Below are positions 1-64,000 of a DNA stretch of 64,000 bases, one piece after another (within the stretch, counting starts at the first letter, position 1; the number at the start of each line of letters is the position of its first letter). Source of the stretch: Paragordius varius (taxonomy: Eukaryota > Animalia > Nematomorpha); assembly GCA_964247055.1 (NCBI GenBank), contig OZ176051.1, positions 15,133,085 through 15,197,084 of the forward strand, written 5' to 3'. The translations under genes were made by a program, and so were the position numbers. The notes beneath the pieces were generated by a model. It was not told where the DNA came from and did not search any database. It saw only the letters and a program-made list of their open reading frames with translations.

Positions 1-1154
1 AGATGTTTAACAAAAAGTAAAATAATTTTATGAAAATATCGCCTTTTTATATGTTTTAGGATAACCAATTTCGGGTCCTTCATATGTATTTTAAATTCCT
101 TTTTTAGCGATAGCCTTGTAAAAACATATACCGCGTAACATTTGATTAAATAATTCTATTGCCCTAAAGTTTTTCACATATTTTTATCTGAAAATTAAAA
201 TATATTAAAAATTTATGTGAGATTGTCATTGAAATAAAAATATTATTTTAGAAGGTCATAAAGATCTATAATATATTATAAATATATATTTTTTTACTTA
301 AATTCATTTGGTTTAGTAAAACCATATAATATAAATATGAAAAACCAGATATAATAAATATATGTATTAGCATCAAGGTTAAAAACCATAAAAGATTTAT
401 CCCAATTAAAGAACTTATAATTATTCTATTTGTTCAAGTGTTTTCTGTTAAAATCAATTGAAAATATAATATATGTTAAAATTAAGTTTAATGATCTCCG
501 ATTCTGTACTATATGGTATTAAGGCATTATATATAATGTAAGTTTACTTGTCTACTTCTAGAAAACGCACAAAATATATGTCAAAAAATATTTACTCGCC
601 ATTTAAATTTATATAAATATTCCGCTTTTAAATACATTTTTTGAGTAGATCCTAAACGATCAATAAATGGAAATATGAACAATATTACCCTTTTATTTAC
701 TGATAATTTATAAAAAATGAATAAGATGGTCTTTACAAATCGATATGATTGTCTGAATGAGATGAGAGAAAGGCGTGATCACGTCATTTAATTAACAAAT
801 TTATTAACAACGATTGTTTGTTTTAGCCTGTAGCCAACAAGCAATTAATTATGATTTTAAGGATATAAGAGAATTCCTATATTTATGTTACTTATTGTTC
901 ATCTATTGACTTTCTTAAGTTTTGCGTTAATATTGGACGGACCTCTGTCCTGCCTTTTACAATTTTGATATTTTTGGAAATCTTATCAATATACGGAGTG
1001 TAAAAATGTTGGTAGAAGGGTGGTTGATTAAATTTATATGCTCTTCTGATATATAAATCAAAATTATCATATTTTGTTTGAGCCCTTAGGAGTCATGTAA
1101 GAAAATAACACTTTTGGGTTACTTGGTCTCCATAAAAAATTCTTAAAATTAGGG

Positions 1155-1212
1155 CAGTGGCGTACCGATGAAGGGTTTAGCATGACCCTGGAGCCGTTAT
1201 TTAGGGGCGGCA
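1155..1212. mobile_element. Orphan hAT-type terminus, same family as the 29197-30299 element
   Basis: Starts CAGTGGCGTACCGA. GCCGTTATTTAGGGGCG is the reverse complement of the subterminal sequence at 30242-30260. No partner end or TSD found. Confidence 0.5.
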
Positions 1213-2319
1213 TTTTCTTTATATAAATTTAAAGTATGCAAATATAATAACAACTTTCATGTAATACTCCTTTAGACTTGTGCAATAAGGGCGTCTAGGT
1301 ATGTTTTTTTATAAAAATTATTTGGCAATTTATGTAATAGTCCCTAAAATAATATAAAATATAAATGAGATCAAGAGTACACATTATGCACTTTCTGCCC
1401 AAACGTAACCCTATCACTTCTAATAAATTATAAATTCATTTTTTATTTAATCAAATATTATTTTAAAACTCAAGATAATTAATTTAAAAAACATTCTATC
1501 CATAACAAGGTATTATTAATTTTATTGTCATCTCAGCGGTTACGGAAATAGGAAAGAAAAATTTAAAACTGACTATGAAATATTATTAAACGAAAATAAA
1601 TTCTGACCATTGAATTAAATAAAATGTATGCGGCAGCACAAAACGGTACCCCTTAATATTATAATTTAAATACTGACACTTTAGTTATTGATTCAATAAA
1701 TAGGGGAAAACGTTTATATATCTTTTGGCTTTAAAAGTTAATATTAAATTGATTGAAATATAAAACATATATATTATGGACTTATATCTGACGCTGGATA
1801 AAGTATACGGAGAACAAATTCAGTTGTTAAGTAAGTATTTATTGATTATAAGAAAAAAAATTGTTTAAAAGAATCTTTTTTGGATTTTTAACAGTAAAGA
1901 TGCAATAAGAAAATTTAAATATGTAAAATATTCATTTATCAAATTGCTAATGTCAATGCTATGATAATGCAGTTATGATGTCGGGTCACATGCAGGCAGA
2001 ATGGAAAAAAACAAAAAATATTTTTAAACTTTAACAATGAATTTAGTGTAGCAAAACAAGATGTTATTAGAGTGACCCGTTTTGGAATAATTAATAATAT
2101 TTACCTTTTTTGACCTTGAACTATTAAATGGGACTAAATAAAAAATTAATAAAACTGTCAAGCGTGAGTCTCCGATGAAGCATTAGAATTCGAAATGTTA
2201 ATGCTATTGTTAAGGGAATAGTTGATTTGAAAGAGTTATTAAAAGGTTTAATTAAAAAACTTCAAATACTAGTGAAACAATAAGTATGACGTCCGTTCTC
2301 AATTTTTTATTATTTTTTT

Positions 2320-2470
2320 GATGGTATAGTGGGTAGGGCACCGGACTCTTACACTACATGCCAGATTCCCCAAAACACGCAATTTTTCCATCATCACCGT
2401 TAAACCTTAGCAGGTGAGTTTTATAGCCTTCAAAGTCCAAATACAATTTGAGTCCTTACCCTTTAATATA
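2320..2470 (+). mobile_element. tRNA-derived SINE-like element, copy 1
   Basis: A-box-like TGGTATAGTGGGTAGG followed by GGACTCT(T/C)ACACT; aligns by eye over ~150 nt with 47275-47435; B-box degenerate in this copy. Confidence 0.5.
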
Positions 2471-2779
2471 AAAGAAAAAAAGAGACTATAAACTGTATAT
2501 TTATTTATTAATTTTTTTGTGGCATCAAATATTTAAAAAAATTGATAGAGTTTTAACTTAGATTGTATAGCATTAGGAACCTGGAATCCTTAACTACTGT
2601 TTAGGTATACGGAATTAGTTTTGCGAGGAAGCCATAAAAAACGCTATTGTATGTGCAAACTGGAATGTTTCTATATTTATATCAAACCATGCTAGAAAAC
2701 CAAAAAAATTTCAAAAAGACTCAGAGGTTATGATTCTTTCTGCTGAAATGAAGTTTATCGTATGAATGGTTAAGCAACA

Positions 2780-3120
2780 TGAAATGGAAAAGCGATTTCT
2801 AGACTGAGAAATTTCAATTCTAAATTTGGATTTTGATGGATATCGAAAATTAATTGACGCGTAACAATAACAATAAAAAAATTTGTAAATCTAAAGGCGA
2901 ATCTTTCAGCACACATTTTAATGGAACAGATCTTTTTATGGAAATTTGTAATTGTAGGATAATTATCCTATTTCGAAAAGATATTGAACCTATTCCGTTA
3001 GAACTCTTAACCTTTATAATTTGATACGGCGAAGATGTGTTCCCCAATTTAAGGGTTGCGCTTCAACTTTTAACTATTTTAAAGTCAGTCGCTAGTTGTA
3101 AAAGGGCATTCAGTAATGTG
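2780..3120 (+). pseudogene. hAT transposase C-terminal (dimerisation domain) remnant
   Basis: From 3031 reads EDVFPNLRVALQLLTILKSVASCKRAFS, matching the hAT fPNL..aL..lLT...SvAsCERsFS motif; upstream GTDLFMEICNCR and PLELLTFII*YGED; disrupted by stops and frameshifts. Confidence 0.75.
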
Positions 3121-4115
3121 ACCAGATATTTTAAACTTTAACGCAGTACAAAATTATAACATACTTTGCCTGTTTTTACACCATCGGTGTGGTATATTTC
3201 CAGTTTCCACAAAACTGATCCAAATGATATATATTTATATATATATATATATATATTCTGATGGGAAAATATCAGTATTATCATGGTGCTTTTGGGTTAA
3301 ATTTTTAGATGTGGACCCTGAAAGTCCCAAATTTTTGGCTCTTTTAAAATAGACTGTTTATTAAAATAAACGGAAAATTCCGACATTGTGCAATAATTTT
3401 TTATATGTGCTAAATTTTGACCACTAAATATATTTTTAAAAAAATGCATACTTTCAAAATAATTTTTAGCAAGATTTTGTTGAAGCCTTGAGCATGATGG
3501 AAATGATATAAACGTAAGATGTTATAACAATTTATACATTCGATAATTCTAATTTCAATCAGAATTTGGTTTTCATTTTCAAATTTATGTAAAAATTGTT
3601 TTTTTATAAAACACCCAAATTTGTAAGCAAAGTAATCTTTAAATTAAAATTCTGGTTGTTCATCATCATCGAATTATTTAGAAAAAGGGTTTTATTATAT
3701 CTTAGAGCGTTATACCGTTTCATTCATGCTTAAAATCGTTAGAAGTAAGCTTCAACAATTTATTTTTTTATGAAATAAGAACACTAATGAAAATTAATTA
3801 GGAAATAAATTAAGTAATATCAAACCTCCCACCTAATGAGTATAGAAAACGTAAAAACACATAATTTTTACCAAAAAAGGTTATCTCGAAATTATATGCC
3901 ATATATAATAAATTTTTAAATTATAGTTACGGGAATAACAATTTTCTATATCATTTTCCGTATAACTATAAAAAAAGGAACTTCTAAACTTGATCAAACA
4001 TTTATTAAATATCATAAATTAATTTTGTTAATTTTAAATTTTGAGGCACTTATTTTTGCGGAAACCCTGAGTGAAAGAGCCTTTAGCCTGAATCTTACGG
4101 TGGATTGGGAGATTT

Positions 4116-4130
4116 ATAGTTTCGCCACTG
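4116..4130. mobile_element. Orphan hAT right TIR
   Basis: ATAGTTTCGCCACTG is one mismatch from the TIR at 44250-44264; a shorter similar end TTTCCGCCACTG lies at 60421-60432. Confidence 0.35.
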
Positions 4131-4459
4131 CGGAAAGGCTGCGGTTGACCGATCCAAAATCAAATTTTATGTATAGTTCGAGCAGAAAATAAAATATTAA
4201 TCAAATAAAAATAGGCCAATCTTAGTGTACCGCAAAATGAACTACAAATTATGGGGTTTTTTTACAGAGGGTACTATATCGAATTCTAAAATATTTTTTA
4301 TGAATAAATAGAAGGTATTCAATATATATATTCATAAATAATAATTTTTTTTACTTTCAAAAAGCAGTGCAAAAGTGGGCGCAGTACAGTCGCAGTTTTT
4401 TTCTATAAATCCAGTACTGTACTGCGTACAGCCTATCTGGTCACATTTAACTACGCGGA

Positions 4460-7440
4460 TGGATACGGTTGGCAAAACGGAACTTATAATGCAAGGATGC
4501 CATAGACAGGTATAGCGAAATAGTTTACGGATATGATTGCTCAAGAGTGATATCATATAATGTAATTATTATTGAAAGCTAATCATGTAATCCTACATGG
4601 TATATTTTTAATATAATATATGTGGCTTAAAAATCTTGATGTTTAATGCGTGTGTGCTACAATTTGTTCACTATATCTAATGGCTGATTTTTTTTATAGA
4701 TTATGGACGCTACAGGATATGGTTATACCAGCATTAATTAATAAAGTTATGTTATTGATATTTAATTAAAATCTTGTTTTTATCCGTTAGTTAATCTCTT
4801 CAAGTAAGGGTATATTCGATAAAATTGTTAATTGGTAATTATTTAATCGGATATAAGAATAGAAATGTTATGTTTGTTTAATTTTTTGATAATTTTAAAA
4901 TTATATTGGCCATCCTATATTAATGTGAATCTAGAAAAAAGTTATTATGCAATAAATACCATATAATTAACAATAAACCCCAACTAATTCATCACCGGTT
5001 AAAACTAAAACCGGGTAGGTTCCTATGAAAATAAAACTGAGAGTAAGTGGAATGTTAAAATCTCAGGAATGGGATTCCGGCTCGAAACTGTGTCAATTGG
5101 CCGATATGGTGAATAGGCTGGCATAATTTACATACTGTATATGCACATTAATCTTACACCGATATTTCAGTATATAATATATATATATATATGGTTTTTT
5201 ATCATGTGTTTAATTTATTTAATATCCAAAATTAAAAATCCATATTATAAGCCCTAAAAAACAAATATATCATATATTTGGCACACTTTTACCCAACACA
5301 TTGCCAAAAATAACGCGCTTTATATTAAATTAATTTATAAACTTGGCGTCAATTAATTTTCATAAATTTTAGGAAAAAATTGGGGTTTAATAGTTAAAAA
5401 ATTTAATCAATATTTACGTATCCAAGATAGCGTCCAAAACTACATTAAAAAGTAAAATTATCCCGAATATTTTAGCAATTATAAATATTTATTTAGGCAT
5501 TTGATAGAGTATATATAGAACTGCCATAAATGACCAAAATCACATTATTTTGTCAAATCAAACGAATTCATAATGATTGCCCTATCCTCTCTTTTGACCA
5601 TCTTTATCGTTTCTATCGCCATGTCCGATTGTAGATTGCTTAAAGGGACAGAAACCAGCAATATTGGTAATATATATTTTTAAATTACCATATATAACAA
5701 AGGATACTAATAACAAGTTCAAGATGTTTACCAAATTATATTAAATCTAATTGATATAAATCAAATATTTTACCTAATGTTTATCAGAATGCAGAGTTAC
5801 ACAGGCAGCAGATATGGGTGTACAAAATTTGAGACTTTGCTTGTCTGGATTTAGCATTGGGTCTCGACCTCATTATTCTGTGATGGCTTCTTTCGATGAA
5901 CCTAACCGATTAAACAAAAATCCAATGGTGTATTCCTACCAACTTTGGCCTTATTACAATGCAACTTCCTTGTTTGAAGCTTATGGTCCCACATGGGCTA
6001 ATGCTTTACATGTAAAATAATTTATTTCTCTTTGTTATATATAATGTTACCGTTTTCGTATATTTATCCAGGCTAAGCATTTTGAGTTGCCGAGATTGGT
6101 ACCACAGCAAGAGTACATGTTAAAGGTATCAGCCTCACAAAAAAATATTTCACGAGGATCTTTTGCAGATTTCTTGCGATTTAAAGGTATTTCGCAGTAT
6201 TTTAAACATATATGCCATTTACGTTTAAATTGAGCTTTTAATACATAGAATCACCCTTTATTTAACGTATACATCAATAATACGTTTCTGAGCCTAACAC
6301 TTTATTATCTTCATGGTAGTTTTGTACTCCCAGAGAGAATAAATAATTATTTAGATTTTTATATTGGTTTGAATTTAAAAAGCATTCTTTAGCCTTGGGA
6401 GGGCGTAAAAATTTCCGAATAACGTAAAAATATAAAAAGATACTTTGCAATTCATTTCGCCATAATTTTTTCGTTGCAATTTTAAACAACGGACAAATTA
6501 TTGTACACTGTTAAGAATAATGTTTGAAAATTAAATTTTATATAAAATATATACAAAACTAACCTAATGATATTGTCAAAAAATTACCAACTTAAATGGT
6601 TAAAAAAATTGTGGCATATAAAATAATTTATATAATCCCGATTGGAAAGTTTAGCTAAAAAATTTAATTATGAGCTATAAAGGTCAAAGTGTGATTTATA
6701 AGTCTTTAAGGCTGAATTTATAATGCCAATGTTTATTACATACTTCTATCATCCCTTCTTTTTTAGTGTCAGTGAATGGAAATGATTATAACCTTGAACA
6801 GCATGGTATGATATTTTTTATTCATTTACTAATAACTAAAATTTATTCTTATCTAATACTGAATGCCAAATAGACATTTCCAAATCTTTTGCTAAAATTG
6901 TTCGGGCTACCACTACCTTTACTAATGAAGGCCGCACCAAAGATTTATTTGTATATATTGAGCCCCTTTCCGAACATTTTGCCAAGGCTTATGGGATTGA
7001 AAATTTGGATATCATATTAAGTCGCCCAGATGTAGAAGGAGAAAAGGCTCGACATGGAACTCTCGGTGTAAGTATTTACATCAGAATATTTTATATTAGC
7101 AACATTTGCAATATATATTTTAATTAATAGTTAAAAAGCAGAATGTATCGGTTTTCCAACTTAAATCCAAGCTCTGAATATGAAGTCATCATTCGTCCTA
7201 TATATAAAAATGGGGCTCATGCTTCAACAGAATACCTCTCTCACCGGATCTATGTAGATTTGGCTCAATGTTAAACTCCTATTTGTTTAGATTATACTGT
7301 TCACCTATCAAAAAATGTAGTTTTTTTCAAATTTTAGCCAATATATCTATTATAATAAATAATACACATATGAATATTATGAAGATTAACCAATAAAAAA
7401 ATACATCAAAAATATAAATGCAGTAGAATTCTTTGGGCAA
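4460..7440 (+). repeat. Tandem segmental duplication A, copy 1
   Basis: Collinear with ~8960-12770; offset 5310 nt at exon 2 (5814 vs 11124, identical ORF in the track). Confidence 0.95.
5573..7274 (+). CDS. Secreted 269-aa protein with two FN3-like regions, copy 1 (exons 5573-5666, 5788-6011, 6072-6186, 6767-6805, 6874-7067, 7131-7274)
   Basis: GT-AG introns join into an 810-nt frame. N-terminus MIALSSLLTIFIVSIAMSDC is signal-peptide-like. FN3-type motifs: FELPRLVPQQEYMLKVSA and YRFSNLNPSSEYEVIIRPIYKNG. Exons are conserved while introns diverge between the two copies. Confidence 0.85.
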
Positions 7441-7679
7441 TTTACTAGCTTTCGATTCGTAAAGACAATTTGCTGATAGTTTTATGTTTGGATGGTTTGT
7501 AAGGTGATATAAATTCATTGGCTGTATTTTTGCAGATTGTGTATATAGAATTCCATATATTTTCAATGTTTGGACATTTTTTTGGGTGTTCAAGACTATT
7601 AAAACGATTATGTAATGTAAGGCTATAATTATTATCGATGGTATTATAGTCGAGTTTATTACGAAGTGTTTTAGGTTTT

Positions 7680-8391
7680 TTCTTGGGTAATTGGAGTTTG
7701 ATGCAGAGCTTAGCAACTAAAAGGTTATGATCAGTGTAGCAATGAACTTTTATATTTATTCATGCCAATTATAAAATCATTTTGATTACGGTATTTTGGA
7801 CACGGGAACGCCATGTGTAAAGGCGTCTTTTGGATTGATTAAAGAATATGTTTGCTATAAAAATTAATGACTTGGACAAAATTCGATGAGTCGATCGCCT
7901 CTGTCGTTTTTTGTTCCTAGTCTTGCCTCCTACAGGGTATGTATCCTCACCAATGATACTGTTGAAATTCACCAAGGAGAAATAGAATATCTTTTTTGGT
8001 ACTCGCTTTATTGCTGTTTTTAGCTCATTGTAAAAGGTTTCGCATTTGTCGTCGCTGTATGAACTGGTTGGAGCGTAGACTTGGAGGATTGCTATGGGCT
8101 GATGTGTAGTTTGGATCCGTATTGATATCATACGTTCGTTAATAGGATTATAGATGTCGGATAAATCTGCTAATTTCTCCTTCATTATGATACCTGTCCA
8201 TTGTATTTGAGAGTGTTGTGTCCGGAATAAAATAGTACGTGATTTTCGAATTCTAAGATGCCATTAGAAGAGATATGTGTTTCAGATACACCGAGTATGT
8301 CGATGTTGTATTTTATCATTTTGTTTATAACAACATCGATTTTGTTGTTATAAGCACCTCTAAGATTCCAGGTGGCAACTTTTATATTCAA
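7680..8391 (-). mobile_element. RTE-type LINE fragment, AP-endonuclease domain, frameshifted
   Basis: MNIKVATWNLRG...IDILGVSETH; ILQVYAPTSSYSDDKCETFYNEL; YTWRS; TDHNLLVAKL near 7700-7735. Confidence 0.9.
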
Positions 8392-9684
8392 ATTCCTTGA
8401 TTAAAATGTTTGAACCATTGGAATAAGCAAAAATATGATAGTTTAGGTTTGATAGATTATTATAACGAGAATTTATGACGGAGAATATATGATGGATATT
8501 GTGAAGAGATGATTTTAATAAATGATTTAAAAATATACGAATGTATGGAGATGAGTTAAAATTACATTATTTATGGTAAAAAAATATATTGAATAGGGTA
8601 GGTCTACCATACCTTTCCCTCTCAATTGGTAAACATGTGTTTTTATCACATCAACAGTTCTCTTTTACAGCCAATGATGTATTACTCATAGACCTAATTT
8701 GAAGTTATTAAAATGGAATTTTTTTAGATTGAGTGCAGTGTAACGCGAAAAGACAAGACGAGGAATTTATACATTATAGAGGAAATATGGAAATCAAGCC
8801 TTTACGCAAAAGAGATGCTATATTATCTTAGAAACTGGCACCTAGAAAAAAGAGATGGTAAATACATTGGCAAAAAGATTGAAATATATATATATACATA
8901 TATATATGTATGTATGCATATAGAAAGGTAAGAGGGGAAGAGGGTGCACTAAAACGGGATCGATTGATACGGTTAATAGAAACATAACAAAAGTGAACTT
9001 AAAACGCAAGGAAACCATAGACAGGGTTCTATGGCGAAATAGATTACGGATATGACCGCTCGAGAGTGATATCATATGTAATTAATATTAAAAGCTGTAA
9101 TATGTAATGCGTATGTAATCTCACATGTGTGGCTTAAAAAATCTAGATTGCGCTTTGTTCACTATATATAATGGCTGATTTTTTTCGCGGTAATTGATTA
9201 TGGACGCTATAGGTTATGGTTATAACAGCAATAATTAATTATGTTATGTTATTAATCTAATTTAAAAAAAATCTTGTAAATTATATCTGTTTGTTAAGCT
9301 CTTCTACTAAGGGTATATTCGATAAAATTGTAAACTTGCTAATTATTTAATCGGATATGAAAGAAAAAAATTGTTATATTAGATTAATTTTTTGATAATT
9401 TTAAAATTATGGCCATCCTATATTGATGGGAATCCAAAAAGTTCTTTTTTAATAAATACCATATAATAAACAATAAACTCCAACTAATTTCTCACTAAAA
9501 TCGGCTGGGTTAAGGAAATGAAACCGAGGGTAAGTGGAATGTTAAAATCTCAGGAATGGGATTCCGGCTCGAAGCCCTTTTATCCATACATTATTATGTT
9601 GTCAATTGGCCAATGTGGTGAATAGGCCGGCATAATGTACATACTGATATGCACATTAATCTTACACCGATATTTCAGTATATA

Positions 9685-10477
9685 CCATTTACACTTCAAG
9701 AGTGTCCTTGAAGAATTCAAGTGGTCCTTGAACAATTCAAGTTGGTCCTTGAACAGTTCAAGTTGGTCCTTGAACAATTCAAGTTGGTCCTTGAACAGTT
9801 CAAGTTGGTCCTTGAACAATTCAAGTTGGTCCTTGAACAATTCAAGTTGGTCCTTTAACTTTTTTGTTTTGTTTTTAACTTTTATCAATCAAATCGAAAA
9901 TAATTCGTCTATTTTATTGTTTTTAACCTATTTTCTATTATTTAACATAAATTTTAAATCGATATCAACTTTTAATCTTTGAAAAACCGTATATCTTTAT
10001 TAATTTCTTAAAATAAATTTAAATATTTATAAGATTTTAACACGAAATGAAAAAATATATAAGTTTTCTGGGTTATTAATTAAAATTTTTCATTAAAAAC
10101 ATTTAAAAGTCAATAATTTTGTTCAATTGAAAAAAAATAGTTTTAAACAAAAAAGTGGTTTTTCAATAAAAAAATTTATTTTTAAATGAATAATTATATA
10201 ATAAATAAAGAAAATTAGGTTAATAAATAATTAAATAAAAAAATAAATGCAAAAATTATGGTTAAATCAAAATTTATAAATTTTAAGGACCAACTTGAAC
10301 TGTTCAAGGACCAACTTGAACTGTTCAAGGACTAACTTGAATTGTTCAAGGACCAACTTGAATTGTTCAAGGACCAACTTGAATTGTTCAAGGACCAACT
10401 TGAACTGTTCAAGGACCAACTTGAATTGTTCAAGGACCAACTTGAATTGTTCAAGGACACTCTTGAACTGTAAATGG
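9685..10477. mobile_element. Foldback/MITE element with arms made of 21-bp tandem repeats
   Basis: Ends CCATTTACA(C/G)TTCAAGAGTGTCCTTGAA are inverted. About 8-9 units of TTCAAGTTGGTCCTTGAACA(A/G) per arm, in opposite orientation. TATATA on both sides; copy 1 (5172-5177) has the empty site with a single TATATA. Confidence 0.9.
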
Positions 10478-10874
10478 TATATAATAGATATATATGGTTT
10501 TTTTATCATGTGTTTAATTTAATATCCAAAATTAAAATATCCATATTATAAGACCTAAAAAACAAATATATCATATATTTGGCACACCTTTACCCAACAC
10601 ATTGCCAAAAATAACGCGCTTTATATTAACATATTAATTTACTTGGCGTCAATTAATTTTTATATAATTTTAGGCAAAAAATTGGGGTTTGATAGTTAAA
10701 AAATTTAATCAATATTTACGTATCCAAGATAGCGTCCAAAACTACATTAAAAAGTAAAATTATTGCCAATATTTTAAAAATTATAAATATTTATTTAGAT
10801 ATTTGAGAAAGTATATATAGAGCTGCCGTAAATGACCAAAATCACACTATTTTGTCAAATCAAACGAATTCATA

Positions 10875-12596
10875 ATGATTGCCCTATCCTCTCTTTTGAC
10901 CATCTTTATCGTTTCTATCGCTATATCCGATTGCCGATTGCTTAAAGGGACAGAAACCAGCAATATTGGTAATGATATATTTTTATATTACCATAAAATA
11001 TTATTAACATAGGTTAATAATAAAAAGTGCAAGATCTCTACCAAATTATATTAAATCTAATTGATATAAATCAAATATTTTACCTAATGTTTATCAGAAT
11101 GCAGAGTTACACAGGCAGCAGATATGGGTGTACAAAATTTGAGACTTTGCTTGTCTGGATTTAGCATTGGGTCTCGACCTCATTATTCTGTGATGGCTTC
11201 TTTCGATGAACCTAACCGATTAAACAAAAATCCAATGGTGTATTCCTACCAACTTTGGCCTTATTACAATGCAACTTCCTTGTTTGAAGCTTATGGTCCC
11301 ACATGGGCTAATGCTTTACATGTAAAATAATTTATTTGTCTTTGTAAGACATAATATTACCGTTTTCGTATATTTATACAGGCTAAGCATTTTGAGTTGC
11401 CGAGATTGGTACCACAGCAAGAGTACATGTTAAAGGTATCAGCTTCACAAAAAAATATTTCACGAGGATCTTTTGCAGATTTCTTGCGATTTAAAGGTAT
11501 TTCGCAGTAGTTTAAATATATATGCCATTTACGTTTAAATTGAGCTTTTAATAAACAGTATCACCCTTTGTATTAATATTTATAATTTGATTCTTAACGT
11601 TTATCCCCAATAATGTTTCTGAGCCTAACACTTTATTATCTTTATGGTAGTTTTATATTCCCAGTGGGATTATATATACTTATTAGAATAGATTTTTATT
11701 GAGCTGTTAAAAAGGTAAATTCTTTAGCATTGGGTCGCGTGATAAACAATTTCCGAATAAAATTAAAAAAAGATACTTCGCAATTCAGTTAGCCGTCATT
11801 TTTTCGTTGCAATTTTAAACAACGGACAAATTATTGTACACTGTTAAGAAATTGAAAATTAAATGTTAATCAAAATCAAACAATAGAATATATTAAGTTT
11901 AAGCTATATACAAAACTACCTAATGATATTGTCAATAATTTACCAACTTAAATGGTTAAAAAAAATTGTGGCATATAAAATAATTTATATAATACCGATT
12001 GGAAAGTTTAGCTAATAAATTTAATTATGGAATATAAAGGCCAAATGAATGTTTATTATATACTTCTATCATCTCTTCTTTTTTAGTGTCAGTGAATGGA
12101 AATGATTATAACCTTGAACAGCATGGTATGATAATTTTTATTTATATACCACTAATTGAATTTCTAATTCTTATCTATTACTGAATGCCAAATAGACATT
12201 TCCAAATCTTTTGCTAAAATTGTTCGAGCTACAACTACTTTTACTAATGAAGGCCGCACCAAAGATTTATTTGTATATATTGAGCCCCTTTCCGAACATT
12301 TTGCCAAGGCTTATGGGATTGAAAATTTGGATATCATATTAAGTCGCCCAGATGTAGAAGGAGAAAAGGCTCGACATGGGACTCTTGGTGTAAGTATTTA
12401 CAGCAGAATATTTTATATTAGCAACATTCACAATATATAACTTTATTAATAGTTAAAAAGCAGAATGTATCGGTTTTCCAACTTAAATCCAAGCTCTGAA
12501 TATGAAGTCATCATTCGTCCTATATATAAAAATGGGGCTCATGCTTCAACAGAATACCTCTCTCACCGGATCTATGTAGATTTGGCTCAATGTTAA
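10875..12596 (+). CDS. Secreted 269-aa FN3-like protein, copy 2 (exons 10875-10968, 11098-11321, 11382-11496, 12087-12125, 12196-12389, 12453-12596)
   Basis: Same exon lengths and splice sites as copy 1; the only amino-acid change seen is M17I. Confidence 0.85.
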
Positions 12597-14256
12597 ACTC
12601 CTATTTGTTTAGATTTTATTTTTCAGTTATCAAAAATTGTAGTTTTTTTCAAATTTTAGGTATTATATCTATCATAATAAATATAGTTATATGAAAAATA
12701 TTAGGAAGTTAATTAACCTATAAAAAAATACATAAATATAAATGCAGTAGAATTCTTGGGGCAATTTACTATTTCTCTATTCGTAAATGAAAAACTATTG
12801 AGATCTTAAAATCCCTCTAATAACAAGCAGAATTGCTAATTGCCATAATAGATGATATAAACTTTTTTTAAAATGCATACTTTACTTAATATTAAAGCAG
12901 CATAACAACACTTTCGCGTATAGAAAAAGAGTGTTTTTATAATCAGTCTATCAATAAAATGAAAAAAATTGTTTGTTGTCAGATCTAATTTAGCAAAAAA
13001 ATTTGACCTGAGGTGATAACACGAATTATATTAAAAAAAATTTAATTTTTAACAGGGTTTTTGCATGTTCAATAAAATAGATCTATTCGATTTTAGTTAA
13101 ATTTTTAGCAAAAGAATATTTTTCAAACATACATTTATTGATTAATCAAAGATATAAAACTGCTAAATATTAGGATTTTCGAGTACATCGGCAGTTAAAT
13201 AGTATATTTCTTTTACATCTGTAATAGACAACAAATTTCCCTGCCACTCGGGTTTTTTGCATCTGATAGTTAATATCATTTTAACAGAAAATTCAAAACA
13301 ATAATATTTATAATTTAGCTAAAAATGTGCGGCGTTTAAAAAAATATTTTTTTTATGTTTTTACCTTAGTAAAATTTAAAATTGCATTAAAGTTCTTTGG
13401 ATATTTGTGTGCTTTCTCGTCCTACCGATAGTTTATGATAAATTACATTAAAAATGGAAAATAGCAATCTAGAAATCTTAAGACAAAAAGCCAAAACTTT
13501 ATTAAACCTAAATTATCACTATATAATTTATTTAACAATATAATTATAATTGTAAAATAGATAATTAATTTGGTTACCAATATTTATCTCATTTTTTTGC
13601 TTGCAAAATAAAAATTGTATTTATCTTAAATTTTTTCCGTACGATTTCAATTTACAATAAAAATTCAAATTTATACGGACAAAACGTAAATAAATAAAGA
13701 CAATGATACTTTATACTTGATTATTTTATATAACTCATTGTTTAATTTTTCGATTCAAATTATACTTGTATCCCAATAAAAATTATAAAAAAAGCCAAAA
13801 TATGTAAATTAAATTTCGTTTTGAAAAAAAAGTTCCATGTGAAACTATTTCGACGCCATTTTTATTTTACAAAATTTTTGCAAAATATCCTAATTATTTG
13901 CTAACGTTTAAAGTATTGCTAACTTTTTATTTAAATTAAATATAACATGATAGAAATAGGAAAAGTGGTTTATTTAGTATTACTTTTCAATTTAGCCAAT
14001 TCACATATATTACGTTGACTAAATTTTTACTAATGAAAATAAGAAATATCAGGTATATTTGAATTAAAATTTTTTATATATTTCGGTTTATTAATGTTAT
14101 AAGAGTGCAAATTGACATGGTTGTGATTCCTTCATATTTTTTATAGTAATTAATTTTAACAGGCCTGAAGTGGCCAACTACCCCAATTTAAATTGAAAGA
14201 CTAAAAAGTGTTATATTTAAGTGTAAAATTGCAAAATATAAATTTAAAATTGGGAG

Positions 14257-15683
14257 AATTTAGTGCCAGTACCCCAGAAATCATAACATTTAACGTTCGT
14301 AGCGATCCGTGTCAATTTACATTGGGTGTCACCTTATTTGGTGGAAATCAATTACGTAAACATTTTTTTCAACCATCATCCATGTATTTGTCCTTAAAAA
14401 ACATTTGAAAATTTATATTTTTTGGATTATACCAGAAGATATAAGTGATATTGTTGTTATCATATCAAAAACGGGCAAAACTAGCCTACTTTTTTGAATC
14501 AAAAAAATAAGATATCAATGAAATCAAATGTACTGTTTTTGGATTTTTTAACAGATCCTTTTCACTATAAAATTTTGTAAAAAAGTATGATAATATTTTT
14601 GACTAATTATATATTTCCTCTAGGTTATACTATTTTGCCACATTTACAGTGTTACAACTACGACCCTAAAATTGCTAAATTTTTCCAAACATACTTAAAA
14701 ACATTTTTAAAGCCATAATCTAGCTTCCTATTTAATCATTGCCTCGGTCGAATCACAAATTAGATAAATTCCGAGTTGTCTCGATGTTAGCTGCTGCGTA
14801 AAATGTGGGAATCACGAATAATGTTTTCTTATTGAGTTAACCTCGGTAGGCGAGACAATCTAAAACTTCAATGATTATATCAAATTATACCGACAAATTT
14901 TAAAACATAAAGACAAATGATTTTTAAAAAGGCAGCTCTCTTTTTGTTAACGTGATTGTTTTAATATAAGACATTGTTTTTGAATTACAAAGTAAATATT
15001 TAAATTATACGGACAAAACGTAAAAATAATATCGTGTTGATGTTAGCAATTTGCATCTCTGTTTCATACTTTTTTATTTAGAATAATGACTAAATTTAAA
15101 AAATTCAGTTTAAAAAGAATGGTTGTCTTTAAAAAAAATATTTGTCGATTTAAGCTTTGTCGGTATAATTTCAATTCTTATTCACTGCTAACACAATCAA
15201 TTTTCTTTTTACTAATGTAAGGATTAATTTATATAAGATAAAGTAAGGATTCAAAAAGTCTGTCTCTCAAAGAAGATTTGTTTTTAGGTTTTTATGATTT
15301 GTCTGTATTTTGTAACATATTTTTTCAAATTTTGTACAGGAGTCAATTATGCGGGAGCTATGCCTATGGCTATGTTAAGTACAACAGATGCAGTCGGAAC
15401 AGCAATTACTCTAGGAGCGATGCCTAATACTGGAGTAATAACCTTAACAAGCAACACTACTGTTCCGGCAAATTACACGGGCTTTAATTTTGAAGCAGTC
15501 CTGGCTCCTGGTGCCGCAGTGACGCCCAAAGTATTTGATGTGAGCTTATAATTTCTGTTTTACAGTAAAATTAATTAAAATTATTCAGAGAAAATGTAAA
15601 ACCCTAAGGATATTTTTTTACAGTTGGGTATACTTTATCAATTAGAATTAACATTGGCAGAAAACGCAACATATTTTGGATAG
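14257..15683 (+). CDS. Partial multi-exon gene of unknown product (candidate exons 14257-14355, 15340-15539, 15624-15683)
   Basis: AG/GT-flanked, GC-richer, phase-compatible segments: FSASTPEIITFNVRSDPCQFTLGVTLFGGNQL; GVNYAGAMPMAMLSTTDAVGTAITLGAMPNTGVITLTSNTTVPANYTGFNFEAVLAPGAAVTPKVFD; LGILYQLELTLAENATYFG*. Start not found. Confidence 0.5.
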
Positions 15684-16859
15684 TTAGCCTATCATTGCGA
15701 TTGGAGGTTTCTTCTCCAATAATGGCTTATGAAGTGATACATGGATTGTGTTACCAATTTACATGTTACTTACTTTGCTAGTAAAATAAAGCTATATTTA
15801 TACAAGTTTAAAGGGTTTAGCTGTTTTTCTCTGTATAATTAATTACTGTACTATTATGCTAAATAATACATTTATGTCCATAATTAGAAATACGATATTT
15901 TTCTTAAGTAGTTACAATTTATAAATTTCCATTTTTTACTTTAACTTGTTTTGTTATTTTGTTTCTTAATATATTTGTATAAGCCCTCAACTTTAAGTGT
16001 TCAAAAAAATCCACCTTTTCTCAAAACTAAGTTATATTAAACGATATAAGCTGTTTTTCTAATAAAACGTTTAGATATAAGGCATTACAGCGAATGTCAT
16101 TATTGTATAAGGAGCATTTGATGTATTGCATTATATAGGGAATAGATTCATAAATATCACGAAAACACTTTTTGTATATAATTAAAAGAATATGCCATTA
16201 AATACTATTTCTTTATAAACAATCAGGTTTTTTTCGAAAAGGCTATTTTTCCAGTTATATAAAATTTTTATCGCTTAACTTTGCGCCATTAATATATTAA
16301 TAACAGGGGCACTTAACAAACTGCTCAATGCACTTATATAGCACATAAAACATAAAGCAAAATAAAAAACCTATTGTTATTTAGTTTTTTACTGCTTATA
16401 GCCAATAATAATGCTTGTATATGTTATCTGGCAATATTTAATAAAAATTAGTCAGGTAGGTATATTTGGTCATTTTGTATATTAACAATTAAAGGTGCAG
16501 ATTTTGCAATTTTTCGTTTTACGCAAATTTTGAAAATTTTAGAGCTCGATAGCACCTTTTTCCTTAACACCCCACGCTTATAAATTAATCTAAAAAGGAA
16601 AGTATGATAAAAAATTTTGTGGCTAGTTTCATTAAGGTAAACAACTATGAATTGAATATATTATCAAATATTTATTTTACAACTTCCGAATAATTGAGCA
16701 GATTAAACGTTATTAGATAATGCAAATGGTTAATTTTGATTCAGGCCTATCTTACATGCAGGCTCATATTTTCCAAATAGGTATTTCTAAACTCATTCTT
16801 ATATAAAATCTAACACATGGTCTAGTCTTTTTGATTTATTTTATTTAAAATATCGACAT

Positions 16860-17070
16860 TGAAACTTTTACACATCACGTTAATAAAATGGCGTGAACAG
16901 TCTTTTGGCGAAAACCATTTGTCAAGCCATTCAACTTCTTTAATAATACTGAAGCAGGTATTAAAAGTAATTATCGACGAGGCGCAAACAGAGAGCTCCA
17001 TCTTTTTACCCTAACAATTTGGCCGACCAGCTGGGTAAGGCGAAATCCATGATTTTACTGATATTTTAAA
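16860..17070 (-). pseudogene. Possible heavily decayed Ty3/gypsy-like RT fragment
   Basis: Minus-strand pieces in different frames (IVRVK, KDGALCLRLVDNY, KWFSPKDCSRHF) loosely resemble the gypsy RT motifs IVlVkKkDGslRlCVDY and FSklD. Confidence 0.3.
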
Positions 17071-18559
17071 ATTACGCATTTCCCACCTCTCTTAATTCGG
17101 TGCAAAATAATTTTTTTGTGATGCCCTACCGGAAATTTACAAATATTTTTGTAATTTGTGATTCGACTTTTATTTAAATAAATGAGACTTTTTACCGAGT
17201 GTCTCTATTACTGTAGACACTATTGCTTGTTTTTTGATATGTGTAATGCTTCTTGACTTTGATTTCGAGTTCAGTACCATCCAATAAGCCTTACAGTTTA
17301 TTGTCTTTTCATTTGTTAGACCAAGCGCCCATCTCACATTAAATCACAATTTTTTTTATTTTCTAAACCATGCTTCTCACAATCTGTTGATGCCGCAGTT
17401 TTTTAAGGTACAATTCGACATATATAGATATACATATTTTCTAAACGATATAAACAGGACGCTATCTTTTGGCAGAATCAATTTGTATGTGTTAGTAGTA
17501 GAATGTGAGATTATAAAATGAATCTGAGTCGAATTCATCGGCCGCATACTTTTTACTGAGGTGTACCCTTAGTTAAACTGCTAAAAATTATGACTAAACT
17601 GGTGTGGAGCAAGCTTCGCCTTTAATTAAAAGTTTCTTTATATATATTGTGAAAATTAATCTCTGTTTAAAAATTATAATATTCAATATTTAATATTTGA
17701 TAGTTATGGTCAACTTCCACATTCTGCATAATAAGGGCTCTGATTTCTTACAATTTTATTTAAATCAATATATAAAACATGCTCAAAATGTTTACTCGTA
17801 CCCAATTTGTGTGATAGTTAAGAACATATTTTATATGTGTTCAACCAGTGGTAAACATTACTTTTGATTGGAAGCGTCAAATACTAATTCCGTATACGAT
17901 AAAACAAACAGTAATGTTTTTTAAGGTGTCACATAGATAATTATTTTGTGTAATATAAACTAACAAGGAGAATATTTTTTGCTAATGGCAGTATTTGCGA
18001 ATAATTAGGAATTTCTAAAAGGCATTCTAAGTAGTATCAGGGAAAATATTTTATATCGATACAACAAATGAGGGGTAATTTTTTTAAATAACCAAATTTT
18101 AAAAATACTTGAATTCATATAATATCGTTTTTGGTTATAAATAAAAAAATCAATATACAGTATTGAAATTATAATGACAAAACGTTAATATTTTAATCTA
18201 TAAGACTATAACTTAATTTTTCACTTATCTATTTAATTACAATCGTAAAATATAGAATCGATTCTGTTAGTTCTGTATGTCTTTACATTTTGCCATTTAA
18301 AACAATGAGTTATATTGAAATAAATTAGGATTTAAAAAGTACGGTTGTCTTTTAGAAAAACATATTTGTCTATATATTTTCACGTTTTGTCCGTATAATT
18401 TCAATTTTTACTGTATTTCAAAGTTAAATCGGTATGCATAAAATTTTGCAGTAATCTTTTTTGTTACAATAATACTGTTTACTGCTTAACACTTTTTTAA
18501 CCTCATAAATTTCATCTCAAACTTTTCGCCGCCATATTTTTATTTGTATTTAGTTATAT

Positions 18560-20884
18560 ATGATAATTTCTTTTTGAGGCACATGCCGATCAGGTGTATC
18601 TCGGGATTTATTTTGTCAAAAAATTACGGTGTTCTTTATTTTCTTTGCAGGATTTGTAGTATCTTCCGCCAGCACCACATTTTAAAGGCTATAATGTATC
18701 ATTCGTCATCCTTTTTTTATTGTCCAACTTTCTGACGCGTAAAGCATACTAGGGGATATTAGGGATTTAACTAATCGGATTTTTGTTTTGAGTTTGATGT
18801 CATGTGACGACCATAGTTTATTATATTTTATCATTTATGATTTAGCAATTCCTATTCTTCTTCTGATGTCGGGGGTGCTGTTGTTAGTCGTATTGATAAG
18901 ACTGCTCAAATAAGGGTATGATAACTTCGATTTTTTGGTTGTCAAAGGATAAATTGTTGTAATGATTCTAAGCGTTTATATTCATAATTTTAGTTTTTGT
19001 AGTTGATCGTCACACCGAATTTTCGACAATCAGTTGAAAATTCTGTTATGGGTTTTTTTTAGGTTGTCCACTGAATTTGACAGCAGTATAGTGTCGTCAG
19101 CATAGTGAAGTGATGATATGATATTGCCGGCGATGCTTATGCCATTAGCTTTATCTATATTTCTTAATACACTTTCTATAAAACGTTAAAAAGAGCCGGT
19201 GAAAGAACGCATCCTTTTACTAAACCATTGTTCATTCGTATCCATTTACTTGTGCCGTGTGAGTTTTATGGGTAATGATGAATTGGGGTAAAGGAATTTG
19301 ATGATGTTTATTATATAATCTGATACTCCAATCTGATATAGTGCCTTCCACAGCGAGTCATGCTACACGCTATCGAAGGCCTTTGAAAAATCAAAGAAGC
19401 AGATATGGGTTTCTCTGAAATTCGATTTGTTTTCAAATATCCAGCGTATATTTCTAATCATATCCCTGAATCCGCGGTTGGTTTTAAATCTCACTTGGAT
19501 GTTAAAAAGTTCGGCTTATGCCTTGTATACGCCTGTGAATTATTTTGAGAAAAACTTTTGAGGCTTGGTTGATTAGCGCTATAGTTCTATAGTTGTTAAA
19601 TGATTTAGGATAGCCTATTTGTAAGATGGGGATGAGTATTGATTTGCACCAATCTTGGGGGAATGAGGCGTGAGCAAATATCTTTTGCAATAAATCAGTT
19701 AGGATATGAATTGGGATAAAACGAATGAGTTCGGTTGGGATATGTACTACTCCGATTTGTTGTTTGATGGTTAAGCACCCATTCAACTTACTCTTTTATG
19801 ATCTGCGGGTCATGTTGATAAATATTACTGAAGGCTGGTGCCGTATAGTTTTAATACACATTGTTCCACCAGTTTTTTTCTGTCTGTAATAATATATCCA
19901 TCTTCCTTTCTCATTGGGCCTTTGTAGCTTTTAGACCTACGTGGTACAATGTGATCTACTTCAGCAAAGTAGTTGTTGTTATATTTAGCAGCGTTTTCTT
20001 ATTTTAAGCACAGCTGATTGTAGTGATCCTTTTTGTCGTCCCGAGCGCTTTTAACTCTAAGTGATTTGTACTCTGCCGTTTTATTATTGCGTTTTGCTTG
20101 GTGCCTGTCCGCTAAATCTAAACTTTTTGTGATAGCCTAATAGATGGGAATTTTGATAGGGATGCATTCTCCGTCTGTAGTTCTAGTGATATTTTTTGTT
20201 TCCCAAAAATTTTCAGTGTCACCGTCAATTTAAGTAACAAAAGAAATTCGGAAAAGATCGCAGTAGGTTTATGCTGAGATTTTGGTTTGCGTGAGATACT
20301 AGCTTAATTTTAGGTTAATTTACAAGGAGATTATGATCAGAATAACAGTCGGAACCAGGGTAGGTTTTTTAGTTCATGAATAAAGATTTATGTTTTTGCA
20401 TACCTAGAATAAAATCGATTTGGTTTCTGTGCCTCTTGCAAGCTGAGGTCTATGCGTATAGCATTCTCTTAGGTTGCTGGAAAAAAGGAGTTTGAGATAT
20501 AGATTTATGTTCGCTGCAAAATTCTATGAGGTGGTCTCCTCTATCGTTTTTGCTTCCCACTTTCCCACCAGTGATTTGGTTTCTATTATCATTACCTACT
20601 ATCGCGTTAAGTCGTCCAATATAAATATCATGTCTTTTTTGGGAAATTTCTTTATTAACTGAGCTGAGGGCCTCGTAAAAATGTTCGAGTCTTCTTTTTT
20701 TAGCGTTAGTAAGAGCATAGATTTGGAATTTGGTTGTGGGGACGAGTTTAATCGAAGTGATATTAGGCGATCTCTGTGTAGATGGTGAATTACTGATGAG
20801 TTGGCAAATGATTTGGTCACTTTTATGGCCATTTCGTTTTGTTAAGGGTATCATGACATGATTATAATAGGATGTGATTTTCAT
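18560..20884 (-). mobile_element. Near full-length decayed RTE-type LINE (endonuclease + RT + C-terminus)
   Basis: Endonuclease remnants 20330-20884; DWCKSILIPI...NNYRTIALINQASKVFLKII (ORF 19502-19786); ICFFDFSKAFDS ~19370-19405; GCVLSPALF ~19190-19215; HYADDT 19091-19107; IIAFKMWCWRK ~18665-18700. Confidence 0.92.
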
Positions 20885-21299
20885 ACTCTATGTGACCGTT
20901 TAAAGGGATGTGGGATTTTGCTATGCCTAATACACTGATGTCATGTTGTTTCACCATTTCTTTTATAATAACTTCGATTTTGTTGGTGGTGTCTACTGAA
21001 TTCCATGTGCGAATTCGTAAAGACTAAACGCTGGAGTTAATTTTCGAAACAAGCATTGTCTGATGTTTGTATTTTCGATGATGAATGATATTTTATAGGT
21101 AATTGGATAAAGATATTGTTAAAAAAGATAATTTAATAATCAGTTTGTAGTTCAAATGAATATATTTTTTTTTGAGAATGATGATCTAATGGTATTCAGA
21201 TAAAAATGAGATGAAATGTTTGGTAAAAGCTTGTCTAATGCGTTAATTAAATGCTTTCATTAAGACTGTAGAAAAAAATTACATCTTCAAAAATAATTG

Positions 21300-21460
21300 G
21301 TATTCCTTCTGGAGAGTAGGCATACCAAGCCTTTCCACCGTCTTAACCATTTTCAACTTTGGTCAAATTACCAAGACTAATGACTTGGAATCCCAACTAA
21401 TGAGAGGCATGGTCGCAGGATCCAAGAAACGTGGACGCTGCAAGATGTGCTAGATCGAAA
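21300..21460 (+). mobile_element. 3' fragment of an RTE-type LINE
   Basis: FGQITKTNDLESQLMRGMVAGSKKRGRCKM resembles the RTE C-terminal FGHi.R...LE..im.G.v.G.r.RGRP motif. Confidence 0.65.
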
Positions 21461-22175
21461 ACCTAACCAAAGAAACCAATCTTTCTTTACAACAGCTAAC
21501 AGCTCTCGCTTACAATCGAATAAACCGGAGATATACCTTCGAAAAAGAAATAAATCGACAACGATCATTGCTATAATAATAAAATATGTATATCAAAAGA
21601 AACATTATACAACAAAGTTGATATTTATTATTTTTAAAATCATCTTTTTCTCTATCTTTAAAACTTATACTAATATCTAGATGCCCAATATTGTATTAAT
21701 ATGAGCTTTAATGTTTGAGAACGCTAATAAAACATTCAGAAGGGTAGTTTATTTACAAGCTGTCACTATATCCATCGCCTTTAGAAATGAATTAGTTTTG
21801 TCATTATTATATTTGAAAGGACCTGAATGTTTTTCGGGATATCTTCAATATTTTAGAATTTTGAAGATAACGCTGTGATTTTAATCAAAATTGATGGAAT
21901 ACCGGGGGGGGGGGGAAATTATATTATAAACCTTCTGATTACCCATATTATAACATTTAAATAAAAATGTTATATGAAAACCGATGCTTTTAAAGTTATC
22001 ATATATGTATTGATAAGTTAGCTCACTTATAATTTTTAAATTAACGAACCAGGTGTATTCAACAGTTTACCTTTGCAATCTTTTCTAAGGCTGATATGTT
22101 CGATCCTTGCAACTTTTTTAACATCATCGTCTTTTTGCTGCTCAACATCCATATATATATTAATATTTTTTGATA

Positions 22176-22415
22176 GAGTAATTGAAATTATACGGGCAAA
22201 ATTCTAAAATATAAAGACAATATTTTTTCTAGCACAACCCTACTTTTTCAAACCATAATTTTCCTTATCTACTTGATAACAATAATGTAATTGATTGGAC
22301 TAATAATTTACTTACATCTTTATGTTCAACCCAAAATAATAAGGAATGTTCAGTGTCTTTTAGAAAATTTGTCTTTATATTTTTACCTTTTGTCCGTATA
22401 ATTTCAATTTTTACT
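22176..22415. mobile_element. Tc1/mariner-like MITE (family with TIR consensus CAGTAAAAATTGAAATTATACGGACAAAA)
   Basis: Inverted arms AATTGAAATTATACGGGCAAAA...TTTTGTCCGTATAATTTCAATTTTTACT. Solo arms also near 13670, 15005, 15120-15180, 18340-18412, 47485-47545, 47830-47890 and 61075-61135. Confidence 0.65.
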
Positions 22416-23753
22416 TAAGTTAACCCACCATTAATTAATTTTTTTTATTTTATACAAATATAAGACTTTAAAATTATTCGAATTTGTGCGAAAATAAAAC
22501 TTCATAAACAAATAAAACAATAGATATTTTTCAATTTAGCGGACAGATTATACACTTTTTTTCTATTTATTTTATATGGGACGTTTTTAAATAAATCATA
22601 CATTTTATACTATTTACGAGTCGAAAATGAATTATATTCTAAAATACTGTACGCCTAATTGATGTTGTATTAATATTGCAACATAAACAGTATAGTCATT
22701 TTTTTTTGCTTAATAATACCCAAACCGATTAAATATTTAATCATGCTATCTCATATATGCGGCCCACAAAGTTGTATGGACAGCGCTGTGAGTGTGTAAT
22801 TAGAAGTTTACGCCTTATAAATAAGTATTCCATTCTAGATAATTTTGTGACTTTCGATATTTTTGAGATGGGGTAAGGTTAGTAACTAATGATAATATTG
22901 AGAAACCGCTTATTAGGGCGGCCTCTTTTGCAAGCCCCATCGACCAACCCAAGCAGTATGTTTATTTTTCCAGGGAACGGATCAACCGCAACATTTAGTG
23001 AATATTTTCTGAACTTGATTTTCTTGTATAAATCATAAAATTACAATTCTAAAACATATAATTGATTGTGTTATCATCTTGTATAAATAAGTTCGACTTT
23101 TTTATATATAGATATTGATTTATATTTAAAAGAAATCAGAAGTGCAGCGATATTGAAGACTTACTAATTTTCGCTTTTTAGTCACCATTTTGATGCCCTA
23201 AAGCCTATAAAAGCCAAATGGCGCCAAAAATATATAATCAAGATTTTCGTGTAAATTCTTTAAATCAAAAATTTGAGTCTATAGATCTTTGACTGCATCA
23301 AATAGTATGGGAAAAGTATTATATTGGATGTTTTAAAATTGCGTTTGGTGCATATTATCAAAATATTTCCTTTTACACATATAATTTTTTGTTGAAGGCG
23401 ATATATTGGGTTAACTTTGTATATAAAATTAATATATGATTGTTTTAATGAAAATTAAAATCTTTTAATTCATATTAACAAGTTTTCAAAATTCAATTTA
23501 ATGCTAAATTGGGATTTTTAGCTAATTTATATTTTAGTCTTTCAAGGGCACTCAGAAAAAAATTCAAAATTTGTTGATAATATTTTGCGTCTAGAAAAAA
23601 CTAAATTACTTTATCCTAGTATTTTAACCGAAGATATTATTTCTATATTCCTTATCTGAAGCTTTGGCCTTTGATATATGATTCTCTAATCTTTATTTTG
23701 CTACTTACCGTGTGGGAAATACGTATTTAAGCCCAAATAAAGACCAATGTATA

Positions 23754-24030
23754 CCATTTACAGTTCATATTTACCCTTAAACAATTCGAATTTATCCTTG
23801 AACAATGCAAACTCTAAATTATGTGTTTTCTAATATATGATTTTTAATACGTAATACATCTTTAAAACATAGTTAATTATTTTTTTAATATTATATTAAT
23901 TTAAAACCATATTTTATTTTTTAAAAATATATAAAAATGTAGGTAAATTTTTATCCTGAATATATTTATTTGAGGGTGAATTTAAATTGTAGGGTGAATT
24001 TAAATTGTTAAAGTGAATTATTGTAAATGG
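23754..24030. mobile_element. CCATTTAC-ended MITE
   Basis: TATA|CCATTTACA ... TGTAAATGG|TATA with inverted TTCACCCT/AGGGTGAA-type subterminal repeats; same ends as 9685-10477. Confidence 0.75.
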
Positions 24031-24319
24031 TATATTTGGTTATAAAATCTTTTAAAAATCTGTGTTTTAAGATAGACTCAACAATCTAATGTAAAATAAT
24101 TTATCAATTTACTAAGTATTATAACAAAATTATTTTAAAAGATTTATTCTATTAAGCATAGAGAATGGTTAAATAGTGTCAATTATAATATGATCTTGGA
24201 ATATCAGAAAATGCATTGCATGACACAATTATGAAACGACACATTTTATTTAAAATAAAGTTTGAAAACAAAATATTACAATTTTTTTATATGAAACAAT
24301 TTTCAATTATGCACATTTT

Positions 24320-25449
24320 TCATATTTTTGCGTGAGCAGATTTAATGTGTATAGCAAGTGAGCCTTTATGAGAAAATTCAGTTTTACATATCGGACATGA
24401 TATCTAATATGTTCATGAACAGATTTAATGTGGGTTGCAAGTGAGTCTTTTCTAGAGAAATCTGTCTTACAAATCGCACATGGATATCTAATTTGTTCAT
24501 GAACAGATTTAATGTGTGTTGCAAGATAACTTTGTTTAGAAAATTCATTTTTAAATATCGGACATTGATATTTAATATGTTCATGAACAGATTTAATGTG
24601 CGTTGCAAGATAGCTTTTTCTAAAAAAATCTGTTTTACAAATCGGGCAAGGATATTTAATTTGTTCATGAACAGATTTGATGTGTGTTGAAAGATTGCAT
24701 TTTAGTGAAAAACTAGCCTTACATATCGGACATTCATATTTAATTTTTTCATGAACAGATTTAATGTGCACTGCAAGATAGCTTTTGTCAGATAGTTTGC
24801 TTTTACAAATCGGACATGGATATCTAATTTGTTCATGAACAATTTGATATGTGTTATAAGATGGCCTTTATCAGATAAGATCTTTGAACAAATTTCGCAC
24901 GGATATTTTACATGTTCATGAACAGAACGAATATGTTTGGTCAAGCCGCTTTTAGCCATATAATTTTTATCACATTTAATACATCGATAATTATAATCCA
25001 ATTTTGAAGAGTTTAAAGATTTAATAGTTTATTACTATTTTTAGTGTTTATATTATTAATATTTATATCAACATTTGTACTTATCGGAGTAATTTTATTT
25101 ACGTTTTCCGATGGTTTTTTTAGCAAAAGATCTAAAGGTTCCGTCTGTTCTCCTAAATCAATTATCAAGTCGTGTTTGTTGATTTTGGGAACGTTATCAA
25201 TTTTATCATCCAAATTATTATTTTGTTGAGTATTTTCGCTTTTATGTTCCCTTAAATAACAAAGGTTATGGAAAGAAGCGCTCAGAATTCTCCGTATATC
25301 ATCGTTTGTAAAGTCTTCAGTTTCCAACATATTAATGAAGGATGCCGGTTTACATGGATCAATATAATTTTCTTGTTGATTTTTGAGTTCTACTTTATAG
25401 AGCTTAGTATCGAGATCACACCAAAGTTTGTAAGTTGAGTTACCGAAAT
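24320..25449 (-). pseudogene. Tandem C2H2 zinc-finger gene (8 fingers) with at least 3 frameshifts
   Basis: 84-nt units Y-x-C-x2-C-x12-H-IKSV-H-E; 1-nt deletions near 24840 and 24398; frame change near 25005-25015; finger 6 has C>F; AG acceptor at 25451-25450. Confidence 0.85.
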
Positions 25450-25949
25450 CTAATTTTTTTTCAAAAATGTAATTTAAAAAGTCAAGTTATCAATGAAGAA
25501 ACAAAAATTTTAACAGCCCAAGAAAGGAAACTAAAACCTAGTTTTAACAAGTTATTACTATAAAATTGTTGATGCATACATAAATCATAGAGTAATGGTT
25601 GATAATATACACACAAAATGTTAAAACATAAAGAAATAATAAAACTAAAACTTTTCAGCATAAACTATAATATTATGTGTGATATCTCAAATTCATAATA
25701 TTAACAATTACATCTCTATCCCCTATTTTGTAAATCATATGAGTGTTATAATAAAATATGGGTGTCAAAAATATATTTAGTTTTTTCCCTTCTATTTGTA
25801 AGTTTTGGATTATACCGGTATTAGATTTAGTCTTAAATTTTGACTAAAATAAAAATCTAATATTAATGTAAAGTTGCAGAGAGTCGCGGATTGGTAATAA
25901 ATTTTTTTTATTAAACCAATTAACAAATGACACAAGTATTATATGGAAG

Positions 25950-26380
25950 ATTAACACTTGGATACATCATTTTACTCCTTAGATTCAAATTGGGGCAATC
26001 AAATACCCCAGGCCCGTTTAAATTTGAATTCTTTAAAAAATATGGAAGGAATTAAATCCAAGGCAAAATTTTACACCTATATAACATTAAACCGAAATAT
26101 ATAAAAAAGTTTATTCAAAAATATTTGATAATACTTTTTTAAGCTAAAACCGAAAGGTAAAAATTTGGTCCATGTGACATGTGTGCAATGGTGTAAATTA
26201 AAAAATAATACAAAATAAACCGCCTTTTCTATTTCTATCTATGTTAGATGTAATTTAAATAAAAATTAGCTTTAATTTTACGCTTAAAATTAAATGAAGA
26301 CGATATTTTGCAAAAATTTTGTAAAAATTTACACAATTTTTATTAGAATAAAAGCATAAATTTAAATTGGGACCGTTTCC
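25950..26380 (+). repeat. Dispersed repeat, homologous to 40960-41255
   Basis: Shared blocks TAACACTTGGATACA, TAAGCTAAAACC(G/A)AAAGGTAAAAATTT, GTGACATGTGT, TTCTATTTCTATC, AAGCATAAATTTAAATTGGGACCGTTTC. Confidence 0.75.
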
Positions 26381-28189
26381 TTCGGTACTCCAATTTGAAT
26401 CGAAGTGTTAATTAAAAGTTTAAATATCAAATAATTTAATATTTTTCTCAAAAAAGCGGTGTTGTTTAAAAATGATAAAGTATATAAGACAAAACTATAG
26501 TTATTTATTAATGTTTTTACAATTTTAATAAAAACGTATGATAATTTTAACATTAGGTATATATTAGGATATTATTTGTTAAAACATTGAATTAGATTAG
26601 GAATTTTATTTTCACGATTTATACATATATTTTTAACGAAAATAATTAATAATAAAAATAATCAAATCAAAATAAAAATATAAAATTACAAAATTTCTAA
26701 ATCTTAATAATCATCTAAAAATATATCTATTAACAAATGATAAGGTTCTATTATAATAATTAAAAACCAGATAACTAATATTAAATTAAATAAAAAATAT
26801 TTAAATTTTAAAACAAATTATTTTGATATTATATCACAAAAAATATGATGAAAGATAAAAGTAAAATTAATATTTAAATAAAAATGATTTAATAAATAAA
26901 TTAATAAAACTATTTGCTACTATATAAATACCCATTTTCCAAATAAATTTGAATATTTTTTTCGAATAAACAAAAAGCAGACAATTAAAAAAACCGTTGG
27001 TAATTTAATCGTCTGTCGTTTGATTTCATTTCATATTATATTTAAATTATTTTTCATTTAATTTTGGGTTTAATTTTAAAATAAAATAATTTATTAATAT
27101 TTTTATATATAATTTTAAATTTACTATAAAAGGCAATATTGAATATTTTTAAGTTAATTACGAATTTATCTATTAAAAATTTAAATAAATTTAACAATAA
27201 TTTATTTAACTAATAAATATTATTGAATGGTTTTGATTTACTTTAACCAAGCACTTACTAAATCTTAATACTTTTTAGAATTATCAAATTATATTTATAA
27301 ATATTTAATTTAATTATTTTTTATAATTATCATAAAAAATATAAAATTTCTTTTTGATAACGTAGAATTTGATGCAAATAATTCTAATGATTTTTATTTA
27401 TCAGAGAAAACAATCTGTCAATCCTTTTTTAAACATGAATATTAAAAAAAAAATATTAAGAAGGTAACATGAAAAAAAGTAAAAATATTTTAATCGGGAT
27501 ATCTTTTTTGCGATTTTCCGCCAAATAAAAGTTTGGCAAATTATTTTAGTGAATGAATTTTTATTTTATAGGAGACATTTTTATAAATAAAATGCTTATT
27601 ATGAATTATATCTCTTCTAAAGAATAAAATATACTTTTATTGTTATTATTAAATATAAAATTATTTAATGGTTGACAAATATGATTATGATTCTATCTTT
27701 ATATAATAAAAAGTTTTGTTTAGAATTTTTGCATTCAAAGATACATAGAATCATCCACATTGATTTTGCATATCTTATTTCTTATAAAAGATGTTTGAAA
27801 TATAAATATGCTATTTTTTTGTAGAAAAATATTTTTAACTAGCTCTCTTCAAAAATTATTCTCAATAATTTGCAATAAATAAAGGTAAGTTAGATAAAAA
27901 ATAATAAAAAAACATATTTAATCAAAAGAATGTCTTTAATTATTATTGTTAGGGTTTTTGCATAGACTCAAATGACTCCAAAATGACCACATTTAAACTG
28001 TCCTTTATTAAAGTTAATATTCAACTATTATTGGATTTATATAAGATTTTCGTTTTACGAATTCATGATTAAAAGTGTTATTGTAAAATTGTGTTCACAC
28101 AGCTGGGATTAAGGGATATAAAAAAGTAAATCATTTGTAGTCCCTTTTTAAAGTTAAGATGATATTAGACGAAATGCCTAGAAATGTAT

Positions 28190-31045
28190 TAACTGAACTC
28201 TATGGCTTCTTAGGTTTTTTGAAAATTAGCTCCAAAACCACGCAATTTTTGTATAGCGTCAGTTTTAAACCGGTAGACCCCTCCCATAGACCTAATTGGA
28301 AAAAGCGCTGAGTTAAATTCGTTGCTTTTTAGGGAAAATATTTGGTATTATCTTTGATACCATCATCTCATGGGTTATTTGAAAATACCTCAACACTTAA
28401 TTAATCGTTATATGATGGCGTAGCATATAGGCTTCAACGGCTATTAAAAAACGCCTGACCTTAATTTTTTAAGTAGTTACGGATAATATTTCAAGCTTTC
28501 AATGAGCTCATATGGCTTCATAAATTTTCTGTAAACCAGCTCCAAAACAACGCAATTTCTGTTTAGTGGCGCAGTTTTTGCCAAGTAGCTCCTAACCCAA
28601 TAAAAAAGCGTTGGGCAAAATTTTTGCCTTTATATGGGGAATATCTTGAATTATCATGGATTCCGTATGTTCCAAGTTGAATCATAGGTTTTCTGAAATT
28701 TGGCTCCTAAGGCATGCTGTATCGATATAATGACGCACGGGGGTAACCCTCTAAACTGGGGCGAAACAAAAAAAACGCTCGATTAAAATTTTACTTAATT
28801 ACCTGGAATCATGATTAATTCGATATGCTCTCGACCAAAAATTTTCTTAAAACCAATAAGTCATATGGTGGCTCATTTTCAGTGCGAGGGCCTAATTAAG
28901 GGGTAATTTAATAAAATCACTTTATTAATTTTTTTGCCTGTTTGCAAGTAATATATCAGGCCCTTAATTAACTTTTATGGCTTGATATGTTTTCTTAAAA
29001 GTATCTCCTAAACAACGCAATTTCGATATGGTGGCGCAGTTATAGGCGGGCAGCCCCCTACCCAAAAGCCAATATAAAAAGCGTTCCATAAAATTATTTG
29101 CTTTTATAGGGGAATACCTCTAACCATTAAATCCATATGTTATAAATAGGTTTTCGGAAGAATGGTTTCAAAACTAAATAATAGTTTAATGATAGCCAGT
29201 GGCGTACCGAGCATTTGCGGCGCCCTGGGCATAAAAACTTTTATGACCCCCCCCCCCCTCTTTTTTAAAAAGTTAATAAAACAATTTAGTAAAAAAAATA
29301 CAACATTGTAACCTAAACACCATAGATAAGACAGCACAGTCATATAAATTTTAAATCTCTTAAATATATATATTTATATGATAATAAATTTATTCATTTT
29401 TAATTACATAAATATTCTAATAAATTCTATAATATGGAAATCTATATATTTATAAAAATGGTAAATTCTGGTCTCGCTTTTTTAATTTAGGCCCTCTTTT
29501 TAGCCGCTCCCCCGTAAAATGCCATTTTTTCATAAAACAAAGTCCACAAAAATAATTTTGTAAATCTATTTTTCGACCAAGGTATGAGACCGTAAAAATT
29601 CAATAAAGATTCCACGTATGTTAAAAGGCAAAAATTTTAGTCAAGCGTTTCTATGATGATAGCTGCTGGGTAAGGAGCTACCCACTAATAACTGATTTTT
29701 CATGTGGGTGATCTGTTTCCGGAAAACCGGTGAACCCAATCAAATCCAAACATCGAAAAAATATAATCATTAATGAATGCCCCGACAATAGCTTCGCCCT
29801 TTTTTTGAAATAGGCCCCCAATTCGGGCCCACCCCGTGGATAAACGGGTTGAGACAATTTTCAGGAGAACGTGTTGAACCATTCAATTTCAAATATGATT
29901 TTTGTTTACTTATTTTTGATCGCGCCGAACATATTCGTCTCGCTTTTTTAATTTAGTCCCTCTTTTTACCCGCTCCCCCCGTAAAATGTCATTCCCCCCA
30001 AGAAGTCCAAAGGACTTCCTCGGGCTGCGTAGCAGCACGAGATTTACGCTAGTTATATACAAAAATAATGTTTTTGTTGCATATATTGAATTGATCTTAT
30101 GATAATGGCGAACAATAATGTTTTAAAAAATAATTGTAAATCTAGGCTAGATATTTTAGGGATTATTACCTAATTGAAAAATCTCATTTGAAAGTTCTTA
30201 TTATTTTGCATAATTAAAATTTAATTTTAAAAAATCATTTAGGCGCCCCTAAATAACGGCGCCCGGGGCATGATGCACCCCCCCCTCGGTACGCCCCTGA
30301 TGATAGCGCATATCTTAGGGTGCTAAGGAACGGCTAATTTAAAAAAACCGTTCGACTTAAATTATTGCCTTTTTACGGTAATATTTTAGGCCCTTAATAA
30401 ACTTATCTTAAAAGTAACTTCTAAACAACGCATTTCGATAAAGGTGGCGCAGTTTTAGGCAGGTAGTTCCTACCAGAAGCTAATAAAAACGCTTTATTAA
30501 ATTTTTTGCCTTTCTACAGAAAATACCTGGAATCATGAATGATTATATATGCCTTTCATTAGTTTTTGGAAAATCATCTCAAAACTAAGAAATCATTCTT
30601 TAACGGCTAATTTTAAAAAACCACACGACCTAAATTTTTGTTTTGTTACGGGTAATATTTTAAGCACATATTTAACTCATATGGCATGAAGGTTTTTGAA
30701 ATTTAGCCCTAAAGGCACGCTATTTCGATATGACGATTTTGAATAAAATGGCATTTTACGGGGGGAGCGGGTTAAAAGAGGGCCTAAATTAAATAAGCGA
30801 GCCGACTATGTTCGGCCTAATCTAATAGTAAAAAAAACATATTTGACGCTTTCCAGAAAATTGTTGCAAAGACACGATTTTTGTGAACTTGTGTTTTCAA
30901 AAAAAACCGTTTTTACACATGGTGGTCTCGAACTGGGGGTTTAATAAAAAAGGGCGAAGCTATGTTGGGGCATTCATTAATGATTAGATTTTTTCGACAT
31001 TTTGATTTGAATGGGTTTACCGGTTTTCCAGAAACAGATCACAAA
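28190..31045. repeat. Degenerate ~200-300 bp unit repeat region interrupted by a hAT MITE
   Basis: Recurrent AAACAACGCAATTTC...GTGGCGCAGTTT...AAAAAGCG...AAATTTTTGC...GGGAATA core near 28230, 28540, 28705, 29005, 30420 and 30705. Confidence 0.65.
29197..30299. mobile_element. Non-autonomous hAT element, 1103 bp, with 8-bp TSD
   Basis: TIRs CAGTGGCGTACCGAG / CTCGGTACGCCCCTG (14/15 match); perfect direct repeat ATGATAGC at 29189-29196 and 30300-30307. Confidence 0.92.
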
Positions 31046-31646
31046 GCTAGCATTTTCCATTCTTATAAATAAATAAATTAAAAAATTATTAAACATCTTC
31101 GTAATAAAAGTAAATTATGGTACATTTAGAAAACAGGGGATTTTTATTTTTTCAAAGAAATTGCTGGATTAAGTGATAAATAGATAATCTTAAATTATAC
31201 AGGTAGCTCGCAGGACAATGAATAAAATTAAATATTGATTGAATATTTTACCCAAATAATACTACTGTTTTTTAGCTAGCAAAAGTCAAATTAATATATT
31301 TTAATATTCTTTTTAATAGGACTATTATGCCATCTATTTATTTTATTTAAATATTTATAAATTAATTTTTTTATTGTTTTCGTATTATTAGTTATGTTAT
31401 TTAATTCAAATAAGCTTATATTAATATTAACAAAACAAGGGATTCTATTTAATATAAATAGGTTTTACGATCAGGATTAGTAGCCCATAAACGGTAAAAT
31501 ACAAATAAATTTTAAAAATTTATGATTTATTTGAAATTAAAAACTAGACCATTATTGGAGAAAAGCGCCATCTTCTTATAAGTTATATCATAATTGCAAC
31601 AGAGACTATGAGAAACGATTTTTTTGACAGTGTTTACCACGTGTCA

Positions 31647-31694
31647 TTGTGTGGGACGCGTTTCTTCCTTGTTGTGGACTCATCAGTCACACAT
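31647..31694 (-). ncRNA. Minimal type I hammerhead ribozyme motif in a Penelope-like/retrozyme fragment (~31555-31810)
   Basis: Minus strand TGTGTGA-CTGATGA-GTCC-ACAACAA-GGAA-GAAA-CGCG-TC-CCACACA: intact catalytic core, 6-bp stem I, palindromic ACGCGT stem III; one mismatch each in stems I and II. Confidence 0.75.
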
Positions 31695-31864
31695 AGCGAA
31701 CACTGGTAAACACTGTCATTGAGTTTTAGAGAATTTGAAACCGAATGCTCATAGGTGTAGGATATATTAATATATCCAACCTTCAACTAGGTAGACTAAC
31801 TATCTTCTACTCGTCTTGATTTATGATTCATTTATGTTGACTTTTTATGATATCATAATATTAA

Positions 31865-32420
31865 TGAGGTATAATATATATAGCTAAATATATATAATAA
31901 TGAAAATTAAATTTTGATTGTCACAATATGTAATTATCAATAATATACACTTTTATTTGTAAAAATCATAGAGAACAGTGGTCTTCAAAAGATTCAATTT
32001 TGAAGTTTTTTTAAAAAAACAATTATTTTGCCACACTTTTTTTAAACCCATGCCCTGGAAATTAATGGTTTAAAAACAAATGCTATTAAATAATAATTTT
32101 GACGATAGGAATAATATGAAATTAGTTTGAATCGTTAAATAGACTCGATCAAAATTTAAATATTTCATAATTTTTTTTGTCGTCTATATAGATAAAAAGA
32201 CGAATATTTGATAATTTTAATAAATCACTACATTTAGCCAAATAGTTTTCCATCTCATAATTATTTTCCGAATCTAAAAATAAATTAAATTTTTTTCCTT
32301 TTACGAACTCAGATTAATTTCAGACAGATTCTTTTGGGGAAATTGGATATATACCATTTACAATTTAAATTCACCCTTAAACAATATCCTTGAACAATTC
32401 AAATTTCACCCTCATATAAA

Positions 32421-32485
<65 letters not shown>

Positions 32486-34635
32486 TTATGTTTTTTCAAT
32501 AAAATATTAATACTGAGTTATATTAGTTCGAAAACACGAAAATTTTTTTAGAGTGAATTTGAATTGTTTAAGGGTGAAGTTCAAGGGTAATTATAACCAA
32601 AAACTTTCTTATCCATAAAAATCTAATAAGACAAAATATTTTTATTAAAATAACGATACTTTTTTTTAACGTTGAGATATCCTACATACATTGAAATTTT
32701 AAATACATGGATTTACCAATACGTATTACTTGTTATTTTTAGATATTTTATTATTTCTGTATAGTTTAAATTTTGAGTGTAAACACGTCATTATGTAGAA
32801 TATCGAACACTCAATAATTTTTGAGTGATTTGAAAAGTGGCAACATTTTTTGATTGAGCAAGAACATTTCCTTGTTCCTTTACACTAAGAACTATATGCT
32901 ACAAATAGAAAATTTAAAATATATTATCTTATTTAAATTAATTGACAATTAGATTAACGATTAAAATAATATATAAAAATTTATTTTCCTAACGTGCCAT
33001 CCATTTAATTATACTTAATACATTACTTGAATACATACAACACTTTTTTGTTTATACTACAAAACTTCTTATCAAATGTAGCGAGTTTCATTAATATTCG
33101 GAACATTAAAATATCAATATATTTTTCTGTTTTGTGTCTATATTTACAATTTTTATGTTATTTATTGACTGCTAAAAATGACTTGTATAAATGACTTGAT
33201 AGTACAAGAAATTCCAAATATTATTTTACAATTTATAAATTCTAAGCCATAAAATAATCATTCATAAATCTCTAGAAATTAGCATTGGTATTGGTTAATA
33301 AATTTAAGCGACGTTTTTAACTTTTTAATTTTTCACGGGTTACGAGTTTATAAAAAACGACGATAGTTACAAAAATAAAGATCGCACACACAACAACAGA
33401 ATTATGATGAAAAGTAAGTAAAATAAAAGTTTTTTAAAATTAGATGGCCTATATATGTCCCAATCATTAAATATATTCATAATATATAACCATTTTTATT
33501 TGTAATATCTGTGAATAAACTTTAATTGTTTTTCAATATTTTAAGTCATAATTATAAAAAATAAAATAATTTCTTATCCGTATAAGTCCATATCTTCTTT
33601 TCCGTGCAGCGACTGGCCAGGTCTGGCTTGCACTATCATTACAAGACTCAATTTTTACATGAAAAATGAAATATATGAATAATATTTTTTTAATATCCCT
33701 TTGTCTATGCGGCTTGTAATTGATTAAAGTTATTTCAGATTTATATCATCAGAATATATGTGAGTTCTGGTGTATTAATATTAATAATCTTGGGAAAGAC
33801 GCATGATTTATCTTTGACAATACGATTTGTTTTAGCATAATGCGACCGATTTTGATTTTTGATATCTAACATATAAAAAGAGTAAATATTTAATATCAGC
33901 ACAAAAATCAAAGGAGGGAATTTACCCTTTTTTTATAATAATTAAAATTAAATCATAAAAACAGCCATAATAAGCTAAAATCATCTATATATATACCTTT
34001 TTAATGAAATTAACAAGAATATAAATTATAGTATTACCATTTTTTTTCTTTCTATCATAATGTCATGTTTAAACAATGGGTTATATCTAAAATGATTCTT
34101 TTGAGATTAAATATTTATCTTTATTTAAATATATATCTATATGTATTTCATCAGGATATTTTATATCCCCCGATTTGATGCATAAAAAGGATTTTATAGG
34201 AATTTATTATTCGAAATAAAATTTAAATGAAATATCACTTGTTATATAAAGTAATGATTATTCGAAAACAAATTAGGCTTTGTGATAAAATAGCTAATGA
34301 AGATCACGAAGCAAAAATTAATTAAAGATATTGTGATTATTTATTATAATAAAAACAATGAAATTATTAAAATACAATAATTTTTTGGTAAAGTTTTTTA
34401 AGGCAAACATTAGCTTATGGCGTGGAGCTATCCATAAATGGTTATAAATTGTTGTTCACGTAAACCCAATATCTATCAATTTATACCGTCAAAAATTTAT
34501 ATATTCTCCAAATATTTTTAAGTAATATTTTTGTTTAACAATAAATGTAATGTAAGTAAGCTAAAAATAGGCTGTTTACAAAAAAGAATTAAAACGAATA
34601 AATAAGCCATCTATTTATGTTTTCAATAGTGTAAA
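31865..34635 (+). repeat. Tandem segmental duplication B, copy 1
   Basis: Collinear with ~35300-38065 (offset ~3430), e.g. GCAGCGACTGGCCAGGTCTGGCTTG at ~33606 and ~37052. Confidence 0.9.
32354..32600. mobile_element. CCATTTAC-ended MITE with an internal (AT)n microsatellite
   Basis: TATATA|CCATTTACAATTTAAATTCACCCTT; right arm GAGTGAATTTGAATTGTTTAAGGGTG, right end decayed; (AT)n at ~32428-32486. Confidence 0.65.
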
Positions 34636-34863
34636 AAATGCTTCTAGGTTTGGGTACCGAGTTTTGTATGTTTAAGAGGATATTAAAATGTAAAAAGGTA
34701 CTGCAAAACTCACCATTTTTTATTGGCTAGTGCAGTAATTAAAAAGACAAAAATTTTCAAACATATTCTTATACTTGATGTTTCCAATACTATTAAATTA
34801 TATAATTATGCAAAGATTCTTAACATCCGAAAATTCGTAATTTACAATTAAAGACAATATATA

Positions 34864-34995
34864 CCATTTACAATCAAACTCACCCTATATTTATATTAAT
34901 ACTAAGTTATATTCAAAACATAATTTATATTTAGGGTGAATTATATTCCTTAAATCGAGGGTGAACTTTGATTTTTCAAGGGTAAATGTAAATGG
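34864..34995. mobile_element. Short CCATTTAC-ended MITE
   Basis: TATATA|CCATTTACAATCAAACTCACCCT ... AGGGTGAAC...TGTAAATGG|TGTAT. Confidence 0.7.
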
Positions 34996-35299
34996 TGTAT
35001 ATGTTTTTGTTTATAATCATTTGTTCTATATAATATTAATCTTTGAGTTTATACTACATTTCTTCTGTCTAATCTTTAATTATTATACATTTATTGAACA
35101 TGTTAATTTATTATATATAAAATAGTATTTGATAAATACACAAATTTAAACATTATAAACATATTAACTTTTATAGGTCATAATAGAATATATGTCATAC
35201 AATAACCGCTCTTTATCATTTACATGAAATTAGAACTAACTTAGAGTAAAGCTTAAAATTATGCGGATATTTAAAAATATGATTTTTTAATATAACTTA

Positions 35300-37584
35300 T
35301 AATGTGTTATAATATATATAACTAAATATATATAATGTTGAAAATTAAATTTTGAACAAAATATTGTCATAATTTTATGTAAATATCACTAATATACAGG
35401 TATAATTTTCTTTAAATTCTCTTTTATTGTAAAAATAATAGAGAACAGTGGTCAACTATATTCAAGTTTTTATAAAATAATAATTATTTTGCCACACTTT
35501 TTTATACCCATGCCCTTGAAGGTTAACAATCAAATTTTATGCTAATAATAATTTTGACATTCGATCAAAATTTAAATATTTCATAATTTTCTTTGTCGTC
35601 TTTAGATATAAAAAGACGAATATCTGATAATTTTTAATAAATCACTACAATTAGCCAAATAGTTTTACCATCTCATAATGATTGTCCGAATCTAAAAATA
35701 AATTAATTTTTTTCCTTTTTCGAATTCAGATTAATTTCAGACAAATTATATTGGGGTAAAAATTGGATATATACCATTTACAATTTAAATTTACCCTTAA
35801 ACAATATCCTTGAACAATTCAATTTCACCCTGAAACAATTCAAACTTCACCCGCAAATAATATATATATGTTTTTTCCATAAAGGTATTTTTCATATTAA
35901 TAATGAGTTATTTTAGTTCAAAAACACAAAATTTATTTTTAGGTGAATTTGAATTGTTTAAGGGTGAAGTTCAAGGGTAATTATAACCAAAAACTTTCTT
36001 ATTCATATAAATCTAATAAGACAAAATATTTTCACTGAAAATAACGATACTTTTTGTAAATATTGAAATATCATACATAAGCAAAATTTCAATTGTAAAT
36101 ACATGGATTTATTTATACACATACATTACTTGATTTCTTCAGATATTTCATTATTTCTGCATGTTAAATTTTAGTGTAAACACGTGATTACGTAGAATAT
36201 CGAACATTTAATAATTTTTGAGTGAATTGAAAAAACTGGCGACATTTTTTGATTGGGCAAGAACATTGCCTTGTTCTTTTACACGAAGAAAATATCAGAC
36301 TCAAATAAAAATATTTAAAATATTTTATCTTATTTAAATTAATTGGCAATTAATTTAACGATTTTTATACTTATTGAATTTAACTTAAAATGCGCCATCC
36401 ATTTAATTTTATGTAATACATCACTAAAACCCATACAACATTTTTTATGTTTAAATAATGGTTCACCAATAGGATCATATTAGCAGTTATCATTGAATGC
36501 CAAAAAAACCAAACTATTAAACTTCTTATTAAATGTATCAAGTTTATTTAATATTCGGGACCTTGAAATATCAATATATTTTTCTGTTTTGTCTCTATAT
36601 TTACAATTTTTATGTTATTTATTAACTGCTAAAAATGACTTGTATAAATGACTTGATAGTACAAGAAATTCCAAATATTATTTTACAATTTATAAATTTT
36701 GAGCCATAAAATAATCAATTATAAACCTTAAGGAATTAGCATTGGTATTGGTTAATAAATTTAAGCGACGGTTTTTTTAAATTATTCGCGTGTAACAAAT
36801 TTATAAAAAACGACGATAGTTACAAAAATACTCGCTCACACAACAACAGAATTATGATGAAAAGTAAGTAAAATAAAATTTTTTCAAGATGGCCTATATA
36901 TGTTGTAAATGATAATTATAAAATGGCCCATATTTATAATCATTTTTATTTGTAATATCTGAAAATAAACTTTGTTTATCAGTATTTTAAGTCATCCTAA
37001 TAAAAAATAAAATAATTTGTTATCCGTATAAGTCCATATCTTCTTTTTTTTGCAGCGACTGGCCAGGTCTGGCTTGCCACTATCATTGCAAGACCCAATT
37101 ATGAAAAATGAAATATATGAATAATATTTTTAATATCCCTTTGTCTTTGCGGCTAGAAATTGATTAAATTTATTTCAGATTTATATCATCAGAATATATT
37201 TTGTGAGTTCTGGTGTTATTAATAATCTTGGGAAAGACGCATGATTTATCTTTGACAATACGATTTGGTTTAGCATAATGCGACCGATTTTAATTTTTGA
37301 TATGGAACATATAAAAAGAGTAAATGTTTTATGAATTAAACCAAAAAAACCATGAAAAACACTTTTCAGTTTTATTAAAAATTCAAATTAAAGCATCAAA
37401 ACAATTTAAAAAACAACTAATTGATTATATAACGATTGTATACTAATTTAGCTTTCCATATTATAATTTTATTTTTGACCAATTTGTTATAAAACATTTA
37501 TTTAAGTCGTTATTATATAAGTCTTAGCCCACAAACCAAAATAATCATGCTGATACATTTTTCTATTTTAAAAATCATTATATA

Positions 37585-37627
<43 letters not shown>

Positions 37628-38065
37628 TCAGATATTTTTCATATACGGCTATATGATGCACTTAAAGACTTGTGGATAATTATCAGGATTAAATTAATTA
37701 AACAATGTTTATTTGAAGACATATTAAGCCTTATTTCAATTTAAATAGCTAATGAAGATAATGAACCCAAAATTAATTAGGCTTATTGTGATAATTTATT
37801 ATAATAAAAACAGATATTACTAAAATAATATAATTTTTTTGATAAAGTTTTTTAAGTCAAAAATTAATTTCTGACGAACAGATATCTATCTATAAAAGGT
37901 ACACACTGTAGAAGAAGGAATTCAATATTTATCAATTTATACCGTCAAAAAAAGTTTTATATTCTGCAAATATTTTTAATTATATTTGTTCTTAACAATA
38001 AATGCAATATAATGGATAAATCATTCTATTTTAAATAAGCCATCTATTTATATTTCCAATAATGT
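35300..38065 (+). repeat. Tandem segmental duplication B, copy 2 (includes MITE copy at 35774-35985)
   Basis: Collinear with 31865-34635. Confidence 0.9.
37588..37622. repeat. (AT)n microsatellite; similar tracts at 3232-3256 and 38682-38718
   Basis: Direct reading. Confidence 0.95.
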
Positions 38066-38679
38066 ACGGAATTCATCCTGACAGCCTGAGGTTAAGTATG
38101 TAATGGGAAATTTAATTGATAGAGTTCAGTAAAAATAACAACCATTTTTTTTCATGCTTAAGATTTTGCTGATAAAATAGCACAGTAAAATTTAAATTCA
38201 TAAGGATATAAAGAAAAATTTTTTAAAAGACAAACTTTTTAAATTTTTATATATTAATTATTGTTTCAAGTGGAAACAATGATGTAACACATTCAAATTT
38301 GTAATTATTTTAAGATTGTAATTATATATTTTTTATAGGTAAAATAATAAATTGTTTTCTTTTGAACAATTTTTTCATTCCTATTTTGTCCGCATGATTT
38401 AACTTTTTACTGTAATCACAATAGAATATTATATAGTTTTTCTTAATTTCGATATCTTAAAGAAAATTTATTATAAATATTCATATATCTTTTAAAAAAA
38501 TATTTGTATAGTGTTATTTTGCCTGTATAATAAAATTATTTTTCTTTTTTAAATATTTCATATTGTAAATTTATTTAATCTTAACGAATTAAAACCGTAT
38601 CACAATATTTATACCAATAATATATTTCGAAGGTGTAATTTATCCTTTAATTACGCAATTGAGCACTAATAAATAATAT

Positions 38680-38720
<41 letters not shown>

Positions 38721-39414
38721 TTATTAATCGAACTACTGTTACGAGGACGATAATACAGTTAGATATGTAATTTTTCTACCACTTTCGATCGGATATTATA
38801 CGATTATAATCATTACTTAGTAAAAAGGTATAAAAAAGTATGGTGTCAAAATGATTTATTTTTCTTTCAAGTTTAGGTCTGGTATTTTTTTGTCTATTTA
38901 ATGTAATTATTAGATTTTATAAATTAAAATTTCAATATTTAAGTAAAATTGATTTATAACAAATTACTAAATCTTACCGAATTTTGGCAATAAACAAGCA
39001 AAAATTGTTATAGTACATTTAGTCGTTTTGAAATTAATAATAAATATTTGCCAATACGAAAGCGGCCCTTCAGATCTTTTGATTCTATAATGCGGCCCGC
39101 CTTTACCCCTAATTTTTGTTATAACTAACATTCATATTAAAAATTATATCAATATGATAGATGAAAAAAATATAGATTAGAAAAAAATTCAAAAAATTTC
39201 CGTTTTAATAATAATAAAAAATCCATATAACTCATATGATTAATATTGTAACAAAAGCCACATTTACCTATGCTCAATAAAACAAAATTATTTTTGCCAT
39301 TGTTGTTGTTTTAAATATTTTCATCCTTATTTTGAAACGCATTTATACGGGCACATGATTTAAACAAAAGTTAAACAGATATTTTAAAGATTCCCATGAA
39401 AATTTAATAATATA

Positions 39415-39591
39415 CGATTTACAAATTCAAATTTACCCTAAAAAATAAATTGTGTTTTCGAGCAGTTAATGTAACCATCATTAATATAAAATATATTTTG
39501 ACATAGTTTACATCTGTATATTAATTTTGGCAGTATTTTTAATTTTATAAAAACACATAATTATTTTCGAGTGAATTTGAACTGTAAATGG
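39415..39591. mobile_element. CCATTTAC-ended MITE, diverged
   Basis: TATA|CGATTTACAAATTCAAATTTACCCT ... GAGTGAATTTGAACTGTAAATGG|TATATA. Confidence 0.65.
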
Positions 39592-40621
39592 TATATATTT
39601 GATTGGTTAAATCAGATTTGTATGGAATATATAGCATTGAATCGAATCTATCATATGTCGCTAGTCATCGAAATATCCACACCATATTTCTAAATTATAG
39701 TTAATAATTATACAAACTTAATATATAATAATTTTTTAAAGACAATCATATTCTTTAAACCTTATTCTTTCATAAACTATTTAATTACATGAATTATAAT
39801 TTTACATTTATTTTTTTTGCCACCCATACAATTATATTAAAAAATACAAAAAATATTTAGTTTACTTTTTTATCATTTATTCAATTTTTAATATATAAAG
39901 ATTTAAACGGAACATATAATGCCCCTTGCAGTTAAATATTGGGAAAGGTAAAGCTGTAGGCAGTAGATTAAATGAAAGCCAAAATAATAAATCATTATCT
40001 GGTAAATCAGATATTAAAGCAGTCAAAACCAACATTTTTTCAAGCAAACGGAAATAAAAATGTAGCGTTAGCTTAAAAAATGTTGCGTTTGGTTAAAAAT
40101 GTATTGCTGACTGAAAAATGATATATCACAACTTTAAAATTCCATCATACAAACGTTATAAATGAACAACAACTACTTAAAATGAAGATGACGTTTTTTT
40201 ATCTTGTTATCTCTGGGCCGTTTATTAATTATTACATTTAACAAAGATTAAACTGTTATATGTATAAAATATACACCAGAAATTAATTAAAACATAATGT
40301 ATAAATAACATTAAGAAGGAACGTTTCACTAAATTAAAATTGTATATTTATGGATCGCGCATTAAGTCAATTACAGTAAAAATTATTATCAAATAAAACG
40401 AAAAAACTTTAAGGACAAATATTTTAAAATACAACCATATTTTCAACTTGATTCCTATACATTTATATATCTAACATATTGTATATTTTGTTATCAGTTC
40501 GCCACTTGATTTTATATATTCATTTCAAAACAAGTTATATAAAAACCAAGGAGAAGAATATGGTTCTTTCGTCTCTATATTGAATTTTACTTTATTAGTA
40601 CTTATCAAAAATTTACTATAG

Positions 40622-41531
40622 GTATTAAAACTTGGTAAAGAATATAACAAGAGCTATATGATATTACCATATCATATTCTTTAAAAAAGTAAAAGAAGTG
40701 TGGGGGAAGGGCGTCGGAAATCTTTGGTAAAAAAAGAAAATACACTAATTACCAACCCTTCACTTAAAATTATTGTATAAAAGGGTTAGGAAAATCGTAA
40801 TTTTTATCTCAATTATAATTTTTTTTTGTTTTGATATGGGAACGATTTTAAAAGGAATATTCACGATAGCAGCTATATTAAATAATCTATTTGATTCAAT
40901 TTCGTTAATATTTTTTTACCTATATATAAAAATCTATATTTAAGTGGTTTATTTGTTTTGTTTAACACTTGGATACAACACATTCATTTTTAAGCTAAAA
41001 CCAAAAGGTAAAAATTTAGTCAACGTGACATGTGTTCAATGGTATAATTGAAAAATAATACAAAATAAATCGCTTTTTCTATTTCTATCAATGTTAGATG
41101 TGATTTAAATAAAAAATTAGCTTTACTTTTACCCTTGGCGTCGAAGTTGTTTGACATGGAACTTTTTTTCAAAACAAAATTTTATCTAGATATTTTGGCA
41201 GAATATAATTTTTATTAGGAAAGAAGCATAAATTTAAATTGGGACCGTTTCTTTCACTAGTTTTTTAACTTAACTCAAATTTCATCTTGGGTAAATTTTG
41301 ATACCACAATCTGAATCTAGGTGTTAAAATTTTATCAAAAAAAATTAAATAAAATTTTGCTAAAAAATTAACAAAAATATTACCATTCCCCTTTAACAAT
41401 ATTTTAAGATTTTCATTTCTTACCAAAGATTTCCGACGCCCTTCCCCCACTCTTCTTTTTCTTTTTTTAAGAATATGATATGGTAATACCATATAGCTCT
41501 TGTTTTTATATTCCTTACCAAATATCAATAC
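40622..41531. mobile_element. ~910-bp element with ~110-bp imperfect terminal inverted repeats
   Basis: ACAAGAGCTATATG.TATTACCATATCATATTCTT...GGGGAAGGGCGTCGGAAATCTTTGGTA at 40648-40730 is inverted at 41420-41505; the interior matches the 25950-26380 repeat. Confidence 0.75.
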
Positions 41532-43135
41532 ACATTTAACGATAAAAAGTAAATTTTTGATAAAATAAAGTCTACATGACTGTAGTTTAAGAGTTAATTA
41601 TTTTACAAAAATTAATAAAAGTGCATGATAATCAGCATGAGCTAATTAGTTTATGGCAATTTATAATAAGGAGCATATTTAAAAACCCCGTTCTGTATAT
41701 ATGATTAAAATGGTTAAATTTAAATATTTTTTAAATGATTTTACGATATATATAACTTTACCTATTGAGAGAATTAATTGAAAAGAACCAGAATTTTTCA
41801 CTCTTTTAAAACCAGCCATCTTTTTAATGACTTTATAAAATACTATACATTTATTTATGTGTGTTTTGTTTTATGATATTACGTCCTAACCTTTTAATAA
41901 TCATTTTTAAAAAATGTTTTTCATCTAAATCTTGTAGTCAAGTATTATATGAAAAATTTAGATAGTTCAAAACAATACATTCAATATAAGTGAAATAATT
42001 AAAGAGTAAGGGTTGTAATGTTATAGTTATTTAAAATTATATTTTCTAATATTTACAAAATTAATCGTTTATGCCTAGGCATTGGACTTTAATTGTTATT
42101 ATGAATCCTATCGAAAAAAATTTACCATTAAATTACAAAATAATTATTTGCTATATAGTAGCATATCCGCTTTGATCAAATTTTTTAACCATAAAGTAAA
42201 ACTATTTATTCTCTAAACAGGTGATCCTGGCATGTTTACTTATAAAATTAATAACCCCGCTTTATTGCTTTCTTTGTTTTAATATTGTTATACTAATCAT
42301 ATAATATTGTAGACAACCTGTTTTGAACAAAGCTTATATAAATTATTGATAAACGTTTATTTTTTAAGATTAAAATATAATCAATCCCAATATAAAAAAA
42401 TTATTTACATATATATTAAAAACTCTAATGGGTATAATTAAAAAAGGCTTCTAAGAGTAGATAGGATGTGTTAATTACATATCATCACTCATACTCTAAG
42501 AGCAGAGGGTCCAATCCACGGCTTGCGCGCTGTACGCGACCCTTTGAAATGTGCCCAATAAACACTAATAATAAATATGCTCATAAAATCTTAGTATTTT
42601 TGTAATAAATCTTCCTAATTGGAATTAACTAGCAAAAATTGGTAAAATAAAGTTATATTTGTATTTCCGATTTTTACACTCTTATTAGATTTTGATATTT
42701 AAATCGTTTTACCAACTCATTTTTAAACATATCTTCGTGAGTCAACATTAAGCCTAAATTTTCAATTAAATAGTCATATTTAACTATTTGAAATTAAAGC
42801 TGATATTCATAGGTACTATACCGTTACATTAACGGTATTAAGATACAAAAAAAATTAAAATTATAATAATATGGACAAACATTTTTTAAATAAACAACTA
42901 TATTTTTTCCCTGATATTTTATCCCAAAACTATATAATTGTAATTATATAACACATTACATTAAAAATTTATATCTAATAAAATTTTTATAAAAAAAGCC
43001 AACGATTTTTTGATATTAATATTAATAAATTACCTTTTTTAATTTACAGATATATAAATGATGATTGCCTGATTGTAAGTATACTAAAAAATAAAGAGAA
43101 TTATTATTGATTAAAAGGAAAAAAAGCGTAAAAAT

Positions 43136-44264
43136 CAGTGGCGGAACTATAAATTATGGGCCCACATAAGATTTAAATTATCCCTCCTTCTTACCGCCAA
43201 AAAAATCGTTTGCAATCATTTCACCTGGCGCATCACTTAGATTCGTAGTGAAATATAAAATGATAATATTTACATGACTAGGCATCCTGACTCTAGTTTT
43301 GCGCGTCTGGTATTTATATATATAATGGTTAGTACCCACCCGCCCAACCTAACCACCGTCAATTCCTTAATCTTAACGTTTATTTTTAAAAGTTTAAATA
43401 ATTTAATAATTTTTTAAAAGCATGTTTTATCAGAAAATCATGTTTAAAAATTTCGTTTTCTTGATTTTGTGTGAGTAAATTTTTTTTAGCCATCGTGCTT
43501 ACAATATATTTTTTATTAGTTTTAAGAAAGAACGTTTCTATCGGATATGTCTTCATTTCTGCTTCCATTAGAATTAACTAAAATGAGTGAAGTGGAATTT
43601 ATCTATTCAGCTAAAAATTTAATAATAAATTATCCAGACGATTTAAGTGAATATTTTCCGATTCAAACAGTGTCAGTTTCTAATTCTCTTTGGATGAGAT
43701 TACTCAAATTAACAATGCCAGAGCTATTAATTATTAAGTACCCAACAGTTTCAGCCAGTTGGATGAAATTATAACAGCATTATTATTGTTGTTGACTTAA
43801 ACAGTTACGGTTGCTACAGTGTTACATTCCTTAAAGTTAAAAATAATTAAAAATTATATTGAAGGCACGATGGCTTAAAAAATGATGAGCAATTTATCAT
43901 TCCTAACAAATGAAGCGGAGGTGGCCGATCAAATGGATAAAAAAGATACTATAATTAGAAAATTTGCTCACACAAAATCGAGAAAATTTTTAAATACATG
44001 CTCTTAATAAATTATTTAATTATTTTGAACTTTAAAAATGAACGTTAAGATTAGGAATTAGCTATGGTTAGTATGGGTACTGGTATCATATATAAAAATA
44101 CGAGGAAAACAAAAATATTAGACTCAGGATGCCAAGTCATGTAAATATAATATTTCCGAATCTAAGTGATGCGCCAGATGAAAAGATAACTGCAAAACAT
44201 TTGGGGGGGGGGGGAGGCTAGTATATAATTGCGGCGGGAGGACAAATTGATAGTTCCGCCACTG
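43136..44264 (+). mobile_element. hAT internal-deletion derivative with a transposase C-terminal remnant
   Basis: Perfect 15-bp TIR CAGTGGCGGAACTAT / ATAGTTCCGCCACTG. 43762-43990 reads DEIITALLLLLT*TVTVATVLHSLKLKIIKNYIEGTMA*KMMSNLSFLTNE...IIRKFAHTKSRK (hAT dimerisation domain). Flanking 8-mers do not match, so no TSD. Confidence 0.85.
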
Positions 44265-44545
44265 AATTCATCGGTTACGTTTAAACGGGACAGGATGGAA
44301 ATTGATACACCTATGTATTATAAATTGTTATTATGCACTATGTGTGGGAAAAACGCTTTTAGAAAGCAGGGTGGTTGTCTTTTATAGAAAAACATGTCCC
44401 CTTTTAATGAAATTATTTTTCAGGAAAACGCCATCTTAATAACAAATATGAAGTAAAATTTGGAAATTCTCTATTACCATCGCAATTAGTAGTGATAGTA
44501 CTTGAAATGATAATTTTTAGTAGGAGAGTGATTTCCACGTGTCAT

Positions 44546-44593
44546 AGTTTGAGACGCGTTTTCTCCTTGTTGTACACTCATCAGTCACACATA
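44546..44593 (-). ncRNA. Decayed hammerhead motif, same family as 31647-31694
   Basis: TGTGTGA-CTGATGA-GTGT-ACAACAA-GGAG-AAAACGCGTC-TCAAAC; the flank 44420-44545 also aligns with 31555-31645. Confidence 0.6.
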
Positions 44594-44789
44594 ATGTTCG
44601 TCTCATAAAGCCACCAATTTCTTGATAGAAGGTACTATCACTATTCATTGCATGGTATAAGAGAATCTCCAAATTATGCATCATATTTAATATAAAGACG
44701 GTGTTCCCATCTTGGCTAATGCCCAAAAGGAGATATGATAATTTTATCGATCGGCCCCTCTGGGATTTGTTCTCTATTTTCACTTAACC

Positions 44790-44900
44790 AACTATATCGG
44801 GAATACTCAATATATTTATACATAATTCTAATTGACAATGTTTACCTGTGTTTATAATATGTGACGGATTCCACAACAGGAACGCGTCTTATACTATCAT
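44790..44900 (+). mobile_element. Plus-strand decayed copy of the hammerhead-bearing repeat
   Basis: TGACAATGTTTACCTGTGTT...TGTGACGGATTCCACAACAGGAACGCGTC matches the reverse complement of 31655-31722, with core deletions. Confidence 0.55.
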
Positions 44901-47274
44901 GAATGGTAAGTACTGTTTATATTTTTAGCAAGTACTACAACTTCTTATTGTGATGCTAGGCTAGAAAATAATCTCTAAACTATGTGCATTTAATTCCTCT
45001 TTTAGTTTCTACGTTTTTGTATGATTCAATTTTTATTGTATAATTGAGTGTGACAACGATTTGCGTCTTATTATTTTAAAATCTCTAACAATGATATAAA
45101 ATTTTTTAATAAAAGTGGCTGCATTTAAAAAAAATAATCAATTAGTTCTAAATATTGTTCTATTTATTCTCTACTTAAGAGATTATGTTATTATTTTCTG
45201 GCATGTGTGTATTTTTTGGGTTTTTCTTCAAAGGAAGGCTCATTTCCAACTTATAAAGTTGGCCTAGTAATTATAGATAATGTAGACTCTTGGGGGACGG
45301 TCACCCAAACAAGGATTCATTAAGATAATCTGATAATGTTAAGCCATATACAGTTAATAATTTTGGCATTGAACCGGTAATTTATTATTTAATAATTTTT
45401 TAATATATTATGTATAATTTGGTTTGCGAACGTAAATAGAATTTTTATATGAACTTTGTACTAAGCATCCTATTAATAGAATTTTTAAATATCATATAAC
45501 TATCTGCATAATTACATATAAATTATTTTTTAATCATGTATATGTTATCAAAATTATTATTCATAAATATTCTGTGGCAAATTATTGGAGGTTAAAATTG
45601 ATTTTTATAACATTAAAAATAAAGTTATAGGGACAAAATTTATATAAAAGACAAATTAATTTCATGATATTAAAAAGAACAAAGATAAAATTATAGATAT
45701 ATAATATTTTTTCCTATACAGACAAATATATAATACATTGTTTTAACCAATTTATAGAATAGAAATGTATATTGGTAATATACAATTCATATACGATTGT
45801 TATTAAATGTCTATATTAGGAGGGTTTTAAAAAATATGGGCTATCTTTTGAAAAACATTTGGCTTTATATTTTTACGATATCAGTATAATTTACTATTTA
45901 CTGTATATTTCTATAACTTAAATTTTTATATGCTGCATTTTATTTAATGAAAAAGATTCCGCCCTAATAGTTTATTGTTTAGGAAAAATTATATCAACTT
46001 ATCAATATTGATTAAACAATATGTATATATTATATTGCAATTAGCTAAAATTATATGAATTTATTATATGAATTTTCGATTACTACAAGTAATCCTTGTC
46101 AAACAATAAAATTAAAATATAAACTAATATTAAATATTTAATATAGTTAATAATAACAATCAAATAAAAATACTCGTGAGATTTATAATAGACAATAAGT
46201 TTTGGACAATTATTTTTAAAAAATGACATCTAAATCTAAATGCAATTCTTAATAATCCTGGAATTTACATAATGAATTATTTTGCTTAATGTGATTTGAG
46301 CTACATTCGTAGCCAATTTCATCCGTTGTACTAAAAATGGCGTATGAGAGGTTCGTTATCGTAATGGAACCGATATAAAAAGGTTTATTATCATTGCTAA
46401 CTAAGGAGAAATAGAATTGAATTAAATAAATTTTGCAGAATCTGCAATTAATACACAGAATGAGACAACAGCTTTACGAACTATGTTTCTTTAAAATATG
46501 AGAAATAAAGGAATTACCATAAACTACAAATCATTTTCAGTGAACCTTGATTAATTAATCATTATAAATGTTTACGAATTGAAGATTTGAGTAGCACTGA
46601 TCATTCCTCACATTCGATTTGCAAACCGTGTTTTAAAACGGCTTTATAACGGATATTTATGAAGCAAAATCTTTGAGTGATTTTACAACCATGAATCAAA
46701 CATTTGAATTCAGAAACTTTAGAAGTCAATCGATATATAAAAATTTTGTGTTTGTTACCTAAATTAAATACCCTAATCTTCATTGAAAGGTAGCTATGTA
46801 ATCAGAATAATAAGAAAATATATATTGAATACCATGCAAAATAATACATCGATTAGGATACATAATATTTTACAATTAGGCGGAGTCAAGCCTAATAACT
46901 GGCCATGTTTATTTAATAATTTATAACATTATATATAAAAACTTTAATTATAAAATACTATATAGGCCTATCCATTTCAGCAGAAGAAAATCAGACAAAA
47001 GGTTGACAAAATACAAAGATTTATTTTAATTTAGTTATTTGGAATCTTCTTTCCAAAAGATTGAATTTATTGGAAACGCCCGATGATTACAATGTCCTGA
47101 TAGGTAAACATTAATAAACAGTTAAATTAAAGTTCAAAAAATTAAACAGACAAAACGAAAAAATATGAAGTTAAAAACAACCACACTTTTTTATATCTTA
47201 AATTATTCTATAAAAATCTTTACAATCGTAAAATACATAATTGAATGTATTATTACAATTCTATATTATACTTT

Positions 47275-47435
47275 GTAGTTGGTATAGTAGGTACGGCGCA
47301 GGACTCTCACACTGTTTGAGTTCGAACCACGAAACTGCGCAATTTCCATAATCACTTTACTGTCAGGCCTGGATAGGCAGGCGTGTAAAGCTTCACATGT
47401 CCTGATACAATTTAGATCGTTATCCTTTAATCCAA
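47275..47435 (+). mobile_element. tRNA-derived SINE-like element, copy 2
   Basis: A-box TGGTATAGTAGG (47280) and B-box GAGTTCGAACC (47318-47328), followed by a non-tRNA body shared with 2320-2470. Confidence 0.6.
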
Positions 47436-49604
47436 AACTCTAAACCGTACATTTTGATATTTAAAAAAAATCAAGATTTACAAAGTATGGTTGTCTTTAG
47501 AAAAATTATTCTCTTTTTTTTCCATTTTGACCGTATAATTTCAGATTTAGTGTAATTATATAAAGGAAATATATTATCTTTTATGAAAACAAACAGAAAA
47601 TCCGGTATGTGTTTTTAACTTATGTTGACCATTTACCCATATGTGTTAAATTAAGATGCAAAATTTAGTCCCATTCATGCGCAAAAATACAGGAAAAAAA
47701 AATAAAATTTGAGGCCAAAAAAATATTTTCCAATAACATAAATGATTATTGTGAAATATATAATATAGTGTGCTATAATATCTTTATTCCCTATTTTTGA
47801 ACGTCAAACTTTTATTAAAAACAGTATAAAAAGTATGGCTGTCTTTTTCAAAATTGTTTATCTTTAGTTTTCACTTTTGGTTTTATAATTTTGTGCGGTG
47901 CCAAATTTAGGAGCGACCAATTGAAATACAGTATATAATACTTAAATTATAATATCTTCTAAAAAAAGTAGCATATATTATTAACCGCTAAAAAGAGAAT
48001 TTTTGAGTATATACATAAACAATAAATTTTGCTAATTTACTGAATCGAGTTTTTATAAATAAAAAGATGATAGTATTAATGTTAGAAATAAGATATTATT
48101 TTCGCTTTATGAATTTATCCAGAATTTTATTAGGCATATACATTTTAAGTAAAGCTATTTTACTAAAAATTTATAAATATGATTTGTCAAATTTGGATAT
48201 GATAAAGAGTTTAGCTAAAATTTTAATTTATTAGGAGCGTTTAATATTACTCATATTTTTTTATTAAGCAGTGGCCCAATATAGAATAATTTTTACGCCG
48301 TTCGATGCAATTTATGCATTTTTAGCAATTATAATGATATATTTCTAAGAATATAGGTAAATATCTGTCTAACTTAGAAAGGCAATGTTTTGACTGAAAT
48401 TAGCCATTTTCAAGCAATAAATATATTGTAAGATCGGTGACTACGGTTTTTATTTAAGTACAGTAAATAATAAAGTAAAATTAAGGAGCAAATATTTTTC
48501 TAGTAGGACGCTACAATTTATTAATACATAATCTTTTTAAAAAAATTTATAAATATAATTTTAAAATGGAATTGTTTCCTGTGTTGATATTAACAAATAT
48601 ATTCCTTATTTTGCGACACCCAACGATAGGAAATCACAAAAATTATAAAAAATATAAATTAAATAATATCATTAAATTGTAATTAATCTATATAACTCCT
48701 TATTTGGTCGACGGTAAATAGTTGAAACTGAAATTATACAGACAAAGTAAGTATTATGTAAGAAATATTATTAAGACAATAAATATTTTGATTTTATTAT
48801 GAAACTCATCATTTAAGCTGCAAAGATAATATACGTAATTATTCGTAATAAATAGTTTATGTTGGATGGTTAAATAATCTTTTATCTTATTGTGTAATTT
48901 TCAATAATTATTGTAATTAATGAGGAAATGTTTATTAAAAATACTTTAATTCTTTCGTCATTTATCTCGGGAGTTTCCAATTACATAAATTTCTTTGTCC
49001 TATTGATAATTCATACCTCAAGTGAGGACGTGTAGGCACCCTGTTGAATAAATTAAGCCTTATTATTATATAAACTATTACATTTGATCCCAAGAATCAT
49101 TTTCTTAGAATATTATTCTATATATTACTAATATTTAACAGAATAACAAAACATCGCCTGGTAATATTATTAAATATATAATCATTTTTATATATATATA
49201 ATCTATAAAGCTCAATTTACGTTTATAATTTATCAAATATGTCCAAATAATTATTAAATTTAGTGCATTTTCATATATTTCAGCTCCTACTTAAGAAAAT
49301 AAATGTCAAGTAATGGAAAAAGATATCATTTCTAAGGCTATTATATCCATATAATTCTGTGTGTAGCTTCAACTTTCAACATTTCTTATTAGAAATCTTT
49401 AAAGAAACACATATTCAATATTTTTTGCAAAAGATTTATTTTGTTTACACTAAAGGGAAAGGTTTTTATATAATTTAAAAATTATTTTAATTACCATTTT
49501 ACTAAATTAAACATATATTTTCCGAATTATGGTGTATTTTGCCTATCTGGTTAAACAGAAAAATGTATTTTATATAATTTTTTCCATAAATACCAAATAT
49601 AAGA

Positions 49605-52600
49605 ATGTTGCTAGAAATCAATTTTATAAACTTCGTTCTTGTTTTAGTAACGGTTTCCATGCAGTATTTTCTCTCAAAAATATCATACAACTCATTTTAC
49701 ATCCCAACTTTTGTTGATAAAAAAAAGAACATTCCAATACCGGATCAGCATCATACCATTTCGTCACAAATCGCAAAACGAACACAAAGAAATAAACTAA
49801 ATCTTGATCATAGCAAAAAAGTAATTTATCCAAAAAAACAAAATAGTCCAAAAAAGAGTGGGAGCTTAGTTGGTCAAACTGCTGCATTAATTGGGGGTAA
49901 AAATTAGTTATCAGCTAAAACAATAGTTGGATTAGTTGAAATTTGTTAAAATGGTACAATGTATATACATATAATATAGCTGCGGCGACAGGTAAATTTT
50001 TAATATTTTTATTTTTATAACATTTATTGATAAAAATATTTACAACAGGTGTGATTGGTGGTATGTTATTTTATTTATTAAATTATATTCAATTAATAAA
50101 TTCCTTTTGTTCCAGACAGATATTGTATCTTATAGTTTTTTGTCTATACTTTTTCTAACAGAAAAAAAAGTGGTTAAGTCAGCGCAATGCATTAAATATC
50201 TTTGAAAAGGTTATAAACAGTTGACTATTTGGCTATATTTTATGACCCCTAAACTTTTACTATTAATTTTTTGTCGTAAGTTTATAATATTAAAAGCGTG
50301 TCAGGGATTTCAAACTTTAACAGGTTAATATTATCGAAAGGGGTATTATATTTTAAAGAATGGATGGATTAACACATGGTTTATTTCTACTCTTCTGTTC
50401 GAGTGCCATACTTTCCCCGTCTCTTTCTCATATATTTCGAATCAAAGCTTATCATTTATTTTGAGGACTGAGTTGGTATATGTAGTACTTATAAATTAGT
50501 TTTTAATGTTGATTAATTAGTATGCGATCTTGTAAAAAATTTAACTTTCTGTAAGTTTGCCAATATTAATGTCATTTTTCATTTTAGCCGTCGTGGGAGC
50601 CGGAGCTTCGGAAACACCAGAAGTGATAGCTGTCGCCCAAGGCGTCAATGATATGGAGTTGGGTGAAGATTTAGCACAAAATCGCGCAAACAACGAAAAC
50701 CCAACTGTTGAAGAAAATAGTATTGAAGAACGACAAGAAAATCCAGAAAGAAACTCAAGATCTGAGCATGAAACTAATCATCCTTCTCAGTCGACTTCTT
50801 CCAATAGTTACATATTGACTATTTTAAATATTGAAATATACGGACAAACCGTAAAATAAAGACAACTATTTTTTTGAAAAAAAAACCATTTTTGCAAAAT
50901 ATATAATTGAATGTGATATATAACGCTAAAAAATTTAAAATTTTAAGCAAGATAAGTATTTTAAATTTTATTTAAAGAAAAGGGATATCTTTTGTAAAAA
51001 ATTGTTGTCTTTATATATCTGCGTTTTGTCCGTATACATTCATTTACTGTATAAATAGCAATTTAGTTTATATTTTCCAGATTATGAGATTATTAGTTGT
51101 TGCATATCTATCGATAATATTGTTTTTTAATTAGATCCACCAGCGGAGAATGCATTGGATACAGACGATATTGGTAATTTTGAAAATAAAAATAAATGCG
51201 GTACAAATGAAAATACAACAAAACTTGAAATTATATTATGGACAAAACGTCAAAATATAAAAAAAAATTTTTTATCTAAAAGACAACCATATTTTTAAAT
51301 TAAATTTAAGCAGCTATTTAGTTACAATTGTAAAATATAAATTGATTGTGCTAGTTCTATATATCTCTATTTCACACTCCATTCAAATGAGTTTTATTGA
51401 AATAAATCATGATTAAAAAAGTATAATTGTCTTTTAGAAAAAGATACTTGCCTTTATACGTTTTGTCAGTATAATTTCAATTTTTACTGTAAAAACAATA
51501 GTTATATTGTATTATTTAGCTGATAGACCAGAACACACACCAGAAGAAATCGAAAATGGTTAAATTTATATCGAAATTAATATAAGACGCAATTATATTT
51601 AACAATTTTTAAAATAACATAGCTCGAGAAATCGTGGATCGATACGGTATAACTATCACCATATTATATTAATATTTATCATTTGAAGGAATATATCATT
51701 ATTTAAATGTGTATAATGATAGGAATGTATCATTTAAAAGCAGGTTTTAATTTTTATAAATAATTTTTAAATACTATTATTAGATACTACATAATTTCTT
51801 ATATATTTAGCTCTATACAATATAGAAACTGGTAAAGCAACTGAATACACAAATCAATTTATTTTATTCTAAACTTCATATATTTATTTAGGGGCAGAGA
51901 ATGTGGTGTATGAAGCGGAAAATATAGTTACGAGTAAGTTTTTATAAATTACTAATAATCTAGACACAGAAATCAAAATTATAGGATTAACGCAAACATC
52001 TAAAACTAATATTTTTTTAAGATAGCAATACTTTTTAACCATGTGAATTTTGGCTCCCAAAATATAGAATGTAGATGTATATTGGTGAGAGGCTCTATTC
52101 AAATATCATGGTTTAAAAGAGTGCGACTGTCTTTTTTTAAAAAATATTTATCTTTTAATTTTAACGTTTAATATGTTTAATGCAATTTTATAACTAAAGA
52201 CACCAGGTTTCTTGGAAGAGGTATGGAAAATATTTATACATAATAACGAATAATATTTGCTATTTAACAGATTTAACATGAATTTTAATTATTTTCATTA
52301 CATTAATATTTTTGAGCGCTTGCATAAATCCAACCGTTAAGCCATGTAATGCATAATTTCGTTTAAACTGAAATTCTTTAAGAGACATATATCCGACCAA
52401 TTTTTAGAATGTGTTTTATGTTGACAATTTGTTTCATAACAATATTTGACCGGAAAAACAGAAATTGGACATGCATAATATATTTTTATATGTTAAAAGT
52501 CAATGAAGGATGAAAATGGCATTTTAACGTCGCAGTTTACAAAATGGGCGCCTTCGGCTAAATTTAAAATCATTAAATACTCCAACTTAAAAACGCTTCC

Positions 52601-55600
52601 TTAATGTTTTATGATTAATTTAATTTATTTTTGAAGCGTTTTAACAGAAACTAATAATGCTAAAAATATACAATAAATATTAATAAAAACAAAACTATTA
52701 ATGAACTTGTTTAAGTTTAATAGTGATTATTGCAATACAAAACATGTAAATTGGTAAAGTGATCATAATAAAAATCAAAAAAGCCTATTTTTCGTGATTT
52801 TCGAATATATGGCAACAAACTTCAAACTTTAGAAAAAATTTATAAAGTTACTAGAAAAACAATAATGATAATCTAAATCACGGTGTCAACACAATTCTCG
52901 GGCGCATACTTATGAGAATTAATATAAAACAGATGATCCTCTAATAAAGCAGCTCTCTGCATCGTTATTTTGATAAATTTAATAATTTTTTTTAATCAGC
53001 AATAGATAACATAAATCAGGGTGTCATTCGTGGGTTATATTAATTTATATAATTATTAATAAATATTTATCAAATTCTTAAGACTGTATTGCCAACACAA
53101 TAAATTTTTTCTAATTTATTGCCCTAAAAAATTTGACAGAGAACTATTACTTCTTATCAATATCTGGATTTGCAAATATTAAGTGGTCGCATATAACGAC
53201 TCAGCGGACTTCATGTAGCACCTTGGACACCATTTAAGATTTACATATGATCCAAATGTTTAGATTTAATATTTATTAACTAGAATAAATAACAGAGTAA
53301 AATGTATTTAACAATTGCTGTTATAATTGATACAAAATAAATTTTTGATTCCCTAACTTTTTTGATTTTACATTCTTCTACTTTATTCGAAAATAACCGA
53401 TTACTATCCGCATAATTAAAATACCGGTAACCATAATTTATAAATAGAAATTTTTAAAATCCGCGATTTTTATGGATTTGAAGTTTAATCAAAAAAATTC
53501 CAAATGGTTATAGTTGTATATATTTCTAAAATTGTAATTAAACCATTCATCATATTATTAACGCTTACTATATTTCTAAAAGCTAAAATTTTTTTCATAT
53601 TTATTAGTCTTCTAATGTAAATCAAATTCAGAAATTGAAATTATACGGACAAAATTTAAAATATAAAGATAAATATTTTTTCATATGACAACCATAATTT
53701 TAAATAATTATTTAAAATATCATTGTTTTAAACGGTAAAGTATGAAATAAAGATGTAAATTGGTAAAACAATAAATTTATTTTACAATTGAAATAAATAA
53801 TTTTTATAAAATAATTAAGGTTTTTAAAAAGTATTATTGTGTTTTGAAGAAAAACTGTTTTGGAAATTTTTACGATTTGTCCGTATGTTTTCAATTTTAA
53901 CTGTAAGTTACGACCAGCTTTTATTACAACGATTAAATGGCATTGTCATTATTTAAAAATTTAAATACTGTATGAAACATTAAACCATTTTTATCCACTT
54001 CATTATGCGCACAAGAGTAGGTGGCATTTTTACAAACTTGCTTTATAAGTAAATAGGGGTCTCATCCATATCTTAAATGAGTAGTCGCAAAAATGACAGT
54101 CTATAATTTCATATATATTTTTAGAATATTTCGAATTAATCTAATCATAGAATTTTCTCTCATATCTCTTGTGTTAAATCAATATTATAATTTTAAATTT
54201 GCTAATTGTTTAAATTATGATTTTTTAGTTTTACGCATGACTGGGGTAAGACTTGAAAGCCATTTGCAAGGTAATGAAACAATTTAAACTTTATATAGCT
54301 TTAGGTGAATCAAGTATGCATGTATTGATAATCAATAAAATTAGATTTCATACAAAGTAATTATATTAATGAACATACAACAACTATTATAAAGCTTAAA
54401 ATACAAGTTTTTGAAAAACACCCATATTGTATACCTTGATTTTTTTAATACATTTAGAATAACAAATATATGCAATTGAGTTTGTTACCAATTAATACAT
54501 TATTTTTTTTGGATCCCAAAACGAGTTATTTTAATACAAGGTTTATAATATGGTTGTCTTTTCAAAAATGTTTCCTATATTTATGTTTTGTCGTTGTATT
54601 TTACCTTATTCATCAAAAATAATTGCATGGCAGTTTTAAGAGATCAAATAACAAGTAATATATAATATTATTTAATCATTGTGCCAAATTTCGGGGCAAT
54701 GAATTTATATAAAATAAATCAAAAATTTGGATAATATCTTGTAAAACGATTTTTTTGCATACTTTATAAAATAATTGATAGGAATTATTTATGAGATTGT
54801 TATCTACTCACATTCAATTATCCTATATTTGTGCGAAACTAATGCTTGCAATAAATTAGGGAAATTTTTAAGTTTAAAACGTTAAATCGGCCCAACCAGT
54901 CTGAAATAGCTGATTTCTAAAAATTATGGAATCAGATGTATGATGCTATAAATAGGATTCACTTTGTTTTAATTAGAAACAAAATTTTGAACACAAAAAT
55001 CGTAAAGTCCTTTACAGAAATAATTTTATAATATAATCTGTCGGGATGTAAATTTTACGGCATAAAGTATTATAGAGAAGTCAATTAGCAGTCATAAGTC
55101 AATCAAAAAGATAAATTAGGTGTCAAAAAGAGGCGCTTAACAGGTACAGCGTTTAGAGCATAAATGATGGTTGCAAATTAGAAGAAGTTTTAAAGAATAA
55201 ACAAGTTTTGTGGTATAAAAAGCGGAAAATCACAATATATAAAACCATGGGAAAATGATACCACAATAAAATACGTTTTAAAGAAGAGATGATTAAAAAT
55301 AGGGAGACTTATAAAGAAAATAAGTAAGCTAGGTAAACTAGTTAATTTAATAAGACGGAAAATGCTACAAATAATGACGGGATATAGCGAAAATTGAAAT
55401 TTTCCAGAAAAAAATAACTAGTTTATGGAATCAATTTTATAAACTTTGATATTCTTAATACAACCCGTCCTTTGGTTGGAAAAATTGCAAAGTTAATTAT
55501 ATATTTTTAGTTATTATCTAGTTTTCTAGAAAAGAAGGGTTTTCTAAATCATGGTTTTATCTATTGATTGTCTTTTTTTACTGTAACTACAAGGATCTTT

Positions 55601-57989
55601 AATTAATTACTATGAAGTTGTTTGTACTACCTGGAAAAGAAATGGGTTTATAGCAGTTAGATATCAAAGGTTTAGATAGATCTTTCACAGAGTCTATTCA
55701 TTGTTCTGTAAAAAGAATGAGTTTATGGACAATTTTTTTTTGTAGTAATCCTTGTATAACAGGCACCAAAGTAATTAAAGGCAAAGCTTTAAGCCTATTA
55801 TTGTTTTATATTAAATGTTTTTAAGTAGATATATGAAAAAGTAAAATATGTATGATGTTGATCTTATTCTTTAATATTTATATTTTTTAATCGAAAAACA
55901 TCTGGCTTAAAATGTTGCCTTGAATGTTATTCACCATAAGGGTAAATGCCCTTGGGTATAGAAGACAGAATTGTATAATGATTTTTAAATAATTGGAATC
56001 CCTGATAGTATATTAACAAACGATAAATGATATAATAAAGTGTGTTGGTAAAACTTATAACCAGAACTATGTTTCATGTTATAGTTGAGCCGATTATGTG
56101 CGTTAATTATAAACCTTTTCGATTAAAAATAAACAATATACTTTCAAGTAGCGACGACGAGAAAGGCTGTTGAATAACTAGGAATAACCTGGGAAAATAT
56201 GAGAGATGATAAAATTTAGGATGCATAATATAGTAATAGCGAAGGTATTAAAAAGGAAGAGGAGTTGATTATATTTATTTTCTTAAAATTTTTTGTTATG
56301 CCAGGTGCTGAATTTTGGGGCCTTGATTCACACACTGATATTTTAAATGATTATTTTTTTAATTAGATTTACGGCAACTTCTAGAAGGTATTTATATGTA
56401 GTTAAATATAAAATATTACAAACAGGCGTTGAGGACGGTTTTCAAGGTATTTTCGCAATATAGCATATTTTAAATTAATTAACATAAATTAAAAATTTGC
56501 AATAAAACATTTAAATTATTATCATAATTTGTGTTTTTTATATTAGTTCTTGAACAACGATTCAGTGGTACGTTTTTTTAGACAATGCGTAATGGAAATA
56601 ACTGAATTTTTAAGCTTTGTATAAAATTTTACCCTAGACAGTACATCCGCCACTCTAGGTAATTAAAATTAATCATTATATTTTAGCCAACGATCAAAAT
56701 ATAGTGGGTAAGATAATATTTGTATAATAATTTTTCATTATACCATGGCAGAAATATCCGAAGACATTAATGGTATAATTTAAATTCTAGTTCCACATAA
56801 TTAATAAATATATTGATGTTATTTTTTATAATAATAGACGCAACAAACGCTGAAGAATGTAAGATTATCGAAAATTTATTTTATGTTAATTTTGAACTTA
56901 TTTTTTTACATTATTTTCGTATCCATAACCTGGTATACAACTCTGCCGGTGTCATCAGCATTAACCTTTGTGTGATTTATCTCTTTGATGAAGTCATCTC
57001 CTTATTGGTCTTCTTGTCATTTTGGCAAAAGAGTGAGAATCTCTCTTTTCGACCAAAACTAACAGTCTAATCTCTATTCTATCGATTTAACATCCGTTGA
57101 ATATCTATCCTTTACTTTCCTTTTCGTTCAACCAATTTTTGTAAAAATGACGCCGAATAAATGCCTATGTCTATGACCTGATTATTTTGTCTCTCATTAA
57201 ATAAATAATTTTATCGCATAAAACACTAAAGTTTTAAAATTTAACCAAATTTATTTAATTATTTACATCGGTTTGATGTTTGCAGATTTTTACTTTAAAA
57301 AATCTGCTGCCTTTTATGTACTAATTATTATAGATAATATTCATGTATTATTCTTCATTGACCTCGCCGTTCCACTTTGATAACCCATTTGTTAAAGTTG
57401 GTACTTAAGCTAGTGTTATAATTAAATCCCAACTAACCTTTGATCAGTTTTCGCTATCAACTAATGCTTCGTTCAAAATTAAAAAATAGTTCGTATCTTA
57501 GTTTTATTCGATTGAATAATAATTAATTTAAAATAAATTACTGAACTAAATGTAAATTGGCAAAAAATTTAAGACTTATTTCTATATAAAATGTAACGTA
57601 ACCCTGATATTTTTTTGGGCTGGTAAGTTATCTTGCCAAACACAGTATTAACAGAAACTAAATTTTTGACTGCAAATTTATACAATTTTTTTATACATAT
57701 ATATATTTGAAGACATGGAGGCTATTGGTAATTTTAAATCAGCATAATGACATCTTTCACAACGATTTTAAATTAATAAAGTTTTATAACTTTTTGCTTT
57801 TCAATCGGTTTTTTTCGAATATACCATCATATTTTATTTTTTTCGAAAATGATTTAATATATACGTTTTTAACTGACAATTTTTTTTATGAAATAATTAA
57901 AATATAATTTAATTTTGCTTTCTAAATTCTTCCAAATTGAGGTATTTAATTAAATTTTCATATTAGATGAAGACAATAGAGAAATATGA
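49605..57989 (+). CDS. Predicted micro-exon gene, up to ~339 aa: signal-like N-terminus, glycine zipper, acidic linker, 7-aa helical modules
   Basis: Exons: 49605-49896, 49980-49991, 50049-50060, 50588-50806, 51135-51173, 51520-51558, 51811-51831, 52200-52220, [52536-52556 GC donor], 53000-53020, 54229-54270, 54299-54313, 54345-54356, 54634-54654, [55120-55143], 55303-55323, [55763-55780 GC donor], 56367-56387, 56426-56446, 56547-56567, 56638-56658, 56687-56707, 56752-56772, 56838-56858, 57967-57989 (stop). All internal exons are AG-flanked, a multiple of 3, phase 1-1 and stop-free. Bracketed exons are weaker. Confidence 0.75.
50830..51049. mobile_element. Tc1/mariner-like MITE in an intron of the micro-exon gene
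   Basis: TATACGGACAAA...AAAGACAAC arm inverted as GTTGTCTTT...TTTTGTCCGTATA; ends ACTG|TA. Confidence 0.7.
51215..51489. mobile_element. Tc1/mariner-like MITE, intronic
   Basis: Same family; right end TTTCAATTTTTACTG|TA. Confidence 0.65.
53629..53903. mobile_element. Tc1/mariner-like MITE, intronic
   Basis: CAGAAATTGAAATTATACGGACAAAA ... TTTGTCCGTATGTTTTCAATTTTAACTG|TA. Confidence 0.7.
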
Positions 57990-58239
57990 CTTGGTAAAAG
58001 ACGATGAAGAAAACAACATTAATTTTTTAACATTTAAGATTTTATATTGTGTATATAGATTATATAAAATGGTGTCAATAAATATTAAATATATTCATTT
58101 TTTAGTGCCTTTTATGGTTAAAAATTGAAATACAAAAATATATAAATCGTTTATAGTCCATTATTTTGGTACGACTTGAGTTGTATTGAAAAGCTCTTTC
58201 TAGATTATAAAAGGTTTGAACTCGAGTACACTAAATATG

Positions 58240-59210
58240 TGTAGAAGCTGTTCGACTAGCGACTCTTAGCCTTCTTGAAGATTAGCGAGTGTGAATTATT
58301 GTTTTGAGTATGGAACCATCAAGCCAAGAATAATGTTCTTTTGGAGCGATTCAGTTCAGTGAGATGAAGATATTTCATAGCCTCTAGATTATCAATTCGT
58401 AAAGCAAGAATTGATTTGATAAAGTTACAAATAAATGAATCAAAGATGTGGCCCAAGATCCTCTATAAGAACCGCGTTTAAAATGGGTCGGTCTTTATCA
58501 ATGGATTCAAATATGCTTAATTCCTGATAATATCAACGGATTACCGTTGCCGAATCCGAGCTGCGGTCAAAAAAACAGCATAAATATAATATAACTGTAG
58601 TCTGATAAAATTTGTTCGCTTATGTGTTTATTTTGGATACTTATGTCAGCAAGCAATTGAAACAGAACCATGTCGTACGCGTACCGGAGATTAGTAACAA
58701 TAAGACATCCGATATTCACTTTTATGTTGCCAAAAATCACAAGTAGGAGAGTTTTTTTTTCAGTATACAGGTTGAGAAAATGTGCATAAAGAACACATCC
58801 TTGTGTCACACCTTTGTGATCGGGACGGCCGTATTATGTTTTGGTAGCAGCTGTTTGTTAGCATACAGCGATTGTGGCCAATGTATTATGTGAGTGAAAA
58901 CTGCTTTCCATCGAAATAATCTTATCTTTGAATAAAAGTTAAGATTCATTAAAGGATACGTAGTGTTTACTTTGTAAACCCAGATTGTACGCCGGGTATT
59001 TATTATCTAGCTATTTTGGGTTTTTAATCTTAAAGAGATATTTGGGCAGTTTTTTGAATAGCAATCATACGAACAGGGTAAAAATTTCATTTTTTGAAGG
59101 GATGAATCAACGATTAAGATCAGTCGTTGGGCCAATGCTCAAATTTTGCAGGAGTTTAGTTAACTAATCTAGCAATGAATGGAAAAAGGTCATTGGAATT
59201 CCATTGTATC
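58240..59210 (-). mobile_element. Decayed RTE-type LINE RT fragment
   Basis: QGCVLYAHFLNLYTE...NIKVNIGCLIVTNLRYAYDMVL corresponds to the QGCvLSP.LFNlY.E...ItNLRYADD motifs (ORF 58567-58809). Confidence 0.8.
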
Positions 59211-59957
59211 CTTACACATCGGAGGAATAGAAGTGATGTAAGGTGGGTTAAAATCGTTCGTTTAAATTAGATAAGAGTTGGAAGCTTCAGATATGGGCCA
59301 ATATTAAATGACAAATATGGCATCCAAAAAAACCGAAACCTCAATTTAATTTAATAATAGTTCAATTGGTTTGAACGATTTACAAAAAAAATTCAGAGAT
59401 ATATGAATTCTGATATATAAAAATATGAGGTTTTCATAGTGTGATTTAGTTTTTACGAATAATTTAAATTAATATTTTTACTTTTGTTTTAATTGCTTGA
59501 TACTATAAATCGAATATTTACATCATCTCATTGATTTATTGATACTCTTCGCTAACACGACTTGGCAGAAAGCAGAATCAGAATGCTTGTCAATAAAAGG
59601 ACCTTTATGATTAACTTTTCTAATTTGCTTCGAATGCAAAAAAATATTAAAATTTTATTAATAGGCGCCCGCTCATTAGAAAATTGAGCTATAAAAAACA
59701 TTTTAAGTCGAAGATAATTGGGCAAATGGATATATTAAGGTCTTAGATAACCAATTTAATCAAATAGGTATCAATTATCAACTTCCCTCTATTTTAGTTT
59801 TATCTTCTATAAATTAATTCAAAAATATTAATTTTAAGTTGGAATGGGTTAATATTCCAAATTTAAAAAAAGTATCTATTGCCAAAAATTATATTGGGAA
59901 AAATATATGGCAAACGGAAAACTCATATATATGTTGAATAATATACATATTTATGTA

Positions 59958-59995
59958 TAAACTAGCTGGCCCTGTCACGCTTCACTGTGACGCGG
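59958..59995 (+). mobile_element. Possible Helitron/Helentron-type non-autonomous 5' terminus
   Basis: TAAACTAGCTGGCCCT followed by the hairpin GTCAC-GCTTCACT-GTGAC, resembling the ACTAG+hairpin starts of DINE/HINE-like elements; no 3' end identified. Confidence 0.35.
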
Positions 59996-61327
59996 TAACA
60001 TTGTAAGTCATCCTTTTTTTCAATAAATAGCGGAAACGGAAATATAAATAAAACTTAACCATATTTCAACCAAAATAATCGGGCTCAAGTATTGTAACTC
60101 AACACATTATCCATATAAAAGTTTCCTTATTAATTGACTGCCATTTAATTTATTTTGAAATTTTTGTTTTAAAAAATATTGGTCAATTCAAAGGGATATA
60201 AAAATGAAATTATTAACGATCTCATTTATAAATCAAAGATGATAAAAGCTTTTTAGTGATTTAATGTTAAAATTTTACAAACCTCAGGTTGAGTTTCATA
60301 AAATATCTTTGTTTAGTGGCATTTTAAATGAAAAGCGTTCACCTATAAGTTTTCCCTAAATAGAGATTTGTAACAAATTATGATCAAATAGATATCCTGA
60401 AAAGGGTGTGGCAGTACTCCTTTCCGCCACTGTCCACACAGACGACCCCTACCGCCTTCCAACGCTATTACACGCCTCAAAGCAAGGGGACTTTATATTT
60501 TTTGAAAATAGCCTAAATGCTGCCAATTACAGCAAACAGTTTTAAGCGGAATATATAACTTGAATAATGACTATTAAATATTATTATCTTAAAATGGAAT
60601 CATTAGAGTTAGACATGTAAATTTTTGGAATTCAAATATATAATTAATGCAATTATATTAAGCTTTTGCCATCTCTTACATGCTTATGTTAGCCGTTCAA
60701 ATGCTTAGTCTGCTTGCCGAGATTAGCCAATCCCTGTTTACAATAGTTTATTTTTCTGCTAGAATACAACTCTCATTATAGTCAGATCAATGTTAATTTT
60801 GATCGTACAAATCAGGCATATCATTGTCTTTAATTCCGTTGTTGAATATCTATTAAATTGGCTTAATATTATATACTACGTGTATATAGTTCTATTATAA
60901 AAATATTTTTTTTTCAAAATACAATCATACTTTATACAACCATGATTTATTATATAAAAATTGTTTAATTTCAATTGTAAAATAAATGTATGATTTACCA
61001 ATTCCATCTGTATTTCATACTTTCAAGTTCAAAACAATGAGTTTTATTATAAAAAATTAGAATTTTAAAAGTATATCTCTTAGAAAAAAATATATTCTAT
61101 ATATTTTTACATTTTGTCCGTATAAATTAAATTTTTAATGTATTTGCCTTTATCAATTAAAATTTTTACTTTCATTTTAAGTGTAGGAATTATGGATACA
61201 AGATAAGGATCTTATATATTTCAACTTTAAGGTCGGCGCTGTTTAGTTTATTCCTAATATCATTAATGTAAAAAAGGATGGATTAAATTTTGAAAAAGTA
61301 TGGATAAATTATCATTTAAACCTAAAA

Positions 61328-64000
61328 GGTTAAGGGTTAGGGTTAGGGTTAAGGTTAGGGTTAGGGTTAGGGTTAGGGTTAGGGTTAGGGTTAGGGTTAG
61401 GGTTAGGGTTAGGGTTAGGGTTAGGGTTAGGGTTAGGGTTAGGGTTAGGGTTAGGGTTAGGGTTAGGGTTAGGGTTAGGGTTAGGGTTAGGGTTAGGGTT
61501 AGGGTTAGGGTTAGGGTTAGGGTTAGGGTTAGGGTTAGGGTTAGGGTTAGGGTTAGGGTTAGGGTTAGGGTTAGGGTTAGGGTTAGGGTTAGGGTTAGGG
61601 TTAGGGTTAGGGTTAGGGTTAGGGTTAGGGTTAGGGTTAGGGTTAGGGTTAGGGTTAGGGTTAGGGTTAGGGTTAGGGTTAGGGTTAGGGTTAGGGTTAG
61701 GGTTAGGGTTAGGGTTAGGGTTAGGGTTAGGGTTAGGGTTAGGGTTAGGGTTAGGGTTAGGGTTAGGGTTAGGGTTAGGGTTAGGGTTAGGGTTAGGGTT
61801 AGGGTTAGGGTTAGGGTTAGGGTTAGGGTTAGGGTTAGGGTTAGGGTTAGGGTTAGGGTTAGGGTTAGGGTTAGGGTTAGGGTTAGGGTTAGGGTTAGGG
61901 TTAGGGTTAGGGTTAGGGTTAGGGTTAGGGTTAGGGTTAGGGTTAGGGTTAGGGTTAGGGTTAGGGTTAGGGTTAGGGTTAGGGTTAGGGTTAGGGTTAG
62001 GGTTAGGGTTAGGGTTAGGGTTAGGGTTAGGGTTAGGGTTAGGGTTAGGGTTAGGGTTAGGGTTAGGGTTAGGGTTAGGGTTAGGGTTAGGGTTAGGGTT
62101 AGGGTTAGGGTTAGGGTTAGGGTTAGGGTTAGGGTTAGGGTTAGGGTTAGGGTTAGGGTTAGGGTTAGGGTTAGGGTTAGGGTTAGGGTTAGGGTTAGGG
62201 TTAGGGTTAGGGTTAGGGTTAGGGTTAGGGTTAGGGTTAGGGTTAGGGTTAGGGTTAGGGTTAGGGTTAGGGTTAGGGTTAGGGTTAGGGTTAGGGTTAG
62301 GGTTAGGGTTAGGGTTAGGGTTAGGGTTAGGGTTAGGGTTAGGGTTAGGGTTAGGGTTAGGGTTAGGGTTAGGGTTAGGGTTAGGGTTAGGGTTAGGGTT
62401 AGGGTTAGGGTTAGGGTTAGGGTTAGGGTTAGGGTTAGGGTTAGGGTTAGGGTTAGGGTTAGGGTTAGGGTTAGGGTTAGGGTTAGGGTTAGGGTTAGGG
62501 TTAGGGTTAGGGTTAGGGTTAGGGTTAGGGTTAGGGTTAGGGTTAGGGTTAGGGTTAGGGTTAGGGTTAGGGTTAGGGTTAGGGTTAGGGTTAGGGTTAG
62601 GGTTAGGGTTAGGGTTAGGGTTAGGGTTAGGGTTAGGGTTAGGGTTAGGGTTAGGGTTAGGGTTAGGGTTAGGGTTAGGGTTAGGGTTAGGGTTAGGGTT
62701 AGGGTTAGGGTTAGGGTTAGGGTTAGGGTTAGGGTTAGGGTTAGGGTTAGGGTTAGGGTTAGGGTTAGGGTTAGGGTTAGGGTTAGGGTTAGGGTTAGGG
62801 TTAGGGTTAGGGTTAGGGTTAGGGTTAGGGTTAGGGTTAGGGTTAGGGTTAGGGTTAGGGTTAGGGTTAGGGTTAGGGTTAGGGTTAGGGTTAGGGTTAG
62901 GGTTAGGGTTAGGGTTAGGGTTAGGGTTAGGGTTAGGGTTAGGGTTAGGGTTAGGGTTAGGGTTAGGGTTAGGGTTAGGGTTAGGGTTAGGGTTAGGGTT
63001 AGGGTTAGGGTTAGGGTTAGGGTTAGGGTTAGGGTTAGGGTTAGGGTTAGGGTTAGGGTTAGGGTTAGGGTTAGGGTTAGGGTTAGGGTTAGGGTTAGGG
63101 TTAGGGTTAGGGTTAGGGTTAGGGTTAGGGTTAGGGTTAGGGTTAGGGTTAGGGTTAGGGTTAGGGTTAGGGTTAGGGTTAGGGTTAGGGTTAGGGTTAG
63201 GGTTAGGGTTAGGGTTAGGGTTAGGGTTAGGGTTAGGGTTAGGGTTAGGGTTAGGGTTAGGGTTAGGGTTAGGGTTAGGGTTAGGGTTAGGGTTAGGGTT
63301 AGGGTTAGGGTTAGGGTTAGGGTTAGGGTTAGGGTTAGGGTTAGGGTTAGGGTTAGGGTTAGGGTTAGGGTTAGGGTTAGGGTTAGGGTTAGGGTTAGGG
63401 TTAGGGTTAGGGTTAGGGTTAGGGTTAGGGTTAGGGTTAGGGTTAGGGTTAGGGTTAGGGTTAGGGTTAGGGTTAGGGTTAGGGTTAGGGTTAGGGTTAG
63501 GGTTAGGGTTAGGGTTAGGGTTAGGGTTAGGGTTAGGGTTAGGGTTAGGGTTAGGGTTAGGGTTAGGGTTAGGGTTAGGGTTAGGGTTAGGGTTAGGGTT
63601 AGGGTTAGGGTTAGGGTTAGGGTTAGGGTTAGGGTTAGGGTTAGGGTTAGGGTTAGGGTTAGGGTTAGGGTTAGGGTTAGGGTTAGGGTTAGGGTTAGGG
63701 TTAGGGTTAGGGTTAGGGTTAGGGTTAGGGTTAGGGTTAGGGTTAGGGTTAGGGTTAGGGTTAGGGTTAGGGTTAGGGTTAGGGTTAGGGTTAGGGTTAG
63801 GGTTAGGGTTAGGGTTAGGGTTAGGGTTAGGGTTAGGGTTGGTTAGGGTTAGGGTTAGGTGGTGGTAGGGTAGGGTTAGGGGTTAGGGTAGGGTAGGGTT
63901 AGGTTAGGGTTAGGTTGGTGTTAGGGTTACGGGTTAGGGTTAGGGTTAGGGTGAGGGTTAGGGTTGACGGGGGAGGGGTCGGGGTTCGGGTAGGATACTC
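61328..64000 (+). repeat. Telomere, (TTAGGG)n
   Basis: Two variant units (TAAGGG, TTAAGG) at the junction, a perfect array 61355-63838, and a degenerate last ~160 nt. The G-rich strand runs 5'->3' toward the window end. Confidence 0.99.

Follow-up and report, generated by a model that had tools for sequence, protein, structure and literature searches.

A predicted micro-exon gene beside the telomere of a Paragordius varius chromosome

Within a 64,000-nucleotide stretch of the Paragordius varius assembly, here called the window, we find a predicted gene of 23 exons (21 if two doubtful ones are dropped) on the forward strand at 49605-57989. That the locus is a real gene is almost certain, and we think it probable that it is an intact, lineage-specific protein-coding gene with a micro-exon-gene (MEG) architecture, the last before the telomere, the product of which we read as a membrane-anchored acidic helical protein. 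As an earlier note on this DNA had proposed, the gene is missed by ORF calling, and its larger first exon, which encodes a hydrophobic N-terminus, is followed mostly by symmetric phase-1 micro-exons. Its transcription and splice junctions, the membrane topology of its product and any production of variants are what we infer from the DNA.

Results

The gene model comprises a 292-nt first exon, 18 well-supported and two doubtful micro-exons of 12-42 nt, a single 219-nt exon and a short last exon. After exon 1 the lengths run 12, 12, 219, 39, 39, 24, 21, 42, 21, 21, 42, (21), (21), seven times 21 and 15 nt, with the doubtful exons in brackets. Internal exons are a multiple of three in every case, all introns are in phase 1, and the introns span 28-1208 nt. 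The approximately 20 stop-free AG-exon-GT units of 12-42 nt described in the earlier note, all multiples of three and in phase 1, are present where it had placed them, although two of them are doubtful, and its spliced product of ~339 amino acids becomes one of 336 in our model, with the same N-terminus (coding sequence 1011 nt, or 969 nt and 322 amino acids without the doubtful exons). Micro-exons account for 477 of the 1011 coding nucleotides (47%), or for 435 of 969 (45%) if the doubtful pair is left out. On the donor side the consensus is AAG/GTAA, and 17 of 22 exons have a G before the GT.

Exon 1 (49605-49896), a 100-codon ORF in DNA of 25% GC, ends in phase 1 at the donor GGG/gtaaaa (8.1 bits) and encodes a hydrophobic N-terminus at aa 1-24, a stretch of basic character at aa 25-85 (net charge +11) and the onset of a Gly/Ala-rich hydrophobic segment. 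Each of the two following 12-nt exons supplies one turn of that segment: exon 2 (49980-49991), a 75% GC island with the acceptor tatag and the donor gtaaat (8.7 bits), encodes the peptide AATG and scores 7.6 bits in frame against 2.3 and 2.5 in the others, and exon 3 (50049-50060; donor gtatgt, 9.8 bits) encodes VIGA. Exon 4, modelled as 219 nt at 50588-50806, has the best acceptor of the gene (11.2 bits) and encodes the end of the hydrophobic segment together with an acidic tract. Its reading frame is open from 50545 to 50856 and the position of its donor is uncertain, with in-frame scores of 6.2 bits after 50662 (the best), 2.4 after 50719 and -0.2 at 50806. Splicing at the stronger internal donor would give a product shorter than 322-336 amino acids, and with the donor after 50662 the micro-exon share of the coding sequence would rise to about 55%.

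The downstream chain opens with two 39-nt exons, exon 5 (51135-51173; 12.6 bits in frame against -0.1 and 0.7) and exon 6 (51520-51558; 13.8 bits in frame), followed by the 24-nt exon 7 (51623-51646; 5.4 bits in frame). Exon 8 (51811-51831, 21 nt), which encodes one heptad, is supported by the count of strict 21-nt units described below and by the codon-position score; exon 9 (51892-51933, 42 nt, two heptads) scores 8.5 bits in frame against -4.7 and 1.1. The 21-nt exon 10 (52200-52220; AAG acceptor, donor 8.4 bits) is the sole solid exon in which another frame is slightly ahead (1.7 bits in frame against 3.2). Exon 11 (53000-53020, 21 nt; acceptor 8.2 bits) also has an in-frame 30-nt version ending at 53029, and exon 12 (54229-54270, 42 nt, two heptads) is supported by the frame-blind unit count and the codon-position score. 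The two doubtful 21-nt exons, at 54634-54654 (19% GC, -0.4 bits) and 55303-55323 (-1.5 bits, weak acceptor), show the splice-site pattern but gain no support from the codon-position model. An array of seven 21-nt exons, one heptad per exon, then occupies 56367-56858 (56367-87, 56426-46, 56547-67, 56638-58, 56687-707, 56752-72 and 56838-58, separated by introns of 38, 100, 70, 28, 44 and 65 nt) and is supported by the strict-unit count and the codon-position score. A 15-nt exon (57713-57727; 3.5 bits in frame against -2.1 and 0.4) precedes the last coding exon (57967-57989; acceptor 7.9 bits), which ends in TGA at 57987-57989, and an AATAAA lies at 58077-58082, 88 nt past the stop. The model requires introns as short as 28, 38 and 44 nt. 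A scan of the large introns for extra exons gave nothing above 3.2 bits, a candidate exon at 55099-55143 was ruled out (it has a +1 indel in another sample), and the downstream chain has no separate first exon of its own.

Short units of the AG-N-GT type abound in this DNA, with 8.8 loose 21-nt units expected per 8 kb, and the exons might on that account be chance AG...GT units of AT-rich sequence with no gene at the locus. We give this a negligible probability. Strict units of the form [CT]AG-N21-GT[AG], stop-free in phase 1, number 11 in the locus against 1.88 +/- 1.30 in 500 dinucleotide shuffles (maximum 7); the comparison with shuffled sequence had been set beforehand as a refuting test, and the gene survives it. 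The opposite strand carries one such unit and the other 8-kb chunks between 0 and 4. The enrichment is tied to one length and frame: strict units of 18-20 and 22-24 nt number 0-3 at each length, and among units picked blind to frame 19 of 33 are multiples of three, 18 of those 19 being open in phase 1. Furthermore, a codon-position composition model trained on exons 1 and 4 only, and then applied to the micro-exons, gave them 91.1 bits in the model frame against 4.5 and 4.7 in the other frames, a result that none of 5000 decoy sets reached. With counts above all shuffles, the opposite strand and every other chunk, and a codon-position signal in one frame only, a chance arrangement is rejected.

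The predicted product begins MLLEINFINFVLVLVTVSMQYFLS and has two hydrophobic segments, at aa 1-24 (Kyte-Doolittle 2.0) and aa 86-111 (1.86). It has a net charge of +11 between these segments and of -31 after them, has no cysteine, and lacks a basic n-region within aa 1-24. Over 16 heptads, hydrophobic residues cluster at positions 2 and 6 (permutation p = 0.03). The earlier note had called the product secreted, a claim for which we find no clear support: the second hydrophobic, Gly/Ala-rich segment following the +11 basic stretch makes a membrane anchor at least as likely as secretion. Judged from hydropathy and charge counts alone, which are our basis for topology and helicity, an acidic helical protein anchored in the membrane is the more likely product, and free secretion the less likely one.

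A telomere array, (TTAGGG)n in about 440 copies on the forward strand, occupies 61328-63965, to the window end, and begins 3.3 kb past the stop codon of the gene, in agreement with the distance given previously. The window has about 25% GC, a composition in keeping with a horsehair worm and not with a schistosome; for one published gordiid genome the figure is 26.9%, with abundant DNA transposons (10.1101/2023.06.26.546503). No conserved gene of use for placing the organism was found in the window. The sole repeats in the locus are MITEs, one in intron 4 (50824-51053), which has extreme word depth in DNA runs, and related copies in intron 5 (51237-51495) and intron 11 (53626-53900). They lie inside introns and never constitute whole introns, and an origin of the introns from MITEs is rejected. 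Neither tandem nor direct repeats join the 21-nt exons or their introns, and recent exon duplication is therefore rejected as well.

Differences between DNA samples were taken from the best-supported 40 of 385, among which exon and intron rates are not rigorously comparable. In this set all three indels inside exons in other samples are net multiples of three, against two of eight in introns. Exon 1 has frame-preserving indels only in the variant contigs, exon 4 has an in-frame +AAA in another sample, and a +AAA after 53025, in the exon 11 region, is found in both other DNA samples. The same best-supported differences include nine nonsynonymous and five synonymous ones in exons 1 and 4, which suggests a weak-looking constraint on the sequence of these exons.

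Words sampled from the whole gene, and then from exons 1-4, were found only in DNA-like runs and in none of five putative RNA runs under the same species label, and no contig of two putative RNA runs aligned to the locus over 49561-55550, a span that ends before the seven-exon array. These RNA data sets are few and small, and a blank in them is no proof of absence. The exon-1 product has no word-sharing candidate and no exact record in the assembly collection, and no phmmer match among 1.84 billion representatives; Pfam holds no family for exons 1 and 4. On these searches (exon-1 product; exons 1 and 4 against Pfam) the gene does not belong by sequence to any flatworm MEG family. Neither the telomere repeats nor any micro-exon genes of nematomorphs were the subject of a paper that we could find.

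Discussion

The predicted model suggests how such a protein could be put together from very small parts. The hydrophobic N-terminus would serve as a signal peptide or as a first membrane span and would be followed by the Lys/Arg-rich stretch, after which a Gly/Ala-rich hydrophobic helix would be assembled from four exons, namely the last part of exon 1, the 12-nt exons 2 and 3, and the first part of exon 4. The tract that comes next would be strongly acidic and probably disordered, and would lead into a C-terminal amphipathic helical region laid out with one or two heptads per exon. We read the product as a fast-evolving, membrane-anchored protein that belongs to the secretory pathway or the cell surface and possibly forms a coiled coil. 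Because the internal exons are all frame-neutral and the C-terminal ones mostly of 21 or 42 nt, the loss of any one by skipping would disturb neither the frame nor the heptad register, and the design therefore permits variants of length and sequence.

Besides an intact gene for a membrane-anchored product, three other readings of the locus need to be weighed. The gene might be a closer analogue of the schistosome MEGs, with a freely secreted product of which regulated skipping of the symmetric micro-exons would create variants at the host-parasite interface. The predicted model falls within the structural MEG definition (PMC7653826), and the hydrophobic N-terminus, the subtelomeric site, the frame-neutrality of the internal exons throughout and the fast-evolving look of exons 1 and 4 are in keeping with this. 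Nevertheless we consider it unlikely, given a second hydrophobic segment past a basic stretch, pointing to membrane anchoring, a micro-exon share of about 45-47% of the coding sequence, and a product of about 330 amino acids where the longest schistosome MEG protein has 189 (PMC10526429). In addition, exon skipping was not observed, no RNA having been found at the locus, and no protein similarity was found for the exon-1 product or, in Pfam, for exons 1 and 4.

Alternatively, the locus might make two products or be truncated, exons 1-4 being read through to the TAA at 50857-50859, where the frame of exon 4 closes unless a donor is used first, and the downstream chain being a minor isoform or a decaying remnant severed by the MITE. 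The donor at 50806 scores only -0.2 bits, and this stop overlaps an AATAAA (50855-50860) within the MITE that starts at 50824, so that a short isoform ending there is possible. Such an arrangement is nonetheless distinctly improbable in the face of a good in-frame donor after 50662 (6.2 bits), downstream micro-exons that are all open and carry the codon-position signal, and a chain closed by a proper stop codon with an AATAAA behind it. We regard it as very unlikely that the gene has been recently silenced, is very narrowly expressed or is a pseudogene, its structure intact and out of use. No RNA run carries the locus and the between-sample differences in exons 1 and 4 are mostly nonsynonymous, as this would predict; against it, the frame is open over at least 21 exons although the DNA is very rich in AT and in stops, the indels within exons among the best-supported 40 of 385 differences all preserve the frame, and the RNA data are limited to few small sets. 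An intact, membrane-anchored product therefore remains our preferred reading.

Olson et al. (2020) define MEGs as having at least seven exons, at least half of them micro-exons shorter than 70 nt and a multiple of three in length, with a run of at least four (PMC7653826). Our predicted model has 21-23 exons, of which 18-20 are micro-exons, with 16-18 consecutive from 51135 to 57727. As the definition is purely structural, membership says nothing on descent, and although the tapeworm MEGs of Echinococcus and Hymenolepis fall under the same operational definition (PMC7653826), no sequence similarity to them was found in the searches with exons 1 and 4.

The likeness to schistosome MEGs put forward in the earlier note holds at the level of structure but, with exon 4 as modelled, does not extend to the micro-exon share, and no sequence relationship was found in the searches with exons 1 and 4. 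According to PMC4350168 and PMC10526429, schistosome MEGs (DeMarco 2010) have most of their coding region in very small symmetric exons and encode an N-terminal signal peptide and a secreted product that varies by symmetric-exon skipping. The present gene is similar in its many very short symmetric exons with much longer introns, its larger first exon with a hydrophobic leader, the transposable elements in its introns, its escape from ORF calling, the lack of homologues outside the lineage and signs of fast evolution. It differs in that its exons are mostly of 21 nt, the length of one heptad, where those of schistosomes are mostly of 15 nt, over half of the coding sequence as modelled lies in two large exons, and the product, with an internal hydrophobic Gly/Ala helix and no cysteine, is probably membrane-anchored. 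It is also longer (about 330 amino acids against at most 189; PMC10526429), and the organism is not a flatworm.

Aphids hold a structurally similar class, the bicycle genes, which have many small internal exons that almost all start at codon position 2 (PMC9168663; 10.1101/2020.10.28.359562), as all internal exons do here, and which share with our gene the many phase-1 micro-exons, fast evolution, invisibility to homology search and a hydrophobic N-terminus (PMC9168663). The telomere repeat at this locus is TTAGGG, in contrast to the TTAGG of insects. Bicycle proteins are defined by paired CYC (cysteine-tyrosine-cysteine) motifs, whereas the present product, without any cysteine, has none.

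Micro-exon genes have been said to be limited to platyhelminths (PMC4350168). A bolder proposal, which we rate as a long shot, is that a third parasitic lineage, probably the horsehair worms, evolved micro-exons independently and in a hitherto undescribed form, with the 21-nt exon as a heptad, the 12-nt exon as a turn of a glycine-zipper helix, and skipping giving rise to variants of a coiled-coil stalk. If so, a subtelomeric variable surface protein would be made via splicing rather than gene switching, its stalks varying in length and surface while frame and heptad register are always kept. If another parasitic phylum has such genes throughout its genome, this would make a striking example of convergence in gene architecture linked to parasitism, and standard annotation of these genomes would be overlooking an entire class of proteins that are secreted or lie at the surface; for comparison, 10,320 genes were annotated in the published gordiid genome, at 71.6% BUSCO completeness (10.1101/2023.06.26.546503). 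To the known micro-exon architectures this locus adds a predicted layout in which single exons encode single membrane-helix turns or coiled-coil heptads, together with a site at the very end of a chromosome.

Results

A predicted micro-exon gene of 23 exons occupies positions 49605-57989 on the plus strand. Its exon units had been picked out in an earlier note, and they were recovered when 49000-58500 was screened for all AG-exon-GT units with a length divisible by three and an open phase-1 frame; the N-terminal peptide given in that note also holds on the predicted model. The model opens with a large exon 1 (49605-49896, 292 nt), followed by two exons of 12 nt (at 49980 and 50049) and by a second large exon, exon 4 (50588-50806, 219 nt). 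The next exons measure, in order, 39, 39, 24, 21, 42, 21, 21 and 42 nt, and are succeeded by two doubtful exons of 21 nt each (at 54634 and 55303), seven exons of 21 nt within 56367-56858, one of 15 nt at 57713 and a last exon (57967-57989) that ends in TGA, with an AATAAA 88 nt 3' of this stop. Each internal exon of the model has a length divisible by three and each intron is in phase 1, giving a predicted coding sequence of 1011 nt and 336 aa (322 aa if the two doubtful exons are left out). The splice sites are coherent, with 17 of 22 exons ending in G, a donor consensus of AAG/GTAA, and T-rich acceptors that end in TAG or CAG.

The exon pattern exceeds chance in three tests, each independent of the earlier choice of exons. 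At the locus, 11 strict [CT]AG-N21-GT[AG] units are open in phase 1, against 1.88 ± 1.30 (maximum 7) in 500 dinucleotide shuffles, so that the pattern withstands the comparison with shuffled sequence that the earlier note had proposed. The opposite strand has one such unit, each of six other 8-kb chunks has 0-4 on either strand, and strict phase-1 units of neighbouring lengths number 0-3. When units were chosen blind to frame, by splice-site pattern, lack of an AG just 5' of the acceptor and GC content only, 19 of 33 were multiples of three, and 18 of these 19 were open in phase 1, as against 9 in each of the other frames; the units that are not multiples of three mostly lie nested within model exons, and control regions gave no comparable length or phase bias in this test. 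Finally, under a three-position nucleotide model trained on exons 1 and 4 only, the 20 micro-exons score 91.1 bits in the model frame and 4.5 and 4.7 bits in the others, values never equalled in 5000 draws of decoy sets (20 splice-flanked, stop-free, length-matched units from the rest of the window). Positive scores in the model frame were obtained for 18 of the 20; the two that scored otherwise, at 54634 and 55303, are the exons marked as doubtful. Searching the long introns for additional exons yielded nothing convincing. We consider it highly probable that the gene is real.

The model has several weak points. The donor after 50806 (ATA/gttaca) scores -0.2 bits, comparable to a random GT, and exon 4 contains in-frame alternative donors of 6.2 bits (after 50662) and 2.4 bits (after 50719). 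Past the weak donor, exon 4 has no in-frame stop before a TAA at 50857-50859. This codon overlaps an AATAAA that comes from a MITE (a short transposable element) starting at 50824, and the two may represent an alternative gene end supplied by the transposon. Given the open frame, the MITE signal and the internal donors, both a short isoform ending at 50857 and long isoforms using an internal exon-4 donor are possible. No separate first exon was found for the chain downstream of exon 4, so this chain must join exons 1-4. The model also requires introns of 38 nt (56388-56425), 28 nt (56659-56686) and 44 nt (56708-56751) between 21-nt exons, which are unusually short for an animal.

A run search found no RNA library containing the exons of the gene, and no contig of two sets that may derive from RNA aligned to 49561-55550, a blank that does not prove absence. 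The runs that match the locus are judged to be DNA-like because the introns are present in them too. Two of these cover it, one from another sample under the same species label and one labelled as a different organism. The best-supported 40 of 385 differences comprise 14 in exons 1 and 4, 26 in introns and none in micro-exons, a set in which exon and intron rates are not comparable; the 14 exonic differences (9 nonsynonymous, 5 synonymous) hint that the large exons are fast-evolving. The indels are more informative than the substitutions: all three events listed within exons preserve the frame (a -3, a +AAA, and a +1 with a +2 at a neighbouring site), and only two of eight within introns are multiples of three (Fisher p ~0.06, by our own count). 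Relative to the window, the same-label sample carries 9 substitutions and two frame-preserving indels in exon 1 (49685-49847) and at most 5 substitutions plus the +AAA in exon 4 (50766-50804), and its contigs over these exons represent a strongly diverged allele or else a closely related paralogue.

For the exon-1 product we found no word-sharing candidate, no exact record and, with phmmer, 0 matches among 1.84 billion representatives; exons 1 and 4 matched no Pfam family.

The surrounding sequence is very AT-rich (GC ~25% over most of the window). It closes with an array of ~440 TTAGGG copies (61328-63965), the G-rich strand oriented toward the end as expected of a chromosome terminus, and the distance of 3.3 kb between gene and telomere reported in the earlier note is correct. 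In the final 160 bases of the array (63840-64000) the repeat is degenerate (examples are GGTGGTGGTAGGG and GACGGGGGAGGGG), probably through read error at the assembly end. Long open reading frames in the window comprise only transposon-like fragments, the translated telomere and a C2H2 zinc-finger array (24307-24869, minus strand, 154 aa, Pfam zf-C2H2 E = 3e-14), the last of which sits on an 84/168-bp tandem repeat; no structured RNA families were found in the window. The MITE family (~230 nt, terminal inverted repeats ATATACGGACAAA / TTTGTCCGTAT) has at least 9 copies in 61 kb, at 13658-13703, 14993-15175, 18330-18416, 22170-22413, 45826-45907, 50824-51053, 51237-51495, 53626-53900 and 61067-61143. 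Three of these copies are intronic to the micro-exon gene, and another is separated from the telomere by 200 nt. The summed word depth of the family rises to ~1.8e5 in a DNA run, and it is therefore extremely abundant genome-wide. Base composition and MITE load of the window are consistent with a gordiid horsehair worm: the gordiid genome in the literature, of 288 Mb, has a GC content of 26.9% and 64% repeats, mostly DNA transposons (10.1101/2023.06.26.546503). Elsewhere in the window, two 21-bp tandem arrays (9704-9859 and 10285-10458; 7.5 and 8.3 copies, 94-96% matches) lie ~430 nt apart with units that are mutual reverse complements. A duplicated gene pair (5788-7071 / 11098-12393) has small phase-1 exons of 30-42 nt that share the codon-position signal of the micro-exon gene and among which the peptide VEGEKARHGTLGV occurs twice.

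Discussion

Hydropathy and charge counts bear on where the predicted product would reside. An N-terminal hydrophobic segment without a basic n-region (aa 1-24, mean Kyte-Doolittle 2.0) is followed by a basic stretch with 14 K+R and a net charge of +11 (aa 25-85), and then by a second, Gly/Ala-rich hydrophobic segment (aa 86-111, LVGQTAALIGAAATGVIGAVVGAGA, Kyte-Doolittle 1.86) that begins in the final part of exon 1, runs through both 12-nt exons (AATG and VIGA) and finishes in the first part of exon 4. The acidic tail has a net charge of -31, and cysteine and tryptophan are absent. Exons 8 to 21, each of 21 or 42 nt, together encode 16 heptads. Hydrophobic residues favour heptad positions 2 and 6, each of which holds one in 9 of the 16 (permutation p = 0.03), and this corresponds to the i, i+4, i+7 spacing seen in amphipathic or coiled-coil helices. 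Such a protein might form a hairpin, with the basic stretch between the two hydrophobic segments and the acidic helical domain outside, an arrangement consistent with the positive-inside rule. Alternatively, the first segment may act as a signal peptide that is cleaved, leaving the second as a type I anchor. Under either topology a membrane anchor is, judged by composition alone, more likely than free secretion, and the earlier proposal of a secreted product is probably wrong given the second hydrophobic segment after the +11 stretch.

In schistosomes, micro-exon genes (MEGs) consist of 10-20 exons that range from 6 to 81 nt, the majority divisible by three and the majority 15 nt long, with long introns, a signal peptide and products of at most 189 aa (PMC10526429). 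Their small symmetric exons hold most of the coding region, permitting variants through alternative splicing, and MEGs have been described as confined to platyhelminths (PMC4350168). In the present model micro-exons make up only ~45-47% of the predicted coding sequence, a share that would rise to about 55% with the exon-4 donor after 50662; no sequence relationship was found for the products of exons 1 and 4, secretion is doubtful, and any splice variants are hypothetical. The bicycle genes of aphids encode cysteine-motif proteins, and the product here lacks cysteine. Uniform exon phase is shared with them, their exons starting at codon position 2 (PMC9168663). We found no report in the literature of micro-exon genes in Nematomorpha, and the architecture appears in a phylum for which we did not find it described. 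The operational definition used for tapeworms calls for at least 7 exons, of which micro-exons (<70 nt, divisible by 3) form at least half, including 4 or more in a row (PMC7653826). The predicted model falls within this structural definition, and the gene as modelled is MEG-like in architecture.
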